64,000 bases of DNA, from the NCBI GenBank assembly GCA_030765645.1, contig JAVCCE010000054.1:3568-67567 (forward strand), read 5' to 3'. Of this stretch, positions 1-64,000 are shown piece after piece (positions within the stretch are counted from its first letter, which is position 1; each line of letters opens with the position of its first letter). The position numbers were made by a program, and so were the translations under genes. The notes beneath the pieces are model-generated. The model saw only the letters and a list, made by a program, of their open reading frames with translations, was not told where the DNA came from and made no database searches. Source of the stretch: Candidatus Hinthialibacter antarcticus (lineage in GTDB: Bacteria > Hinthialibacterota > Hinthialibacteria > Hinthialibacterales > Hinthialibacteraceae).

Positions 1-1
1 C

Positions 2-718
2 GAAGTGGGCAGGGCGGGTGTTATCACTTCCCATGCGTTGGGAAGAAAGGTAATTATATTCAGCCCCTTATTGATGCCGAAAAAAGCCGTCATCGACCCC
101 GAATTGACGGTGAGTTTGCCCCCTCATCTTACCGCTGCGACTGGTATGGATGCATTCACCCACAACTTGGAATCACTCACGTCGCCTGAATTCCATCCCT
201 TATGTGATGCGATTGCGGTGGGGGGCTTGGAATTGTGTATTCGTTTTCTTGAGCGGGCCGTCTGTGATGGAAGCGACCTGGAAGCCAGAGGCAATATGAT
301 GATTGCCGCTATAATGGGGGCTGTGGCGTTTCAAAAAGACTTGGGGGCCGCGCATTCATTAGCGCACCCTCTTTCAACAGAATTTGATGTACATCATGGA
401 TTAGCCAACGCGATTTGTTTGCCTGCAACCATGCGATTCAACCGCGAAGCGGCAACCGCGCATTACGCGCGCGTCGCAAGCCTGTTTGGAAGGCCTGTTC
501 ATGCGATGACCGGGTTAGAGGCGGCGGATGCCGCAGTGGAAGAAGTAGAAGCCCTGATAAAGCGAATAGGGATTACTCAACGGTTACGGGATTTTTCGGT
601 TCCAGAAGAATCTCTTGAGATGCTATCTCATAAAGCGTTTGATGATTCGTGCCACAAGACCAATGCCCGGGCCTGTACTCAACAGGACCTATTACAACTG
701 TATAAGGAAGTTTGGTAA
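2..718 (+). CDS. Iron-containing (group III) alcohol dehydrogenase, C-terminal part; 5' end lies outside the window
   Basis: ORF-track frame 5..718. Fe-ADH family hallmarks: His-rich metal-site region (GMDAFTHNLES ... AHSLAHPLSTEFDVHHGLANAI). Ends 2 nt before the ALDH start. Confidence 0.75.
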   Translation, partial: EVGRAGVITSHALGRKVIIFSPLLMPKKAVIDPELTVSLPPHLTAATGMDAFTHNLESLTSPEFHPLCDAIAVGGLELCIRFLERAVCDGSDLEARGNMMIAAIMGAVAFQKDLGAAHSLAHPLSTEFDVHHGLANAICLPATMRFNREAATAHYARVASLFGRPVHAMTGLEAADAAVEEVEALIKRIGITQRLRDFSVPEESLEMLSHKAFDDSCHKTNARACTQQDLLQLYKEVW

Positions 719-719
719 A

Positions 720-2168
720 ATGAAAACATATCAATTACTCATAAACGGTGAGTGGGTATCAGCCAATTCGGGCAAAACATTCACAACCTATAATCCAACC
801 ATTACCGAACCCATCGCTGAAATCGCCCAAGCGGATGAATCCGATGTCCAAAAAGCCGTTCATGCAGCCCGGCAAGCGTTTGAAGAGGGTAAATGGAGCG
901 GTATGCCAGCGTCTCAGAGAGGGAAGTATTTAAGAAAACTTTCCGAACTGATTTATGAAAACCTTGAAGAAATAGCCCAGCTCGAAACCCAGGATGTCGG
1001 TAAACCCATTCGCGATTCCCGGGATGAAGTCGCAGCGGCTGCCTATTGTTTTGAGTATTACGCAGGAGCCGCCACGCGCTTTTTTGGTGAAACCATTCCC
1101 GTCAGCAAAAGAGGTCTTGATTTTACCTTACGCGAACCGTGCGGCGTTTGTGCGGTTATTGTTCCCTGGAACTTTCCATTCCCAATGGCCGCATGGAAAT
1201 GCGCGCCTGCGTTAGCGTCTGGCAATACGGTCATACTGAAACCGGCAAGTTACACTCCTTTAACTGCCTTGTATTTGGGGAAGCTGGCATTGGAAGCAGG
1301 CATCCCCAAAGGAGTGTTTAACATCATAACCGGGCCAGGAAGCACCGCCGGGGGAGCGTTGGTCGCTCACCCTGAAGTCGACAAGATTTCGTTCACGGGA
1401 GAAACTTCAACCGGAGTCGGAATCATGAAGTCGGCGGCGGATTGCATCAAACGGGTTTCGCTTGAGTTGGGCGGAAAATCTCCCAATGTTGTATTTGCAG
1501 ACGCGGATGTTGAAAAAGCGGCGCGGTCTTCAGTGTTGGCTGTATTTGGAAATTGCGGCCAGGATTGTTGCGCCCGCAGCAGAGCGTTTGTAGAACAAAG
1601 CGTTTATGACCAGTTTGTGGAAGCGTTTATAGATCAAACTCAAAAAACCAAGATCGGCAATCCGATGGATGATCAAACTGAAATCGGTCCTATGGTTTCG
1701 ATGAAGCAAAGAGAGACTGTATGCAATTATATGAAAGCCGGTTTAGATGAAGGCGCTAAACTCGCTTTTGGTGGAGCGCTTTTAGAAGATGGAGAGTATG
1801 CCAAAGGTTCATTCTTGCAGCCAGCCGTTTTCACTGGCGCTTCCAATTCCATGAAAATTGCAAGAGAAGAAATCTTCGGCCCGGTTCTTACCGTAATTCC
1901 TTTTACGGATGAGCATGAAATGGTCCGTCAGGTGAATGACTCGCCTTATGGTTTGTCAGGCTCGGTTTGGACCAATAATATAAGTAAAGCGTTGCGCACC
2001 GTAAAGAAAATCCGATCTGGAGTGCTAAGCATAAACTGCAACAGCAGCGTTCATACCGAAGCTCCATTCGGCGGTTATAAACAAAGCGGTACTGGAAGAG
2101 ACTTGGGAATGTATGGGCTGCAAAACTTTACCGAAGTGAAGAATGTATTCATCGATATTGGAGAGTAA
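720..2168 (+). CDS. NAD(P)-dependent aldehyde dehydrogenase (ALDH superfamily)
   Basis: ATG at 720 (MKTYQLLINGEW) with AAGGA upstream. ELGGKSP motif; catalytic Cys region FGNCGQDCCA; N-terminal INGEW typical of ALDHs. The ORF-track upstream extension from 615 is probably non-coding. Confidence 0.85.
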   Translation: MKTYQLLINGEWVSANSGKTFTTYNPTITEPIAEIAQADESDVQKAVHAARQAFEEGKWSGMPASQRGKYLRKLSELIYENLEEIAQLETQDVGKPIRDSRDEVAAAAYCFEYYAGAATRFFGETIPVSKRGLDFTLREPCGVCAVIVPWNFPFPMAAWKCAPALASGNTVILKPASYTPLTALYLGKLALEAGIPKGVFNIITGPGSTAGGALVAHPEVDKISFTGETSTGVGIMKSAADCIKRVSLELGGKSPNVVFADADVEKAARSSVLAVFGNCGQDCCARSRAFVEQSVYDQFVEAFIDQTQKTKIGNPMDDQTEIGPMVSMKQRETVCNYMKAGLDEGAKLAFGGALLEDGEYAKGSFLQPAVFTGASNSMKIAREEIFGPVLTVIPFTDEHEMVRQVNDSPYGLSGSVWTNNISKALRTVKKIRSGVLSINCNSSVHTEAPFGGYKQSGTGRDLGMYGLQNFTEVKNVFIDIGE

Positions 2169-2170
2169 GT

Positions 2171-3535
2171 ATGACAAAGTCGTCAAGTCTGAAAGAGATC
2201 AAATCAATCATTCAAAAAAATGATATTGATACGGTTAATGTTGTGATGCCCGACCATTACGGACGCTTGATCGGCAAACGCGTAACCGCCCGTTATTTTA
2301 TAGATCACCTCTTTCATGCGGGGATGCATGCTTGCGAATATCTCTTAACTGTGGATATGGATATGGTCCCATTAAACGGGTTTGACATGACCTCGTGGGA
2401 TGCCGGCTATGGAGATTTTCACGGGGTTGTTGATGAGAATACATTCCGGCTGATCCCTTGGTTGGATGGAACCGCTTTGGTCATGGTGGATTTGGAATGG
2501 GAGAATGGGAGCGAAGTGAAAGAATCGCCCCGCAATATTTTGAGAAATCAAATCAAACGGGCGAACCAAGAAGGAATGTATCCTCTTAGCGCTTCTGAAT
2601 TGGAGTTCTATTTATTCAACGAAACGGTTGGTGAATTGGCGAAGCGGGGTTTCCAAAATCCCACCCCCACTTCAGATTATATTATGGACTATCACATGCT
2701 TGCGACGACCCGCGATGAAGATGTGATTCGCAGTATTCGCAATTTGATGACGGAAGCGGGAATTCCAATTGAATTCAGCAAGGGGGAATGGGGACTTGGA
2801 CAACACGAAATCAACTTGGAATATTCGGATTCGTTAGAAATGGCGGACCGTCATGTGATTTACAAACAAGGCGTCAAAGAAATCGCATGGCAAAAAGGAT
2901 ATTCCGCCTGTTTTATGGCAAAATATGATACGGTGCAAGCCGGGTCCAGTTGCCATATTCATACCAGCATTATGGACAAAGATAAAAAGAAAAACTTGCT
3001 GTGGGACAGCAAAAAGAAAAAAGAATCCAAACTGTTCCGCCAGTTTTTGGGCGGATTGCTGAAATATTCACGCGAACTGTTTTTACTGTATTCATTTACG
3101 GTCAATTCCTATAAACGATATCAAGCCGGGTCATTCGCGCCGACGCGCATTGCTTGTAGTCACGACAACCGCACGACAGGTTTTCGAGTCATCGGGCATG
3201 ATGCTTCATTTCGTATCGAAAACCGTATGCCTGGCGCTGACGCCAATCCGTATTTGGCATTTGCTGCCATTCTGGCTGCCGGACTCGCGGGTATTGATGA
3301 AAAATTAGATTGTGGAGATATGTTTTCTGGTGATGCGTATAAAAGCGAAAAATTACCAAGCGTTCCCGGCACTTTATCAGAAGCAGTCGAATTGTTTGAA
3401 AACAGTGAAATGGCAAAAAAGGCATTTGGTGAAAACATAGTGAAACATTATGCCTTACATGCGAGATATGAATTGAAATCGTGGAACTCCGCCGTGACGG
3501 ATTGGGAGCGGGTTCGCTATTTTGACCGCATATAA
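2171..3535 (+). CDS. Glutamine synthetase-like gamma-glutamyl-amine ligase (GlnA/PuuA-like, GS catalytic domain)
   Basis: GGAGAG RBS 8 nt upstream of ATG 2171. GS catalytic-domain signatures (EFSKGEWGLGQHEINL, NSYKRY, NRTTGFRV, ENRMPGADANPYLA). Tightly follows the ALDH gene. Confidence 0.75.
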   Translation: MTKSSSLKEIKSIIQKNDIDTVNVVMPDHYGRLIGKRVTARYFIDHLFHAGMHACEYLLTVDMDMVPLNGFDMTSWDAGYGDFHGVVDENTFRLIPWLDGTALVMVDLEWENGSEVKESPRNILRNQIKRANQEGMYPLSASELEFYLFNETVGELAKRGFQNPTPTSDYIMDYHMLATTRDEDVIRSIRNLMTEAGIPIEFSKGEWGLGQHEINLEYSDSLEMADRHVIYKQGVKEIAWQKGYSACFMAKYDTVQAGSSCHIHTSIMDKDKKKNLLWDSKKKKESKLFRQFLGGLLKYSRELFLLYSFTVNSYKRYQAGSFAPTRIACSHDNRTTGFRVIGHDASFRIENRMPGADANPYLAFAAILAAGLAGIDEKLDCGDMFSGDAYKSEKLPSVPGTLSEAVELFENSEMAKKAFGENIVKHYALHARYELKSWNSAVTDWERVRYFDRI

Positions 3536-3581
3536 CTTCTGTGAGTTTTAGCGGATATGCAAATGATATATAAAAAATAGA

Positions 3582-3603
3582 AGAGGCGGCTTAAGCCGCC
3601 TCT
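3582..3603. terminator. Bidirectional rho-independent terminator hairpin between convergent genes
   Basis: Perfect 9-bp stem agaggcggc/gccgcctct with ttaa loop. Preceded by an A-run (aaaaaata) and followed by tctgttgtg. Confidence 0.6.
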
Positions 3604-3654
3604 CTGTTGTGAGATAAGCATAGAACACGCAACCGTGTCTCATTCATTGAATGA

Positions 3655-6600
3655 TCAAAATGAATTGATCCGAATCTCAATTTGATTGACCCCCGGATAT
3701 AACCTTACATTTCCAAAAGAAAGATTTACCGTTTCTCCATTCAGGGTTATCACGTCTTCGGGCGACGTGGATAAAGCAAACTCCGCCGCCATATTAGCCG
3801 GGAGTTCAATCCTGTATTTTTGCAAGCGGTTATTCACTCGCTGATATTCGCCTTTGATTTGACCACGCACCGTCGGAAAGACGATTGAACTGTTGGCTAG
3901 GTCTCCCATTTGTGGATGTATGCTCGTGATTTTAAAGCCTGGCGTCTTGGGTTGAATTCCCCAAAGGAAGCGGGGAATGATATTTCCCGGAACGGCGCCC
4001 CAAGCATGGTTCCAATCCGAGTTGGGTTTATATTTCATGTCCCATGCTTCCATGGTAATTGTCGAGCCGACTTTAATCATGTTCCACCAGCTGCGGTCGT
4101 GTTTGGCCCGCATTAAATCGAGCGCATATTTTTCTTCGCCGGCATTGTATAAACCCTCCATCAGATATTGGGCGCCATACACGCTACATGCCATCCCCCG
4201 CGATTTCACAAACGCGGCAACCGGCGCAACATATTTTTCCGGCGTAATACCAAACGCCAATGGCATCATGTTGGCGTGTAATGAAGCGTGTGTTGAACCT
4301 TCGCCATCGACATAGACGCCGCGCGTTGCGTCAAATAATTTTGTATTAATGGCTTGTTTTACTTTCGCCGCCATTGCGTTAAAATGGTCGGCCTCTTCTG
4401 GCTTGTCCAACACGGCGGCGAATTCCGCCATGATGACCATGTTCTGATAAAAGAAACAATTGACCACGGTGTTGATGGGGACCCTATCATAGCCGTCGCG
4501 TTCTCCTGGAGGCCAATCGACAAGATCTTCAAGCGGTCTTGATCCCTCAGGAAAGCCCAGTTTTTTCATATAGGCGTCGGTTACTTTCTCTAATTCTGAA
4601 CTGATCAAACCATCTTCTCTGGCCAGGTCCATCAGTGATTTTTCTTTCAGGCGTTCATAATAGGCGGTCAGCAATTCCGTATCGCCCGTGTAGTAATAAT
4701 CTTGATAGACCAGCATGGCGGTGTGAAGCAGCCACTCGGTGGGCCATGTCGAATGGTCCATAAAATACTCGATGGTCTGCTTGCTGATTGCGTATTCACG
4801 GTCGACGCAATAGTGGCTGAGCAGGTTAATATATGCGTCTCCCTCATAGGGAATCCGCTCGCGATCTCCATCAACGTATAGCCCGGCGAATGACGTCGCC
4901 TTCATGCTGTACTTACAGAGTTCCCAGATTTGGTCCAAGGTGGAATCAGAGCTGGTAAACGAACTCTCATCGTTTTTGAAATAATGGAATAGCGCTTTTT
5001 GCCGGACATCGTCAACCGACAAACCCTGCTTAGCATTTTCAATCTCGCAATAGCGGAAGGGCGTCACCACGCCAAGCGACTCAGGAAGCGCAACGGCGAT
5101 CTGGTTGGTGTTTCGCTTGTCCGGGGGGAGTTGCAACACATAGTGATTTTGTTCAGGGGCAACCTGTAATTCAACTTCTTGATAACGAATGGTCCCGCCT
5201 GGCTTCTGATCTATTTTTCCGTCTTTGAGTTTTTCGCCCAATCGAATGATGAGCGTCTCTGGCTTGTTGGCTTTGTAGTTTAATTCCAACGTCCCGAAAG
5301 CGTCTTTTCCAAAATCAACAAAATAGCCGCCATCGGATGTTTTTTTGAATTCTGTTGGCGGGATATGTTCAATCTGAAAACGATTTTTTGTTGAAACCGT
5401 TTTGCCAAATGTTCCGGTTTTGAATGTTTGCACTTCTGAATAATCGGTTAGCCGATTGTCTTTATCCCAGATACGCACCTTCCAATAATAGGTCGTCTCC
5501 GGCTGTAACGGACCGCCCGCATGTTCAACATTGATGGATTGGCTGCTACGCGCTTGGGCGCTGTTCCAAACATCGCCGATGTTGTGATTGCTTTTTTCAA
5601 GGCTGGATGAGACCAGTATTTGATAGGCTTTCTGCAACACCGCCTGTTTGGGAACAATCCAACTATATTCTGGTAAAGAGTCGGCGATTGCCGCTTGGTC
5701 TGGCTCACGGATAAATTCTACTGTCATGCCTTCTGGAACACCAGCGTCAGCCCCTTTGTGCTGTTCAATCAACTCTTCGCATTGATTTCTCAAAGCGACA
5801 AGCGTGTCATGATATTGGCTATCTCGCGCCAGGTTTTTTGTTTCTTGTGGATCATCAACCAGGTTGTAGAGCGCTTCAATCGACTTGTCATTCACATAGC
5901 GAAAATATTTCCATTGCGCCGTGCGTACGCCTTCGCTGGGTGGAATATTCTCAAATTCCCACAGGTGTTCGACGAGAACCGCGTCGCGTTGCAACGAACT
6001 TTTTTGTCCGGCAACGATTGGAACAAGGCTTTTACCTTGGTAACTCTCGGGGCTTTTGGCCCCGGCATACTCAAGAATGGTCGATGGAATATCGACATTC
6101 AACGCCATCGCTTCGATGTCCTGGTGTTTGTCAACGCGCGGGTCAAAGATGATGAGCGGCACACGGATCGAATTGTCATACATCAACCATTTGCCAGCCA
6201 TTTGGCGTTCGCCAAGAAAATAGCCATTGTCTCCCATGACAATAATTACGGTATTATCATCGACACCTTTTTCTTCGAGTTTCTTTCTGAGTTTCGCGAT
6301 TTCCAGATCAATGCCGCCGATCATACGGTAATAGCCTTTGACGCTGTGCTGGTATTTTTCGGGGGTATCATAACGCCAGCGCCAGCGCGTCCGGTTGAAC
6401 CCTTCACGCACCATAAGCGGTAATTCGTTGAAGTATTCGTCACCCGCCAGATTGGGGCCGGGCATGGTCATGTCCTGGTATAAGTGGTTCGTTTCTTTTT
6501 GCCAGAAATACTGATCGTCGGCATTATCGTGAGCGTGTGGAGCGCTGAAACTTAACGATAGGCAAAAGGGCTGGTCGGCAGGCGATTCGTCAATAAAATC

Positions 6601-7200
6601 AAGCGCCTTTTCACCAGTGTAGCGCGTCAAATGGACCACTTCGCCGTCTAGTTTTTTGTAGAAATAACCGCGCTGGTCAGGGTAGCGGCCATTTCGGTCA
6701 TACGATTCATACACGTCAAAGAGGTTTGCATCATCGTTATAATTCACGCCAAACTTGCCAAAGAAACCCGTGTGGTAACCCGAATCTCTCAGCAATTTCG
6801 GATAAGAGGTCTGCATGTACTCATCTTGGATCGGCCCTGTTTGAAAGGTGTAACGATGACACCGTTCATATAAGCCCGTAAAAAGGCTGGCGCGGCTGGC
6901 GCAGCAAATAGGCGTTGTGACTATCGTGTGTTTGAAAAAAGTACCCTGCCGGGCGAGTTTGTCCATTTCGGGGGTCTGGATAATCGCATTGCCCGCATAA
7001 CCAAGAGCGTCCCAGCGCTGGTCATCAGTAAGAATAAAGATAATGTTGGGTTTCTTCGCAGACGCCGCCGCAAGAGAAGTGGAGCATGTGATGGTGATGA
7101 TAAAAATAACAGCAAAGATATATTGCAAGAAGACAGACTTCGGGTCTGCATTATTCATACGTAGCTCTTGTCGGCGTGTAATCATCTGATTTCCCATCAT
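3655..7200 (-). CDS. Fusion protein: N-terminal formylglycine-type sulfatase domain + C-terminal GH78 alpha-L-rhamnosidase-like module
   Basis: Sulfatase signature IIFILTDDQRWD ... PICCASRASLFTG (C-x-A-S-R). C-terminal part has the GH78 FN3-like N-domain motif TTYYWKVRIWDKDNRLTDYSEVQTFKTG and a six-hairpin domain (YEGDAYI..., YQNMVIMAEFAAVLDKPEEADHF). Signal peptide after the alternative start MNNADPKS at 7158. Confidence 0.7.
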   Translation of the reverse strand: MMGNQMITRRQELRMNNADPKSVFLQYIFAVIFIITITCSTSLAAASAKKPNIIFILTDDQRWDALGYAGNAIIQTPEMDKLARQGTFFKHTIVTTPICCASRASLFTGLYERCHRYTFQTGPIQDEYMQTSYPKLLRDSGYHTGFFGKFGVNYNDDANLFDVYESYDRNGRYPDQRGYFYKKLDGEVVHLTRYTGEKALDFIDESPADQPFCLSLSFSAPHAHDNADDQYFWQKETNHLYQDMTMPGPNLAGDEYFNELPLMVREGFNRTRWRWRYDTPEKYQHSVKGYYRMIGGIDLEIAKLRKKLEEKGVDDNTVIIVMGDNGYFLGERQMAGKWLMYDNSIRVPLIIFDPRVDKHQDIEAMALNVDIPSTILEYAGAKSPESYQGKSLVPIVAGQKSSLQRDAVLVEHLWEFENIPPSEGVRTAQWKYFRYVNDKSIEALYNLVDDPQETKNLARDSQYHDTLVALRNQCEELIEQHKGADAGVPEGMTVEFIREPDQAAIADSLPEYSWIVPKQAVLQKAYQILVSSSLEKSNHNIGDVWNSAQARSSQSINVEHAGGPLQPETTYYWKVRIWDKDNRLTDYSEVQTFKTGTFGKTVSTKNRFQIEHIPPTEFKKTSDGGYFVDFGKDAFGTLELNYKANKPETLIIRLGEKLKDGKIDQKPGGTIRYQEVELQVAPEQNHYVLQLPPDKRNTNQIAVALPESLGVVTPFRYCEIENAKQGLSVDDVRQKALFHYFKNDESSFTSSDSTLDQIWELCKYSMKATSFAGLYVDGDRERIPYEGDAYINLLSHYCVDREYAISKQTIEYFMDHSTWPTEWLLHTAMLVYQDYYYTGDTELLTAYYERLKEKSLMDLAREDGLISSELEKVTDAYMKKLGFPEGSRPLEDLVDWPPGERDGYDRVPINTVVNCFFYQNMVIMAEFAAVLDKPEEADHFNAMAAKVKQAINTKLFDATRGVYVDGEGSTHASLHANMMPLAFGITPEKYVAPVAAFVKSRGMACSVYGAQYLMEGLYNAGEEKYALDLMRAKHDRSWWNMIKVGSTITMEAWDMKYKPNSDWNHAWGAVPGNIIPRFLWGIQPKTPGFKITSIHPQMGDLANSSIVFPTVRGQIKGEYQRVNNRLQKYRIELPANMAAEFALSTSPEDVITLNGETVNLSFGNVRLYPGVNQIEIRINSF

Positions 7201-7292
7201 ACATAAGAATTAAACTGGCCCAATCGCGATGCTGGGGCGATCAAGAAGGCGCACCGCTTTTATGAAACGCGATGCGCCTATTGATTGCATAC

Positions 7293-10200
7293 TTATTTTT
7301 TCTTGGCTGCGGCTAATTTCGCTTTCGCATCATTAAGCAAACCCGAATCCATTGAGGCTTCGATGTATAACTCATGGATCGACCAATAGAGGCCGTCAAC
7401 TTTTCCGGTCTGTATGATTTTGATAAAACGTGCAGTGCGGTTTGGAATGTCTAACGCAACAACCGGCGTTTCACCTTTTCCTTCAACAACAGGGCCAGAC
7501 CACGAAATGCCATCGCTGGATAACAACACTTGATAACCGCGCGGGTAGTCGCCGCCTGAATTTTTAGAATCTAAGACGATTTTTTGGATACTGCGCTGCG
7601 AGCCAATATCAACCTGGAGCCACATGCCCGGCACTTGCGTTGCAGCGGTGTCCCAGCGCGATCCTTCGTTTCCATCAATGGCATTTTTTACGGCGCCATT
7701 GTTGTGTGAGGCGGACAGCTTCCAATCCGACCGATCAAGTTCCGACGCGCTTAGTTTGTTGATTAACGCTTCACAGGCTGAAATCGCCTCGGCTTTCACT
7801 TCTTTATCTGACAAATAAGACTCTATCTGCGTTAACGAATTCATATCGACCGTCTTCGCAAGCGCGCCGATCATCATCTTCTTCTCATTGGCGGTTTTGG
7901 CTTTCGCCTTCGCCTTGCCAAACCAGGGGCTATCCGGCGGCGTTAATCCGAGCGAATGAATAACCGCTTTGAAAGCAAGCCCTCGCTGTTCTTCCTCTTT
8001 GAACTGCGACATGCGGGAGAGTAATAATTCGATAGGCGTATTGTCTTTCCAACTCCCAAGCGCATACAACGCGGCGTTTTGGACAGAGCGGTTTTTGTCT
8101 TGAAGCGAATTCGAGACCAGATTGAACGCCTCCGGCCCGCTATATTCAGTCAAGAGGCGAATGTATGACTGCTTGACTTTTGGCGAGGAGTCGGCGAACA
8201 GTGATGCAATTTTATCGGTCGCCGCGCTCTTGTCAGCCAATTGTGACGATAACGATTTCGCGACTTCTTCTAAGCCTCGGATATCTCCTTCGTCATCTTT
8301 GCCCTGAATTAATTGAAGTACGGTCGGAACATCATTCGCGCCGCCGAGCGTCATCAATGCGTTATAAGCGGCTTGGCGGATACCGGGGCTTTTGTCGCCA
8401 GTCAATTTCACGATTGATGAAAAAGCATCCCGCGCATTGCGGTCGGCCAGCGCGTTAATTGCCGACAAGCGCTTTGCTTCATTGGAGTCGCCAAGAAACG
8501 CAATCAGCGCACCGTTGACGCGGTCGCCTTTGAGTCGCGCCAGACTGTTTTGCGCTGCTTGCCCCAGTTGTCCGCCCTTGAGCGCGAACGTAATCAAAGG
8601 CGCCGCAACACGCGCATTGCCAATCGCCCCCAACGTTTGAACCGCTGCAATTTGGACGGACGCGTTCGAACTCTTCGCCGCATCCAAGACCTCAGCAATT
8701 ACATTCCCGTGGCCGCGCCTTGCGAGCGCATTCAACACCACCACTTGTGATTCTTCGGGCAATTGCTTCAACTCTTGCGCCAATGACTTCGACGCATCCT
8801 CGCCGGGAAGCATCTTTAAAAATGGGCCGCAAGCCGCTTGTTGCAGTTTGGGCTCATTCTCTTTCAGCAATGAAATAACAAGAGGCAGCGATGAATCAGA
8901 ATCAATATTGATCAAGCCGCCGTAGGCCGCAACGCGAACCTGTGCGGGGTATTCTGGAGACGATAGTTGCGTGTAAACATTTTTCGATAATGCGGCTGAT
9001 TTGGTTTGCGCGAGCGAGTCGGCGCATAAAAGCAACGCATCGAGTTTATAGGGTTCGAGATCATCGCTTGCGACGAAGTCGCTCAGTATTTTCAACGCGG
9101 CCTTGCCGCCAATTCGACCGAGCGCCCGGGTGGTCACTTGTTGCAAGTACGGATCATCGCTTTTCAGAAATTTCGCCAGTGATTTCGCCGCTTTTGGATT
9201 GCGGCGTTCTGCGATGGAGCCAATCACGCCAATGAGTTTGTCGCCAGTCAGCGAGTTTAAAGATTTTTTGAATAACGCATCGACTTTTGGAGATTGGATG
9301 CCTTGCAAAGCCAAACGCGCCGGATCATTTAACCGGTCGTCTTGCAAAAACTTCCCTAAGGTTTTAACCGACTTCACTGTGCCGATTCGGCGAAGCATTT
9401 GACAGACAAACGCGCAGCCGTCAAACGTCGCGCCTTCTGCGTTTAAAACAGAGAGCATCTGGGCTTCAATTTCGCGCAACTGTTTCGGCGTCGCGATGCG
9501 AATATTGGCCTCGACGGCTGCGAGCGTTGTTCGGCTTTGCCCATAGGTATAGTTGGCGATTTCATCAATGTTGACCGGTTCCAGCCAAAGGCTAACCCGA
9601 TCTTCCGTTGGGAAATTTTCAGGGATTTTGTTTAAAGTGACTTTGCCCGTCGCGGCCCATTCGGTCCCACGTTGAAGCGTAAACGCAAAACCAATGCAAC
9701 GCATCGCATAAACGTCGTGTCCTAATGCGGTGTGGAAAATTCGCCCTTTGCCATATTCGATGGTGAACAAAAGAGGCTCATTTTCATTGGTGAGTTTTGA
9801 TTTTCCGTAACCCAACAGGTCTTCGATATTGGCGGGGCCGCGCATTTTTGCATAGAGTTCGTCTTTGGCGTGCAACCAAACTTTAGGCAGCCCTTTTGAG
9901 ATCGGGTGTTTCAAATCATGCATAACAACGGGGTAATCGCGCCGTGGGCCATGAGCGCCGCCTCTTCCGGGCGAATGATCCAAGACGATTTTACCATCGC
10001 GGACGCGAACCATCGGGCCAGACTTTTCGTTGCGACCGCCCCAACCGCCCAACGCGATCATTTTGTTGAACTCCAGCCATTCAGGGAACGCATTATCCGC
10101 AGCATGGTACGACACAAGCCCGCCGCCGTTTTTGATGTAGTTCTCAAAATCAGTTTGTGTTTCTTTCGACCACAAGTTGCCGTTGTAATTTGATACGACC

Positions 10201-10448
10201 ACGTCGTATTTAGAAAACTCAGGCCGAAAGTTTTTCAAAGAACTGTCTTGGGGCGGCGACGTGGCAACGTCTACTTCAAACCGTCCACAGTCTTCTAGCA
10301 TATATTTCAAGACGGGAGTGGTCGCCTTCCAGTCATGATTGTTTTGCCCGTCAATAATTAAGGCTTTCAACGGCGCCGCTGAACTGTCAGCAATGAAAGT
10401 CAATCCAACGATAAAAAGCGCGACGAATGTATATCGAAACAAGTTCAT
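7293..10448 (-). CDS. Secreted multidomain protein: ThuA-like (class I glutamine amidotransferase fold) N-domain + HEAT/PBS-lyase-like repeats + C-terminal F5/8 type C (discoidin) domain
   Basis: Signal peptide. ThuA-like LKALIIDGQNNHDW...SNYNG. Many HEAT-like repeats with ALGRIG/ALARRG motifs. C-terminal GNEGSRWDT...GMWLQVDIG...YQVLLSSDGISWSGPV is typical of discoidin domains. Confidence 0.6.
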   Translation of the reverse strand: MNLFRYTFVALFIVGLTFIADSSAAPLKALIIDGQNNHDWKATTPVLKYMLEDCGRFEVDVATSPPQDSSLKNFRPEFSKYDVVVSNYNGNLWSKETQTDFENYIKNGGGLVSYHAADNAFPEWLEFNKMIALGGWGGRNEKSGPMVRVRDGKIVLDHSPGRGGAHGPRRDYPVVMHDLKHPISKGLPKVWLHAKDELYAKMRGPANIEDLLGYGKSKLTNENEPLLFTIEYGKGRIFHTALGHDVYAMRCIGFAFTLQRGTEWAATGKVTLNKIPENFPTEDRVSLWLEPVNIDEIANYTYGQSRTTLAAVEANIRIATPKQLREIEAQMLSVLNAEGATFDGCAFVCQMLRRIGTVKSVKTLGKFLQDDRLNDPARLALQGIQSPKVDALFKKSLNSLTGDKLIGVIGSIAERRNPKAAKSLAKFLKSDDPYLQQVTTRALGRIGGKAALKILSDFVASDDLEPYKLDALLLCADSLAQTKSAALSKNVYTQLSSPEYPAQVRVAAYGGLINIDSDSSLPLVISLLKENEPKLQQAACGPFLKMLPGEDASKSLAQELKQLPEESQVVVLNALARRGHGNVIAEVLDAAKSSNASVQIAAVQTLGAIGNARVAAPLITFALKGGQLGQAAQNSLARLKGDRVNGALIAFLGDSNEAKRLSAINALADRNARDAFSSIVKLTGDKSPGIRQAAYNALMTLGGANDVPTVLQLIQGKDDEGDIRGLEEVAKSLSSQLADKSAATDKIASLFADSSPKVKQSYIRLLTEYSGPEAFNLVSNSLQDKNRSVQNAALYALGSWKDNTPIELLLSRMSQFKEEEQRGLAFKAVIHSLGLTPPDSPWFGKAKAKAKTANEKKMMIGALAKTVDMNSLTQIESYLSDKEVKAEAISACEALINKLSASELDRSDWKLSASHNNGAVKNAIDGNEGSRWDTAATQVPGMWLQVDIGSQRSIQKIVLDSKNSGGDYPRGYQVLLSSDGISWSGPVVEGKGETPVVALDIPNRTARFIKIIQTGKVDGLYWSIHELYIEASMDSGLLNDAKAKLAAAKKK

Positions 10449-10465
10449 GTTTTTTTCCTTTATAA

Positions 10466-11752
10466 TTAAGCTAAGGTCCAGGGCTTGCGATAGGCGCGGC
10501 CTAAGAGCGCGTTTGCTTCAGGGTCGTCGATGATGGTTTCCGTATCGGGGTTCCAGCGAATTTTTCGATTGAGCAGCATTGTGATTTCGCCTAAATGCCC
10601 GACGCTGATGGAACGGCAGCCGGTTTCGGCGGGGCAGATGGTTTCCTGGCGGCTTTTTACGCAGTCCAGAAAATTCTGGAAATGGTCGCGGCTTTGATAC
10701 AGGCGCGTATCGTTTGGCCCGATGCAGTCTTTTTTTAACAAGTTTTCGTCTGATGCTTCGATGGCGCCTCGATTGACCCAAACCCAGCCATTCTCGCCGA
10801 TCCACTTTGTTCCGCCCCGGTTTGAACTCGAGATGTTAATGGTGACGCCGGTTTTATATTTGCAGACAAAACTGTAACTCGTAGCGGTGTCATACAAACC
10901 TTCGCGGGGATACTCGGCGCTGCCGCTAATTTCAACCGGCCCGGTTTGGTCGTAGCCCATGCCCCAGTGGGCAATGTCGATATGGTGGCCCGCCCAGTCT
11001 GTGAGTTGGCCTCCTGAATAATCCATAATCCAGCGCCAGTCCCAGTGGCAGCGGTCTCTACCAAAGTCACAGTATTCACGCCAGGGCGCAGGGCCGAGCC
11101 AGCGGTCCCAATCTAAATCTTCAGGCGCGGGCTTCGTTGGTTTGAGGTCCGTTGAACCACCGCCGGGCAAGCCCACTTCGACTGTGTGGATCGCCCCGAT
11201 TTTCTCATTGCGCACCAGTTCGCACGCATGTTGAAAATTTCCTTCAGAGCGCTGTTGGCTGCCGGTTTGCCATACCCGTCCGTATCGGCGAACCGCGTCA
11301 CAAATGGCGCGGCTTTCGCGGATGGAGCGCGACAGCGGCTTTTCGCCATAGACATCAAGGCCTCTTTTCGCCGCAGCGATTGCGGGCAGCGCATGCCAAT
11401 GGTCGGGGACGGCGATCAAGACCGCGTCGAGGTCGTCGCGCTCAAGCAGTTCGCGAAAATCCACGTAAGCGGCGCAGTCGCTATTATCATTAAATTCGTC
11501 CACGCTTTGTTTCGCCCGTTTGCGATGCGAGCCGTCAACGTCGCAAACAGCCCGAATATATGCTTCGTCGCGGCGCATAAAATTGCGCATGTCGCCGGTG
11601 CCTTGCGAACCGACGCCGATGCAACCCATCACGATCCGGTTGCTAGGCGCGACGTTTCCAAATGTACCCATGGCGGAAGCCGAAATAAACATCGGCGCCG
11701 CGAATGTGGATTTCAAAAAGTTTCTGCGAGAAAAATTTGATTGATTCGGCAT
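10466..11752 (-). CDS. Gfo/Idh/MocA-family NAD(P)-dependent oxidoreductase with twin-arginine (Tat) signal
   Basis: N-terminal SRRNFLKSTFAAPMFISASA Tat motif. Rossmann MGCIGVGSQG. Family-typical EKPLS motif. Confidence 0.8.
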   Translation of the reverse strand: MPNQSNFSRRNFLKSTFAAPMFISASAMGTFGNVAPSNRIVMGCIGVGSQGTGDMRNFMRRDEAYIRAVCDVDGSHRKRAKQSVDEFNDNSDCAAYVDFRELLERDDLDAVLIAVPDHWHALPAIAAAKRGLDVYGEKPLSRSIRESRAICDAVRRYGRVWQTGSQQRSEGNFQHACELVRNEKIGAIHTVEVGLPGGGSTDLKPTKPAPEDLDWDRWLGPAPWREYCDFGRDRCHWDWRWIMDYSGGQLTDWAGHHIDIAHWGMGYDQTGPVEISGSAEYPREGLYDTATSYSFVCKYKTGVTINISSSNRGGTKWIGENGWVWVNRGAIEASDENLLKKDCIGPNDTRLYQSRDHFQNFLDCVKSRQETICPAETGCRSISVGHLGEITMLLNRKIRWNPDTETIIDDPEANALLGRAYRKPWTLA

Positions 11753-12002
11753 GAGGCGTTCTCCCTATATTGACTGAAAATGGCTTGACGAGTTGAAAAC
11801 AACAGTATTTCTATTTCACAAGTCATTATTCTATTATTACTCACCCAAAACCGTACTTAAGGTTCCAGAGCGTTTATCAATGAATTTATCAGAAGCGCTA
11901 TAAAACTTCAATTGAAGTCCACCGTTTTACGGACTGTCGTTTTTAAAAAATTAGACATCATGCAAGCGAGAATAGGTGGAGAATCCTAAAATACGCAAAA
12001 AT

Positions 12003-12266
12003 GGGGTTCTTCCGTAAATTGGATACTTTATCACAAATTGAACTGCGTTTTTTTTACGCTTTTTCGTAAATCCTTGATCCTTCGCTGCATCAGGCATGGG
12101 TACAACTCTGCTCGCTTCAGTGCGGGCTTTCAAGCCCTTATGCACAGGCGCTCCCAGAATTTTGCCCATGCCTGATTGGTTTGTCAGTTTTTGAAATCCC
12201 GGGGCCTGTTTCTGAATAAAAATCATGGCCATCCATCAATGTAGGTACTCACTTACCGGATGAACC
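12003..12266. repeat. Dispersed intergenic repeat family, copy A (full length, orientation 1: core GGCATGGGTACAACTCTG...CCCATGCC reads on + strand)
   Basis: Near-identical to the reverse complement of copy B (26771..27040) over about 260 bp. Core caggcatgggtacaactctgctcgcttcagtgcgggctttcaagcccttatgcacaggcgctcccag...cccatgcctga. The ORF-track 93-aa ORF 11951..12232 is a translation artefact of this element. Confidence 0.85.
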
Positions 12267-12379
12267 AAAAATGAAAAGGCAAAAACCACGTTTTCTTGTG
12301 ATCTTTGCCTTTTATATCTAAAACCGAAACGAACTCTACATCTTAAAAGGTCTGCCTAAAGATTCTCGCAGAATGGTTG

Positions 12380-14341
12380 TTATTGGCCCGTCGCGTCTCC
12401 GAGCATTTCATCATTTGATTTTCTTGGATAGAAATAGAAATGGCCATCTTCTCCGCCGACGAGTAAATCTTGAATCCCATCACCATTCCAATCGACGTTC
12501 GTGGGAGATGTTGTGTGTCCTTCCAGGCGATTGGGCGTGATATCGCCCCGGTAACGAAAAGCAAATGTATGCGCTTTTTCGCTCGTGTTTTCGTAATAGG
12601 AAATATTTCGCGTTTTCTCTGGAGAAGAGCGCGGGCTATTGATTAAGATATCAAAATCGTTATCTCCATCCCAGTCGACCAAGTTAATTTTTCTGCGACC
12701 GCTTTTGCCGGCAATCCCATTATTTAAGTTTAACGCATCTCCGTTTTCATCTAAGAAGATTCTCTTACCGGGCAGGGTGATTAACTGGTTCTCTTGTCTG
12801 CTTCTCTCAAAGAAACTGAGATAGCCTTCGTGATCGATCAAGATCAAATCATTCAGTCCGTCATCATTCAGGTCTAACACATTGGGGCGCGTTCGCCATT
12901 GGACGACGAGTTCTTTTTCATTCGGGTTCCACCAATTCCAGGCTGGCTTGGGAGGCGCATTTTGCCATTCCACTTCAATTGGTCGGGCCGCAGCCAGTGC
13001 AGGATTTGAGCGAGTTCCAATATTGCGGTACCAAATCATTTTCCCCACAATCGTATTCATCACGATGTCAGGCAGGCCGTCCATGTCCCAATCCGCCGCA
13101 TAAGGAACCGAGTAGCCCCATTTGGCTTCTGCAGGCCCTTGGATCGATAGGTTCTCGCCCGCCAGAATGCGGATCTCTTCGCCATTTACGCTCAGCCGTT
13201 TCGGCTCCGCCCATTTTGGATGCGGGTCTCCTCCCAGATTCTCGATCCACTCGATGAATCCCGCAGAGTTGCCGCAGATCAAATCTTCATCGCCGTCGCC
13301 ATCCCAATCAATGCTGCATGGGGTTGCCAACGCGCCGCATTTGACGTTCTCCGCCTGCTGTTGAAAGAACACCGGAGGCCGGAGTTGGGGCGCGCCGGTG
13401 TTGTCCTTGCCGGCATTTTCGATCCAAGCGACCCGCCCGTCTTCCTGGCCGACGACAATATCCATATCAGAATCTTGGTCCCAATCAAAAACGACAACTT
13501 GAAGCATTTGTAATTCCATCTTGATCTCTTTGCCATTGGCTTTTAGACGCTGTCCCGCCGAATAAACAGGGGTTTGTCTCGTTCCGGTATTTTCAAAAAA
13601 ACGGATACCGTCTAAAAATTCGCCACAAATTAAATCCATATCGCCGTCGTTGTCCCAATCGACTAAATTGGGCGAAGGGCAGCCGTAGACTTCTAATGGT
13701 TTGTCGCCGATTTGAATTTGGGTTGCCGCGCCATACTTGGGGGCGTCATTCGTCCCATTATTTTTCACCCAATACACATGTCCATGGATGGCGCCATGCG
13801 TCCAGTTGCCTTTTGCGTCGTATGCGTTGTCCCAGCCATAGTCACGCCAGTCGCTGGTTCCAATCAGAAGGTCGGTGATTTTGTCGCCGTCATAATCGGC
13901 GAATTTCCATTGATTTGCTCTGCCTGAATAGAACTCTTTTTCAAATGGAATTGGTTTGGGGTTTGAAAAAAGATTGTTGCGGAAGTCGTCGTGCATTTTT
14001 CCAGGTTCACAAATCACCTCTTTGTTATTGATATATGAAATTGTGAGGTTGTGTTTAGCGGAACCCAATCGCTTTCCAGGCAAAAAAACATCGGAACCGT
14101 TATTTTCAAAAAGATAGATTCCCTTGTAAGGAACATCGGCTGTAGACGCGAGCAAGTCATTATCACCATCGTTGTCCCAATCTATCGGAAACGGGACCGC
14201 CCACAGCCCGACCCCCAAGTCAACAACTAAGCCAGGGTGGTTGTATGCCATGCGGTTTTGCTCAAGAGGGATTTCTGCTTGAGAAAAAGCGGTCGCTTGT
14301 ATGCTTAAAACGAAGGCCAGCGCAAAAATATGTATCTTCAT
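12380..14341 (-). CDS. Secreted FG-GAP/VCBS-repeat (integrin-alpha beta-propeller-like) protein
   Basis: At least seven DxDxDGxxD calcium-loop repeats (DWDNDGDNDLL, DYDGDKITDLLIG, DWDNDGDMDLICG, DWDQDSDMDIVVG, DWDGDGDEDLICG, DWDMDGLPDIVM, DWDGDNDFDILIN, DWNGDGIQDLLVGG). Signal peptide from MKIHIFALAF (start 14341, AAGG RBS). Confidence 0.65.
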   Translation of the reverse strand: MKIHIFALAFVLSIQATAFSQAEIPLEQNRMAYNHPGLVVDLGVGLWAVPFPIDWDNDGDNDLLASTADVPYKGIYLFENNGSDVFLPGKRLGSAKHNLTISYINNKEVICEPGKMHDDFRNNLFSNPKPIPFEKEFYSGRANQWKFADYDGDKITDLLIGTSDWRDYGWDNAYDAKGNWTHGAIHGHVYWVKNNGTNDAPKYGAATQIQIGDKPLEVYGCPSPNLVDWDNDGDMDLICGEFLDGIRFFENTGTRQTPVYSAGQRLKANGKEIKMELQMLQVVVFDWDQDSDMDIVVGQEDGRVAWIENAGKDNTGAPQLRPPVFFQQQAENVKCGALATPCSIDWDGDGDEDLICGNSAGFIEWIENLGGDPHPKWAEPKRLSVNGEEIRILAGENLSIQGPAEAKWGYSVPYAADWDMDGLPDIVMNTIVGKMIWYRNIGTRSNPALAAARPIEVEWQNAPPKPAWNWWNPNEKELVVQWRTRPNVLDLNDDGLNDLILIDHEGYLSFFERSRQENQLITLPGKRIFLDENGDALNLNNGIAGKSGRRKINLVDWDGDNDFDILINSPRSSPEKTRNISYYENTSEKAHTFAFRYRGDITPNRLEGHTTSPTNVDWNGDGIQDLLVGGEDGHFYFYPRKSNDEMLGDATGQ

Positions 14342-14497
14342 TTTATACCTTGTCCTTTTGTTTATATTCAACATCTTCATTTAAGATATAGGTTCGTGTG
14401 AACATCCGCAATGTTTAAAACCTCTAACCAGAAAGGCAGCGGTATTGAGGGCAGTGAGTTTTTTCGTCATGCTTTTATCCTTGTTGAATATATGAGG

Positions 14498-15970
14498 CTA
14501 ACCGGTTTTGGGTTTTAGATTTGTAATCCAACTAAATAGGTAGGTGATTGAGAACGCAGAAATGATTCCAACCGCTGCATAGGTTTGGGTATGCCAGACG
14601 AATTCATATTTGATGATCGCGATGATGGCGGTGCTCAACACTAAGCCTGCGACGACGCCAACCTGATTCGCGGTTTTGGTAAACCGTCCGACGCAGAATA
14701 TTCCGGTCAAGACGCCGCCCAATAGCCCCTGGACGGCGATAAATAGGTCCCAGGCGCCTTTCTGTTCTGGATTGTTTAATAAACTTTGCGCGACCCCGAT
14801 GGCTAACCCTGTGGCGAACACCCCGACAACAATTGTAATGACGCGGGCCAATCGGAGCCGCTGTTGATCGCTGCTTTGGGGGTTGCGAAAGCGATAATAG
14901 AAGTCCGTCACGCAAACCGTCGCGATAGAATTTAAACTGGAATCCAAACTGGACATAGACCCCGCAAAAATTGCAGCGATTAACAGGCCGGATATCCCAA
15001 CCGGAATTTCATTGACGATGAAGAACGGAAAAATTCGATCATATTGAATTCCCGTTTCAAGCAACCCCGGATGGGTGGTATAAAACGCAAACAGGGCCGT
15101 TCCCAAAAAGAAAAACAGGAGCGATGCGGGCGCCGCCACCAACACGCTGAGCCACAGGCAGTTTCTCGCTTCGCGGTCTGTCTTGACGGTGAAATAGCGC
15201 TGGACGACCGTTTGGTCGGAAGCGTAAGGGACGAGGTTCGTAAAAAAAGCCCCCAGCAAAATAAACCAGATTAAATCTTTCGAGACGCTCGCGTCGGTGT
15301 GTACCATTGCGAATTTATGGTTGGCCTGGCCGATTTCAATGATGCCGAAAAAACCGCCGTCGACTTTCATGCAAACAATCACGATTGCCATGATTGCGCC
15401 CAACACCAAAACAAACGCCTGGACTACGTCCGTCCAAATAACGACTTCGATCCCGCCCATGACGGTATATGCCGTTGCGAGAATCCCCATCAAAATAATC
15501 ATCCAGTAGACGGAAAAGCCCGTGACTTCTGATAACGCTAGCGCGGGAAGGTATAACACAATTGCAACCCGCCCGACTTGCATGAGGATGTAAGCGAGCG
15601 CGCCATACGCGCGCGTCTCCGGCCCAAAGCGCTCTTCTAAAATTTGATAAATGGAGGTGTAGTGTTTTTGGCGATAGACCGGCAGAAAATAATAAATCAC
15701 AAAGACGCCAACGATGGGGATGCCGAGGTTATACAACAACCAGGCCCAATCATTTTCAAACGCCATGCCGGGGATCGAAATATACGTAATGGCGCTGAGC
15801 TGGGTGGCGAAAATCGAAATACCGACAGCCCACCAGGCGATGTTTCGGTTTCCGACAAAAAAACGCTCGGTTGAGCCTTCTTTGCGCGAAAAGTAAAAAC
15901 CAATCCCCACCATGGCTGCGAGGTATACAATCAATACCAGATAATCTATAAAATGAAATTCATTCGTCAT
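14498..15970 (-). CDS. Sodium:solute symporter family (SSF/SSS) transporter
   Basis: Multi-pass hydrophobic protein. N-terminal LVLIVYLAAMVGIGFYFSRK...GNRNIAWWAVGISIFATQLSAITYISIPGMAF is characteristic of SSS transporters. Confidence 0.8.
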   Translation of the reverse strand: MTNEFHFIDYLVLIVYLAAMVGIGFYFSRKEGSTERFFVGNRNIAWWAVGISIFATQLSAITYISIPGMAFENDWAWLLYNLGIPIVGVFVIYYFLPVYRQKHYTSIYQILEERFGPETRAYGALAYILMQVGRVAIVLYLPALALSEVTGFSVYWMIILMGILATAYTVMGGIEVVIWTDVVQAFVLVLGAIMAIVIVCMKVDGGFFGIIEIGQANHKFAMVHTDASVSKDLIWFILLGAFFTNLVPYASDQTVVQRYFTVKTDREARNCLWLSVLVAAPASLLFFFLGTALFAFYTTHPGLLETGIQYDRIFPFFIVNEIPVGISGLLIAAIFAGSMSSLDSSLNSIATVCVTDFYYRFRNPQSSDQQRLRLARVITIVVGVFATGLAIGVAQSLLNNPEQKGAWDLFIAVQGLLGGVLTGIFCVGRFTKTANQVGVVAGLVLSTAIIAIIKYEFVWHTQTYAAVGIISAFSITYLFSWITNLKPKTG

Positions 15971-16093
15971 TGTTATTGTTCAATCAAAGCGTGACTTCTT
16001 TATAGTTATTAAAGACTCCGCTTGAGACGAAGTCGTTCCTATAGAATGATGTACAATTTACCATAATTTCTGACGTTTTTATGGGGAGACATA

Positions 16094-17290
16094 ATGATAC
16101 ATAGCGCGATTCAAATCATTGCATTGATTTCACTGGTTTGTTTTTGTCACTTGCCTTCCGCTGCGGTGGAAGAAGCCGTCGCGAATGGCAAGGCGGTCAC
16201 ACAGAACGCTGTCGAGCCAAACTCATCTCACACCCAACCCAAGGGCTACAGCCTGCCAGTGATTGATCTCTCATCACAGACAGAACGGCAGGTGATAATC
16301 GACCAGGAAGCCGGGCAGTATCTGGGGCACCCGACCACCGTATTGTTAGAAGACAAAAAAACCATGATCGCGGTTTACCCCAAGGGACACGGGCGCGGCG
16401 CGATCATCATGAAACGCAGTTTGGACGGCGGATTGACCTGGTCAGAACGGCTGCCGGTTCCAGAGAACTGGGCGACGTCGCTTGAAACGCCGACCATTCA
16501 TCGCGTGATTGATGCGAAAGAAAATCGCCGCCTGGTTCTCTTTTCTGGATTGCATCCCATTCGCCTATCGGTTTCTGAAGATGACGGGCTGAACTGGACG
16601 CCGTTGAAGCCGATTGGAGATTTTGGCGGCATCGTCGCAATGTCAGACCTGATTCAAACCAGCGGCGGGCAATATCAAGCGTATTTTCATGATGACGGAC
16701 GCTTTCTCCACAACGAAGGAAAACGGGGCGCATTCATTGTATACAAGACGCGCTCCGATGACGGCGGTTTGACGTGGAGCGCACAGGAAGAAGTCGTCAG
16801 CCATCCCGTTGCGCATTTATGCGAACCGGGGTTGGTGAAATCGCCGGACGGCTCGCAATGGTTGATGTTGCTGCGTGAAAACAGCCGCCAGTTCAATTCG
16901 TTTTATTGCGTCTCGAATGACGAAGGCGAAACGTGGTCAGCGCCGAAACAACTGCCGGGCGCGTTGACTGGAGACCGCCATGTAATCCGCTATGCGCCTG
17001 ACGGCAGACTGGTGATTACGTTTCGCGACATGGCGCATACCACGTCAACCCATGGTGATTTTGTCGCCTGGGTCGGAACCTATGACGACATTATCAATGA
17101 CAGAGAAGGCCAATACCGCGTCCGGCTGCTGGACAATAAAGACGGCGCCGATACGGGATACGCAGGATTGGAATTGCTCTCTGATGGCGCCTTTGTTTCG
17201 ACAACCTATTGCCATTTGTATGAAGGCAAAGAGCCGCTTGTTGTTAGCGTACGTTTTCAGTTAAGCGAATTAGACGCCATCGCCCCTTGA
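16094..17290 (+). CDS. Secreted BNR/Asp-box repeat glycoside hydrolase (sialidase-like, GH33-like)
   Basis: Signal peptide. Four Asp-box motifs S-x-D-x-G-x-T-W: SLDGGLTWS, SEDDGLNWT, SDDGGLTWS, SNDEGETWS. Confidence 0.6.
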   Translation: MIHSAIQIIALISLVCFCHLPSAAVEEAVANGKAVTQNAVEPNSSHTQPKGYSLPVIDLSSQTERQVIIDQEAGQYLGHPTTVLLEDKKTMIAVYPKGHGRGAIIMKRSLDGGLTWSERLPVPENWATSLETPTIHRVIDAKENRRLVLFSGLHPIRLSVSEDDGLNWTPLKPIGDFGGIVAMSDLIQTSGGQYQAYFHDDGRFLHNEGKRGAFIVYKTRSDDGGLTWSAQEEVVSHPVAHLCEPGLVKSPDGSQWLMLLRENSRQFNSFYCVSNDEGETWSAPKQLPGALTGDRHVIRYAPDGRLVITFRDMAHTTSTHGDFVAWVGTYDDIINDREGQYRVRLLDNKDGADTGYAGLELLSDGAFVSTTYCHLYEGKEPLVVSVRFQLSELDAIAP

Positions 17291-17369
17291 TGAAGCCGCG
17301 CGCGGCCGGTCGCCCGAAATAAAACACGAATTATGTTCTTCTGTTCATTCTTTTTGATTGGAGTTTGTT

Positions 17370-19235
17370 ATGTTGATCCATCACCTGTTGTCATTCATGG
17401 CTGTATGCGCAATTTCAAATCCGATTGAGGTATACGACCTCACGTATGCCTTGCGGTTTGATGCGAACAACCGCGAGCAAGTCGAAGACGCCTGGGACCA
17501 TTGCCACGCCGTCTCAACGCTTCAGGGAATCGTAAACCGGGACCAACCCCGCTTGTATATTCGTTTTGTTGAAAACCATGGAATGAATATTGACGACTAT
17601 TGGCTCGACCAAAACTCCAAGCCGGGAGAATGGCTTGAAGACAGGCCGAGAAAAAACATCCCTGACATTCAAGCATTGATTGAGACGTATCGCTCAGATA
17701 TCAACGGCGTTGTTGTTTATGACCCCGCCGTCCCCGCGACAAGCAACCTCGCTTCCAGCATCGCCGGCGCGGAAGATTTGATCGCGATTCGATATGACGC
17801 GAGCCCCAACTCGCTTTATTCGCAAATCGTTTTGCAGGGGCCTCAACTTCCGGTCAAGGCGCGGCTCATCAATGAAGACGGCTCATCTCTGTTTACGGGG
17901 AAGGACAAAATCCCCGGGACGGACGCGCCATCAACTGGCAGCGCGAAATGCGACGCCTACCTCTGGCTCAAACACCATTATATGGATACCGGAAAACTCA
18001 ATTGCGAGTATGCGGGCTTCTATCTCGACGCGTATTGGATAGAGAATCCACGAGCGGCGAACCCCAACCACCACACGCTGACCAACCATGATTATTTTGT
18101 TTCAAAACGCGCCTTCTTTTTTGACCTTGGCGTGTGGGAAGACGAAACGCCCGTCGATGACCCGACGCAGAAGTTGGGTGAAGACTTAAAGACGCTGAAG
18201 GCGTTATTGTTGAACGCATATCATCACGGCGGCAGGGAGAAGATGCTCCACATCGGCGGGTTTACTCCCTGGGCGAATAAATATACCGATCACGGAAACG
18301 CAGGCGGCAAACACGGCGGCGTCCCAACGGAATGGGAATTCAGCCGAATCGTCAGCGCCTACAACGGGTACGTTGATGCGGACGCGATAGGGATGGGAGC
18401 GATGGCGAACGCTTCGTTCTGGCAGCATTATCCGCTTGATGAACAATACCCCCAGCCCTGGGTGACGCATGATGATTTAGTGAAACGCGGATATCTGAAC
18501 CGCGACGGTTCAATCAATTTTGATGGACGCGAATTCATCATTTTTTATGTAGGCGATTATGATTCCGCCGCGTGGCTGTATCAGATGGCGCCCAAGTTTT
18601 GGGATGATCCGGCCCGTGGAGAGGTCCCGATGATGTGGTCGATCAGCCCGGTGTTGGAGCGCCGGGCGGGAATGGTGATGGCCCGCATGAGAAAGACGGC
18701 GACGCCCAATGATTATTTCGTCGCGGCTGATAATGGGGCGGGATATTTGAATCCGGGCATGTTACAAGAGCCGCGCCCGATTTCGGGGCTTCCATCAGGG
18801 CTGGACGCATGGGCAGCGCATTGCCTGCCGATTTATCAACGCTGGGGAATGTCGATTACCGGGTTCGTCATTGATGGATATGCGCCCGGGTTAAACGAAG
18901 ACGGTTTGAGTTGCTATGAGACGTTTAGTCCGAACGGAATCGTCCCGCAGAAGATTCCACCGTTTATGCTTCATCATCAAATGCCAGTGTTACGCGCCGA
19001 TCATGACGTCAACGAAGGCAACATTAACGCGGCGGCCAATCATATTCTTGCGCGGGTAAAGGACCGCGATTTACCGTTCCATTGGTTCCGCAACATTCTC
19101 AAATCACCGCAATGGTATGCAGATGTAGTAACGGCGCTCAAAGAGAAAAACCCGGCGATCGAACTGCTCGACGCTCCGACATTTTTTGAACTACTGCGAA
19201 TTTATGGAACGGCGCAGGAGAACAAACCCGAGTAA
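17370..19235 (+). CDS. Hypothetical secreted protein, possible GxGYxYP-family putative glycoside hydrolase
   Basis: ATG 17370 preceded by GGAG; the ORF track starts at TTG 17358. Signal-like N-terminus. STLQGIVNR motif near the N-terminus and a GAGYLNP (GxGYxxP) motif. The assignment is tentative. Confidence 0.4.
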   Translation: MLIHHLLSFMAVCAISNPIEVYDLTYALRFDANNREQVEDAWDHCHAVSTLQGIVNRDQPRLYIRFVENHGMNIDDYWLDQNSKPGEWLEDRPRKNIPDIQALIETYRSDINGVVVYDPAVPATSNLASSIAGAEDLIAIRYDASPNSLYSQIVLQGPQLPVKARLINEDGSSLFTGKDKIPGTDAPSTGSAKCDAYLWLKHHYMDTGKLNCEYAGFYLDAYWIENPRAANPNHHTLTNHDYFVSKRAFFFDLGVWEDETPVDDPTQKLGEDLKTLKALLLNAYHHGGREKMLHIGGFTPWANKYTDHGNAGGKHGGVPTEWEFSRIVSAYNGYVDADAIGMGAMANASFWQHYPLDEQYPQPWVTHDDLVKRGYLNRDGSINFDGREFIIFYVGDYDSAAWLYQMAPKFWDDPARGEVPMMWSISPVLERRAGMVMARMRKTATPNDYFVAADNGAGYLNPGMLQEPRPISGLPSGLDAWAAHCLPIYQRWGMSITGFVIDGYAPGLNEDGLSCYETFSPNGIVPQKIPPFMLHHQMPVLRADHDVNEGNINAAANHILARVKDRDLPFHWFRNILKSPQWYADVVTALKEKNPAIELLDAPTFFELLRIYGTAQENKPE

Positions 19236-19255
19236 TGCACCGCACATGCCTCACA

Positions 19256-19286
19256 CCAGAATAGGCGATTTTCTCGCCTATTCTGG
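19256..19286. terminator. Convergent-gene terminator hairpin
   Basis: 13-bp perfect inverted repeat ccagaataggcga / tcgcctattctgg with ttttc loop. Lies between the + strand gene ending at 19235 and the - strand gene ending at 19345. Confidence 0.5.
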
Positions 19287-19344
19287 TTGTCTAACGAAAC
19301 ACTCAAACGTCCCAGCGCTTGTCGCCATTGTGGATACGGCTCTC

Positions 19345-22300
19345 TCAAAACTCGCGAGATTCTTGCGCCGGGTCGATGGAAAACCACTTATATAGAGACG
19401 GAATCACAAGAAGCGTGAGGATGGTGGATGTAACCAGTCCGCCGACGACAACGGTCGCGAGAGGGCGTTGTACTTCACTGCCTGCGCCTTCGGAAAAGAG
19501 CAGGGGAATAAGCCCCAACGCGGTCGTGAGCGCGGTCATTAACACCGGACGAAGCCTGAGGGCGGCGCCTTCGACAGACGCTTCGTCAACAGAGACGCCC
19601 TTTCGAAGCAATTCGTTCAGGTAGGTCACCAACACCATTCCGTTTTCAAGCGCGATGCCAAATAACGCGATAAAACCAACGGATGACGGCACGGACAGAT
19701 TTTCACCGGTAATCCATAGCGCGACAACGCCCCCAACCAATGCAAGTGGAATATTGAGCAAAATTAGAAATGAGTTTTTCAAAGAGTTGAAACTTGAATA
19801 CAGCATGAGAAAAATGAGCAAGAGAGTGATTGGGACCACAATCGCTAAGCGTTTGTTCGCTTCTTGTTGCAAGCGAAATTGTCCGCCCCATGTTGCTAGA
19901 TAGCCGGGAGGAAGGTTGACTTGCTCATCAATGGCTTGTTGCGCTTCTTCGACAAAAGAACCGATATCTCTGCCAACGACGTTGCACTGAACGGTGATGA
20001 ACCTCTGGTTGTCTTCCCGCGTGATCTGTCGGGGGCCGATGATCTCCTCAATGGTTGCCAGCTCCCCCAGGGGAACTTTGCTCCCATTGGGGGAAGTGAT
20101 TAGAATCGTACCAATGTCTTCGGGCGTGCTGCGTCTGTCTTTTTGATAGCGGACGTAAATGTCAAACCGCCGAATGCCTTCGAAGATTTGTCCAACGGTC
20201 TCGCCGCCGACCGCAGTGCGAATGACCTCCTGCACGTCAGCCATGTTGATCCCATAGCGGGCTATGGCCTGGCGGTTCGGGCGAATCAATAGTTGTGGTT
20301 TCCCGGCGATCTGGTCGGGTTGAACATCCGCCGCGCCCCGCACGTTCTGTACGACGATCGCGATTTCATCCGCTTTTTCTTTCAAGGTATCCAGGTCGTC
20401 GCCAAAGAGTTTAATCGCCAACTCAGCGCGAACGCCCTCAAGCAATTCATCAATCGTCATCGCGATGGGCTGTGTAAAGTTAGTCGCCACTCCAGGAATC
20501 TCACCGAGTTCTTCTCGAATCACGAGGCTCAAATCTTCTTGATGCCAGTTTGGGTCGCGCCATTCTTTTTGCGGTTTGAGAACGATGTACATTTCCGCGC
20601 TATTGATGGGGTCGGTATGCGCTCCCACCTCTCCACGGCCAATTCGGGATATGACGGTTGTGATTTCGGGGATGCGCATCAAGCGGCGTTCGACGCGAAA
20701 CGTCACATCTTTGCTTTCTTCCAAGGAGATCGAGGGGGCCATGGTTAAGCGGACAATCATCGTGCCTTCTTGGAGTTTGGGGGTAAATTCAGAACCAAGT
20801 TGAGGGAAAATATAAACACCGATTCCAAGAAAAACAGCAACAAGGATCAAAGAGAAAGATCGATGCCGGACAAAAAGCCGCACAAGCGGAAGATAAGGCG
20901 CTTTAAGCCATCGAACCAGAAGGATATCGGTGTTCTGTTTGACTGTTGACCGTGTATTTGGCTTTCGCATAAACACGAATGCAAGCGCTGGGGCGACCGC
21001 AATCGCGAAGATCAGCGAACCGAGCATGGCCATTGCCACCGTGTAGGCTAAGGGGCGAAACGTCATCCCTTCTACGCCTTGAAGGGTAAACAGCGGGATG
21101 AACACAATAATGATAATGGCAATCGAGAACGCAATTGGACGCCCGACTTCCGCGCACGCGCGTGCAATGATATGGATTTTGGACTCTGAAGGCCCCGATT
21201 GGCGAAGAAGGCGGTCAACGTTTTCGACCATAACAATGGTCCCGTCCACCATCATGCCGATGGCAATCGCCAAGCCTCCAAGGGACATTAAGTTTGCCGA
21301 GAGGCCAAAGTAACTCATGCCTAAAGTGGCGAATAACACCGAGAATGGAATGGAGAGAGAAACGACGATGCTAGGCCGAAAGCCGCCCATAAAAATAATC
21401 AAAATCAAAACAACAAATGCAATCCCTTGCGCTAAAGCGTTTGTGACCGTCGCAACGCAGGACTCAACCAAATCCCGTTGCTGATAATAGGGAACAATTT
21501 TTACGCCTTCGGGGAGGATTTTGTTGATCTCTTCGATCTTGTTCTCAACGTGTTCGATTACCGTTGACGAATTCGTCCCGTAGAGTTTAACAACCATCCC
21601 CGCGACAACTTCCTGTTTACCGTTTAAGGTCTGAACGCCTCGACGGACTGCGCCTCCGATGCGTATATCGGCGATGTCTCTTAAGTAAACAGGGCGTCCG
21701 CTTTCACTCTTGATAACGATGCTTTCCAGGTCATCAATTCCATAGGCCAAGCCGACGGAACGCACCAGATATTCTTCCGCGTTCTTTTCAATAAACTGTG
21801 CGCCAACGTTGAGGTTGTTGGCCCGGATTTTTTCGGTCGTTTCGTTTATCGTGATGTCATACTGAAGCAAGGCATCGGGATTGATCACAACGTGATACTG
21901 CTTTTCGTGGCCTCCGATTCCTAACACCTCCGTGACGCCTGAGACCGTTTGGAGGTTAAATTTGATAATCCAGTCTTGGATGGTTCGCATTTCTTCCAAT
22001 GAACGCAAACCCGTCTCATCCTCCAAATAATAGAACAACACTAGTCCCATGCCCGTGGAGATCGGCCCCATCGAGGGTTCGCCGAACCCTTCGGGGATTT
22101 GCTCGCGGGCCTCTTGCAAACGCTCATTCACCAGTTGCCGGGCGAAGTAGATATCGGTTCCTTCTTTGAAGTAAATGTTGACGACAGAAAGCCCAAAATT
22201 CGACACCGAGCGGATTTTTTGTAAGTCGGGCAAACCGTTCATGACAACCTCGACGGGGTATGTCACATAGCGCTCCACTTCCTCAGGAGCGAGACCTTCG

Positions 22301-22458
22301 GTAATGGTGAAAACCTGTACCAATGAGGGTGAGATATCAGGGAACGCATCGACGGGCAGGCGGGTATAGGAATAGTACCCGGCCACCATCACGAGAACCG
22401 CCATAACAAAAACCAGCAATCGGCTGGAAAGAGACGACTTAATCATTTTTTCAATCAT
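19345..22458 (-). CDS. HME-RND inner-membrane efflux pump, CzcA/CusA family
   Basis: 1037 aa with 12-TM architecture. The N-terminus LPVDAFPDISPSLVQVFT...LAPEEVERYVTYPVE is a near-canonical CzcA/CusA start. Confidence 0.9.
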   Translation of the reverse strand: MIEKMIKSSLSSRLLVFVMAVLVMVAGYYSYTRLPVDAFPDISPSLVQVFTITEGLAPEEVERYVTYPVEVVMNGLPDLQKIRSVSNFGLSVVNIYFKEGTDIYFARQLVNERLQEAREQIPEGFGEPSMGPISTGMGLVLFYYLEDETGLRSLEEMRTIQDWIIKFNLQTVSGVTEVLGIGGHEKQYHVVINPDALLQYDITINETTEKIRANNLNVGAQFIEKNAEEYLVRSVGLAYGIDDLESIVIKSESGRPVYLRDIADIRIGGAVRRGVQTLNGKQEVVAGMVVKLYGTNSSTVIEHVENKIEEINKILPEGVKIVPYYQQRDLVESCVATVTNALAQGIAFVVLILIIFMGGFRPSIVVSLSIPFSVLFATLGMSYFGLSANLMSLGGLAIAIGMMVDGTIVMVENVDRLLRQSGPSESKIHIIARACAEVGRPIAFSIAIIIIVFIPLFTLQGVEGMTFRPLAYTVAMAMLGSLIFAIAVAPALAFVFMRKPNTRSTVKQNTDILLVRWLKAPYLPLVRLFVRHRSFSLILVAVFLGIGVYIFPQLGSEFTPKLQEGTMIVRLTMAPSISLEESKDVTFRVERRLMRIPEITTVISRIGRGEVGAHTDPINSAEMYIVLKPQKEWRDPNWHQEDLSLVIREELGEIPGVATNFTQPIAMTIDELLEGVRAELAIKLFGDDLDTLKEKADEIAIVVQNVRGAADVQPDQIAGKPQLLIRPNRQAIARYGINMADVQEVIRTAVGGETVGQIFEGIRRFDIYVRYQKDRRSTPEDIGTILITSPNGSKVPLGELATIEEIIGPRQITREDNQRFITVQCNVVGRDIGSFVEEAQQAIDEQVNLPPGYLATWGGQFRLQQEANKRLAIVVPITLLLIFLMLYSSFNSLKNSFLILLNIPLALVGGVVALWITGENLSVPSSVGFIALFGIALENGMVLVTYLNELLRKGVSVDEASVEGAALRLRPVLMTALTTALGLIPLLFSEGAGSEVQRPLATVVVGGLVTSTILTLLVIPSLYKWFSIDPAQESREF

Positions 22459-22488
22459 AGTAAACCTCGATACCCGTTCGGGCCGTTC

Positions 22489-23850
22489 TTAATGAGAATG
22501 CCCGCCAGAGGCGAACGCCTCTTTTTCCATTTCCGCTTTCAAGGCGAAGCCGCCTTCTGAGACATAGACCTGGCCGGGCTTAAGGCCGGAGACGATTTCT
22601 ACTCCAACTTTATTGGTCCGACCGATCTCGACGAATTGCGGCTCGAACAAGTCTTCATGCTGAACAAAAACGGCCGGTTTGTTTTCGATGGTTTGAATGG
22701 CTGTTTTGGGTACGTAGACAGAGACGGGGAATGTGTCGGCGGCAATCAAGCCATTAACGAATGACCCGGGCCGCAAGACGCCAGTCGGATTATCAACCAC
22801 AACGCGGGCGGTGGCCGTGCGCGTGTGCGTATCCAAAACAGCGCTGATGTATGAAATGGTTCCCTTCGTTTGAAAATCCCCAAAATTAAAAAAGATTTCG
22901 GCAGTTTGCCCATTGCGGACAGAAGAAAGATTGGCTTGATAGAGCGTGAAATTCACCCAAACTTTCTTTAAATCAGCGATGGTAAACACGGAGGTCTCGT
23001 CTTTGACGAACTCTCCGTGTGTGAGGTGTTTTTCTATCACTTGACCTTCAAAAGGCGCGCGGATTTCATAACGCGTTAAGAGGTCATCCGGTTGAGTGGG
23101 AATCTGCTTAATCGCCTCTTCTGAAAACCCTACTGCATGAAGTTGTTGTTCCGCGGCGGTGACGTTGATCCGCGCTTCGGCCAATGTTTGTTTTGATGAA
23201 AGATAATCTTGCTCGGCGGATATCTTTTTCTCCCACAACGCTTTTTCCCGGTTAAAATTGGTTTGGGCTAACTTATACCGTTCCAACGTAGCCAGGTAAC
23301 TTGATTTGAGCGTCGCGAGTTCCCGGCTCTCAAGCACGGCGAGGAGTTCATTTTTTGCCACAGCAGCCCCCAACGATTTGTGGACTTCTTTCACGACTCC
23401 GGGAATGCGCGGGATAATGTGACTGACTGAATCGGGGTTAATAACCACTTCTCCAGAGACTTCGATATGCTTCGTCAGCATCCCCGGCGACGCGATCGCC
23501 GTCTTAATATTGAATTCTTCCAAAGTTGCAGTTGAAAAACGGATAGCGTGTTCCTCATGGTCATCCTCACCGGCGTGAGAATCGCTTTCTTCGTGCCCGT
23601 CTTCATCCGAGTGAACGTCTACATCTGAATGCTCATGGCCTTCGTGCTCTTCTTCATCCGCATGAACGTCTACATCTGAATGCTCATGGCCTTCGTGCCC
23701 TTCTTCATCCGCATGCTCAAGTTCAAGTGGCGCCTTTGAGAAAGCAGCATAGGAATAGCCATTCGTTGGATTAAACAAAACGATTGCGACGGAGAGAAAA
23801 ATCCCCAGGAAAACGGTCATTGCTGAAATAAAGATCATTTTCTTATTCAT
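22489..23850 (-). CDS. RND efflux membrane fusion (periplasmic adaptor) protein with His-rich N-terminal tandem repeat
   Basis: HlyD/CzcB-like barrel-sandwich and beta-barrel region. N-terminal HADEEGHEGHEHSDVDV repeated twice, a probable metal-binding segment. 8-nt overlap with the upstream OMF gene. Confidence 0.8.
   Translation of the reverse strand: MNKKMIFISAMTVFLGIFLSVAIVLFNPTNGYSYAAFSKAPLELEHADEEGHEGHEHSDVDVHADEEEHEGHEHSDVDVHSDEDGHEESDSHAGEDDHEEHAIRFSTATLEEFNIKTAIASPGMLTKHIEVSGEVVINPDSVSHIIPRIPGVVKEVHKSLGAAVAKNELLAVLESRELATLKSSYLATLERYKLAQTNFNREKALWEKKISAEQDYLSSKQTLAEARINVTAAEQQLHAVGFSEEAIKQIPTQPDDLLTRYEIRAPFEGQVIEKHLTHGEFVKDETSVFTIADLKKVWVNFTLYQANLSSVRNGQTAEIFFNFGDFQTKGTISYISAVLDTHTRTATARVVVDNPTGVLRPGSFVNGLIAADTFPVSVYVPKTAIQTIENKPAVFVQHEDLFEPQFVEIGRTNKVGVEIVSGLKPGQVYVSEGGFALKAEMEKEAFASGGHSH
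23590..23725. repeat. About 2.3 copies of a 54-bp in-frame tandem repeat inside the adaptor gene, encoding His/Asp/Glu-rich HEGHEHSDVDVHADEEE units
   Basis: Direct repetition visible: cttcatccgagtgaacgtctacatctgaatgctcatggccttcgtgctc / ttcatccgcatgaacgtctacatctgaatgctcatggccttcgtgccc. Confidence 0.8.
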
Positions 23851-25228
23851 TGTTTTTCACCTCAGGCATTGTCATTTGATCTGCTGGTATTACGTTTTGA
23901 AGCGGTTTGCCGAGCAAGCGCTCAAGGGCGACCCAATGCGCATGAAAATCGGCGGTGGTTTCGATCAACTTGGTCCGTGATTCAAAGAGAGTTCGTTGCG
24001 CATCGAGAACCTCCAGATAGGCGAATTTCCCTTGTTCGTAGCCTTCCCGAACGGCTTCATACGCGCTGTTTGCGCCGGGGAGTATTTCTTTTTTTAACCG
24101 GTCGATTTGGGTACGGGAGGACAACAACGACTGGTAGACAGTTGAGAGAGCGCTAAGCGCTTCAACTGTCACGGCGCGTTTTTCTTCCTCGCCTTTTTGG
24201 ATCCGTTCTCTGGACGCCTGTATTGCGCCCTGGTTGCGGTTGAAAATGTTGAGCGGAAAAGAAACTGCCGCGATGAAGGCTACATCGTCCGATTCATTTA
24301 TATATCGAAGTCCGCCGCTCAGGGTTATATCGGGAACGGCTTGTGAAACCTCGAGGTTGAGCGCTGCTTCGCGCTTTTTCATTTCGGCGCTCCAGCGCTG
24401 TACGTCGGGATTCGCTTCAACTTCAGTAGAAAGTGATTCCAACGAAGGAAGTTCGTGGATATCCCCCAGCGTCCCCGTTGCGAGTTCAAATTGTGGAACA
24501 GCGCTTCCCCAGGCAGCGGCAAGTTGTATCTTTGCCGCTTCGAGTTCACCCTTCGCTTGGTCGAGAAGATTTTGTTCGGCAGCGAGTTCGACGCGTGCGC
24601 GCGTTTCCTCCATGGGAGCGACTCGGCCTGTTTTCACTCGCTCAGAAATAGCAAAAACAGATTCTTCGGCGAGTTGGAGCAGCTCATTAAGAATCTCAAT
24701 TCGCTGCTGAGCGGTCAAAACATCAAAATAGCGCTGGGCGACCTGAGCGAGGACATCCGCGACAGCAACCCGGTAGTCCCATCTTGCGCTTTCAGTTTCC
24801 CACTGAGCAACGACTTGGCGGTTTTCGCGCTTCCCGCCGAATTCAATGAGCTGGCTATAGAGAGCGGTTGCCTCTGCCTGGTTGAAGAGATCAATCGGGC
24901 CGGTTCCAGCAAAATTTTCAAGTTCCGTTTCGAGTTCCGGGTTGGGATAGAAGCCTTCTTGAATCTCAAGCGATTCACGGGCTCGTATCTCCCATGAGAA
25001 AGCGGAAAGCGAAGGATTGTGCAAAAGGGCTAGAGACGCCGCTTGCTGTAGCGTCAAAGGGCCGATGGGTTCAGTGATGCTCGCCATCGGCGAATGATTG
25101 TTAGTTTCATCGTTAAAATATTGGGAATTACTCGTGGTCAAAGTGGCCGGGCTATCATTTGGGGGCGTCGTGGTGACGCACCCCGATGCGATAAATACCA
25201 GCGTGAGAACAATAAGAAATGGACGCAT
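23843..25228 (-). CDS. Outer membrane efflux factor (TolC/CzcC family) lipoprotein
   Basis: Lipoprotein signal MRPFLIVLTLVFIASGC (start 25228, GAGGAGG RBS). Two-repeat OEP architecture with coiled coils. First gene of an OMF-MFP-RND operon. Confidence 0.8.
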   Translation of the reverse strand: MRPFLIVLTLVFIASGCVTTTPPNDSPATLTTSNSQYFNDETNNHSPMASITEPIGPLTLQQAASLALLHNPSLSAFSWEIRARESLEIQEGFYPNPELETELENFAGTGPIDLFNQAEATALYSQLIEFGGKRENRQVVAQWETESARWDYRVAVADVLAQVAQRYFDVLTAQQRIEILNELLQLAEESVFAISERVKTGRVAPMEETRARVELAAEQNLLDQAKGELEAAKIQLAAAWGSAVPQFELATGTLGDIHELPSLESLSTEVEANPDVQRWSAEMKKREAALNLEVSQAVPDITLSGGLRYINESDDVAFIAAVSFPLNIFNRNQGAIQASRERIQKGEEEKRAVTVEALSALSTVYQSLLSSRTQIDRLKKEILPGANSAYEAVREGYEQGKFAYLEVLDAQRTLFESRTKLIETTADFHAHWVALERLLGKPLQNVIPADQMTMPEVKNNE

Positions 25229-25360
25229 TTTTGCCTCCTCGTATTTCAGACAGAACAAGATCACGCAAAAGAGAGACAACGCGGAATGACATTCAAGCGG
25301 CGTTGTACTTGCGTAAGGCGCACAATGAAGCGCGTGAGGAAAAACAGAAAAGGCGGTGGA

Positions 25361-25771
25361 TCAAATCAGAAGAATCGTCGAACGAATTTGAGAGGAAAGC
25401 AGGCTTTGATAATGGAACGGGGCGACTTGAGTCAATTGAGATTTTTGGTAGACGGGCGAAACTCGCACAAAAGAATCGAATCTCAGCGATGGAAGATTGA
25501 GCGAGGGCGGTTCGCATTTGGCGGAACCGAGAACAATGGTTTCGTTTTGGAGTAGAGGGATATCAATACAAGCGCCGCAATTATCTTCTTCCTCTTCTTC
25601 TTGAGAAACGAGACTGACAGAGCGTTGGCTATTTGTTGAAGCGCAACATACTTTCTCCTGCGAATTTTCGAAAGAGAAATGTCCGTCGCTTCCAACACAC
25701 AGAACGGCCCCCGAAAATGGAAACTGTAATAGCGTCGAGACGACAAATACCCAATAGAAGAAACGTTTCAT
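25361..25771 (-). CDS. Small hypothetical secreted protein with Cys pairs (CC, CGAC) and a poly-Glu tract
   Basis: Signal-like MKRFFYWVFVVSTLLQF. Lies directly upstream of, and co-directional with, the czcC-like gene. No recognisable family, and coding status is uncertain. Confidence 0.3.
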   Translation of the reverse strand: MKRFFYWVFVVSTLLQFPFSGAVLCVGSDGHFSFENSQEKVCCASTNSQRSVSLVSQEEEEEDNCGACIDIPLLQNETIVLGSAKCEPPSLNLPSLRFDSFVRVSPVYQKSQLTQVAPFHYQSLLSSQIRSTILLI

Positions 25772-25913
25772 TTTATATCCAGAAGAAAACAAGCGCCGTT
25801 CTCGCCTTTGAAAACGGCTTATTATTTTACAGTGTACACGATTATTTCTGTCACCTTTATCATATACCACCTAATTTCTCATCCACAAGTGTCTGGCATT
25901 AGAAGCGAGGTCA

Positions 25914-26750
25914 TTATTCCGAAACGATTTCTTTAACAAAACGAACCAAGATATCATGCGCAGGCTTGGCCATACCGCCGTGATCGAAACCTTGCAGTTC
26001 ATACAGCGTCGTCGCCTTATGCCCGGCGCCTTTCATCATCCGCGCCATGTAGGCGTTTTCTTCATACCGCCCCAACATCTCCATCTCGCGGTCGCCGGTA
26101 ATAAACACAATCGGCGGCGCGTCAGACCGGACGTGATATAACGGCGCAAATTTATCAACAATCGGTCGCTCGCGCGGGATGCCGCGTTCATCACGCACAG
26201 TAAAATGGGTGATGGTGTGTCCGCTGAATGGAATCAATCCAGCGATGCGGTCGGCGTCAACGCCGTGCTTCGCCAGCCAGCGTTTATCGAGGCCAACCAT
26301 GCTGGTGAGATAACCGCCTGCGGAATGGCCCGAAACAAACACCCGCTGCGGGCTGCCGCCGAATTCGTCGATGCGCTTCATCACCCACGCAACAGAGGCC
26401 GCCGCGTCTTCGATATAAGCGGGGCATTTCACCTTGGGATTCAGCCGATAGTTTACCGCCGCAACGGCGAAACCCTGTTCTTTCAGCGCTTGCGGAACAG
26501 AACGATTGCCCGCCTGCAAACCGCCGCCGTGAAACCAGACGATGGTGGGGAAATCTTTAAGACCGGTTGGATAGTAGAGATCAAGGCGGCATCGCTCATT
26601 GATATACGCATCCTCCAAACTCGCCGCATTTTCATAATAAAGAATGTCCGTCTTGGTTGTGTATTCGACCTTGGCGTCTTGCGCAACGCACAATTGCGCG
26701 ACCGCTATCATCAAACAAACTGAAATCGTGAATGGGTAGTATTTTTTCAT
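25914..26750 (-). CDS. Secreted alpha/beta-hydrolase fold-3 esterase/lipase
   Basis: Signal peptide. Oxyanion HGGG motif (VWFHGGGLQAG) and nucleophile elbow GHSAGG. Confidence 0.7.
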   Translation of the reverse strand: MKKYYPFTISVCLMIAVAQLCVAQDAKVEYTTKTDILYYENAASLEDAYINERCRLDLYYPTGLKDFPTIVWFHGGGLQAGNRSVPQALKEQGFAVAAVNYRLNPKVKCPAYIEDAAASVAWVMKRIDEFGGSPQRVFVSGHSAGGYLTSMVGLDKRWLAKHGVDADRIAGLIPFSGHTITHFTVRDERGIPRERPIVDKFAPLYHVRSDAPPIVFITGDREMEMLGRYEENAYMARMMKGAGHKATTLYELQGFDHGGMAKPAHDILVRFVKEIVSE

Positions 26751-26770
26751 TTTTCACCTATCAAATTTTA

Positions 26771-27040
26771 GGTTCATCCGGCAAGTGAGTACTTACATTG
26801 ATGGATGGCCATAATTTTTATTGAGAAACAGGCTCCGGCATTTCATAAATTGACAAACCAATCAGGCATGAGTGGAACTCTGGGAGCGCCTGTGCATAAG
26901 GGCTTGAAAGCCCGCACTGAAGCGAGCAGAGTTGTACCCATGCCTGATACAGCGAAAGATCAAGCATTTACGAAAAAACGTCAAAAAAACGCAATTCAAT
27001 TTGTGATAAAGTATCCAAATACCGGAAGAACCGAATTTTA
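26771..27040. repeat. Dispersed intergenic repeat family, copy B (full length, orientation 2)
   Basis: ggttcatccggcaagtgagtacttacattgatggatggccat...caggcatgagtggaactctgggagcgcctgtgcataagggcttgaaagcccgcactgaagcgagcagagttgtacccatgcctgatacagcgaaagatcaag... The ORF-track ORF 26805..27155 is an artefact of this element. Confidence 0.85.
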
Positions 27041-29929
27041 TTTGATTACTTTAAACGAATATTCGCCGGACGGCGTAAAGAAAACCAGTTTCTCATTTTC
27101 TGTCCGAACCAATATAACATCTCTCTGTCTGCTGAGTTCTTTTCCATTTAACTGAACTTGATCCAAGTTCGCAGCCGGAACATAAACATGAGCGGTGGTA
27201 TTCGCTGGTATCCTGACGCTTAACTCAAACATCGCTTCCGAATTTTTCCATTCGCTGCCAATCGCGCCATGAATACTTTCAACCGACGCCTTCACCCAAT
27301 GGATGGGTTCCTGTTCGGGGTTCGAGCCATATTCAGGCGGATGAGGATCAATGATGATTTCCTTGTAGCCGGGCGACGCGCAGTCGATCCCCGCCAGCGA
27401 CTGGAACATCCATTCACACACCGCGCCGAAGGCGTAATGGCTGAATGAGTTCATCGACACGCTGGCGAAACCGTCTTCTTTGGTATAGCTGTTCCAGCGC
27501 TCCCAAATGGTGGTGGCGCCGTTTTCAACTTCATACCCCCATGATGGATATCGGCGGCTTTGCAACAACCGGGCGGCCAAATCGTTATTGCCGTGACGGG
27601 TCAGCACCGTCAACAGTGGACGCGTCCCCAAAAACCCGGTGCTCATGCGAACGTCGTTTTCATTGATGAGTTCCACAAGGCGGTCGCTCGCGGCTTGCGT
27701 CTGTTCTTCCGAAACCAATCCGGCGAACAGCGCCAATGAATAGGAGGTTTGATAATCATGCTTGATGCGCCCGTCATCACTTAGGTACTTTGCGGCAAAT
27801 GCGTTTTTGATTGATGAATACAATTCACGATACTGTTTTGCGTCATCGCTTTCACCAATCGCGTCCGCCATTTCGGCCATCATTCGCGCGGATAGCGCAA
27901 AATAAACCGTATCGACATACTCAACCGGCGCAGTGTCGCCCAGCGCCAGCCAATCGCCCCAACCGTTGCCGATATTCACGCCCAAAAAGTCAGGGCTGTT
28001 GGTTTGGCGAAACTGCATGAAGCGCGTCATCGACTCGTAATGCCGTTCGATAACGCGCACGTCGCCGTACACCTTATATATTGTCCAGGGACAAATGATC
28101 CCCGCATCCATCCAGGCGGTCGCGAAGCCGCGATGGGGTTTGCCGTGCATCATCGGATAGGGCGCATAATCGGGATACGCCCCATTGGGCAATTGGGCTT
28201 CTTCTAAATCATCCAGCCATTTAGTAAAGAAGGCGGCGACGTCAGCGTTATAGCTCGCCGTTCGGATATAGGTTTGCGCATCACCCGTCCAGCCAAAGCG
28301 CTCGTCGCGTTGCGGGCAATCAGTGGGGACTTCAAAAAAGTTCGACCGCTGCGTCCAGACGATATTTTTAAACAATTGATTGACCATCGGATCAGAACAC
28401 GCAAACGAACTGGTCAGCGGCGTGTCGGAATGAATGGCGATTCCCGTGACGGTATTCAGGCTGGGCTTTTCCGTCAGGCCCGTTAATTCAACATATTGGA
28501 ATCCATGATAGGTAAAACGCGGCTCCCAGATTTCGGGCTGGCTGTCGCCGCGCAAGATGTAAGTATCCGTCGCTTGCGCCCGGCGCAGGTTTTCGGTCAT
28601 CAAGCGCCCGTCAGGGTGCAGCATCTCACCGTGGCGAATCACAATCGTATCGCCGCGCTTGCCTTTCACCTTGATCTGTACAACGCCGGAAAAGTTTTGC
28701 CCCATATTAAAGATAAAGGTTCCCGGAGAAGGCTCGGTGATCTCAATCGGTTTTATCTTCTCCGTCGGACGGATGGGGACTGACGGATAGGCAGTGATTT
28801 GCTTTGGTTCAATAAAACCAAACTCCATTTCGCGCTTACCTGCTTGGTCCGTAAACACGGCCTTGGTCGAACCATTATCTTTCGCGGGGATAGCACTCTC
28901 CCACTGCGCGTCGTCAAAGCCAGGCTGGTTCCAACCAGGTTGTTCCAGCCGCGCGTCATAGGTTTCACCCATGAGCATGTCGGCCTTAACAATCGGCCCG
29001 GTGCGAGTTTTCCAGCTGGCGTCGGTTGCGATGATTTCGCTGGTTCCGTCTGTATATTCGATCTCAAGTTGCGCCAAGAGCGCCGGGGTCTTTCCATAAA
29101 TATTGCGCCCGCTTTGGTTGGGGCCATAACCGACCAGCAAGCCATAGCCGAGATAACCGCTATACCAGCCGTCAGCGACGATGGCGCCAATCGCGTTTTG
29201 TTTAGACTGGACCAGGCTTGTCACGTCAAATGCGTTGTAGTAAACCCGTTCGCGATAATCTGACCAGCCGGGGGTAAACATTTGGTCGCTAACGCGTTTT
29301 CCGTTGATGCTCAGTTCATAGATTCCCAACGCAGACGCATAGGCCATGGCGCGTTTGATTGGCTTGTTCGCGACAAACGTCTTTCGGTAATATCGCGCTG
29401 GCGGAAGAACCATATTCTCTCTTGACGCCGACATGGGCGCATCATCTTTAAAACTGGTCCACTCCGCTTTCCAGTCTTCATTCGACAACAACCCCATTGA
29501 CCAATGCGCGGCGCTGCTCCAATGAGACGCGCGACCATCCTGCCCCCAGACGCGCACTTTCCAGAAACAATGTTGACGCGATTGTAGTGGAGCGCCTTGG
29601 TAGGCAATGTTGACGCTTTGGCTGCTTTCGGTTTTTCCTGAATCCCAAAGATCAAACTGGTTTCGATGCAACAATTCATCGCTCGAAGCAACGCAAATTT
29701 GATAGGCGGTTTGCAGGGCGCCATTTTCGTCAGAGTCCAACTTCCAACTTAAGCGCGGCTGGGTTTCATCAATGCCAATTGGGTTTACCAGATACTCGGT
29801 GCGCATGTCTTGCGCCGTGAGCGCGTCCGCCGCTGCCATCGCTCCTAGATAACCGAGAAAAATAAAAAAAACGGCTGCTGTTTTTTGAAGAGAAAAATTC
29901 ATCGTTCGCCCCATTGTTCTATATTTCAT
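27038..29929 (-). CDS. Secreted GH78 alpha-L-rhamnosidase
   Basis: N-terminal LTAQDMRTEYLVNPIGIDETQPRLSWKL and HCFWKVRVWGQDGRASHWSSAAHWSMGLL (GH78 N-domain). Six-hairpin catalytic domain follows. Signal peptide after alternative start MNFSLQK (29902). Confidence 0.8.
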   Translation of the reverse strand: MKYRTMGRTMNFSLQKTAAVFFIFLGYLGAMAAADALTAQDMRTEYLVNPIGIDETQPRLSWKLDSDENGALQTAYQICVASSDELLHRNQFDLWDSGKTESSQSVNIAYQGAPLQSRQHCFWKVRVWGQDGRASHWSSAAHWSMGLLSNEDWKAEWTSFKDDAPMSASRENMVLPPARYYRKTFVANKPIKRAMAYASALGIYELSINGKRVSDQMFTPGWSDYRERVYYNAFDVTSLVQSKQNAIGAIVADGWYSGYLGYGLLVGYGPNQSGRNIYGKTPALLAQLEIEYTDGTSEIIATDASWKTRTGPIVKADMLMGETYDARLEQPGWNQPGFDDAQWESAIPAKDNGSTKAVFTDQAGKREMEFGFIEPKQITAYPSVPIRPTEKIKPIEITEPSPGTFIFNMGQNFSGVVQIKVKGKRGDTIVIRHGEMLHPDGRLMTENLRRAQATDTYILRGDSQPEIWEPRFTYHGFQYVELTGLTEKPSLNTVTGIAIHSDTPLTSSFACSDPMVNQLFKNIVWTQRSNFFEVPTDCPQRDERFGWTGDAQTYIRTASYNADVAAFFTKWLDDLEEAQLPNGAYPDYAPYPMMHGKPHRGFATAWMDAGIICPWTIYKVYGDVRVIERHYESMTRFMQFRQTNSPDFLGVNIGNGWGDWLALGDTAPVEYVDTVYFALSARMMAEMADAIGESDDAKQYRELYSSIKNAFAAKYLSDDGRIKHDYQTSYSLALFAGLVSEEQTQAASDRLVELINENDVRMSTGFLGTRPLLTVLTRHGNNDLAARLLQSRRYPSWGYEVENGATTIWERWNSYTKEDGFASVSMNSFSHYAFGAVCEWMFQSLAGIDCASPGYKEIIIDPHPPEYGSNPEQEPIHWVKASVESIHGAIGSEWKNSEAMFELSVRIPANTTAHVYVPAANLDQVQLNGKELSRQRDVILVRTENEKLVFFTPSGEYSFKVIK

Positions 29930-29945
29930 TTCCTCATATAAGCAT

Positions 29946-30206
29946 CTAATAATTCGCCATCGACCGCAAGTTCCTTCGTGATTTCAGGCGAAAAATTTCA
30001 GCGAGATTGATATCCATGCGTGATGCATTATGCAAAAGCGCTTGGGTTTGTCCTGTATCAAATAGAATGCGCACGGAATCGATTTCAATAAACAAAGATA
30101 AGCTATGCTCCGCAATCAAATCGTCCGGGCGGGCTGTGTTGTTGATTAAGACAGAGACCGTACTTTGTTGAACTTTAACCATTTTAATGTGTACAGAGGT
30201 TTTCAC
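29946..30206 (-). pseudogene. 5' remnant (about 60 codons) of an MBL-fold metallo-hydrolase gene, truncated or frameshifted
   Basis: The translation VSVLINNTARPDDLIAEHSLSLFIEIDSVRILFDTGQTQALLHNASRMDINLAEI matches N-termini of MBL-fold proteins commonly linked to NifX/MinD-Fd clusters. The reading frame then runs into unrelated residues and stops after 86 aa, 17 nt before the rhamnosidase gene. Confidence 0.5.
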
Positions 30207-30522
30207 CCGTTTGCAAAGAGCCTTCCAAAAATTGTTTTGCGAGCGCTTCAGGAAGTTCCTCCGGCGCGCCGATCACAACCCGGATGGAGTATTGATCAAA
30301 CAATTGTTTGGCTTTGATGCCCATGCCGCCGCAAATAATGACGTCTGCGCCTTGCTGGTGCAACCACAAGGGCAAGACGCCAGGTTCATGAGGCGGAGGC
30401 GTGACGAGCGTCTTGCTCGTTACCTGTCCTGCTGAAGAGTCGACTTCAAGCAGAGCAAAATGTTCACAATGGCCAAAATGGGCTGCGAGTTTTTCGTTGA
30501 TGACGGGGACGGCGATTTTCAT
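30184..30522 (-). CDS. NifX/NafY-like dinitrogenase FeMo-cofactor-domain (Nitro_FeMo-Co) small protein
   Basis: MKIAVPVINEKLAAHFGHCEHFALLEV...GADVIICGGMGIKA...SIRVVIG is the canonical domain pattern. The start overlaps the stop of the upstream gene (TAATG). Confidence 0.75.
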   Translation of the reverse strand: MKIAVPVINEKLAAHFGHCEHFALLEVDSSAGQVTSKTLVTPPPHEPGVLPLWLHQQGADVIICGGMGIKAKQLFDQYSIRVVIGAPEELPEALAKQFLEGSLQTGENLCTH

Positions 30523-31439
30523 TAGTTGGCTCCTTTTTTTGAGACTTCACTTGATAAAGTTAGTCGTTGTTTTATGGTTCGCCATAGTTCTCGAATGGCG
30601 ATTGCCGACGGACCATTTGAAAATTCTGTTAATGACATTTGATTGATTTGCGCCTCGACGAAAGAACTGTCATACGGAATTCGCCCAACAACTGGCGTCC
30701 CCAGTTCGATTCCGCGCATGGTGATGCTGTGGGTGATATCCCGGTTGATATCATATTTGTTCACACAAATAACGGCTGGAATATCGAAGTGATGAGACAA
30801 TTCAACCACTCGTTCCATATCATGAAAACCGGATAACGTTGGCTCGGTGACGATAAGAACTAAATCAACGCCTGAAATTGCAGCAATGACGGGACATCCA
30901 ATCCCGGGCGGGCCGTCGATCAATATCCAATCGCAGCCAAGTGATTGGCCCCATTCAAACGCATGTCTCCGAACCAACGTTGATAGTTTTCCTGAATTCT
31001 CTTTCGCGACTTGCAAGGTTGCGTGAGTCATTGGCCCTAAACGTGAGTGAGAGCGAAACCATTCTCCATTTTCTTCTTCCCGAAGTTCGATGGCGCCGAC
31101 GGGACAATACCGGACGCAGACCCCGCATCCTTCACAGGCCAGTGAATCAACTTGATAGACGGTTCCAGCCATTGTCTCTACGGGCTGCACCGCCTCAAAT
31201 GCGCAAAGGTCAAAACAAACCCGGCAATCAATGCACTTGTCTTTTGATATATAGGCTTTTTTTCCACAACGAAACGCTCCGCGTTCAATTACTTGTGGAT
31301 TTAATACGAGGTGCAAATCAGACGCGTCGACGTCGCAATCCGCAACCATCGCATTTTGGGCGAGAGACGCGAGACATGCCGTCAAACTAGTTTTTCCGGC
31401 GCCGCCTTTTCCACTGATTATGCTAATTTGCTTCATCAT
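30522..31439 (-). CDS. MinD/Mrp-superfamily P-loop ATPase with inserted 2x[4Fe-4S] ferredoxin-like domain (COG1149 type), paralog B
   Basis: Walker A GKGGAGKTS. Inserted Cys clusters CIDCRVCFDLC and CEGCGVCVRYCP. 4-nt overlap with the paralog upstream. Confidence 0.8.
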   Translation of the reverse strand: MMKQISIISGKGGAGKTSLTACLASLAQNAMVADCDVDASDLHLVLNPQVIERGAFRCGKKAYISKDKCIDCRVCFDLCAFEAVQPVETMAGTVYQVDSLACEGCGVCVRYCPVGAIELREEENGEWFRSHSRLGPMTHATLQVAKENSGKLSTLVRRHAFEWGQSLGCDWILIDGPPGIGCPVIAAISGVDLVLIVTEPTLSGFHDMERVVELSHHFDIPAVICVNKYDINRDITHSITMRGIELGTPVVGRIPYDSSFVEAQINQMSLTEFSNGPSAIAIRELWRTIKQRLTLSSEVSKKGAN

Positions 31440-32302
31440 GGGCGGCTCTCGCTTCCGACCAATGAAGACGCAACGCTAAAATATATTTCCACCATTGGTT
31501 TTTGCACGCTTGGAACGCTCTTGACAATCAATTCTCCGCGAGAACAGGCCTCAGCGGCGATACGATCATCCGGCACCGAAGCGATAATCGGAATCGCTTC
31601 TCTCGCACAGTAATCATGCGCACAAGAATCGCCGATTCCATCCCGGTTAATGACCACGCCAAACGGAACCTCTAATAATCGCAAAAGTTCAACAATTAAA
31701 TGAAGATCGTGGACGCCGAACGGCGTCGGTTCACAGACAAGAATCACAAAATCACAATCTCGAACCGCTTCAATGGTTGGGCAGGAACAACCCGGCGGGC
31801 AATCAACGATGACAAACGAATTATCATCTGCATACGACTTTACCGTTCGGATCACAGGAACAGCAGACGGTTCTCCGATATTTAGTTTCCCCTGAACAAA
31901 TGCAAAGCCGTCCGCCCATCCCCGCTCAATATCACCAACCGTTCGCTGGCCTTTTGTGATTGCTTTTTCGGGGCATCCACGCCAACAGCCGCCGCATCCA
32001 TGACAGAGATCAGGAAACACCAAAATGTTCTTGCCCACATAAACAATTGCCTGAAACTGACAGATGTCTGCACACTGACCACATTGAGTACATAGGCTGG
32101 GATCATAACTCGGGCAGTTCACATAAACCGGCAATTTTTGATCGAGTATAGGTTTAACAAAGATATGGCAGTTCGGCTCTTCAACGTCGCAGTCAAGCAA
32201 GCAAACTGGAGCGGATGAATAACGAGATGCGATATACGCAAGATTGGCGGCGACGGTCGTTTTCCCGACGCCGCCCTTACCGCTAGCGATTGCAACTTTC
32301 AT
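31436..32302 (-). CDS. MinD/Mrp-superfamily P-loop ATPase with inserted 2x[4Fe-4S] ferredoxin-like domain (COG1149 type), paralog A
   Basis: Walker A GKGGVGKTT. Cys clusters CTQCGQCADIC and CHGCGGCWRGCP. Confidence 0.8.
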   Translation of the reverse strand: MKVAIASGKGGVGKTTVAANLAYIASRYSSAPVCLLDCDVEEPNCHIFVKPILDQKLPVYVNCPSYDPSLCTQCGQCADICQFQAIVYVGKNILVFPDLCHGCGGCWRGCPEKAITKGQRTVGDIERGWADGFAFVQGKLNIGEPSAVPVIRTVKSYADDNSFVIVDCPPGCSCPTIEAVRDCDFVILVCEPTPFGVHDLHLIVELLRLLEVPFGVVINRDGIGDSCAHDYCAREAIPIIASVPDDRIAAEACSRGELIVKSVPSVQKPMVEIYFSVASSLVGSESRP

Positions 32303-32538
32303 GTAGATAAACCGTCACGCAGCATCGGAGATTGACATTTGGGACAGATCAGCGTCTTGCATGGAACGCCGGGCTGATGAGGCGCGGTTTCGCCACAGTT
32401 AGGACAAACGCAATTTCCGTCCTGGCTCATAGCGCTTCGCCCTTTGCCCTGGCCGCGTCCCTGCCCCTGACCGCCCTTTCGTCCACCTCCGCCGGAACTT
32501 GGTCCTCGACTACCTTGTCCTGATTGGCCTTTTGGCAT
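32299..32538 (-). CDS. Mini-protein: Gly/Gln/Arg-rich N-terminus + C-terminal 4-Cys zinc-ribbon (CVCPNCG...CPKC)
   Basis: 79 aa, overlaps the downstream gene by 4 nt. Low-complexity GQGQGRGQGKGR tract followed by CxCxxC...CxxC. Confidence 0.45.
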   Translation of the reverse strand: MPKGQSGQGSRGPSSGGGGRKGGQGQGRGQGKGRSAMSQDGNCVCPNCGETAPHQPGVPCKTLICPKCQSPMLRDGLST

Positions 32539-32567
32539 TTCACTTGGCTCTCTTCCGATTGGGCCTG

Positions 32568-32918
32568 TTATGGTTCCAATGATGATGGTTCGTTGCTGGG
32601 CGGCGCTTCCAATTTCTCAATGCGTTGGTTGATGTTATCCAACAACAATTGAACTTGCTCCGCCTGTTCTTTTAGCGCGGCCAAATCCTGATTGCGGTCG
32701 AATGCAGCAACATCTAGAGAGAAGTTTCCCTGTCGGCGTCCTCTTCCAAATGAGTTGGAGGCCCTGCTCCCTCGTCTTCGTCCAACACTGCGACCAACTC
32801 GAAATGGAACGCCTCCTCTCCCTGTAGAAACATTGCTTACGGTTCCAGTACACAATCCAAAACCGCGTCCTGTGGCGGGCCCCATTCCAGAGGGGCCGCT
32901 TCGATCTTTTCCTGGCAT
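32568..32918 (-). CDS. DUF5320-like protein (Gly/Arg-rich N-terminus MPGKDRSGPSGMGPATGRGFGLCTG + C-terminal coiled coil)
   Basis: Strong RBS AAGGAGG 9 nt upstream of ATG 32918; the ORF-track extension to 32960 is unlikely to be coding. The N-terminal motif and length match DUF5320-type proteins, which co-occur with COG1149/NifX-like genes. Confidence 0.55.
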   Translation of the reverse strand: MPGKDRSGPSGMGPATGRGFGLCTGTVSNVSTGRGGVPFRVGRSVGRRRGSRASNSFGRGRRQGNFSLDVAAFDRNQDLAALKEQAEQVQLLLDNINQRIEKLEAPPSNEPSSLEP

Positions 32919-32931
32919 GATGACGACCTCC

Positions 32932-33828
32932 TTATGCACGGTTGGTTGCAACCGGTGCATCGTAATTTCCGGTGAGAATAAAATCGCCGGTCTTGCATCC
33001 GATGTCCCGTGCGATCACGGGACATTTGGCTTGTAAGAGAAAGAAAATCGGCTTTCGAATATGGCTAAGCGTTTCGTAATTGGCCTGGCCTTTTGCAATA
33101 ATTAAATCGGCGGAAGCAAACCGTTCGCGAAAAATCGGCGAGCAATCATCCAAAATACAGCCAGGCGCATCAGAGCCATTGCCAACAACACGCACCATCT
33201 GGGTCAGCCCTGTTTCCAATGCGTCTTCCATGGTTGCGTCATTAATGATTGGCTTGCCTTTCACTACATAGACAACCTTGTCGAGCGGCATTTGCGAAAG
33301 CAACAATTGGTCAAAAACGATCTCTCCCGCATTGTCGCCAAGAAATAAAATCGTCTTGGCTTCGTTGATCGCCTGTTTAAACAATTCAATCGCTGCGTTT
33401 GAGATATCTGCTGACAAACTCTTTTCAATTGATGCATGGACCGATTCATCTTCAACCGTTGCCGCAGCGCCAAAATCGATAATGTTTCCAGCGATCGCCA
33501 AGCGGACGGCGCACTCCAGTGGGTCCGCCGCGTCATCGACGTAGCGCTTCAGCCGGGGCAACAGTCTCAGCGCAAACTGGTTGAAATATTGTTTGCGTTC
33601 GTAATACGGATCGCTCTGGGTGGTTAATTCACGAATCAAACGGTGTATGCGCTGCCCCATGATCGGCGGAGGCATCGTCAGGTCCATTTCACTCACTTCT
33701 CGTAGCATGTTTCGCAACATCCCTTCGTGAATGCGCTCATCGCTCGATACAAAACGGGCAGTTGCCAGCGCCTGTTTTAAAAAACAAGGGATGCAATCAA
33801 AGTACGTTTTCATTTGCTCTGGCTCCAA
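32932..33828 (-). CDS. DUF89 (ARMT1-like metal-dependent phosphatase family) protein with N-terminal CxxC
   Basis: N-terminus MKTYFDCIPCFLKQALATARF matches the prokaryotic DUF89 start (CxPCxLRQ-like). Length is about 300 aa. Confidence 0.65.
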   Translation of the reverse strand: MEPEQMKTYFDCIPCFLKQALATARFVSSDERIHEGMLRNMLREVSEMDLTMPPPIMGQRIHRLIRELTTQSDPYYERKQYFNQFALRLLPRLKRYVDDAADPLECAVRLAIAGNIIDFGAAATVEDESVHASIEKSLSADISNAAIELFKQAINEAKTILFLGDNAGEIVFDQLLLSQMPLDKVVYVVKGKPIINDATMEDALETGLTQMVRVVGNGSDAPGCILDDCSPIFRERFASADLIIAKGQANYETLSHIRKPIFFLLQAKCPVIARDIGCKTGDFILTGNYDAPVATNRA

Positions 33829-34180
33829 CGCCGTCTTGGTCTTCGGCGCTTTTTTCTTTTAACTTTCCGGCTTTGAATTGTTTGAGGGCCTGTACGACCG
33901 ATTCCTCTGAAGAGAGATACCCCTTGATGTTCGCCGCCGACAGCGTTGTCAGGGCTTTAGGGCCGATGTTTCCGGCTATCACCACTTTGACTCCATGAGT
34001 AGCAAGCATTTTCACTGTCCCAATGCCGGCCCCGTGATCCATTTCATTATTCTCGTCATTTTCAAGCGCGTTAAATTCTTCGCTATCCGAATCGAAAATA
34101 ATAAAATACGCAGACCGGCCTAAACGTGAATTAACCCGGCTAAAGATATCCATGCCTTGTGAAGCGATTGCAATTTTCAT
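33797..34180 (-). CDS. NifX/NafY-like Nitro_FeMo-Co domain small protein (second copy)
   Basis: MKIAIASQGMDIFSRVNSRLGRSAYFIIFDSD...GVKVVIAGNIGPKALTTLSAANIKGY. Start 34180 has a GGAGAA RBS. Confidence 0.7.
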   Translation of the reverse strand: MKIAIASQGMDIFSRVNSRLGRSAYFIIFDSDSEEFNALENDENNEMDHGAGIGTVKMLATHGVKVVIAGNIGPKALTTLSAANIKGYLSSEESVVQALKQFKAGKLKEKSAEDQDGVGARANENVL

Positions 34181-34931
34181 AATGATTCTCCATTGGGATA
34201 TGCGGCTTACGCTCCGAAACGGGCGTGGTGAATTGAACCGGTAAGAAGTGTGGAGACGGCTCTCCACGATTTGAAGATGGATCACAGCGCTCTTCTAAGC
34301 ACAGTGGATTAATCAGCCGGGCTGGAATTCCCACTACGATTTCGTCGTTTTGAATAAAACCCATCTCGCGAGACGTTGGACACCCCATCGAAAGACAAAT
34401 CGTATTTCGCTGATAGGATTTTGATAACACATTGCCGCAGGTGGCCAGGAAAGTGGAAATTTGAACGCTCAACTCGTTTTGAAACATCCGCTGCCAGAGC
34501 CGAACCAACTTCATTGCTGTTCTGGGAGAGCAATATGACATGACAACATCGGGTTGCGACACGGCGCCCATTTCAAGCGCATATACACGGTCCAATCGTG
34601 GCGTAATTTCAAGAATTGAGCGAACCGAGATCCGCGTCATTCCAGTTTCTTCAGCAATGTGCTCAATCAGCGCGTTCTCGTCGACGTTCGGGTCTCCCAA
34701 ACTTCGTCTTCCACCCATGCAACTAACTTGAGAAACAGGCAGAATAAATGATTCGTTTTTTGCATTCCAAATGGCTTCGCAAACTCTCAAATTTTTCTGT
34801 GTATGCAAGGTTTTTGAATCATCGGATGGATTAATTTTCACGCCAATCCATTCGCCGCCAAATTGTTTTTTGAGTAAATCGAATAATTGTAAATGAGTCT
34901 GCGGCATAGTTACCCCTGTTTGTGTAAGCAC
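34140..34931 (-). CDS. Cys-rich hypothetical protein, possibly DUF169-like
   Basis: About 255-263 aa with multiple conserved-looking Cys (SCMGGRRS, CSPRT, CGNV, CLSMGCPTSRE). The size and context fit DUF169 (COG2043), but the assignment is tentative. The start is either 34931 or 34907. Confidence 0.4.
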   Translation of the reverse strand: MLTQTGVTMPQTHLQLFDLLKKQFGGEWIGVKINPSDDSKTLHTQKNLRVCEAIWNAKNESFILPVSQVSCMGGRRSLGDPNVDENALIEHIAEETGMTRISVRSILEITPRLDRVYALEMGAVSQPDVVMSYCSPRTAMKLVRLWQRMFQNELSVQISTFLATCGNVLSKSYQRNTICLSMGCPTSREMGFIQNDEIVVGIPARLINPLCLEERCDPSSNRGEPSPHFLPVQFTTPVSERKPHIPMENHYENCNRFTRHGYL

Positions 34932-35296
34932 GGCTTGTTGTCTGTCTCGAATGAACGTTGTTTTGCGCAGCCCGGCATCAAAAATTGTTCTTGCATCAGC
35001 TGGTTTGACAGATAGGCTTCGACAACTTCATCAATCAATCCACAAATATGTTCTGTGACTTCGATTTCTCTCAGTTGAAGCATTTTTTCTAATGGTCGAG
35101 AAATCGCCCCGCAAATCAGTTGGTCTACTTTAAATTCATCAATTCGCGCGGCCCGATTGATTCCAATACACCCTTCCAGGTCATGTTCTTTTCGCCCATG
35201 TTCTTTGCCATCAATCAGCTCAATGACCAGCAAGCGATTGGCGGTATCAAATACAGGAGCGATTCGTGAAAAGAGAACTGGAAGAGCAATCTTCAT
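34910..35296 (-). CDS. NifX-like Nitro_FeMo-Co domain small protein (third, more divergent copy)
   Basis: MKIALPVLFSRIAPVFDTANRLLVIEL...VDQLICGAISRPLEKMLQLREIEV follows the MKIA.P..., ...VICGGIG, ...GI.V domain pattern. ATG at 35296 verified in sequence. Confidence 0.6.
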   Translation of the reverse strand: MKIALPVLFSRIAPVFDTANRLLVIELIDGKEHGRKEHDLEGCIGINRAARIDEFKVDQLICGAISRPLEKMLQLREIEVTEHICGLIDEVVEAYLSNQLMQEQFLMPGCAKQRSFETDNKPCLHKQG

Positions 35297-35433
35297 AACA
35301 CTCATACAAAGTGCAGGAAACATTCCAAAACACAAAAATTCTCTAAGTCGTTATCAACCGGTGTGTTATGATAGGAATTGGCTTGAGGGGGGAGGAGAGA
35401 TATCTGCAATTTGCAATGGTAAAGCGAGACGAA

Positions 35434-36813
35434 CTACTGCATTTTGCTAGTGTTGATGTGTTGCCGACCATCTGTTTCAGGGAGTAGAATCCCGAGCGAT
35501 TTAATCTTTCGAAACAGCGTCGTCGGGTGGATGCCCAGCGCTTTGGCTGCTGCCGTGCGGTTGCCGTGATACTGATTGAGCGTGTTGGTGATGTGAATGG
35601 TTTCGAGTTTTTGCAAGGACAAACTCTTTTGATCATTCCATTCATACGCCTTGTTGCTGTCGGTGAGGTACGGAGGCAAATGGGTCGCTTCGATCAAGGG
35701 GCCTCTACAAAGAACGAAGGCGTGTTCGATGATGTTTTCTAATTCTCGAATATTGCCCGGGAACGGATACGTCATAAGAGCAGCCATGACTCTATCTGAT
35801 ACATGAGAAATTGCTTTTTCGTGCACCCGGTTAAACGACGAGATGAAGTGTTGAACTAACAAGGGGATGTCTTCACGACGCTCTCGAAGAGGCGGAATTT
35901 CAATGCGAATCACATTGACGCGATAAAACAAATCTTCACGGAATTTACCCCGGCGCACTAATTGGTGCAAGTCTTTGTTCGATGCAGCAATGACCCGAAC
36001 GTCAACCGTCTGTGACTTGGTTGCGCCAAGAGGCTCAAACGTTTTTTCTTGCAAAAAGCGCAAGAGACGGACTTGCATGGCAGGCGAGACATCACCAATT
36101 TCATCGAGAAAAATCGTCCCGTGGTCCGCTAGAGCAAACCGCCCGGGCTTATCGCGTTTCGCGTCGGTAAACGCCCCCGCTTTATAACCAAACAATTCTG
36201 ATTCAAGCAACGTATCCGGCAGGGCGCCGCAATTGATGGCAATAAACGCCTTGTTGTTTCGGGAGGATAAATGATGAATCGCGCGCGCAAATAATTCTTT
36301 CCCGGTACCGCTTTCACCTATTAGTACAGACGTTGCATCGCTGGCGGCAACTTGTGGGAGCACATCGAAGATTCGCTTCATGCCGGCGCTGTGTCCGACA
36401 ATATCTTCAAAGGAGTATTTCTCGTACAACTTCTTCCGCAGTTCTTCTACTTGGCTTAAATCGCGAAACGTCTCCACCCCGCCGACAACAGCGCCCCGGG
36501 AATTTTTGAGCAAAGCCGTTGAGATACTGATCGGAATCTGGTTGCCTTTCAGGTCGATAATATAGATTGTTCTATTGATGATGGGGGCGCCTGTTTTAAG
36601 GGTATGTTTGAGGGCGCAATGGCTTTCGCAGATACTCGAGCGAAATACCTCACAACAGGGCTTGCCGACAGCGTCTTGGCGTGAAATCCCAATGATTTTT
36701 TCTGCTGCGCGGTTGAATGACGTTACATTCCAGTTGCGATCAACGGTAAATACGCCATCAGCGATAGAATCAAGAATGATGTCGGTTGCGCTGTTTTCTG
36801 GTTGTTCAAACAC
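35434..36813 (-). CDS. Sigma-54-dependent transcriptional activator (bEBP) with N-terminal PAS sensor carrying a Cys-rich motif, and no receiver domain
   Basis: PAS region (ILDSIADGVFTVDRNWNVTSFNRAAEKIIG). Cys cluster GKPCCEVFRSSICESHCALKH. AAA+ sigma-54 interaction domain (GESGTGKELFA, GAFTDA, ESELFGY). C-terminal Fis-type HTH. Confidence 0.85.
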   Translation of the reverse strand: MFEQPENSATDIILDSIADGVFTVDRNWNVTSFNRAAEKIIGISRQDAVGKPCCEVFRSSICESHCALKHTLKTGAPIINRTIYIIDLKGNQIPISISTALLKNSRGAVVGGVETFRDLSQVEELRKKLYEKYSFEDIVGHSAGMKRIFDVLPQVAASDATSVLIGESGTGKELFARAIHHLSSRNNKAFIAINCGALPDTLLESELFGYKAGAFTDAKRDKPGRFALADHGTIFLDEIGDVSPAMQVRLLRFLQEKTFEPLGATKSQTVDVRVIAASNKDLHQLVRRGKFREDLFYRVNVIRIEIPPLRERREDIPLLVQHFISSFNRVHEKAISHVSDRVMAALMTYPFPGNIRELENIIEHAFVLCRGPLIEATHLPPYLTDSNKAYEWNDQKSLSLQKLETIHITNTLNQYHGNRTAAAKALGIHPTTLFRKIKSLGILLPETDGRQHINTSKMQ

Positions 36814-37010
36814 TTTTCTCTCGACAAAAATGTTAAGTGCGATTCAGCATTATATAAATGATGCAACGAATCGAAGGCCGATTCTACTGCTACATCCACA
36901 CATCATTCTGGTAAAACACAAAACGAATCGATATAAGCGATGAAACGCTCCGCTCGACATGAACGGGGCGCTTTCTATTGCACGTCTTTCTCCCAGAAAC
37001 TGACAGTAAA

Positions 37011-37193
37011 TGACAAACCAAATTTGGCATGGATGCGACTCTGGGAGCGCCTGTGCATGAGGGCCTGAAAGCCCGCACTGAAGCGAGCAGAGTGGCGCCC
37101 ATGCCTGATACAGCGAAGGATCAAGGATTTACAAAAAAGTGTCAAAAAAACGAAATCCAATTTGTGATAAAGTATCCAAATACCGGAAGAACC
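37011..37193. repeat. Dispersed intergenic repeat family, copy C (orientation 2, left module truncated)
   Basis: tgacaaaccaaatttggcatggatgcgactctgggagcgcctgtgcatgagggcctgaaagcccgcactgaagcgagcagagtggcgcccatgcctgatacagcgaaggatcaag...ccggaagaacc. The ORF-track ORF 37029..37259 is an artefact. Confidence 0.8.
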
Positions 37194-37354
37194 ATTAAAG
37201 TGTATATAGAGAATCAAGACTTAGAAAAGGAAGATGACTTTCGAATAAGTGAATCGTAAGGCGGAGAAATTGATTGACGTTACTGAAAATCATACTGCAT
37301 CAGGGCTTTTGGCTCGCAAGGCTTCTCAATGGCGTACCCTGGAGGATATTTAGA

Positions 37355-38944
37355 ATGAAAACATTCTGCTGGCTTGTAATTGTTGCGTCTCTGAATTTAT
37401 TTGGCCTAATAACAATTGCCGATGAATTAGAAATTAAACTATTCGATGGCGAGAAATTCTGGGGCGGATGCGTCACCGATGGCCGTGCGATGCCTTATGG
37501 CGAGTCGAAATTTGATCGAGACTTATACGGAGATACTCAAGGCAACCAGGCGCAACCGTTGTTGATATCAAACAAAGGCCGCTATGTTTGGTGCGAAGAG
37601 CCTTTTGAATTTGAATTCGATAATAATCGCCTTACAGTGAAATCAATTGCGGGAAAAATCGAGTCGGGCAAGTCTGGCGATACGCTGCGAGACGCATTCC
37701 TGCATGTAAGCAAAACATACTTTCCAAGCACAGGCGAATTGCCTGATGAACTGCTCTTCATTAAACCCCAATACAACACCTGGATTGAATTAATTTACGA
37801 TCAACGCGAAGGCCGAATTCGCAAATACGCAAACGACATCATCGACAATGGATTTCCGGCAGGGGTGTTGATGATCGACGACAATTGGCAGGAAGACTAT
37901 GGCGTGTGGGATTTTCACCCGGGACGTTTTCAAGACCCAAAAGGGATGATGGAGCATTTGCACGGTCTTGGGTTTAAAGTGATGTTGTGGATTTGTCCGT
38001 ACTTCAGCCCGGACAGCGAAACATTTCGTTTGCTAAACAGAAAACGCTATTTCCTACTGGATGAACGCACGGGCGCCTACTTATGCCGCTGGTGGAACGG
38101 CTATAGCGCCTCGCTTGATCTTACAAACCCGGAAGCGGTGGAGTATTTTCAAAGCCGTCTCAAATATCTGGTCGATGAATATGGCGCCGATGGTTTCAAA
38201 CTCGATGCGGGTGACGCGAGAGCCTATACCGACCCCAATATCATTGCCAATGAAACGATTAACCCAAACGAATTTTCTGAGCGCTGGGCTAAATTGGGAT
38301 TGCCCTTCAAACTGAATGAGTACCGCGCTTGTTGGAAGATGGCGGGACAACCGCTGGCGCAACGGCTTCGGGATAAAGGCCACAACTGGCGCGACCTTGG
38401 TCAACTTGTTCCCGACGCCTTGGCGTTAAGCATAATGGGCTACGCGTTTATATGCCCTGATATGATAGGAGGCGGCGAGTATAGCTACTTCTATAACAAC
38501 CCCGACAAACCACTCGATCAGGAACTGATCGTTCGTTCCGCTCAATGTTCTGCATTGATGCCGATGATGCAATTCTCCGTCGCGCCGTGGCGCGTGTTAA
38601 ACGAAGAAAACATGGCCATCTGTCGCGACATGGCTTTGCTGCATGAGAAGATGGGGCCGGAAATTCTCGCCATCGCCAAAGCATCCGCTGAGTCGGGCGA
38701 ACCCATGGTGCGCCACATGGAATATCAGTATCCCCATCAAGGCTATGCGGAGATTAAGGACCAATTTCTTCTTGGAGAAAACCTACTCATTGCGCCCGTT
38801 CTTGAGAAAGGCGCCCGGACGCGAACCATCGTTTTCCCTGAAGGCAAGTGGCAAGGAGACGACGGAATGGTCGTGCAAGGGCCTAGTACAACAACCGTTG
38901 ATGCGCCGCTCACGCGGCTGCCCTGGTTTAGAAAAATCAACTAA
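37355..38944 (+). CDS. Secreted TIM-barrel glycoside hydrolase, clan GH-D-like (GH31/GH36/GH27-related)
   Basis: Signal peptide from MKTFCWLVIVAS (GGAGG RBS). The motifs GVLMIDDNWQEDYGVWDF, FQDPKGMMEHLHGLGFKVMLWICPYFSP and GADGFKLDAGDA resemble the beta-strand 3/4 regions of clan GH-D alpha-glycosidases. Confidence 0.5.
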   Translation: MKTFCWLVIVASLNLFGLITIADELEIKLFDGEKFWGGCVTDGRAMPYGESKFDRDLYGDTQGNQAQPLLISNKGRYVWCEEPFEFEFDNNRLTVKSIAGKIESGKSGDTLRDAFLHVSKTYFPSTGELPDELLFIKPQYNTWIELIYDQREGRIRKYANDIIDNGFPAGVLMIDDNWQEDYGVWDFHPGRFQDPKGMMEHLHGLGFKVMLWICPYFSPDSETFRLLNRKRYFLLDERTGAYLCRWWNGYSASLDLTNPEAVEYFQSRLKYLVDEYGADGFKLDAGDARAYTDPNIIANETINPNEFSERWAKLGLPFKLNEYRACWKMAGQPLAQRLRDKGHNWRDLGQLVPDALALSIMGYAFICPDMIGGGEYSYFYNNPDKPLDQELIVRSAQCSALMPMMQFSVAPWRVLNEENMAICRDMALLHEKMGPEILAIAKASAESGEPMVRHMEYQYPHQGYAEIKDQFLLGENLLIAPVLEKGARTRTIVFPEGKWQGDDGMVVQGPSTTTVDAPLTRLPWFRKIN

Positions 38945-38996
38945 TCATTCGAGCCGGTTTTCTTAAGATATTTGAGTGTATCATTGTGGATTTTGG

Positions 38997-40142
38997 TTAC
39001 ACTTTTTCCATCGAAAAAAGCAATATATAGCGGTCATCGTTGTGGCGGACTCCAATCATGTTTATCTGGCCGAATGTCGTGAGTAATGATGTAGACAGAT
39101 GAAGATATTTTTTATCAAATTTCTCCGACCCTTCATCTCCATTGTTGTATACATGAATTTCAACCCGAAACGTTTCGTCTTCAGCGACGCCCGACTTACA
39201 TTGCACCTCCACAGCGTAATTATCCCCAAGAATTGTACGAAAGAAGCCGGGTATCGAACTCTCTGCGGCGAGCATTGCTTCCGTTTCAACTTGGTACACT
39301 TCGGTTTTTTGCAATGAGCGAATTATCGAATCGAGTTTTGTTTTTGGAAAAATTTGGCTTAATTCACTGTTTAAATTTTCGATACTTTCTTTCATAAAAT
39401 GATGTTCTTTAATTTTTGAGTCAGAATCAGTATTTTTTGAGGTTCTCACATATTCCGTAATTCGTTCTGCTTCTTGCCGCGTTCTCGCGAACCCATGTAC
39501 TTCAAATTTTGTGATCTTGTCTTCGCGGTCTGTTTCAACCTCACGGAATAATAAATTTTCAAAATTTTCTCTATGATTGATTAGCCAGCGAGGGTATTTG
39601 TTTCTTGTTCGGCCTTCGTCCCAACATTTACCCCAGATCGAAAATTCAAAGGGATAGTTCTTTAATTTTGGATGGATATCACGCTCAACAAACGCCAGGC
39701 GATATAGAACAGGCGCGTCTTCTTTGATTGGGTTTTGAAGTTTCGATAAGAAGTTTTGGATCTGTTTGTGTTCAGCGTCAGTCGCTAAAACAACAATGAA
39801 ATTGTTTTCAACGTCATATTGCACGGGTGAGGTGGGCGAGGGCTGCTCGCTGGTCGTCTCTTTTGTGATTGATGCGCTAGCAATTAATTCATCGTTGATC
39901 GCAGAATCGGGATAGCGAATGGTATGATTGAATGAAATGAATTGAGAAAGAATTTCGACATAACCGGGTTGAAATGTTGAAGGCGCTGTATAGATTCGGA
40001 TCAGTAATTCTTCGGGAACGGAGTCTTCTGGTTTACTGTCTTGCGCAACAGCGTCATTGAATGAAACAATCGGCGCATCATTCATCGTAAAAACGACGAA
40101 ACACAAAAGAAGAACAACGGCAGCGAGAAGCGTCTTCATCAA
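38997..40142 (-). CDS. Hypothetical secreted protein (last gene of the ECF sigma operon)
   Basis: Signal peptide MMKTLLAAVVLLLCFVVFT. No recognisable domain. 4-nt overlap with the upstream anti-sigma-like gene. Confidence 0.4.
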   Translation of the reverse strand: MMKTLLAAVVLLLCFVVFTMNDAPIVSFNDAVAQDSKPEDSVPEELLIRIYTAPSTFQPGYVEILSQFISFNHTIRYPDSAINDELIASASITKETTSEQPSPTSPVQYDVENNFIVVLATDAEHKQIQNFLSKLQNPIKEDAPVLYRLAFVERDIHPKLKNYPFEFSIWGKCWDEGRTRNKYPRWLINHRENFENLLFREVETDREDKITKFEVHGFARTRQEAERITEYVRTSKNTDSDSKIKEHHFMKESIENLNSELSQIFPKTKLDSIIRSLQKTEVYQVETEAMLAAESSIPGFFRTILGDNYAVEVQCKSGVAEDETFRVEIHVYNNGDEGSEKFDKKYLHLSTSLLTTFGQINMIGVRHNDDRYILLFSMEKV

Positions 40143-40576
40143 TATTTCCAGACGACTTGAATATCATCTTCTAAATAGCCATGAATCATAAAACTGCTTT
40201 TCTCTGGCTGATCTGACGATTGATTCGAGATTAAGGTTGGGTGTTCTATTTTGGGAAACAAAGCAACGAGGCCGGGGTCATCGACGATATGTTGCCCCGG
40301 CATCAAGACCGGGCCAGCATATAAGCCTGTCTCTTGTGAGTTTTTATTTAGCATCAAAGAATAACTTGTTCCGATCCCAACGAAGACAATGACGGCTCCC
40401 AACAAAAAAACATTCAATGGTTTGCCAGCGATGCGCCCCCAAAAAGTTCGGCGCGACCAGGATTGTTCGAACAGTCTGCGAAATTGGTTCACTTCGTCAG
40501 AAGAGACGCTTTCATCCAAGGCGGAATCAAACCGTTTCTTCATCTCAAGATTGATTTGATTTTGTATGTCTTTCAT
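40139..40576 (-). CDS. Probable membrane-anchored anti-sigma factor
   Basis: 145 aa with a single TM segment (LNVFLLGAVIVFVGIGTSY). Lies immediately downstream of the ECF sigma factor gene. Confidence 0.5.
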   Translation of the reverse strand: MKDIQNQINLEMKKRFDSALDESVSSDEVNQFRRLFEQSWSRRTFWGRIAGKPLNVFLLGAVIVFVGIGTSYSLMLNKNSQETGLYAGPVLMPGQHIVDDPGLVALFPKIEHPTLISNQSSDQPEKSSFMIHGYLEDDIQVVWKY

Positions 40577-40592
40577 TGCGATTCCCCAGTAG

Positions 40593-41135
40593 CTAAACAG
40601 AAAATTGTTCGCGTAATGACTCCGTGACGCGAAAGACGCGTGTGCGCGCGGTTTTTACCTGGCAATTCATAATTTCTGCAATTTCCTGATATTTCATATC
40701 TTCAAGGTAACGTAGAGAAAAAGCCGTCCGAAAGGCTTCGGGCATGTCTTGGATATGTTGAATGATTTTTTCAAGCCATTCATTTTGCTCGGCATAATGG
40801 ATCGGGATGAGTTGGGCGGGGTATAACAATTGGGTTAACAGGTTTACATCCAAATTTTTCTGTCTTTGTGATCGGCGAATATGGTCGACGCACAGATTAT
40901 AACAAATTGAAGCCGACCATGATTTAAATGAACTGCCTTCTTGATATCTGTTCAAATTCTGAAAAATTTTAAGCCATACTTCCTGGCTTATTTCTTCTGA
41001 TGTGGTTTTGCACAATGTCGTTCGATAGGCAAGGCGGTATAGAAACAACGCATATCGAACAAACAGCTCTTTTCCGGCTGCGGCGTTATTTGTCTTACAC
41101 AGTATTACGAGTTGATCGTCAGTCAGATTGTTCAC
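40593..41135 (-). CDS. ECF-type RNA polymerase sigma-70 family factor
   Basis: Region 2 (QEVWLKIFQNLNRYQEGSSFKSWSASICYNLCVDHIRR) and region 4 (LRYLEDMKYQEIAEIMNCQVKTARTRVFR). Confidence 0.85.
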   Translation of the reverse strand: MNNLTDDQLVILCKTNNAAAGKELFVRYALFLYRLAYRTTLCKTTSEEISQEVWLKIFQNLNRYQEGSSFKSWSASICYNLCVDHIRRSQRQKNLDVNLLTQLLYPAQLIPIHYAEQNEWLEKIIQHIQDMPEAFRTAFSLRYLEDMKYQEIAEIMNCQVKTARTRVFRVTESLREQFSV

Positions 41136-41167
41136 ATTTCACCCTGTAATCGCATCTTCCTATCTAT

Positions 41168-41192
41168 AACGATTCAAGCAAAAAAACGTTCC
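41168..41192 (-). promoter_or_regulatory. Candidate ECF-type promoter for the sigma/anti-sigma operon (autoregulatory); minus strand reads GGAAC-N16-CGTT
   Basis: + strand aacg(41168-41171)...gttcc(41188-41192), which on the minus strand is GGAACgtttttttgcttgaatCGTT, 33-57 nt upstream of the sigma start codon. Shares the 11-mer ggaacgttttt with the divergent promoter. Confidence 0.5.
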
Positions 41193-41227
41193 TAAAAACA
41201 ATAGGTTATAGGAATTTCACATATTTG

Positions 41228-41252
41228 GGAACGTTTTTCTCTCACCAGCGTT
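41228..41252 (+). promoter_or_regulatory. Candidate ECF-type promoter for the TolC-HlyD-ABC efflux operon: GGAAC-N16-CGTT
   Basis: ggaac(41228-41232) gtttttctctcaccag cgtt(41249-41252), 38 nt upstream of ATG 41290. Its -35/spacer start is identical to the minus-strand motif. Confidence 0.5.
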
Positions 41253-41289
41253 TAAGGTAAAGAAATCAAATAGCTGGATTGCGATCTAA

Positions 41290-43167
41290 ATGAATTTTAA
41301 ATTGTGTAACCAATTTTCCGCTTATTTTATTGTTATCTGTTTGTTTGCCGGGTGTTCTACACAACATCACCGTGAATCAGTAGACCGCGCTGCTTACGAA
41401 GCAATACAAGAGTATCAACGAGCCAATCTGGGTGAATCGGAACCGTTTACGGTTGAAAAACCGTCAATCGAATTGCGGCAACGAATCATGCAATCCCAAC
41501 CGATTCAATTTTCTCACCCGGCGTCAATCAACGTGAATCATCTAGAACCGATTGAACACTGGCCCAGCGATGGATATATAACCCCGGCAACGGTTTCTGA
41601 AATCTTAACCGCAGCAACTTCACCCATTTCACTCAACTTAGTTGACGCGCTACAGATTGCTGCGAAAAATAGCCGTGAATACCAAGGCCAAAAAGAGCAA
41701 GTGTTTCAAGAAGCGCTCAATCTTGATCTGCAAGAAGAACAATTTCGCGCCAGTTTTTTTAATGGCATTGACGCGCAGTATGAGAACGACCGGACAGATA
41801 CTGATTCGCCCGATGGAATTGTGACCGAAAATTTTGGCGCGGGTTTCAATCCATCAATTAGCAAGACGTTCTTATCCGGCGCGCAACTCTCCGCCCAATT
41901 GGGTTGGGACCTGGCGATGCTTCTCAGCCCGGGCAGCGTCTCATCAAAATCGTTATTCGGCGACGCTTCGATTACGGTCCCGTTGCTTCGCGGCGCTGGC
42001 CGCCATATTGTTGCAGAGCCTTTGACCCAAGCGCAACGGAATATGGTGTATGCCATTTATGAATTCGAACGCTTCAAGCGGTCATTTGCGGTTTCGATTG
42101 CGGACGAATATTTATCCGTTCTTCAACGCATCGACGAAGTAAAAAATGCTGAGCAAAATTATAAAAGTTTAATTACGTCCGCGCGCCGCGCGCAAATGAA
42201 TTTACGGACAGGAAAAATATCACCTGTTGAAGTCGATCAGGCCTATCAGAACGAATTGTCTGCGCGAAACCGCTGGGTCAGTTCACGCCAAGCGTATGCA
42301 AACGCAATCGACTCGTTTAAGTATGAATTGGGCCTGCCGATTGATGCCTCGATTGAATTAAACCGGGATGAGTTTGTTCGGTTGGCGCAGTCATCTGAAA
42401 CCATTATTGCAGGCGCCACCTCGTTACAACGAGATGAAGAAGTGCCTCCTGCGGACGCGCCGATTGTGTTGCAGGAGCCGACGAGCCGTAACGCAGGTAA
42501 GATGGAGATCGAACCAATCGAAGCGATCCGGTTGGCATTTGAAAACCGCTTGGATTTAAGGACGGTGCAGGGCCGCGTATATGACGCTCAACGAAAAGTT
42601 GTCGTTGCAGCGGACGGGCTCAGACCGGAGATCACATTGTTTGGAAGCGTATCAACCGGACAAAGCCGCGGCATCGGTTCTGCTGACCGCGCTGATTCAC
42701 AAGTGTTAGATTTGGGCCGCGGCCTTTATTCCGCGCTACTCACCGTAGACTTGCCCACAGAGCGAACTCGCGAGGCCATCGAGTTTAGACGAAGTTACAT
42801 TGACCTAGAGCGCTCGGTGCGCGACCTGCAAGAACTCGAGGGGCGCATCAAACTTGATATTCGAAATCAGTTACGAATTTTGGTCGATGCTCGAGAGAGT
42901 CTGCGTATTCAAGTTCTCTCCGTTAACCTCGCTGAGCAACGCGTTCAAAGCACCGAATTATTTATGGAAGCCGGGCGGATCGAAATTCGAGATCTATTAG
43001 ACGCGCAAGAAGACCTTTTGTCCGCTCAAAATGCTTTAACATCAGCAATGGTGAACTACCGGATTACCGAACTCGAATTGCAACGCGACCTAGGCGTGTT
43101 AAAAGTCAACCACGAAGGAATCTGGCAAGAATACAACCCGGAGATGAATTCCAATGAGTCAAGTTAA
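41290..43167 (+). CDS. Outer membrane efflux protein (TolC-like OMF) lipoprotein
   Basis: Lipobox LFAGCST. Two-repeat OEP architecture with long coiled coils. Confidence 0.75.
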   Translation: MNFKLCNQFSAYFIVICLFAGCSTQHHRESVDRAAYEAIQEYQRANLGESEPFTVEKPSIELRQRIMQSQPIQFSHPASINVNHLEPIEHWPSDGYITPATVSEILTAATSPISLNLVDALQIAAKNSREYQGQKEQVFQEALNLDLQEEQFRASFFNGIDAQYENDRTDTDSPDGIVTENFGAGFNPSISKTFLSGAQLSAQLGWDLAMLLSPGSVSSKSLFGDASITVPLLRGAGRHIVAEPLTQAQRNMVYAIYEFERFKRSFAVSIADEYLSVLQRIDEVKNAEQNYKSLITSARRAQMNLRTGKISPVEVDQAYQNELSARNRWVSSRQAYANAIDSFKYELGLPIDASIELNRDEFVRLAQSSETIIAGATSLQRDEEVPPADAPIVLQEPTSRNAGKMEIEPIEAIRLAFENRLDLRTVQGRVYDAQRKVVVAADGLRPEITLFGSVSTGQSRGIGSADRADSQVLDLGRGLYSALLTVDLPTERTREAIEFRRSYIDLERSVRDLQELEGRIKLDIRNQLRILVDARESLRIQVLSVNLAEQRVQSTELFMEAGRIEIRDLLDAQEDLLSAQNALTSAMVNYRITELELQRDLGVLKVNHEGIWQEYNPEMNSNESS

Positions 43168-44680
43168 ATCAAATAAAGCGGGAATCCTGATCGTGCTGGC
43201 GGTATTATGCGTTGCTGCAGGTTTTGGTTATACCTCAATGCAATCGAATGGTTCGATCAATCCTGATTTGATTAATGTCCCTGTGTTTCAAGTGAAGCAA
43301 GGGCCGCTAAAAATTAGCGTAGTCGAATCAGGAACGATTCGACCGCGCGATGAAGTCATCCTACGGAACGATACAGATGACGACACCACAATTGTTTCGA
43401 TTATTGCTGAAGGGGCTGAAGTCAAAAAAGGCGACCTGATCGCTGTGCTTGACGCTTCTGCAAAAGAAGAACGCCTCGTTGCTCAACAACTTGATCTTCA
43501 GAACGATGAGGCCGAATTAATTAGTTCCCGCGAGAACCTCGATATTGTGAGAAATCAGGCGCAATCGGATATTGAAAAAGCAGAATTGTTGTTTAAGTTT
43601 TCAAAGCAGGACCTGAAAAAATATTTGAAAGGCGAATATCCAAAACAAATTAAAGAAGCGGAAGTCGCAATTACTCTCGCGTCTCAAGAATATGCGTTGG
43701 CAAAAGACGATTTGAAGTGGTCAGAAGTATTATTTAAAAAGAAATATCTCGCCGAATCGGAGCTCCAACAAGATGAATTGTCCGCAAAACGGGCGGAATT
43801 AGATTTGGATTTGGCGAGAGAAGATTTTGAGTTGCTTAAAAATTACACGCACATTCGACAACTCGACCAATTGAATAGCGATGTAAAACAGAATGAGATG
43901 GAATCCGAACGGACTAAGAGCCGGGCGTCGGCGAATATTGTTGAGGCGTCCGCCCGCTATTTTTGGAGACAAGAGCGCGTCCAGCGTCAAAGCCGATATG
44001 TGCGCGAATTAGAGACAGAAATCAAAGCAGCAAAAATATACGCCCCCATTGACGGCTTGGCGTTATACGCATCGAGCGTCATTGAAGATTGGGAGGACGA
44101 CGAAGACCGCATTCGGGTTGGCGCTCTGGTCGATGAAGAGCGTGAGATTATCTTTTTGACGGCGGCGAAAGATTACAACATTGATATTCTGATTCAAGAA
44201 ACGGATTTAAATAAAATTAAACAAGGCCAGCCGGCCAAGATCACGGTCGACGCCTTGCCCGGCGCGAATTTCGTAGGCGTCGTTAACAAAGTATCTCACT
44301 TGCCCAATCAACGACAGCAATACTTAAACCCCAATTTGAAAGTCTATAGCACTGACATCGAAATTCAGGGCGAATCAGAGTCGCTGCGTAATGGGATGAG
44401 CTGCATGGTTGAGATTGTTGTCGAAGAATATGAAAACGCAGTCTATGCGCCGATTCAAGCGGTCGTGAAAGTGAATGGCGTAAGCACTGTTTTTGTTAGA
44501 AACGACAACACGGTCGAGGCGCGTCCAGTAACAATCGGCCTCGATAACAACAGCATGGTCCATATTAAAGAAGGGCTAAGCGAAGGCGAGTATGTTTTAT
44601 TAAAACCGCCGCTAAATTTTCAAAACGAAGATGAGTCAAACGCAACCGCCGAAACGATTGCAAGTTTAACCAATGAATAA
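43154..44680 (+). CDS. HlyD/MacA-family periplasmic adaptor (membrane fusion protein) with extended coiled coil
   Basis: N-terminal TM anchor, long alpha-helical hairpin region, and C-terminal beta-barrel (GMSCMVEIVVEE...). Overlaps the OMF gene. Confidence 0.75.
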   Translation: MSQVKSNKAGILIVLAVLCVAAGFGYTSMQSNGSINPDLINVPVFQVKQGPLKISVVESGTIRPRDEVILRNDTDDDTTIVSIIAEGAEVKKGDLIAVLDASAKEERLVAQQLDLQNDEAELISSRENLDIVRNQAQSDIEKAELLFKFSKQDLKKYLKGEYPKQIKEAEVAITLASQEYALAKDDLKWSEVLFKKKYLAESELQQDELSAKRAELDLDLAREDFELLKNYTHIRQLDQLNSDVKQNEMESERTKSRASANIVEASARYFWRQERVQRQSRYVRELETEIKAAKIYAPIDGLALYASSVIEDWEDDEDRIRVGALVDEEREIIFLTAAKDYNIDILIQETDLNKIKQGQPAKITVDALPGANFVGVVNKVSHLPNQRQQYLNPNLKVYSTDIEIQGESESLRNGMSCMVEIVVEEYENAVYAPIQAVVKVNGVSTVFVRNDNTVEARPVTIGLDNNSMVHIKEGLSEGEYVLLKPPLNFQNEDESNATAETIASLTNE

Positions 44681-45386
44681 AGAGAGACGCAACACATCTG
44701 AAATCGAAGCAGAACTTCAAGCGATCTCAAAAACGTATGCCATGGGCGACCAAGAAGTTCATGCATTGAACCAGGTTGATCTTTCTTTCTATCAAGGAGA
44801 TTTTTGGGCCATCCTGGGGGCGAGTGGTTCGGGAAAAAGCACGTTATTAAATCTATTGGGCTGCCTTGATCGCCCGACAGCAGGCAACTATGTCCTGGGT
44901 GGGGCGGCTGTTCAGGATATGGCGGATGATGAACTCAGTGAAATTCGTCTTCGTAAAATAGGCTTCATCTTTCAGAGTTTTAATTTGATCCAACAATTAA
45001 CGGTCGAAGAAAACATTCAACTTCCATTGTATTACCAGGAAATGGACGAAGAACAAAGCCGCGAAAAAGCGAGGAGCCTCGCTGAATCGGTCGGATTGGG
45101 AGGCCGGATTCAACATATTCCATCTGAACTTTCAGGCGGCCAGCAACAACGCGTGGCGGTCGCCCGCTCGCTGGCCAATGACCCCCAAATTATTTTAGCC
45201 GATGAACCCACCGGCAACCTCGATTCTGCAACCAGTAAAGAAATTATGAACTTGTTGTGCAGCCTGAATGAGCAAGGCAAGACCATTATCATGGTGACTC
45301 ACGAACATGACATCGCCTCCTATACCAAACAACAGTTATACATGAAAGACGGAAAAGTCGAACGAACCGAAGGGGCGCTTGAATGA
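44673..45386 (+). CDS. ABC transporter ATP-binding protein (MacB/LolD/FtsE-like)
   Basis: Walker [13 protein letters not shown], signature [15 protein letters not shown], Walker [12 protein letters not shown]. Confidence 0.9.
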
Positions 45387-46651
45387 AAAGCAGCCGTATC
45401 TTTGTAGAAGTTCAAATGGGCGTCAAGAATTTGATGAACCACAAATTACGTTCACTGCTAACCATGCTGGGGATCGTGTTCGGCGTGTGCAGCGTAATAT
45501 CCATGCTGGCGGTAGGGGAGGGGGCCAACCAGGATGTGATGCAGCAGATACAAAAACTGGGCAGCAACAACATCATTATTAATACAATCAAACCTATCGA
45601 GAGTGAAACATCAAAAGAAGTATTGGCGCGGATGAATGTGTATGGATTAAAGTACGCCGATCATACCCGGATCAAAGATAGTTTTGTTCATATTACTCAG
45701 GCAGTCCCCGTGAAAATTGTGCGCAATGAAGCCCAGTTGGGTTCGCGTACGCTGGATATCCGAGTGTTAGGCGTAACACCGGATTGGTTTGATCTGGTCA
45801 AGCGAAATCTCATCGCAGGCCGCACATTAACCGGGAGTGATTTAGAAACGCATTCGAAAATCGTTGTTTTGACTGAATACGGCGCCCGCAGATTGCTTGC
45901 GGCCGAAGAAAGCATCGGCGCCCACTTGCGTATTGGCGGCGTTGTATTTGAAGTGGCGGGCATCGTGCAAAGCGAAGGCAGCCAAGGCAGTAATGTTCAA
46001 ACCCCAGATCAACAGATCGACGCTTACATGCCCATCAATGTTGCTCGAAACCGTTTCGGCGATGTCACCCTTAAGCGAACGGCTGGCGCGGAAATCCGTG
46101 AAAAAGTTGAACTCCATCAAATTATTGTCCAAGTTGACCGCTTAGAAAATGTCGAGAGTGCAGCTGCTGGAATTGAATATGTATTAGATCGGTTTCACAA
46201 ACAGTCTGATTATCAAATTAATGTACCTCTTGCTTTGCTCAATCAAGCGCGTCAAACCAAGCGAACATTTAATATCGTCTTAGGAACCATCGCAGGCATC
46301 AGTTTGTTGGTCGGCGGCATCGGCATCATGAACATTATGCTGGCGGCGGTGACAGAACGCACCCGGGAGATCGGCGTCAGACGGGCCATCGGCGCGAAAC
46401 GAAAACAAATTATCCGGCAGTTTCTGATTGAAACAATTACGTTATCTGTCAGCGGAGGACTCGTGGGGGCGATGGTCGGAGTTTTGATTCCAAAAGCCAT
46501 TACCCATTTCGCCAATATGCCGACCGTGATAACGATTGAGAGCCTCATTCTTTCAATTGGGATCAGCCTGAGCGTTGGGATCATCTTTGGGCTGTATCCC
46601 GCGATTCGCGCCGCCAATTTAGACCCAATCATCGCGCTGAGACATGAATAA
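45383..46651 (+). CDS. ABC transporter permease, FtsX/MacB-type (periplasmic core domain + FtsX 4-TM domain)
   Basis: N-terminal TM segment, large periplasmic domain, C-terminal FtsX-like TM bundle. 4-nt overlap with the ATPase gene. Confidence 0.85.
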   Translation: MKSSRIFVEVQMGVKNLMNHKLRSLLTMLGIVFGVCSVISMLAVGEGANQDVMQQIQKLGSNNIIINTIKPIESETSKEVLARMNVYGLKYADHTRIKDSFVHITQAVPVKIVRNEAQLGSRTLDIRVLGVTPDWFDLVKRNLIAGRTLTGSDLETHSKIVVLTEYGARRLLAAEESIGAHLRIGGVVFEVAGIVQSEGSQGSNVQTPDQQIDAYMPINVARNRFGDVTLKRTAGAEIREKVELHQIIVQVDRLENVESAAAGIEYVLDRFHKQSDYQINVPLALLNQARQTKRTFNIVLGTIAGISLLVGGIGIMNIMLAAVTERTREIGVRRAIGAKRKQIIRQFLIETITLSVSGGLVGAMVGVLIPKAITHFANMPTVITIESLILSIGISLSVGIIFGLYPAIRAANLDPIIALRHE

Positions 46652-46913
46652 TTCCTGCGAAAAATGAGATTCTTCGTAGCCGATTCGACTTTAAAAGAAT
46701 GATTACGCTGCAAGATCGCGCCATAGAACGCCTCCACCAAACTAAAAATAACCGGTGATTTAATTAGCAATCAAAAAAAAGTATACAGAAAGTCTTCTAG
46801 CGTTGTATGATAGTGGAAATCGATTTTATTTGTGCTTGCTAATAAAATCAAAACATTGATGCCTAATCCTTCTTTGTCAACACATCAAACTGATCTACAG
46901 GAGAAATTAACAA

Positions 46914-48791
46914 ATGATTCGCTATTTCAGTATGATAGTTATCGCATTGTTACTTGCGGCGCCTCAACTATCGAATTCTGCAACCAACAACACTGGCAAT
47001 AACCCTTGTTTTCTCGTTTTACAGGTCGCGTCTAACGCAAATGTGTTTTGGGCGCAAGATGGAATTGATATCGGCGTCGATGTTGGCGCTGACGGCAGCT
47101 ATGAATATTGGCTTTCTGAAGATACATCCGTCACCGGGTTGTGGACCACGACCAAAGGCGTCAGCGATTTTGACGCTGAATCCCCTTCGGCCGACAACTG
47201 GCGCACCATCATCATTAACCTGGAACAATACGCTGGAGAAGAAGCGCGCATTCAAATTCGTGACAATAATACGCAAGACTACATCGCTATCAACGCGATC
47301 CGCTTGAACAACGCAGACGGCGTCACCATTCCCAACGGCGTTCCTAACGGTTTTTTTGAAGACGCGTCTTTGGCTGGTTGGTCGGTTGCCAGCGGTGATA
47401 TGACTGCCGCTGATTTAATCACTGAAAACGCTGGCGCGGCGCCTTATGGCAGCGGTTATCTCAGCACCAGCAACGCAGGTACGGTTGTGTTGGAGTCGGA
47501 TGTTTTCGCTCTCGAACCAGTTAACAGTTTCATCTATGGAACCTACGCTGGGCCGGTTTCGTCCCGATGGGATATCGAAGGTCTCAACGGCAGCGATAAT
47601 GGCGCCTATGTCTACGTTGACGTCGGAACCGACTCGGCTGATCCTGACGGTGAATTTACTGCGGGAACCGATGTTCCTTTGTATGGCTACTTTTGGCAAA
47701 ACGCTGACGGCGCTCATGAAGTTTTTGTGATCAATACCTCCGGCCTCGAAGGCCGCCGCGCTCAATTTGTCGCAGTCGATAATTCCGAATCACATGCGAT
47801 TTCATTGGATGCGATCCGCATGAATTATGATCACAGTGTGATTGTTAACGGCGGTTTTGAAGACGGCTTCGAAGGCGGCGTTGTCCCGGAAGGATTTGAC
47901 GGAACCAGCGTTCGTCCGTTAACCACTCATCCCAGCGGTGGATTGCCCGGCTGGACGATAAACAACTTCGGCGATGATCCAGAGGCAGTGTTCACATATT
48001 TCGCCGGTCCCGGCGGTGATTTTTCCCGCTCTGATTTTGTTTGGGTCGGTTCTGGAAATTTCGTTGATGGAGCGAACGACCAAGGGCTTCAATTTGGAAT
48101 CGAATTACGTTCGGATGTTTTTGTGATTCAACCGGTTCCTGCGGCGGACAGCAGCGTGTTTTTGTCTTTTAATTCAGCCCAGGTCAGCAACCGAATTGAT
48201 TCGGCCCCCGATCCCGCCGACCCTGACGATATGGGTGTGTTCAGCACGATCCAAATGCAAGTCGATGTCGACAGCAACGGCGCGTTTGAAGACGCCGACG
48301 ATTTTGTTTATCGCAATCAAAACCAAGGGATGTCATGGAACCGCGAACAACGCGGCGAGTTGGATGAATGGCATTTCCCTGAATATCGCATGTACATTGA
48401 TGAGGCGCACCAGGGCTTGACCGCCCGCCTCTATATCGCCGACTTACAAACCGGCGGCTGGGGTTGGATGGGCGTTGACGATTTTTATTTCTGGGACGGA
48501 GACAGCGCAGACTTGGCGTTCCCCAACTCTGACTTCGAAGAAGGCACTTTAAACAACTGGGTCGAAGACAGTGAGATTATGAATTTCGACAGTTGGCTGT
48601 CGGCGACGCCGGACAATGTCGGCGGCGATGCGTTACATAACGTGCTCAATGATGTGATCTCATGGGTTGACGGAAACTATGCCGTTGATTCAAACCAATC
48701 CGGCGATGGTAATGTCGGCGAGTTAACATCTGAGCCATTCACCATCCCGAGCTTGCAGACGTCGCCTGTTCCAAACTGGTCTGTGTATTAA
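46914..48791 (+). CDS. Hypothetical secreted Asp/Gly-rich protein with 3-4 internal repeats of a CBM4/9-like module
   Basis: Signal peptide. Repeated module boundaries NGFFEDASLAGW / NGGFEDGFEGG / NSDFEEGTLNNW (the NGxFE.G...W start typical of CBM4_9) and repeated ...AINAIRLN / ...SLDAIRMN ends. Confidence 0.45.
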   Translation: MIRYFSMIVIALLLAAPQLSNSATNNTGNNPCFLVLQVASNANVFWAQDGIDIGVDVGADGSYEYWLSEDTSVTGLWTTTKGVSDFDAESPSADNWRTIIINLEQYAGEEARIQIRDNNTQDYIAINAIRLNNADGVTIPNGVPNGFFEDASLAGWSVASGDMTAADLITENAGAAPYGSGYLSTSNAGTVVLESDVFALEPVNSFIYGTYAGPVSSRWDIEGLNGSDNGAYVYVDVGTDSADPDGEFTAGTDVPLYGYFWQNADGAHEVFVINTSGLEGRRAQFVAVDNSESHAISLDAIRMNYDHSVIVNGGFEDGFEGGVVPEGFDGTSVRPLTTHPSGGLPGWTINNFGDDPEAVFTYFAGPGGDFSRSDFVWVGSGNFVDGANDQGLQFGIELRSDVFVIQPVPAADSSVFLSFNSAQVSNRIDSAPDPADPDDMGVFSTIQMQVDVDSNGAFEDADDFVYRNQNQGMSWNREQRGELDEWHFPEYRMYIDEAHQGLTARLYIADLQTGGWGWMGVDDFYFWDGDSADLAFPNSDFEEGTLNNWVEDSEIMNFDSWLSATPDNVGGDALHNVLNDVISWVDGNYAVDSNQSGDGNVGELTSEPFTIPSLQTSPVPNWSVY

Positions 48792-48822
48792 TGCGCCTGA
48801 TTGTGAACGGATGCGATACCAA

Positions 48823-48848
48823 GCGGGGCCTTTGCAGGCCCCGCTTTT
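48823..48848 (+). terminator. Rho-independent terminator
   Basis: gcggggcc-tttgca-ggccccgc (8-bp GC-rich stem) followed by tttt. Lies 32 nt after the stop at 48791. Confidence 0.75.
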
Positions 48849-49004
48849 CATTATGCTAAAATAGGTTGAGAGATTTTATAGTGGTTGCCAGAAAACTGTG
48901 CGGATTGAGTTTTCATCACTGTATCTATCGCTGAGCCCCTGCCTGCGGCAGGCAGGCTGCGGGCGCGCTTAACGCACAGTATTTTGTCAATCGCTCTAGA
49001 TTGA

Positions 49005-51812
49005 ATGAAAGTGGACGGAATGAAACAGTTTGCATTGTCGGCTCTGGTTTCTTTTTTTTACCTGTACATTGCCATCGCTGTGACAGCGCAAACTGTTGAT
49101 ATCCAATCAGTCATTGATTCGATTCAGAAACATGAGTTGGCCGAAGCAGAAGAAATCCTACGCCAGTCTCAAGGCCCACTGGCCGGCCCTGAACAAAAAC
49201 AACTGCACACTTTCATCAGTCAACATTCCCCGCAAGGCGATTGGATTTCTCTATTGCGTTTGATCGCTGAAAAGGCGGAGGGCAACCCGGAGTTTTTATT
49301 TTTCTTATCGCAGGCGTTATGGCGAACGGGGGATGAAAGCGGAGCGCTCAAAGTCAGCGGCGAAGCGATGGCCGCCGCGCCCATCGATTTGAATTTGCAA
49401 TACAAGTGCGCCGCCATCGCGCGAACCCTAGGCCGCTTAGATGTAGCCAAACAACGCATTGGACATATTCTTGAACAAGACGCCAATCACCCTGATACAT
49501 TGTTTCTGCAAGGCAGTATCTGGGCGGAAGAAGGCGAAAATGAAAAAGCGAAGAACGCGCTGCTGCAAGTTATTCAATCGAACCCCAAGCATTTTCGGTC
49601 GCTGTTCGAGTTAGGAAAACTCGAAACCCGGCTGGGCAATGATGAGCAGGCGGTTCAATATTTGAGCGAAGCCATCAATGCGTATCCGTTCTTTCGAGAA
49701 GCGTATGCTGCGTTGCGTACGCCATTATCGCGCTTGGGCCGCAAGGACGAGTTCTCGCGCTTGCAAGAGATTATTCAGACAATGAGAGCGTGGAACCCCG
49801 ATCAATATCGTCAATTGCGCTACATGTATGAAAACGCATTCACGATTCCAATCGAACAACGCACGGTTCTTGCGCAAGAGTTGCTGTCGATTCGCCAGTT
49901 TGAAAAAGCCATGCAGTATTTAACGAACCTGAATAAAAATAATTTGCTGAACGACCCGCTGCGAATGGCGCTGGCGCAATTGCATTACCAAAAAAAAGAG
50001 TTCCCGGATTGTCTTTCAATTCTTGGCGAAATTACAGATTCAACCATCACGCAAACAGAGCGCTTTGTTGGAATAAAAGGGTGGTCGCTTTTGGGGACAG
50101 GAGATACTGAGAGCAGCCTGGATTTATACAATCAATACAAAGAGAAATTTCCAGGCTCGCCAAACTTCGCTGCTTTAGGCGCCGCATTAAGCAAGATAGA
50201 TAAGAAAGAAAATACCGGGCAATCGACTTTAAATGTTCAAGCAAAAAAGACATTTCAATTTAGGGATGCGTCTAATGAATCCGGCCTGGACGCCTTTCAA
50301 CACCGGATGGGGCACAAAGATAAACGCTGGATCATTGACGCAATGGGGTCTGGCGTTGCGGTCGGCGATTATGACAACGACGGCGACGACGATGTCTATT
50401 TTGTGAATGGCAGGCCCGACTTGAATGAAGATGATGGTCAATGGCGCAACGGTTTGTTTCGCAATGACGGCGGGCGTTTTGTTGATGTGACAGAGCGAGC
50501 GCATGTCGGCGACACGGGCTGGGGCATGTGCGCTGTGTTTGGCGATGTCAACAACGACGGCTGGCTTGATTTGTTTGTTGGCAACTTCGGCGCTGATGTT
50601 CTATACATGAACAACGGCGACGGCTCATTTACCGAACGTACCCAAGACGCGGGGGTGAGCCATAACGGCTACGCAGCGGCGGCGGTATTCGGTGACGTCG
50701 ACCTCGACGGCGACCTCGACCTCTATGTCGGCAACTATGTTGAATTCGATCCCAAACAACACGGCAGCCTGCGCGACCGCTATCATGGCATAGACGTCAT
50801 GCGAGGGCCGATGGGGCTTAATTATCAGAATGACCTTTTGTACTTCAACAAAGGCGATGGAACATTTGAAGACGTTTCTCAGCAAAGCCAAATCAATATT
50901 TCGGAAGGCCGCGCGATGGGCGCGTCAATGGCTGACTTTGATCTCGACGGCGACCTCGACCTCTATGTGGCGAACGACTCAACCTATAACCATGTGTTGC
51001 TCAATAACGGTAAAGGGCGCTTTGAAGATTCCAGTTTCGTTTCCGGCGCTGCTGTGAACGAATCAGGCCGCGAAGGCGCCAGCATGGGCGTCGCAACCGG
51101 CGATTACAATAACGATGGGCTGATTGATATTTTTGTGACGGCTTACGAACAAGAGCCTGATACGCTTTTTCAAAACAAAGACGGCGTACTTTTCACTGAT
51201 GTAACCGGCCCGTCGAAACTCACATCGCCATCCCATTGGTTGACCACGTGGGGAACAGGCTTTTGTGATTTTGATTCGGACGGTTTTTTAGATATTTATA
51301 CAGTCAACGGGCATACCTACCCCCAGGTTGCCCAGCTCAACAACGACCGGAGTTATACCCAAGGCGTTTCGTTTTATCAAAATATAGATGGCGAACATTT
51401 TCGTTCTGAGAAGTTAGAATTTGACGCGGCAAGAACCATCGCCGGCCGCGGAAGCGCCTTGCTCGATTATGACAACGACGGCGATATGGATATCGTCATC
51501 AATTGCATCGACGATTCGCCCCGGTTATTGGAGAACCAATCAAGCCAAGGCAATTGGTTGAAAGTGAAATTAAACGGAACATCCGCCCAGACATTCGGAG
51601 TTCGCGTCTTTATCGAACACAAAGGCCAACAGTGGACGCGTACCGTCGATGGCGGCTCAAGTTATTTATCTCAAAACTCTCAAACGCTTCACTTCGGTCT
51701 TGGCGAAATAGACCAAGTTGAAAAAATTACAATCCACTGGCTTACCCGGCCTCCGCAAACGTATTCGGATGTTTCAACCAATCAAACTTTGATCGTAACC
51801 ACACGGTCCTAA
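49005..51812 (+). CDS. Secreted TPR-repeat + FG-GAP/VCBS-repeat + C-terminal ASPIC/UnbV-domain protein (CRTAC1-like)
   Basis: N-terminal TPR-like helical repeats. FG-GAP loops (DYDNDGDDDVYFV, GDVNNDGWLDLFVGN, GDVDLDGDLDLYVGN, DFDLDGDLDLYVAN, DYNNDGLIDIFV, DFDSDGFLDIY, DYDNDGDMDIVIN). C-terminal UnbV_ASPIC-like GNWLKVKLNG...GVRVFIEHKG. Alternative start 49020. Confidence 0.7.
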   Translation: MKVDGMKQFALSALVSFFYLYIAIAVTAQTVDIQSVIDSIQKHELAEAEEILRQSQGPLAGPEQKQLHTFISQHSPQGDWISLLRLIAEKAEGNPEFLFFLSQALWRTGDESGALKVSGEAMAAAPIDLNLQYKCAAIARTLGRLDVAKQRIGHILEQDANHPDTLFLQGSIWAEEGENEKAKNALLQVIQSNPKHFRSLFELGKLETRLGNDEQAVQYLSEAINAYPFFREAYAALRTPLSRLGRKDEFSRLQEIIQTMRAWNPDQYRQLRYMYENAFTIPIEQRTVLAQELLSIRQFEKAMQYLTNLNKNNLLNDPLRMALAQLHYQKKEFPDCLSILGEITDSTITQTERFVGIKGWSLLGTGDTESSLDLYNQYKEKFPGSPNFAALGAALSKIDKKENTGQSTLNVQAKKTFQFRDASNESGLDAFQHRMGHKDKRWIIDAMGSGVAVGDYDNDGDDDVYFVNGRPDLNEDDGQWRNGLFRNDGGRFVDVTERAHVGDTGWGMCAVFGDVNNDGWLDLFVGNFGADVLYMNNGDGSFTERTQDAGVSHNGYAAAAVFGDVDLDGDLDLYVGNYVEFDPKQHGSLRDRYHGIDVMRGPMGLNYQNDLLYFNKGDGTFEDVSQQSQINISEGRAMGASMADFDLDGDLDLYVANDSTYNHVLLNNGKGRFEDSSFVSGAAVNESGREGASMGVATGDYNNDGLIDIFVTAYEQEPDTLFQNKDGVLFTDVTGPSKLTSPSHWLTTWGTGFCDFDSDGFLDIYTVNGHTYPQVAQLNNDRSYTQGVSFYQNIDGEHFRSEKLEFDAARTIAGRGSALLDYDNDGDMDIVINCIDDSPRLLENQSSQGNWLKVKLNGTSAQTFGVRVFIEHKGQQWTRTVDGGSSYLSQNSQTLHFGLGEIDQVEKITIHWLTRPPQTYSDVSTNQTLIVTTRS

Positions 51813-51821
51813 CGTCACTAT

Positions 51822-51870
51822 GTGGCATGGGTGCAACTCTGCAAGAACTCTGCTCGCGTTAGGGCTTTTA
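51822..51870. repeat. Dispersed repeat family, fragment D (duplicated left arm only)
   Basis: tggcatgggtgcaactctgcaagaactctgctcgcgttagggctttt. The same left-arm sequence as copy E starts 95 bp further on and, like it, is preceded by atgtgg. Confidence 0.6.
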
Positions 51871-51916
51871 CTTTCTGGATGCTTTTTTTATACATTGAAT
51901 TGAGATTTCGCTGCAT

Positions 51917-52094
51917 GTGGCATGGGCACATCTCTGCTCGCTTCGGTGCGGGCTTTCAGGCCCTTTTGCACAGGCGCTCCCAGAGTTGCACCCATGCCTG
52001 AATTGGTTTGTCAATTATTGATACGCCGGGATATGTTTTCGTAATCAAAATCATGACCATCCATCAATGGAGGCACTCGCTTACCGGATGAACC
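51917..52094. repeat. Dispersed intergenic repeat family, copy E (orientation 1, lacks the distal approx. 90-bp module)
   Basis: gtggcatgggcacatctctgctcgcttcggtgcgggctttcaggcccttttgcacaggcgctcccagagttgcacccatgcctgaattggtttgtcaattattgatacgccgggatatgttttcgtaatcaaaatcatgaccatccatcaatggaggcactcgcttaccggatgaacc. Confidence 0.85.
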
Positions 52095-52191
52095 TTTTTT
52101 CATATATCGGAAAGTTATTCTCAACAAAAAACCTGCTTTGGTTTCCTTTTATGATTTATCACCTGTATATTGTTTGGAATCTCAACTGTTT

Positions 52192-52213
52192 TTTGGTAGA
52201 TTCATTGTCAACA
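52192..52213 (+). promoter_or_regulatory. Conserved upstream motif tttgGtagattcaTtgTcaaca, 93 nt before the GDPD gene start
   Basis: 18/22 identity with motifs at 56883..56904 and 60547..60568, upstream of the sulfatase genes. Confidence 0.4.
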
Positions 52214-52305
52214 AAGAAGAATGAAGTAAGCGAGGGTTTTGATGCAGCGTGATCAAATCGTAACAATATCCCACAGCGCAGGTTGACAATTTAGTGAGGA
52301 ATAAA

Positions 52306-53139
52306 ATGTATCGTGTATTTCAATTGTTGTTTTTATTTTTTGCTGTAATTCACTTAGGAGCGAGCAGCGATTTCACTCCAATACAAATGCCTGAGCGTGG
52401 AATTTGCGCTCACCGGGGAGCAATGAATACTCACCCGGAGAATACATTGCCTGCCTTTCGTGAAGCAATAAGACTCGGCGTGCAGATGATCGAATTCGAT
52501 GTGCAGGCGTCGAAAGATGGTCATTTAGTTGTTATGCATGACTCTACGGTTGATCGCACGACAGATGGAAACGGCGAAGTCTCTGAACTTACATTAAGTG
52601 AACTTCGTAAATTAGACGCCGGAATAAAGAAGGGAGAACAGTTCAAAGGAACGCGAATTCCGACTCTCAGAGAAACCTTGCAGATTATGCCAGAGAATAT
52701 TTGGCTGAATATCCATTTGAAAGATGGAGAGAAAATAGTTGCAAGTGTTGCCAAAATGATTTTGAAAGAAAAACGTCAGCGCCAGTCATTTCTTGCATGC
52801 AGTATAATGGCGGCGCAAAGCGCTCGAGAGATTAGTCCTGGTATACAAATTTGCAACATGGACAGGCAACGGAATACCATGGATTATGCAAATGAAACGA
52901 TTCATCATAAGGCGCAGTTCATTCAGCTTCTTGGAGACGGCGCCGTTTTCTCTGAAGTCATATCCAAATTAAGAAAACATAAAATTCGCATAAACTATTA
53001 TCGCGCAGACACTCCCGAAATCTGTTGTGAATTACTGTCCGCAGGAATTGATTTCCCGCTTGTAAACGACCCTGGAGCAATGATGACCAAAATTCAAACC
53101 GAGTTAGGAATCAAGCCATTGGTTCCCATTTATCGATAG
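52306..53139 (+). CDS. Secreted glycerophosphodiester phosphodiesterase (GDPD/UgpQ family)
   Basis: ATG 52306 with GAGGA RBS. Signal peptide. GDPD catalytic motifs ICAHRGA...ENTLPAF and IEFDVQASKDGHLVVMHD. Confidence 0.8.
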   Translation: MYRVFQLLFLFFAVIHLGASSDFTPIQMPERGICAHRGAMNTHPENTLPAFREAIRLGVQMIEFDVQASKDGHLVVMHDSTVDRTTDGNGEVSELTLSELRKLDAGIKKGEQFKGTRIPTLRETLQIMPENIWLNIHLKDGEKIVASVAKMILKEKRQRQSFLACSIMAAQSAREISPGIQICNMDRQRNTMDYANETIHHKAQFIQLLGDGAVFSEVISKLRKHKIRINYYRADTPEICCELLSAGIDFPLVNDPGAMMTKIQTELGIKPLVPIYR

Positions 53140-53190
53140 CATGTTTCAGAATTAATTTGGTTCAGGTTTTTGGAACCGCACAAGAACGAT

Positions 53191-53358
53191 CAGGCATGGG
53201 TACATCTCTGCTCGCTTCGGTGCGGGCTATCATGCCCTTATGCACAGGCGCTCCCAGAGTTGCGCCCATGCCTGAATTGGTTGGTCGATTTTTGATATGC
53301 CGAAATACGTTTTCGGAATCAAAATTATGATTATCCAGCAATATAATTACTCACTTGC
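53191..53358. repeat. Dispersed intergenic repeat family, copy F (orientation 1, divergent)
   Basis: caggcatgggtacatctctgctcgcttcggtgcgggctatcatgcccttatgcacaggcgctcccagagttgcgcccatgcctgaattggttggtcgatttttgatatgccgaaatacgttttcggaatcaaaattatgattatccagcaatataattactcacttgccagatggacc. Confidence 0.8.
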
Positions 53359-53403
53359 CAGATGGACCATAAAAGTGATTTTTGAATTTGCGCGGCGCCA
53401 TCC

Positions 53404-54405
53404 TTATGTTAACGGGCCGTAGCGCGTCCCCAGATCAGGCGCAATTTGTTTGCCCGTTTCGACTAACGCTGTGTGTTGTTGGGGCGTCAGAGGTTGATAT
53501 TGCTTGGCGATTTCTGTGTTTTGAATGGCCTGCTCAACAGTATAAGGCCCGACAACGGCGACTTCGACTCGTTCTAGATCAAGAGCGTACGCCATCGCTT
53601 GCGGCATGCGCTCCTGAGGAGTCACGCATCCGACATATCCTTTACGGTGATTGGGGAAACCGCCCTTGATCCCGACATAAACCTTCATCGCCGCCAGCGC
53701 CACATTGTGCTTCTGGGCGGCGGGCAATATCTTCTTGTGGAAATCATAGGTAAACGCATCGGCGTAATTGATTACAGTCATGGCCACATCGATCTGACCG
53801 GTCTCGATCATGCGGACAACCCGGTCGGGCCGACAGTGTGACGTCACTCCAATAAAGCGGATCTTGCCTGCTTCTTTTTGTTTGAGGAGATAGGCGAGTA
53901 TCCCGTCATTGGCCAACACCTTATCGATGTCTTTGCCGCCGACATGATGAATGTGAACCAGGTCAATATAATCGGTTTTGAGTTGCCGCAGCGATTCACT
54001 CAATAGCGACTCGGCTTTTGATCCGCTATCGGTCCATGCCTTGGTCACGAGAAAGAGTTTGTCGCGCTGTTGGGGAACAATATGGCTCAATATTTCTTCT
54101 GCATTGCCGTAACTTCTGGCTGTATCAATATAGTTAACGCCGCGGTCAATGGCAGCCCTGAAAATTTTAATGCCTTCCTGTACGTCAACGGGGCCTTCAC
54201 CTACCGGGGCAGTGCCAAGCCCTAAAATCGACACTTTGGCTCCAGTGCGGCCTAATACGCGCATCGGCATGGCGTCGGAGGGGGAGCCTTCATCGGCCTT
54301 GGCCATTTGAGCGCTCAGGGTAAGGGTTGCGCCCACGCCTGACGATTGTTTTAGAAACTCGCGTCGATCTAAATGATTTGGCAAACTCTTTTGGTTGAAG
54401 CTCAT
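53404..54405 (-). CDS. Aldo/keto reductase family oxidoreductase with Tat signal
   Basis: N-terminal DRREFLKQSSGVGATLTLSAQMAKA (RR motif). AKR TIM-barrel motifs (YIDTARSYG, LVTKAW...). Confidence 0.75.
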   Translation of the reverse strand: MSFNQKSLPNHLDRREFLKQSSGVGATLTLSAQMAKADEGSPSDAMPMRVLGRTGAKVSILGLGTAPVGEGPVDVQEGIKIFRAAIDRGVNYIDTARSYGNAEEILSHIVPQQRDKLFLVTKAWTDSGSKAESLLSESLRQLKTDYIDLVHIHHVGGKDIDKVLANDGILAYLLKQKEAGKIRFIGVTSHCRPDRVVRMIETGQIDVAMTVINYADAFTYDFHKKILPAAQKHNVALAAMKVYVGIKGGFPNHRKGYVGCVTPQERMPQAMAYALDLERVEVAVVGPYTVEQAIQNTEIAKQYQPLTPQQHTALVETGKQIAPDLGTRYGPLT

Positions 54406-54534
54406 TGGCTCTCTCCTGCATGATTCAATTTCTCATTGACAAATACTACCGCACCGTTAATTGCTTTTCAAACGAATTGTTCCATAAACTGAATGCAGAT
54501 TGATATCTGAATGGATACCAAACGTGATCGCATT

Positions 54535-56559
54535 TCAGTGTTTTTGGATCGCGTCTTTCCAGCCAAGTTGGCTAGCCAGGTTGAGGCTCCAATCATAGTT
54601 TTCGTCGACGGCGCCCATGAGTTGGACCTTTGTTGGGTAAAGAAAACCAACCACCTGGGGCAGATCGGTCACCCGCAAGCAGTTTAACATTTCAATCGCC
54701 GGCCCGGTCCCGTCCGTTTCGCCAGGGGCGTTTTGTGTGGCGGGCGGGTTTTGAAGATAGACCGACTCAAGCCGCCCGTCTAACAACGCCGCGTACATCG
54801 CGACGGCCGCCATCTCGCCGCGCGCGGCAATCGCAATTTTGTCAGGGTCAACTTCGTCTATCGACCGCAATGCTTCAATACAGCGCAACACGTCATACAC
54901 CCTCATCGACGCGACCGTGCGCCCCGTCCACGCCGAGGCGCGCCTCACGTGCCACTGCAAACCCTGGCTCCAACTCGTCTCGCCCACGCCGCGAACCTGT
55001 AAGTAGGCGCGCGTCCATTCAGGGCGCAAGCCGTTTGAGAAACTCTCTGACGCCCAGCGCTTTTCGTTGGGGTTGCGCAAAACGAGCAGTACGGGTTTTT
55101 TCTCCGTTTTGGTTTCTTTCCAGTTCCATTCAAACGTCAGGCGAAATCCTTCTTCAGGGACGAAAGTGTAATCATTCATGCCGCTGGTTTCGTTGCTTCG
55201 CGAGCGGTATTCCATTCGAAGCGACAAGTCGCCAGGCGATTTCGGGAACGCATTAAACGTATTGTCTTTCAGAAACTCAATCACATGCGATTTATGCTTG
55301 TTCCAATCTTCTACCGTTTTTAACGCAGGCGGCGTTGCGACTTTGACAAAGGTTTCTTGAATGGTCTTTGTGCGGTCGTCCGCAGGCGGGCCGTCAACAT
55401 ACACCCTGAGTTCATCTTCGCTTAAAAGCGAATCTTCTGATTGGTCGACATCGCCGATTTCGTTTGGCGAAACGTCTTTGCCCATCAGGTGTTTCATCAT
55501 AAATGAAAAGATTTGAGTGCGCGACTTTTCGTGATACGAATGACCGCCCGGCGTTACGACAAGATTGATGTTGTCTTCGGCGCCGTATAATTCATAAATC
55601 TTTTTCATATACGCCACGCTCTGTTTAACGCCCTCTAATGAGTTGAGGCCGTCACGGTCGGCCTGACCAATCAAAAGAGGCCGGGGCGCGATCAGAGCGC
55701 CGATGTCATGATAGTCAATCAGTTTGGTGTTGATCGGCGTCATACAGTCACAGTGCCCGTCGACCATGCGCTGGCGAATATGCGACTCGAGCGTACAACA
55801 CCCGCACACCGGGGCGACCGCTTTGACGCGGCGGTCAATCGCGCCGATATACCAACTCTGCGAGCCGCCGCCCGAAATGCCCGTGACGCCAATGTTGTCT
55901 GGATCGACATAATCGAGAGAACATAACAAGTCGATACCGCGGATGCCGTTCCAGAGTTCGACGCCGCCCGGGGTGTAGCCGCGGCTATACCATTGAAACT
56001 GGCCTTCGGCGTAACATCCCCAATGGCTGCCATACACTTCGCCCCATTGAACGGTCTCAAAGACCAGCGCGACGAAACCCAGTTCAGCGAATTTACGTGG
56101 ATGCGGCTGGTAGCTGACTTTCTGAGTTCGCGAATGTCCGCAGGGGTATAAAATCGCTGGCGCTTTGTGGTTGATGGTATTGGGCACATATAAATTGGCG
56201 GGGACATAAAGATTGGGCAGCGACTCATAATAGAGTTTGATGATCTTGTAATTATCTTTTTGAATCACGCCGATCTCTTTGATGTTCAAAGGAGGTCGCT
56301 CGCCGCTCAAGGGGACGTCATGCAGGCTGAGCATTCCGGTCAGTTCTTGATATCGCTGTTCGCGCGCGCGTTCCCAGTCTTCTAGCGTGTTGATGTCAGC
56401 GAGTGAATTGTGAGTAATCTCGCTGGCGGCGCGCATCAGATATTGTCGGATGTTATTGCTCTGGTCAAATATGGGTTTGGTTTCAATTTGAAGCGGTTTG
56501 CTTTGCGCTAACATAATAACATTCAATACCAACAACGAAATGATGATTTTCTTATACAT
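54535..56559 (-). CDS. Secreted alpha/beta-hydrolase (acetyl-xylan-esterase / S9-peptidase-like), probably two-domain
   Basis: Signal peptide from MYKKIIISLLVLNVIMLAQS. Nucleophile elbow GISGGGSQSW in the middle. The C-terminal half has a second alpha/beta-hydrolase-like region. Confidence 0.55.
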   Translation of the reverse strand: MYKKIIISLLVLNVIMLAQSKPLQIETKPIFDQSNNIRQYLMRAASEITHNSLADINTLEDWERAREQRYQELTGMLSLHDVPLSGERPPLNIKEIGVIQKDNYKIIKLYYESLPNLYVPANLYVPNTINHKAPAILYPCGHSRTQKVSYQPHPRKFAELGFVALVFETVQWGEVYGSHWGCYAEGQFQWYSRGYTPGGVELWNGIRGIDLLCSLDYVDPDNIGVTGISGGGSQSWYIGAIDRRVKAVAPVCGCCTLESHIRQRMVDGHCDCMTPINTKLIDYHDIGALIAPRPLLIGQADRDGLNSLEGVKQSVAYMKKIYELYGAEDNINLVVTPGGHSYHEKSRTQIFSFMMKHLMGKDVSPNEIGDVDQSEDSLLSEDELRVYVDGPPADDRTKTIQETFVKVATPPALKTVEDWNKHKSHVIEFLKDNTFNAFPKSPGDLSLRMEYRSRSNETSGMNDYTFVPEEGFRLTFEWNWKETKTEKKPVLLVLRNPNEKRWASESFSNGLRPEWTRAYLQVRGVGETSWSQGLQWHVRRASAWTGRTVASMRVYDVLRCIEALRSIDEVDPDKIAIAARGEMAAVAMYAALLDGRLESVYLQNPPATQNAPGETDGTGPAIEMLNCLRVTDLPQVVGFLYPTKVQLMGAVDENYDWSLNLASQLGWKDAIQKH

Positions 56560-56696
56560 GTTTCCGAATCTCCTCACAAGTTAACACGCGATATTCATTC
56601 CTTGCCAATCCAGATAGCGTTCGGACGATGATTGCCCTGATCCTATCACAAAACACATGAAGCCATCTCAAAAATTTCTGGTCTTTCGTTGCGTAC

Positions 56697-56795
56697 GGCA
56701 TGGGTGTAACTCTGGGAGCGCCCATGCCTGAATACGTTTTCGTAATCAAAATCATGACCATCCATCAATGCAAGTACTCACTTACCGGATGAACC
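56697..56795. repeat. Dispersed intergenic repeat family, copy G (orientation 1, central approx. 55 bp of core deleted)
   Basis: ggcatgggtgtaactctgggagcgcccatgcctgaatacgttttcgtaatcaaaatcatgaccatccatcaatgcaagtactcacttaccggatgaacc. The arms are joined directly, without the hairpin-containing centre. Confidence 0.8.
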
Positions 56796-56882
56796 TTATT
56801 TCTCATCAGAGAGGCGCCTTCAGTCGCCATTTTTGATTTTTTCTTTTGAACCTATCTGCGTTATTTGCAGTCTCAGTCATAA

Positions 56883-56904
56883 TTTGATAGATTCAATGAC
56901 AACA
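56883..56904 (+). promoter_or_regulatory. Conserved upstream motif tttgatagattcaatgacaaca, 102 nt before the sulfatase start
   Basis: Identical in 20/22 positions to 60547..60568. Confidence 0.45.
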
Positions 56905-57005
56905 CCGAACAATCAAACGGTCTGGGAGTTTTGAAACTGCGCCTTATAAACACCGATTGGAAAGAGAACCGAATTATAAAATTCTCCATTTGAAAGGAAC
57001 GATTA

Positions 57006-58616
57006 ATGACTATCTCGAATCTGAATCGAAGAGATGTTATCAAAGGCCTAGGGGCTTTGCCGTTTGGTTTAAGTTTACCGCTAACGGCGAGCGCTCAAAC
57101 GAAGCAACCGAATATTGTATTTATTTTTTCTGATGACCACTCTCTGCAAACACTGGGCGCCTATAAAACAAGATTACAAGACTTTATCAAAAAACATAAA
57201 ATCACTCCCAATATAGATTCGATTGCTGATGATGGTGTTTTATTTACCAACAGTTTTGTGGCGAATTCAATCTGCGGGCCGAGTCGGGCCTGTATTTTAA
57301 CGGGCAAGCATAGCCATAAAAATGGTTTTATGTCTAACGGAAATAAATTCGATGGCAGCCAGTGGACTGTGGCGAAAGAATTGCAGAACGCGAATTATCA
57401 AACCGCAGTGATTGGGAAATGGCACCTGGGAACACTGCCAACAGGGTTCGATGATTACGCCGTTTTGCCCGGTCAAGGCAAATACTACAATCCTGATTTT
57501 AAAGTGAAAGGTTCGGATGATTTGGTCCGCAAAGATGGATATTGTTCGGACTTGATTGGCGACATGACCCTCGAATGGCTTGATAAAAAGCGGGATAAAT
57601 CGAAACCGTTTTTCTTATGCAGTTGGCACAAAGCCCCTCACCGGACATGGATGCCTCATCCAAGACATTTCAATTTATTGGATGGGATTGACGTTCCTGA
57701 ACCCGAAAATCTATTTGATGATTATGAGGGCCGAACGTCTGCCGCCAGTGAACAAGAAATGACCATCCGCGATCACATTAATATTGCGATGGACGTTAAG
57801 GTGACTCCGCCAGCAGCGACAACTTCGATAGAAGATATCCGTAAGGCTGTTCCTGAAAGCAAATCACGGGATATGTCGACGATCGGCGAATTTCAACGAA
57901 TGACAGAGAAACAAAAAGAAGCATGGGATGAATATTATGCTCCACGCAATGAGAAGTTCCTTCAGCAGAACTTAACGGGAGATGATCTTGTTCGTTGGAA
58001 ATATCAAGCATACCTGAAAGACTATATCAAATGCGTCAAAGCGATGGATGAGAATGTAGGCCGGGTATTGGATTATTTAAAAGAGAATGATCTAGAAAAA
58101 AACACCATCGTAATCTACAGCTCGGATCAAGGCTTTTATAACGGTGAACATGGTTGGTATGACAAGCGCTGGATGTATGAGGAATCATTACGGAATCCAT
58201 TGATTGTGAAATGGCCTTCAGTCGCTAAGGCAGGAACAAAGTGTGACGCGATTGTGCAAAATATTGATTATGCTTCAACAATATTGGAAGCGGCGGGCGC
58301 TACAATTCCAGACGAAGTGCAAGGTGAGTCATTGGTCCCATTGTTAAAAGGCGAGACGCCGGATGATTGGCGTAATAGTCTTTTATACACCTATTATGAG
58401 ATTGGCGTTCATGCGGTTGCTCAACACCGTGGGGTGCGAAATGCGCGGTATAAATTAATCGAGTTTTATACAACCGGCGAGTGGGAATTTTTCGACCTGC
58501 AAAAAGATCCACTAGAGATGAAAAGCGAGTATAACAACCCTGACTATGCATCTATCATCAGTGAAATGAAACATGAACTAAAACGGTTGATGAATGAGTA
58601 TGAACTGAAAGTATAA
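57006..58616 (+). CDS. Formylglycine-dependent sulfatase (arylsulfatase family) with Tat signal
   Basis: NRRDVIKGLGALPFGLSLPLTASA Tat-type signal. PNIVFIFSDDH and CGPSRACILTGK (C-x-P-S-R FGly motif). Confidence 0.85.
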   Translation: MTISNLNRRDVIKGLGALPFGLSLPLTASAQTKQPNIVFIFSDDHSLQTLGAYKTRLQDFIKKHKITPNIDSIADDGVLFTNSFVANSICGPSRACILTGKHSHKNGFMSNGNKFDGSQWTVAKELQNANYQTAVIGKWHLGTLPTGFDDYAVLPGQGKYYNPDFKVKGSDDLVRKDGYCSDLIGDMTLEWLDKKRDKSKPFFLCSWHKAPHRTWMPHPRHFNLLDGIDVPEPENLFDDYEGRTSAASEQEMTIRDHINIAMDVKVTPPAATTSIEDIRKAVPESKSRDMSTIGEFQRMTEKQKEAWDEYYAPRNEKFLQQNLTGDDLVRWKYQAYLKDYIKCVKAMDENVGRVLDYLKENDLEKNTIVIYSSDQGFYNGEHGWYDKRWMYEESLRNPLIVKWPSVAKAGTKCDAIVQNIDYASTILEAAGATIPDEVQGESLVPLLKGETPDDWRNSLLYTYYEIGVHAVAQHRGVRNARYKLIEFYTTGEWEFFDLQKDPLEMKSEYNNPDYASIISEMKHELKRLMNEYELKV

Positions 58617-58700
58617 CCAGTCGGTTAATGACCGAGACGTTTAACCGAAGATCATTTCTTCAACGCGCCGGTGCGTTTTGGGATTTCTCTCTTGGCAAAA

Positions 58701-58727
58701 AAGGCGGCTTAGGCCGCCTTTTTTTAT
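58701..58727. terminator. Bidirectional rho-independent terminator between convergent genes
   Basis: aaaaaa-aaggcggc-ttag-gccgcctt-ttttttt: 8-bp stem flanked by an A-run and a T-run. It can serve both strands. Confidence 0.8.
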
Positions 58728-58734
58728 TCCGTGC

Positions 58735-60384
58735 TTATTGAGCCGAAGCTCGCTGGGAAGTCACGATGGGAACATAACCATATTCAAGCCCTTTTGGCGG
58801 CGTAACAATCAAGGCCGGATCAAGCGAGACGAGTTGAATGTCACGGCTTGGCGGCGGCATGTAATCCCGGTCAATCGGCCATTGTTTGTGGATTTTTTCC
58901 ACAAAGGCTTGCAACGTCTCTTTCTTTTTCTGGCTCCAATCATATTGCTGAAAAGAGGGTTGGTCGATAAACCGATACCACGAATAAGTGACCGTCGATC
59001 CATCAATCAATTTCACTTCGTACGGCCCGTGCGCCGCCCCGGGATTTGTCCAGGCGCCTTCTTTGGGGGAGGTGTAGGGTTCGCCGGGTGACGCCAAAGC
59101 AAACTCTTTCTGTCTTAATAATTCAGGGACTTCATCGCTAGATACCGCGACGCGCTCGTCGCCTATCTGTTTATAATACTGCGGGAATATGCCTTGGGGG
59201 CTTATGTTGTTTTCGAACCACTGTAACCCCCACAGGCCGTCGGCGTGGACTTTTGTGTCAAATACGTTTTCGACATTTTTCATTTGCTGACCGGCCTGAT
59301 CATATTTTGTCGTACGCGTCGTCAAAGTCGATTTCCATGACGCTTCGGTGTTGAAATTGCCAGGGCAATCCGGGCCTCCATCGCGCCATGTTTTGAATGA
59401 ATGGTAGAGAGCGTCTTTCGAGTAATAGGCGACATCCTGCACCAGCAGCGTCCTCCCATGCGCATCCACGGGGAAATGTAGTTTCGGAATTTTTGAAAAC
59501 ACATTGCCTTCTTCATCAACGACATCGAAACGGGGAACGGTATTAATTTCGATGGCGCCGCCGCCCATGTTTCCCGGACGCGCATCAAGCCCTCTTCCAT
59601 AAATAAATGGATAGTCAAATATCTTTCCGATTTTGCTCCAGGTTTCAGGGATGTAGTAGGCGATAGGGCCTTTGAAATTTGCTGCATTGATAAAACAAGT
59701 CCAACTTTGATCGCCGGTGGGCGGGTCGCCTGTGGTGGGGTCAGTAAAAGGTAACGCCATATAGGTATAGCCAAAAAATTCACCATTTGGCTTGCCTTGA
59801 AACGGCAGGGCGTCAGGCGGAATTAAGAGCCTGTTACTCAGTTGAGCAATGCCCAGGCGGTCGTCAGGCAATGCTGTGTCGCTATAAAAAAACGACCAGC
59901 CCGGAGAACCGACTTCGTAGTCGTAACATTGTGGAGTGGCGTTCATACTAAATTTGGGTGAGCCGTAACGAAAGTGATTTCTTGCCCAAAACCCCAGGCC
60001 GCCTTCCACCGTTTGGAAGACGCTGCTCCAGGTTGGCCCGCGCTCTGGCCAGTTGTCCCGGGCCAGAGTCCCGACGGGAGCGAGAGGCTTATCTTTGTTA
60101 TCGGAGTTGTCCGGTGTGATCCATGCGCCTGCCAGCCCGATTTGGAAATTGGCAACTGGCTGGTCAACCAAAGGCCAAACCGCTGAATAAAAACCCATCC
60201 CGGCGTTAAATTCAGAACGCTCAGGAGGGCGGGTTGCGCTATAGCCAATATAACCATGAAGCCCTCTGGAATGAGAAGTGATTTCAAGTTCGCCAGACTT
60301 TTGTATGGTTTGAGAATGAGAACTCAAGCAACAAATGATAGACAGCAGCGTCGACAGGATTATTAAGTGAGTATTTTTATTCAT
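58735..60384 (-). CDS. Hypothetical secreted protein (549 aa), no recognisable family, embedded between two sulfatase genes
   Basis: Signal peptide MNKNTHLIILSTLLSIICCLSSHSQT. Long ORF, Trp/Tyr/Gly/Pro-rich like secreted carbohydrate-active proteins. Confidence 0.4.
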   Translation of the reverse strand: MNKNTHLIILSTLLSIICCLSSHSQTIQKSGELEITSHSRGLHGYIGYSATRPPERSEFNAGMGFYSAVWPLVDQPVANFQIGLAGAWITPDNSDNKDKPLAPVGTLARDNWPERGPTWSSVFQTVEGGLGFWARNHFRYGSPKFSMNATPQCYDYEVGSPGWSFFYSDTALPDDRLGIAQLSNRLLIPPDALPFQGKPNGEFFGYTYMALPFTDPTTGDPPTGDQSWTCFINAANFKGPIAYYIPETWSKIGKIFDYPFIYGRGLDARPGNMGGGAIEINTVPRFDVVDEEGNVFSKIPKLHFPVDAHGRTLLVQDVAYYSKDALYHSFKTWRDGGPDCPGNFNTEASWKSTLTTRTTKYDQAGQQMKNVENVFDTKVHADGLWGLQWFENNISPQGIFPQYYKQIGDERVAVSSDEVPELLRQKEFALASPGEPYTSPKEGAWTNPGAAHGPYEVKLIDGSTVTYSWYRFIDQPSFQQYDWSQKKKETLQAFVEKIHKQWPIDRDYMPPPSRDIQLVSLDPALIVTPPKGLEYGYVPIVTSQRASAQ

Positions 60385-60546
60385 GAATCCGCCTCATTCA
60401 AATATGTATTGATTGCTTTCTGCTTACAAGTTCACTGAATGAATCGCATTATACATTCAACTTAAGCGGCTTGGCGGATTGATGAAGTATTACTTTCAGA
60501 ATTTCGCTTCAGTCTCCAACTTTAACAATTGATTCAGCGCTGATTC

Positions 60547-60568
60547 TTTGATAGATTCAATGACAATC
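60547..60568 (+). promoter_or_regulatory. Conserved upstream motif tttgatagattcaatgacaatc, 40 nt before the sulfatase start
   Basis: See 56883..56904. Confidence 0.45.
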
Positions 60569-60607
60569 TCGAGACTAATTCTATATCAGAGTTTGGACAA
60601 TATAATA

Positions 60608-62110
60608 ATGAACCTTAACCTCAATCGTCGCGATTTTCTTGGAATGATGAGCGCAGGCATGGCCTCAACCGCATTGCCTGACGCAAACGCAGTGAGCAAT
60701 AACAATAAGCGCCCGAACTTCATTGTCATTTTTGCTGACGATCTTGGCTATGGCGACATTGAAGGATTCGGCAACCAACAGATCAAATATCAGACTCCAG
60801 CGCTAAAACGCATGGCGTCTGAAGGCGTAAAATTGACTCAGGTCTATGTGCCCGTGCCCTATTGCGCTCCATCCCGCGCGTCTCTTTTAACGGGCCGCTA
60901 TCCCTTCAGAAATGGCGTTGTACACAACCCTACTCCTGACGCAGGCGTCAATAATATCGGCTTGCCTGAGTCAGAAATCACCATTGCGGAAGCGCTCAAG
61001 CCAGCGGGGTACGCCACCAGTTGTATCGGCAAATGGCACTTGGGACACCGTCGCCGCTTCTTGCCAACCAACCAGGGATTCGACGAATATTTCGGCATTC
61101 TTTATTCAAACGATATGCGCCCGGTTCAGTTGGTTGAAAACGAGACGGTGCATGAATATCCCGCCTACCAACCTACGCTAACCAAGCGGTATACAGAACG
61201 CGCGCTTGATTTCATCCAACGCAGCCATGACGCAGACAAGCCGTTTTTTCTCTATCTTCCTCACGCGATGCCCCATAAGCCGCTGGCGGCGTCCGAAGAG
61301 TTCTACACGCCCGACACGCCTGACGATCTATACGCTGATGTGATTCGAGAACTCGACTGGTCAGTCGATCAGGTTTTGGAAAAAGTTAAAAATCTAGGCA
61401 TTGATGAAAATACGCTCATCCTATTTCTTTCAGATAACGGCCCCTGGTATGGAGGCGACACGGGCGGCTTGCGCGGGATGAAAGCCGCCACGTGGGATGG
61501 CGGTCTTCGCGTTCCATTTATTGCGCACTGGCCGGGCAAAATCCCGGCGGGGTCAGTCCACAACACGCCAGCCGGAACGATTGACATCTTCCCGACGCTG
61601 CTCAAACTTGCGGGCGTTGAACCCCCTACCGACCGTGAGATCGACGGCGTTGACATTATGCCGCTATTGAATGGGACGAATACCGAGAATCCACATGAAT
61701 ATCTATTTGCACTCAAAGGCACAAACTTGGCCATGGTCAGAAGCGGCCCCTGGAAACTTCACCTTCGCAGTCCGGGAAACATACCGAACCGGGGCGACGA
61801 CTGGGTTGATCCGCGCGGACCTGACGGCGTCACCCTGCTGGCCCAATTCGAGCAATCCCGCCCGAGTGAATACCCCGGAACAACCGAAGGCGTCGAGCCA
61901 AAGTCGATGATGCTATTCAACCTCGATGATGATCCGGCCGAGACGCGCGACATCAGCGGCGATCACCCCGAGGTTGTAAATAGAATGAAAGCTTATGCTG
62001 ATACAATTCTATCAAACTGGCCAGAATTTGAACAACCAGGCCGGTTCAAAGGTGGAATGAAGCGAGTCAAAGGCGGACGCATGGACTTTTTTGAGGAGTA
62101 CCATCAATAA
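60608..62110 (+). CDS. Formylglycine-dependent sulfatase with Tat signal
   Basis: MNLNLNRRDFLGMMSAGMASTALP Tat-type signal. PNFIVIFADDLGYGD and CAPSRASLLTGR (C-x-P-S-R). Confidence 0.85.
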   Translation: MNLNLNRRDFLGMMSAGMASTALPDANAVSNNNKRPNFIVIFADDLGYGDIEGFGNQQIKYQTPALKRMASEGVKLTQVYVPVPYCAPSRASLLTGRYPFRNGVVHNPTPDAGVNNIGLPESEITIAEALKPAGYATSCIGKWHLGHRRRFLPTNQGFDEYFGILYSNDMRPVQLVENETVHEYPAYQPTLTKRYTERALDFIQRSHDADKPFFLYLPHAMPHKPLAASEEFYTPDTPDDLYADVIRELDWSVDQVLEKVKNLGIDENTLILFLSDNGPWYGGDTGGLRGMKAATWDGGLRVPFIAHWPGKIPAGSVHNTPAGTIDIFPTLLKLAGVEPPTDREIDGVDIMPLLNGTNTENPHEYLFALKGTNLAMVRSGPWKLHLRSPGNIPNRGDDWVDPRGPDGVTLLAQFEQSRPSEYPGTTEGVEPKSMMLFNLDDDPAETRDISGDHPEVVNRMKAYADTILSNWPEFEQPGRFKGGMKRVKGGRMDFFEEYHQ

Positions 62111-62153
62111 GCCGCTTAACGTTGAATGAGAAATTTCTGCCATTCAAAACAAT

Positions 62154-62295
62154 GCTTCATCTAGTAAGTGTGTACTTACATTGATGGATGACCATGTTTT
62201 TGATCAGGCATGGGTGCAACTCTGGGAGCGCCTGTGCATAAGGGCATGAAAGCCCGCACTGAAGCGAGCAGAGTTGTACCCGTGCCCCATACAGC
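62154..62295. repeat. Dispersed intergenic repeat family, copy H (orientation 2, approx. 50 bp deleted between the distal module and the core)
   Basis: gcttcatctagtaagtgtgtacttacattgatggatgaccatgtttttgatcaggcatgggtgcaactctgggagcgcctgtgcataagggcatgaaagcccgcactgaagcgagcagagttgtacccgtgccccatacagc. The ORF-track ORF 62176..62364 is an artefact. Confidence 0.8.
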
Positions 62296-62321
62296 AAATC
62301 CACTAAGAGATTCATCAAAAT

Positions 62322-63434
62322 ATGATTGACTCACACGCAGCCATTGCACATAGTGACGGTACATTCTCAGTCGAACCAGTTACCGTCAACAAACCGGGCC
62401 CCGGCGAAGCGCTTGTTGAACTCAAAGCCTCCGGCGTTTGTCATACCGATTACGATTCAATGCACACTTGGAAGCGGGATTTCATTCTCGGCCATGAAGG
62501 CGCAGGCGTCGTGCTTGAGACTGGAGACGGCGTTACCGAAGTTGAGCCGGGCGACCGCGTGATTTTAACCTGGGCGATATCGTGCGGGCGCTGCCTTCAA
62601 TGCAACCTCGGCAACATTCATATTTGCGAGAATTATTCGCCCGTCACCGGGCCTCATCTCGGCGGCCACGCGCATGTCGAATCGACGCTGTGGAACGGCA
62701 AACCGATAGACCGCTCCTTCAACCTCGGGACGATGTCAAACCATACGGTGGTGCGCGAAGAAGCGCTGGTAAAGATTGACGTCGATATCCCATTCACTTC
62801 CGCTTGTATTATTGGATGCGGCGTGATGACAGGGTTCGGGTCGGTTGCGAACGCTGCCAATGTTCAAACGGGCAGTTCTGTCGTCGTCTTAGGAGCAGGC
62901 GGCGTCGGGTTGAACGTGATTCAATCAGCCCGCCTTGCCGGGGCCGCTGCGGTGATCGCCGTTGATGTGAACCGATCACGATTAGCCATGGCGAATCAGT
63001 TCGGCGCGACGCACTGCATTCAAGCCGACCGGGAAGATAAAAACCTACTCCAGGCAAGTGAGAAAGTAAAAGCGTTGACAGCCATGCGCGGCGCTGATTA
63101 TGCCTTCGAGTGTACGGCGATCCCCGAATTGGGCGACGCGCCTTTGCGTATGGTTCGCAACGCAGGCATGGCCGTTCAAGTCAGTGGAATCGAGCAGACG
63201 ATTGCCTTCGACGCAGAACTATTTGAATGGGACAAGATATACATCAATCCTCTCTATGGCAAATGCCGCCCCAAAGTTGATTTCCCAAAAATCCTCAAAC
63301 TATACGAAAACAAACAATACAAAATCGACGAACTGGTTACGCGGACCTACTCGCTTAACGAGTTGGGGCAAGCGTTCGAAGACATGCTTCAAGGGCGCAA
63401 CGCAAAAGGCGTCATTTCGCTGGAGGCGTCATGA
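62322..63434 (+). CDS. Zn-dependent alcohol dehydrogenase, class III-like (MDR superfamily)
   Basis: Catalytic Zn ligands GVCHTD...GHEGAGVV. Structural Zn Cys cluster CGRCLQCNLGNIHIC. NAD-binding GAGGVG. Confidence 0.8.
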   Translation: MIDSHAAIAHSDGTFSVEPVTVNKPGPGEALVELKASGVCHTDYDSMHTWKRDFILGHEGAGVVLETGDGVTEVEPGDRVILTWAISCGRCLQCNLGNIHICENYSPVTGPHLGGHAHVESTLWNGKPIDRSFNLGTMSNHTVVREEALVKIDVDIPFTSACIIGCGVMTGFGSVANAANVQTGSSVVVLGAGGVGLNVIQSARLAGAAAVIAVDVNRSRLAMANQFGATHCIQADREDKNLLQASEKVKALTAMRGADYAFECTAIPELGDAPLRMVRNAGMAVQVSGIEQTIAFDAELFEWDKIYINPLYGKCRPKVDFPKILKLYENKQYKIDELVTRTYSLNELGQAFEDMLQGRNAKGVISLEAS

Positions 63435-64000
63435 CCCGATTTCGGACCATCGAGCATAGCCGCAACCATTCGTTCAGCCCCGCTGGGTTAGACTTTCTTA
63501 CCGTGAAAAGCCCCGCCTTACAATCGCGCGCGGATGTTTGCGTTTATGAAAGCGCCAGTTTGAAGAACCATTCCTCCGCGCCAATTACAATCTTGCTTCA
63601 TGGCGTTTATGGCAGTTGCTGGTCGTGGGCGTTGAGCGGCGGCGCGCATGTCGCGCTTGAGTCAATGATAGAAGATGGACTGGCGGCGCCCATGCTTTTG
63701 GTTATGCCCTCGGATGGGCTGTGGGGCGATGGCAGCGGTTATGTAGACCATGGCGAGAAAAATTTTGAACGCTGGATCGTCGAAGACGTGATCGCGCTCA
63801 TTCGACAGACCTACTCCTGCGTAGACGAACGGTCTCCTGTTTCTATTGCCGGGCTTTCGATGGGAGGATTCGGCGCATTGCGGCTTGGCGCGAAATATCC
63901 AGATGTGTTCAACGCGTTTTATGGCTTTTCGTCAATCACTGATTTTGATCAGTTGCGTCTTTTCGTTGAAGAACCGTTAGAAACATACAATCTTAAAAAT
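63431..64000 (+). CDS. Esterase-family alpha/beta hydrolase (esterase D / S-formylglutathione-hydrolase-like), N-terminal part; 3' end outside the window
   Basis: ATG 63431 overlaps the ADH stop (ATGA). ITILLHGVYG...GLSMGGFGAL nucleophile elbow. Not in the ORF track because it runs off the window edge. Confidence 0.55.
   Translation, partial: MTRFRTIEHSRNHSFSPAGLDFLTVKSPALQSRADVCVYESASLKNHSSAPITILLHGVYGSCWSWALSGGAHVALESMIEDGLAAPMLLVMPSDGLWGDGSGYVDHGEKNFERWIVEDVIALIRQTYSCVDERSPVSIAGLSMGGFGALRLGAKYPDVFNAFYGFSSITDFDQLRLFVEEPLETYNLKN

Follow-up and report, generated by a model that had tools for sequence, protein, structure and literature searches.

Predicted divergent ECF-type promoters between a sigma factor operon and a MacAB-TolC-like efflux operon in Candidatus Hinthialibacter antarcticus

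Gene content of the two divergent operons

Candidatus Hinthialibacter antarcticus is an uncultured, Antarctic-lake bacterium. Within the 64-kb stretch of its DNA that we analysed (the window), two operons diverge from a 154-bp gap that separates the GTG start codon of a sigma factor gene (41135) from the ATG of an outer-membrane factor (OMF) gene (41290). The genes overlap or almost abut within each operon. The locus comprises the following features:

38997..40139, minus strand: exported protein of 380 aa without a family match, present at 13 of 13 orthologous loci
40139..40576, minus strand: candidate membrane anti-sigma factor of 145 aa (position after the sigma gene, topology)
40593..41135, minus strand: ECF (group 4) sigma factor of 180 aa with a GTG start (Pfam)
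41168..41192, minus strand: sigma-side promoter, predicted autoregulatory ECF type (exact site; orthologous sites at 13 of 13 loci; invariant alignment columns)
41228..41252, plus strand: efflux-side promoter, predicted ECF type (exact site; orthologous divergent sites at 10 of 10 pump loci)
41290..43167, plus strand: outer-membrane factor (TolC/OEP family), a lipoprotein of 625 aa (Pfam OEP, E=2e-22)
43154..44680, plus strand: periplasmic adaptor (membrane fusion protein, HlyD/MacA/YknX-like) of 508 aa (Pfam HlyD_3)
44673..45386, plus strand: ABC ATPase of the MacB/LolD type, a separate polypeptide of 237 aa (Pfam ABC_tran)
45383..46651, plus strand: MacB-type permease of 422 aa (Pfam MacB_PCD, 1e-30; FtsX, 4e-23)

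Pfam and NCBIfam searches bore out the initial annotation's calls of an ECF sigma factor, an OMF, an HlyD-type adaptor, an ABC ATPase and a permease. The four efflux genes overlap by 4-14 nt, with the longest overlap, 14 nt, between the OMF and adaptor genes. The OMF carries the lipobox LFAGC and scores 48.6 bits against the TolC family model TIGR01844, which is under the cut-off. The adaptor reaches 91.7 bits against RND_mfp (cut-off 94.9) and matches MacA weakly, and its orthologues match Beta-barrel_YknX and YknX_C. The best NCBIfam matches of the ATPase are the N-terminal half of MacB and LolD, and the permease, which combines the MacB periplasmic core domain with FtsX, aligns to MacB residues 258-648. 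One operon encodes a MacB_PCD+FtsX permease, an ATPase, an HlyD/MacA-type adaptor and an OEP/TolC-type OMF, the gene set of a predicted MacAB-TolC-type pump. The same set of components makes up MacAB-TolC, PvdRT-OpmQ of P. aeruginosa and DevBCA-TolC of Anabaena (PMC5985334). ATPase and permease are encoded as two polypeptides, like DevA/DevC and YknY/YknZ and unlike the fused E. coli MacB, and the OMF and adaptor are unusually long. All components fall far under the equivalog cut-offs of the E. coli proteins (243.7 and 186.3 vs 966 bits for MacB, 38.1 vs 342 for MacA and 21.2 vs 495 for TolC), so we rejected orthology; judged by these scores, the pump components are homologues, not orthologues, of MacB, MacA and TolC.

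A conserved promoter pair in the intergenic gap

The initial annotation had described two near-identical, divergent ECF-type motifs in the gap, and a reading of the sequence together with pattern searches confirmed both copies and their coordinates. The plus-strand copy at 41228-41252 is GGAACGTTTTTCTCTCACCAGCGTT, and the minus-strand copy at 41168-41192 is GGAACGTTTTTTTGCTTGAATCGTT. Each contains the 11-mer GGAACGTTTTT and consists of GGAAC, a 16-nt spacer and CGTT, which gives the full pattern GGAACGTTTTT-N10-CGTT; the N(11) originally assigned to the stretch between 11-mer and CGTT was a miscount, because 11+10+4 equals the 25 nt that the same annotation gave as the span. On the sigma side, the -35 element occupies 41192-41188 and the -10 element 41171-41168; on the efflux side, they occupy 41228-41232 and 41249-41252, respectively. 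The two -35 elements lie back to back, separated by 35 bp, and face in opposite directions. From the end of CGTT, 37 nt lead to the OMF ATG and 32 nt to the sigma GTG; the sites themselves were placed correctly, but the distances of 38 and 33 nt first reported for them were coordinate differences. In silico, the sigma GTG is therefore preceded by a promoter of the autoregulatory type, with an AAC-containing -35 element, a CGT-containing -10 element and a spacing of about 16-17 nt. Transcription of the sigma operon is predicted to start about 6-8 nt beyond CGTT, which would leave a leader of about 25 nt.

Within the window, the full motif is confined to the gap. The exact pattern has two matches in the 64 kb, both within the 154 bp, and none of 100 dinucleotide shuffles contained a match (0.00 expected). 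Allowing up to two mismatches returned the same two sites only. Relaxing the pattern to GGAAC-N16-CGTT yielded four sites against a chance expectation of 0.73; the two additional ones (579-603 and 27650-27674) are within ORFs, and their number is consistent with chance. A scan of the window with a position-weight matrix derived from the 24 orthologous sites described below revealed no additional site at or above the threshold of 14 bits.

We next consider conservation over 13 orthologous loci, which cover 217 kb and encode sigma factors 42-100% identical to the one described here. GGAAC-N16/17-CGTT lies upstream of the sigma gene at all 13, and a divergent second copy lies ahead of the efflux operon at each of the 10 loci with a divergent pump. 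Two loci without a divergent pump, L008 and L032, keep the single copy and have none on the opposite side. Over the 13 loci, the pattern matched 27 times, 24 times in the sigma-upstream gap and three times elsewhere (chance expectation, 3.3). The spacer is 16 nt in 18 of the 24 orthologous sites and 17 nt in the rest. An unguided MAFFT alignment of eight intergenic gaps (mean identity 37%) contained 24 invariant columns, all of which fall inside four promoter blocks; the spacer sequences vary freely, whereas GGAAC, the T-run that extends the motif after GGAAC(G/A), and CGTT do not. The original proposal that two ECF-type promoters link the sigma and efflux operons is supported by this conservation and by the absence of the second copy where the pump is missing.

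The arrangement varies in details that speak against the circuit proposed below. The sigma-side motif is about 280 nt from the start codon in L004 and about 96 nt in L008. The four-gene operon of OMF, adaptor, ATPase and permease recurs in L003, L004, L030, L031, L034 and L035. The output of the module is not uniform among the loci, because the divergent operon lacks an OMF in L006, L007 and L033 and also an ATPase in L006 and L007.

The arms at 41182-41196 and 41224-41238 also form a 15-nt inverted repeat that is 93% complementary, and the AACGTT inside the arm is itself palindromic, which would suit an inverted-repeat operator, with arms of 11-15 nt, for a dimeric transcription factor acting over the divergent genes instead of promoters. 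However, conservation attaches not to the symmetry but to the bipartite motif: on each strand, GGAAC and CGTT keep a constant separation of 16-17 nt and are oriented correctly towards a gene. The nucleotide that follows GGAAC can be G, A, C or T, so that the palindrome is broken; among loci, anywhere from 17 to 135 bp separates the two copies, and L008 and L032 retain one copy only. We give the operator explanation hardly any credence.

It is also very improbable that the sigma-side promoter alone is functional; in that case the efflux-side copy would be a relic of an inverted duplication at the locus, and another, unrecognised promoter would transcribe the pump. The identical 11-mer of the two copies in the window is unusually long, as in a recent duplication, and in L005 the 640 bp of sequence available behind the divergent motif contain no recognisable gene. 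Yet the efflux-side copy is kept at all 10 pump loci with spacers unrelated to those on the sigma side, carries its own conserved downstream block, CGTTyTAAkGTAA, and is lost where the pump is absent; furthermore, no sigma-70-like promoter was found in the 154-bp gap.

The sigma factor and its candidate partners

The 180-aa sigma factor matches Pfam Sigma70_r2 (residues 24-91), Sigma70_r4_2 (122-169) and Sigma70_ECF, and it contains only regions 2 and 4, which is the architecture of ECF (group 4) factors. The general model TIGR02937 (sigma70-ECF) is the only NCBIfam model whose cut-off it passes, with 82.8 bits against 42.9. It scores below the cut-offs of the equivalog models for SigW (95.2 vs 209), RpoE (67.6 vs 236) and the SigM family (91.4 vs 148), and it reaches none of the RpoE or SigE equivalog cut-offs in NCBIfam. 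SigW is its closest NCBIfam match, but a score of 95 bits against 209 led us to reject SigW orthology. Among solved structures, its closest relatives are SigW (best, E=3e-27), AlgU and sigma-E, whereas CnrH matches only distantly (E=2.8e-6). The sigma factor shares 100% of its sequence with a Ca. Hinthialibacter antarcticus protein, and relatives beyond its own small family are at most 28% identical.

In region 4.2, the recognition helix TARTRVFR corresponds in the alignment to TVRSRIFR in both E. coli sigma-E and P. aeruginosa AlgU, and on sequence it fits a GGAAC -35 element. This similarity, together with the invariant alignment blocks, further backs the ECF-type promoter reading. Region 4 of E. 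coli sigma-E reads GGAAC, as a passage of PMC10012870 that cites PDB 2H27 states, and the experimentally defined ECF promoter consensus of C. glutamicum sigma-H/sigma-E is GGAAC-N17-18-cGTT (PMC10012870). The core elements match those of actinobacterial sigma-E/sigma-H promoters and, at -35, that of E. coli sigma-E, and the region 4.2 helix is conserved; in contrast to the N17-18 of C. glutamicum, most spacers here measure 16 nt, and a T-run follows GGAAC(G/A).

Because this consensus is common to several ECF groups, among them E. coli sigma-E (-35 element) and the actinobacterial factors, whose sigma-E and sigma-H regulons overlap (PMC10012870), a paralogous sigma factor could read the sites. 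The promoters would then be genuine, and another ECF sigma factor encoded elsewhere, for example a general envelope-stress factor of the RpoE-like kind, would drive them, with the adjacent sigma gene as a target; our view of the genome spans 64 kb, which leaves room for ECF paralogues. We regard this as unlikely, as the motif travels with the sigma orthologue at all 13 loci despite identities of 42-100%, and nothing else in the 217 kb bears it above chance. In addition, ECF sigma factors are usually autoregulated, and the factor's own recognition helix suits the -35 element. These considerations lead us to infer that the adjacent sigma factor, not a paralogue, uses the two sites.

The gene directly after the sigma gene, at 13 of 13 loci, encodes the 145-aa protein. 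Its cytoplasmic segment, about 50 aa long, contains the conserved FRxxFExxW; a single transmembrane helix follows, and then a periplasmic domain of roughly 70 aa that ends in QVVW(E/K)Y. It has no Pfam or NCBIfam match, anti-sigma families included, and sequence-profile and fold searches returned nothing significant. Three longer orthologues (P0035-P0037) carry HxxxCxxC at the N-terminus, and the best PDB match of their N-terminal profile is the RsiW zinc motif, which is non-significant (E=0.18); Pfam searches gave no zf-HC2 match. The 145-aa protein and most orthologues begin past the HxxxCxxC position, and we rejected a zinc-binding (ZAS, class I) assignment since His/Cys ligands are lacking. 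Position, topology and the ZAS-like motif in the three longer orthologues only are the basis on which we propose the protein as a candidate anti-sigma factor. In its shortened form it is lineage-restricted.

The third gene was initially described as encoding an unknown exported protein, and this description held, with no family or fold match found. The ATG of this gene shares 1 nt with the stop codon of the anti-sigma gene, and the 380-aa product begins with a hydrophobic signal or anchor. It has no Pfam or NCBIfam family match and no relative detectable beyond a small family of its own, with about 10 members; only eight homologues occur in 5.8 billion clusters, and three full-length clusters among 1.84 billion representatives. 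An AF2 model (pLDDT 57.7) gave no Foldseek match at E<0.001. The exported protein is lineage-restricted as well.

A proposed circuit and its precedents

We consider it probable, from sequence, that the locus encodes an autoregulated module of ECF sigma factor, anti-sigma factor and periplasmic partner that also switches on the MacAB-TolC-like pump. At rest, the sigma factor would be tethered to the membrane by the single-pass protein. The anti-sigma factor's small periplasmic domain, probably assisted by the translationally coupled 380-aa partner, would detect a signal from the envelope or periplasm and let the sigma factor go. Once released, the sigma factor would read the two back-to-back promoters in the adjoining 154-bp gap and switch on both operons together. 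One promoter would drive the sigma factor, the anti-sigma factor and the exported protein, which would provide positive autoregulation with built-in negative feedback via the anti-sigma factor. The other would drive the four-gene OMF-adaptor-ATPase-permease operon, and the induced tripartite ABC pump would expel or keep out the offending compound. The analysis establishes the motifs with their conservation and orientation, the gene families and the synteny; the use of the sites by this sigma factor, the transcription-start positions, the anti-sigma function of the 145-aa protein, the part played by the 380-aa protein and the nature of the pump substrate are inferences.

B. subtilis SigW-RsiW offers one comparison, since SigW is the best solved and best NCBIfam relative of the sigma factor here. 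SigW is autoregulated and restrained by a single-pass zinc-type anti-sigma factor, and a counterpart module is proposed here. However, the -35 element of SigW is TGAAAC, not GGAAC, most members of the candidate anti-sigma family have no zinc motif, and the third gene has no SigW counterpart. Among the targets of SigW is the yknWXYZ operon, whose MacB-type ABC pump, equipped with a membrane-fusion adaptor, gives protection from a peptide toxin (PMC3210768; PMC5985334). Pfam models of the YknX beta-barrel and C-terminus match the adaptor orthologues here, but the present pump is of the diderm type, with an outer-membrane factor, and adjoins the sigma gene divergently.

In the cnr system of Cupriavidus metallidurans, both the module and the efflux operon are under ECF sigma promoters. 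The ECF291/CnrH neighbourhood includes a full efflux operon (PMC7826278). In CnrYXH-cnrCBA a sigma factor, a short membrane anti-sigma factor and a periplasmic sensor adjoin it, an arrangement like the one proposed here; the candidate anti-sigma factor here likewise has a short cytoplasmic segment (about 50 aa). In contrast, CnrH is far more distant than SigW, the pump here is ABC/MacB-type and the cnr pump RND, the operons are divergent here and tandem in cnr, and the periplasmic partner is related to no known family, CnrX included; nothing points to a metal link. With neither a CnrX-like sensor nor a CnrY-like anti-sigma factor identified, we rejected membership in CnrYXH-type modules, and the likeness is architectural only. 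As precedents for ECF-controlled pumps, SigW-yknWXYZ and CnrYXH-cnrCBA nevertheless count in favour of the circuit.

Taken together, the conservation of the promoters in every relative found points to a real but ordinary stress-response circuit. A more speculative possibility, to which we give a low probability, is that the sigma factor, the ZAS-derived anti-sigma factor with its shortened N-terminus and the 380-aa protein form an unclassified three-component ECF group found only in the Hinthialibacter lineage, in which the 380-aa protein would be a new periplasmic sensor or co-anti-sigma factor for the substrate of whichever pump is wired to the module. If so, that pump would be MacB-type in most members and RND-type in L008, the most divergent member, where an RND-type pump lies directly downstream of the module.

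Gene content of the divergent operons

The sigma gene is transcribed divergently from the gene for an outer-membrane factor (OMF), and re-measurement from the sigma GTG (41135, minus strand) to the OMF ATG (41290, plus strand) returned the 154-bp gap given in the initial annotation. Both gene starts and the two motif copies between them are listed with the remaining genes of the two operons.

Features of the sigma operon, the efflux operon and the gap between them
GTG at 41135, minus strand: ECF sigma factor, 180 aa, with Sigma70_r2 and r4_2 domains
40139-40576, minus strand: candidate anti-sigma factor, 145 aa, with one transmembrane segment; starts 16 nt past the sigma gene
minus strand: 380-aa protein with an N-terminal hydrophobic signal or anchor; its ATG overlaps the stop codon of the 145-aa gene by one base
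41168-41192, minus strand: sigma-side motif, GGAACGTTTTTTTGCTTGAATCGTT
41228-41252, plus strand: efflux-side motif, GGAACGTTTTTCTCTCACCAGCGTT
ATG at 41290, plus strand: OEP/TolC-family lipoprotein, 625 aa, with lipobox LFAGC
plus strand: HlyD/MacA-type adaptor, 508 aa
plus strand: MacB/LolD-type ATPase, 237 aa
plus strand: MacB_PCD+FtsX permease, 422 aa

The sigma factor clears only the cut-off for the sigma70-ECF superfamily and scores far below those for SigW, SigM, SigY and RpoE. Neither of the two proteins encoded behind it has a family match, and the signal or anchor of the 380-aa protein agrees with the earlier description of the third gene product as an unknown secreted protein. The four plus-strand genes, which overlap one another by 4-14 nt, encode a MacAB-TolC-type tripartite ABC pump with ATPase and permease split; each of its four components is homologous, but not orthologous, to the E. 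coli MacAB-TolC proteins. No terminator was found after either operon, and Rfam returned no match over the whole window. Farther along the plus strand, a 625-aa ORF (46914-48791) has no Pfam or NCBIfam match; it was considered as a fifth gene of the pump operon and rejected on its position 263 nt downstream and its lack of synteny in three of the orthologous loci (L030, L031 and L034).

The promoter motif pair and its conservation

Direct reading of 41050-41400 upheld the reported arrangement, in which each strand of the gap carries GGAAC, a 16-nt spacer and CGTT over a 25-nt span; the 11-mer common to both copies, GGAACGTTTTT, is separated from CGTT by 10 nt, which corrects a miscounted N(11) in the initial annotation. 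The exact pattern occurs twice in 64 kb, both times in the gap, and never in 100 dinucleotide-preserving shuffles, and permitting two mismatches added no site in the window. The short form GGAAC-N16-CGTT has two more window sites (579-603 and 27650-27674), both within ORFs, which matches the chance level (0.73 expected). The inverted motif pair is the sole repeat in the gap, and no sigma-70-like promoter was found in its 154 bp.

The closest solved structures to the sigma factor are B. subtilis SigW (5wuq), P. aeruginosa AlgU, and the sigma-E factors of E. coli and M. tuberculosis, and in region 4.2 its recognition helix reads TARTRVFR, aligning with the TVRSRIFR of sigma-E and AlgU. Sigma-E region 4 has been crystallised on GGAACTT (2H27), and the consensus mapped by experiment for C. 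glutamicum sigma-E/sigma-H promoters is GGAAC-N17-18-cGTT (PMC10012870). The likeness of the helix and the sigma-E/sigma-H consensus together indicate that the motif, judged from sequence, is of the kind expected for this kind of sigma factor. Because the motif is typical of the kind, a paralogous ECF sigma factor could in principle read it instead, which is the main rival to recognition by the sigma factor encoded here.

We compared the window with 12 orthologous loci of relatives, six taken from genome_contigs (L003-L008) and six found by exact-protein look-up (L030-L035). A search of 5.8 billion protein clusters gave only 17 close relatives of the sigma factor (42-100% identity) before identity fell to 28%, and a scan of metagenome_contigs gave a single match, at 28% and unrelated. 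The sigma, 145-aa and 380-aa genes are adjacent in all 13 loci, and a sigma-side GGAAC-N16/17-CGTT lies upstream of the sigma gene, on its strand, in every one. In 11 loci, 22-48 nt lie between this site and the start codon; the distance grows to 96 nt in L008 and to about 283 nt in L004. An efflux-side copy on the opposite strand precedes the divergent pump operon in each of the 10 loci that have one; the order OMF-adaptor-ATPase-permease is found in seven (the window, L003, L004, L030, L031, L034 and L035), and the operon begins with the adaptor in L006, L007 and L033. Two loci, L008 and L032, have neither a divergent pump nor a second motif copy.

Searched over the 217 kb of the 13 loci, the 9-base pattern GGAAC-N16/17-CGTT gave 27 matches, 24 in the gaps and three elsewhere, against 3.3 expected by chance. 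Conservation extends beyond what the search required, to the fourth base of CGTT (24/24 sites) and a T-run after GGAAC(G/A), and the spacer sequences are unrelated to one another. In an unguided MAFFT alignment of eight gaps, mean identity was 37% and all 24 invariant columns fell in the four promoter blocks. A weight matrix built from the 24 sites found no other window site scoring at least 14 bits. The motif is thus bipartite, fixed in spacing, strand-correct and tied to gene presence, which is how promoters behave. A palindromic operator was rejected: GGAAC is not followed by a constant base, the two copies lie anywhere from 17 to 135 bp apart, and some loci retain just one copy. Taken together, this strong phylogenetic footprinting (13/13 and 10/10 loci) supports the proposal, first made from the window sequence, that the motif pair represents predicted ECF-type promoters of both the sigma and the efflux operon.

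In the window, the two -35 elements stand back to back across 41193-41227. Their separation is 28-42 bp in nine of 11 loci, exactly 35 bp in five, with outliers of 17 and 135 bp, a pattern that may arise if two polymerases are constrained by having to share the A+T-rich DNA in between.

Several loci depart from this layout. In L006 (2867-5654) and L007 (3870-6859), the second promoter is followed by the adaptor and then directly by a MacB-type permease, with no outer-membrane factor or ATPase gene nearby, and in L033 (225-1802) the contig ends just beyond the adaptor. L005 (1-664) carries a well-formed divergent motif, GGAACGTTGGGGTTGTATCTGCCGTT; in the 640 bp from there to the contig end, neither an ORF nor a pump homologue could be recognised, and this motif may be an orphan promoter or mark a decayed locus. 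In L004 (6645-6925), about 280 bp of G+C-rich DNA separates the sigma-side motif from the start of the sigma gene. Short complementary pieces such as CCCCCTTATGCAAGGGGG occur in this DNA, a repeat finder gave no long inverted repeat in it, and it looks like an inserted element because other loci have only 22-48 nt there. Directly downstream of the 380-aa orthologue in L008, a single 1424-aa ORF (9503-13777, plus strand) comprises a full AcrB/RND transporter (residues 6-1041) and a C-terminal ABC ATPase domain (1158-1297); this ORF could be an unusual fusion of RND and ABC parts, or else an artefact of assembly or frameshift. In both cases, the most divergent sigma module, that of L008, adjoins an RND-type pump, not a MacB-type one.

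Accessory proteins of the sigma operon

The 13 orthologues of the 145-aa protein have in common a cytoplasmic segment, some 50 aa long, that includes an invariant FRxxFExxW, one transmembrane helix, and a periplasmic domain of some 70 aa bearing the motifs LMPGQ, LFPxVxHPT and HGY. C-terminal QVVWEY is conserved among them. Hardly any variation is seen at the extreme C-terminus, QVVW(E/K/Q/N)(Y/L), suggesting a tail that binds a partner or is recognised by a protease. Most members are of a short form (141-147 aa) without His/Cys ligands; in the long form (184-191 aa; P0035-P0037, the deepest branch), 40-45 extra N-terminal residues contain HxxxCxxC, the signature of zinc anti-sigma (ZAS) factors. 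The best PDB match of the long-form N-terminal profile is the HxxxCxxC motif of RsiW, the anti-SigW factor, but at E=0.18. Pfam at E<=10 gave nothing relevant for the candidate, and a Sec63 match in a PDB profile search (E=0.005) was judged spurious. AF2 predicted four N-terminal helices for one long-form orthologue, with a pTM of only 0.31, and Foldseek found no match to this model. From the orthologue features, the HxxxCxxC of the long members and the outcomes of these searches, we treat the 145-aa protein as a probable anti-sigma factor that would derive from a ZAS-type ancestor and be shortened in most members.

The 380-aa protein has eight homologues in the 5.8-billion-cluster collection, and an exhaustive profile search of 1.84 billion representatives gave three full-length clusters; the remaining matches, many short stretches of giant proteins at profile positions ~100-150, are probably compositional. 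Its AF2 model is of poor quality, with a pLDDT of 57.7, is confident only over residues ~155-250, and showed only weak ferredoxin/ACT-like similarities in Foldseek. The gene stays with the sigma/anti-sigma pair even in pump-less L008 and L032 and is translationally coupled to the anti-sigma gene, which favours a putative role in the signalling module, as a CnrX- or RseB-like periplasmic sensor or co-regulator, over pump cargo.

Genomic surroundings and the proposed circuit

NCBI lists proteins of Ca. Hinthialibacter antarcticus that match the sigma, 145-aa and 380-aa proteins at 100% identity. This MAG, recovered from Ace Lake in Antarctica, serves as the type for the candidate phylum Hinthialibacterota (OLB16), and the paper describing it makes no mention of sigma factors or efflux (PMC9324843). 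The remaining window genes encode sulfatases, rhamnosidases and other polysaccharide-degrading enzymes, in agreement with that paper (PMC9324843). A 1181-aa ORF (3655-7200, minus strand) encodes a fusion of a sulfatase (residues 51-479) with a family-78 alpha-L-rhamnosidase (492-1152), which fits the organism's inferred sulfated-polysaccharide specialisation (PMC9324843). A second, unrelated efflux operon (19345-25279, minus strand; OEP 478 aa, HlyD 453 aa, AcrB 1037 aa) has no ECF motif upstream and is preceded by a 169-aa ORF (25361-25870, minus strand) without a Pfam match. Downstream of a PAS sigma-54 activator (35434-36813) lies a cluster (30522-32302 and 32932-34931, minus strand) with two CbiA/ParA-type P-loop proteins carrying 4Fe-4S ferredoxin inserts, an ARMT1-like phosphatase, a dinitrogenase FeMo-cofactor-binding-domain protein and a DUF169 protein.

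In the circuit that we propose, the membrane anti-sigma factor would hold the sigma factor at rest, and an envelope signal would free it, whereupon sigma-RNA polymerase would fire both back-to-back promoters and raise the pump along with its own module. Similar behaviour is known from two systems: SigW directs expression of yknWXYZ, a pump of MacB type that has an adaptor and gives protection from a peptide toxin (PMC3210768; PMC5985334), and CnrYXH, of group ECF291, adjoins the cnrCBA efflux operon (PMC7826278). ABC transporters are also associated with other ECF groups, ECF258 and ECF234 (PMC7826278).

The proposed circuit is a well-behaved ECF example from a phylum of which little is known, and its two accessory proteins are lineage-restricted and of unknown fold; otherwise the circuit follows the textbook ECF pattern and leaves general understanding unchanged. 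For a candidate phylum without a cultured member, the analysis predicts the promoters and regulon of an ECF sigma factor and validates the prediction by comparison of loci. It also draws attention to a very small, lineage-restricted family of periplasmic proteins that always accompanies the sigma/anti-sigma pair. The 25-nt promoter and the sigma/anti-sigma pair lend themselves to direct testing in a heterologous host and may find use as an orthogonal switch.
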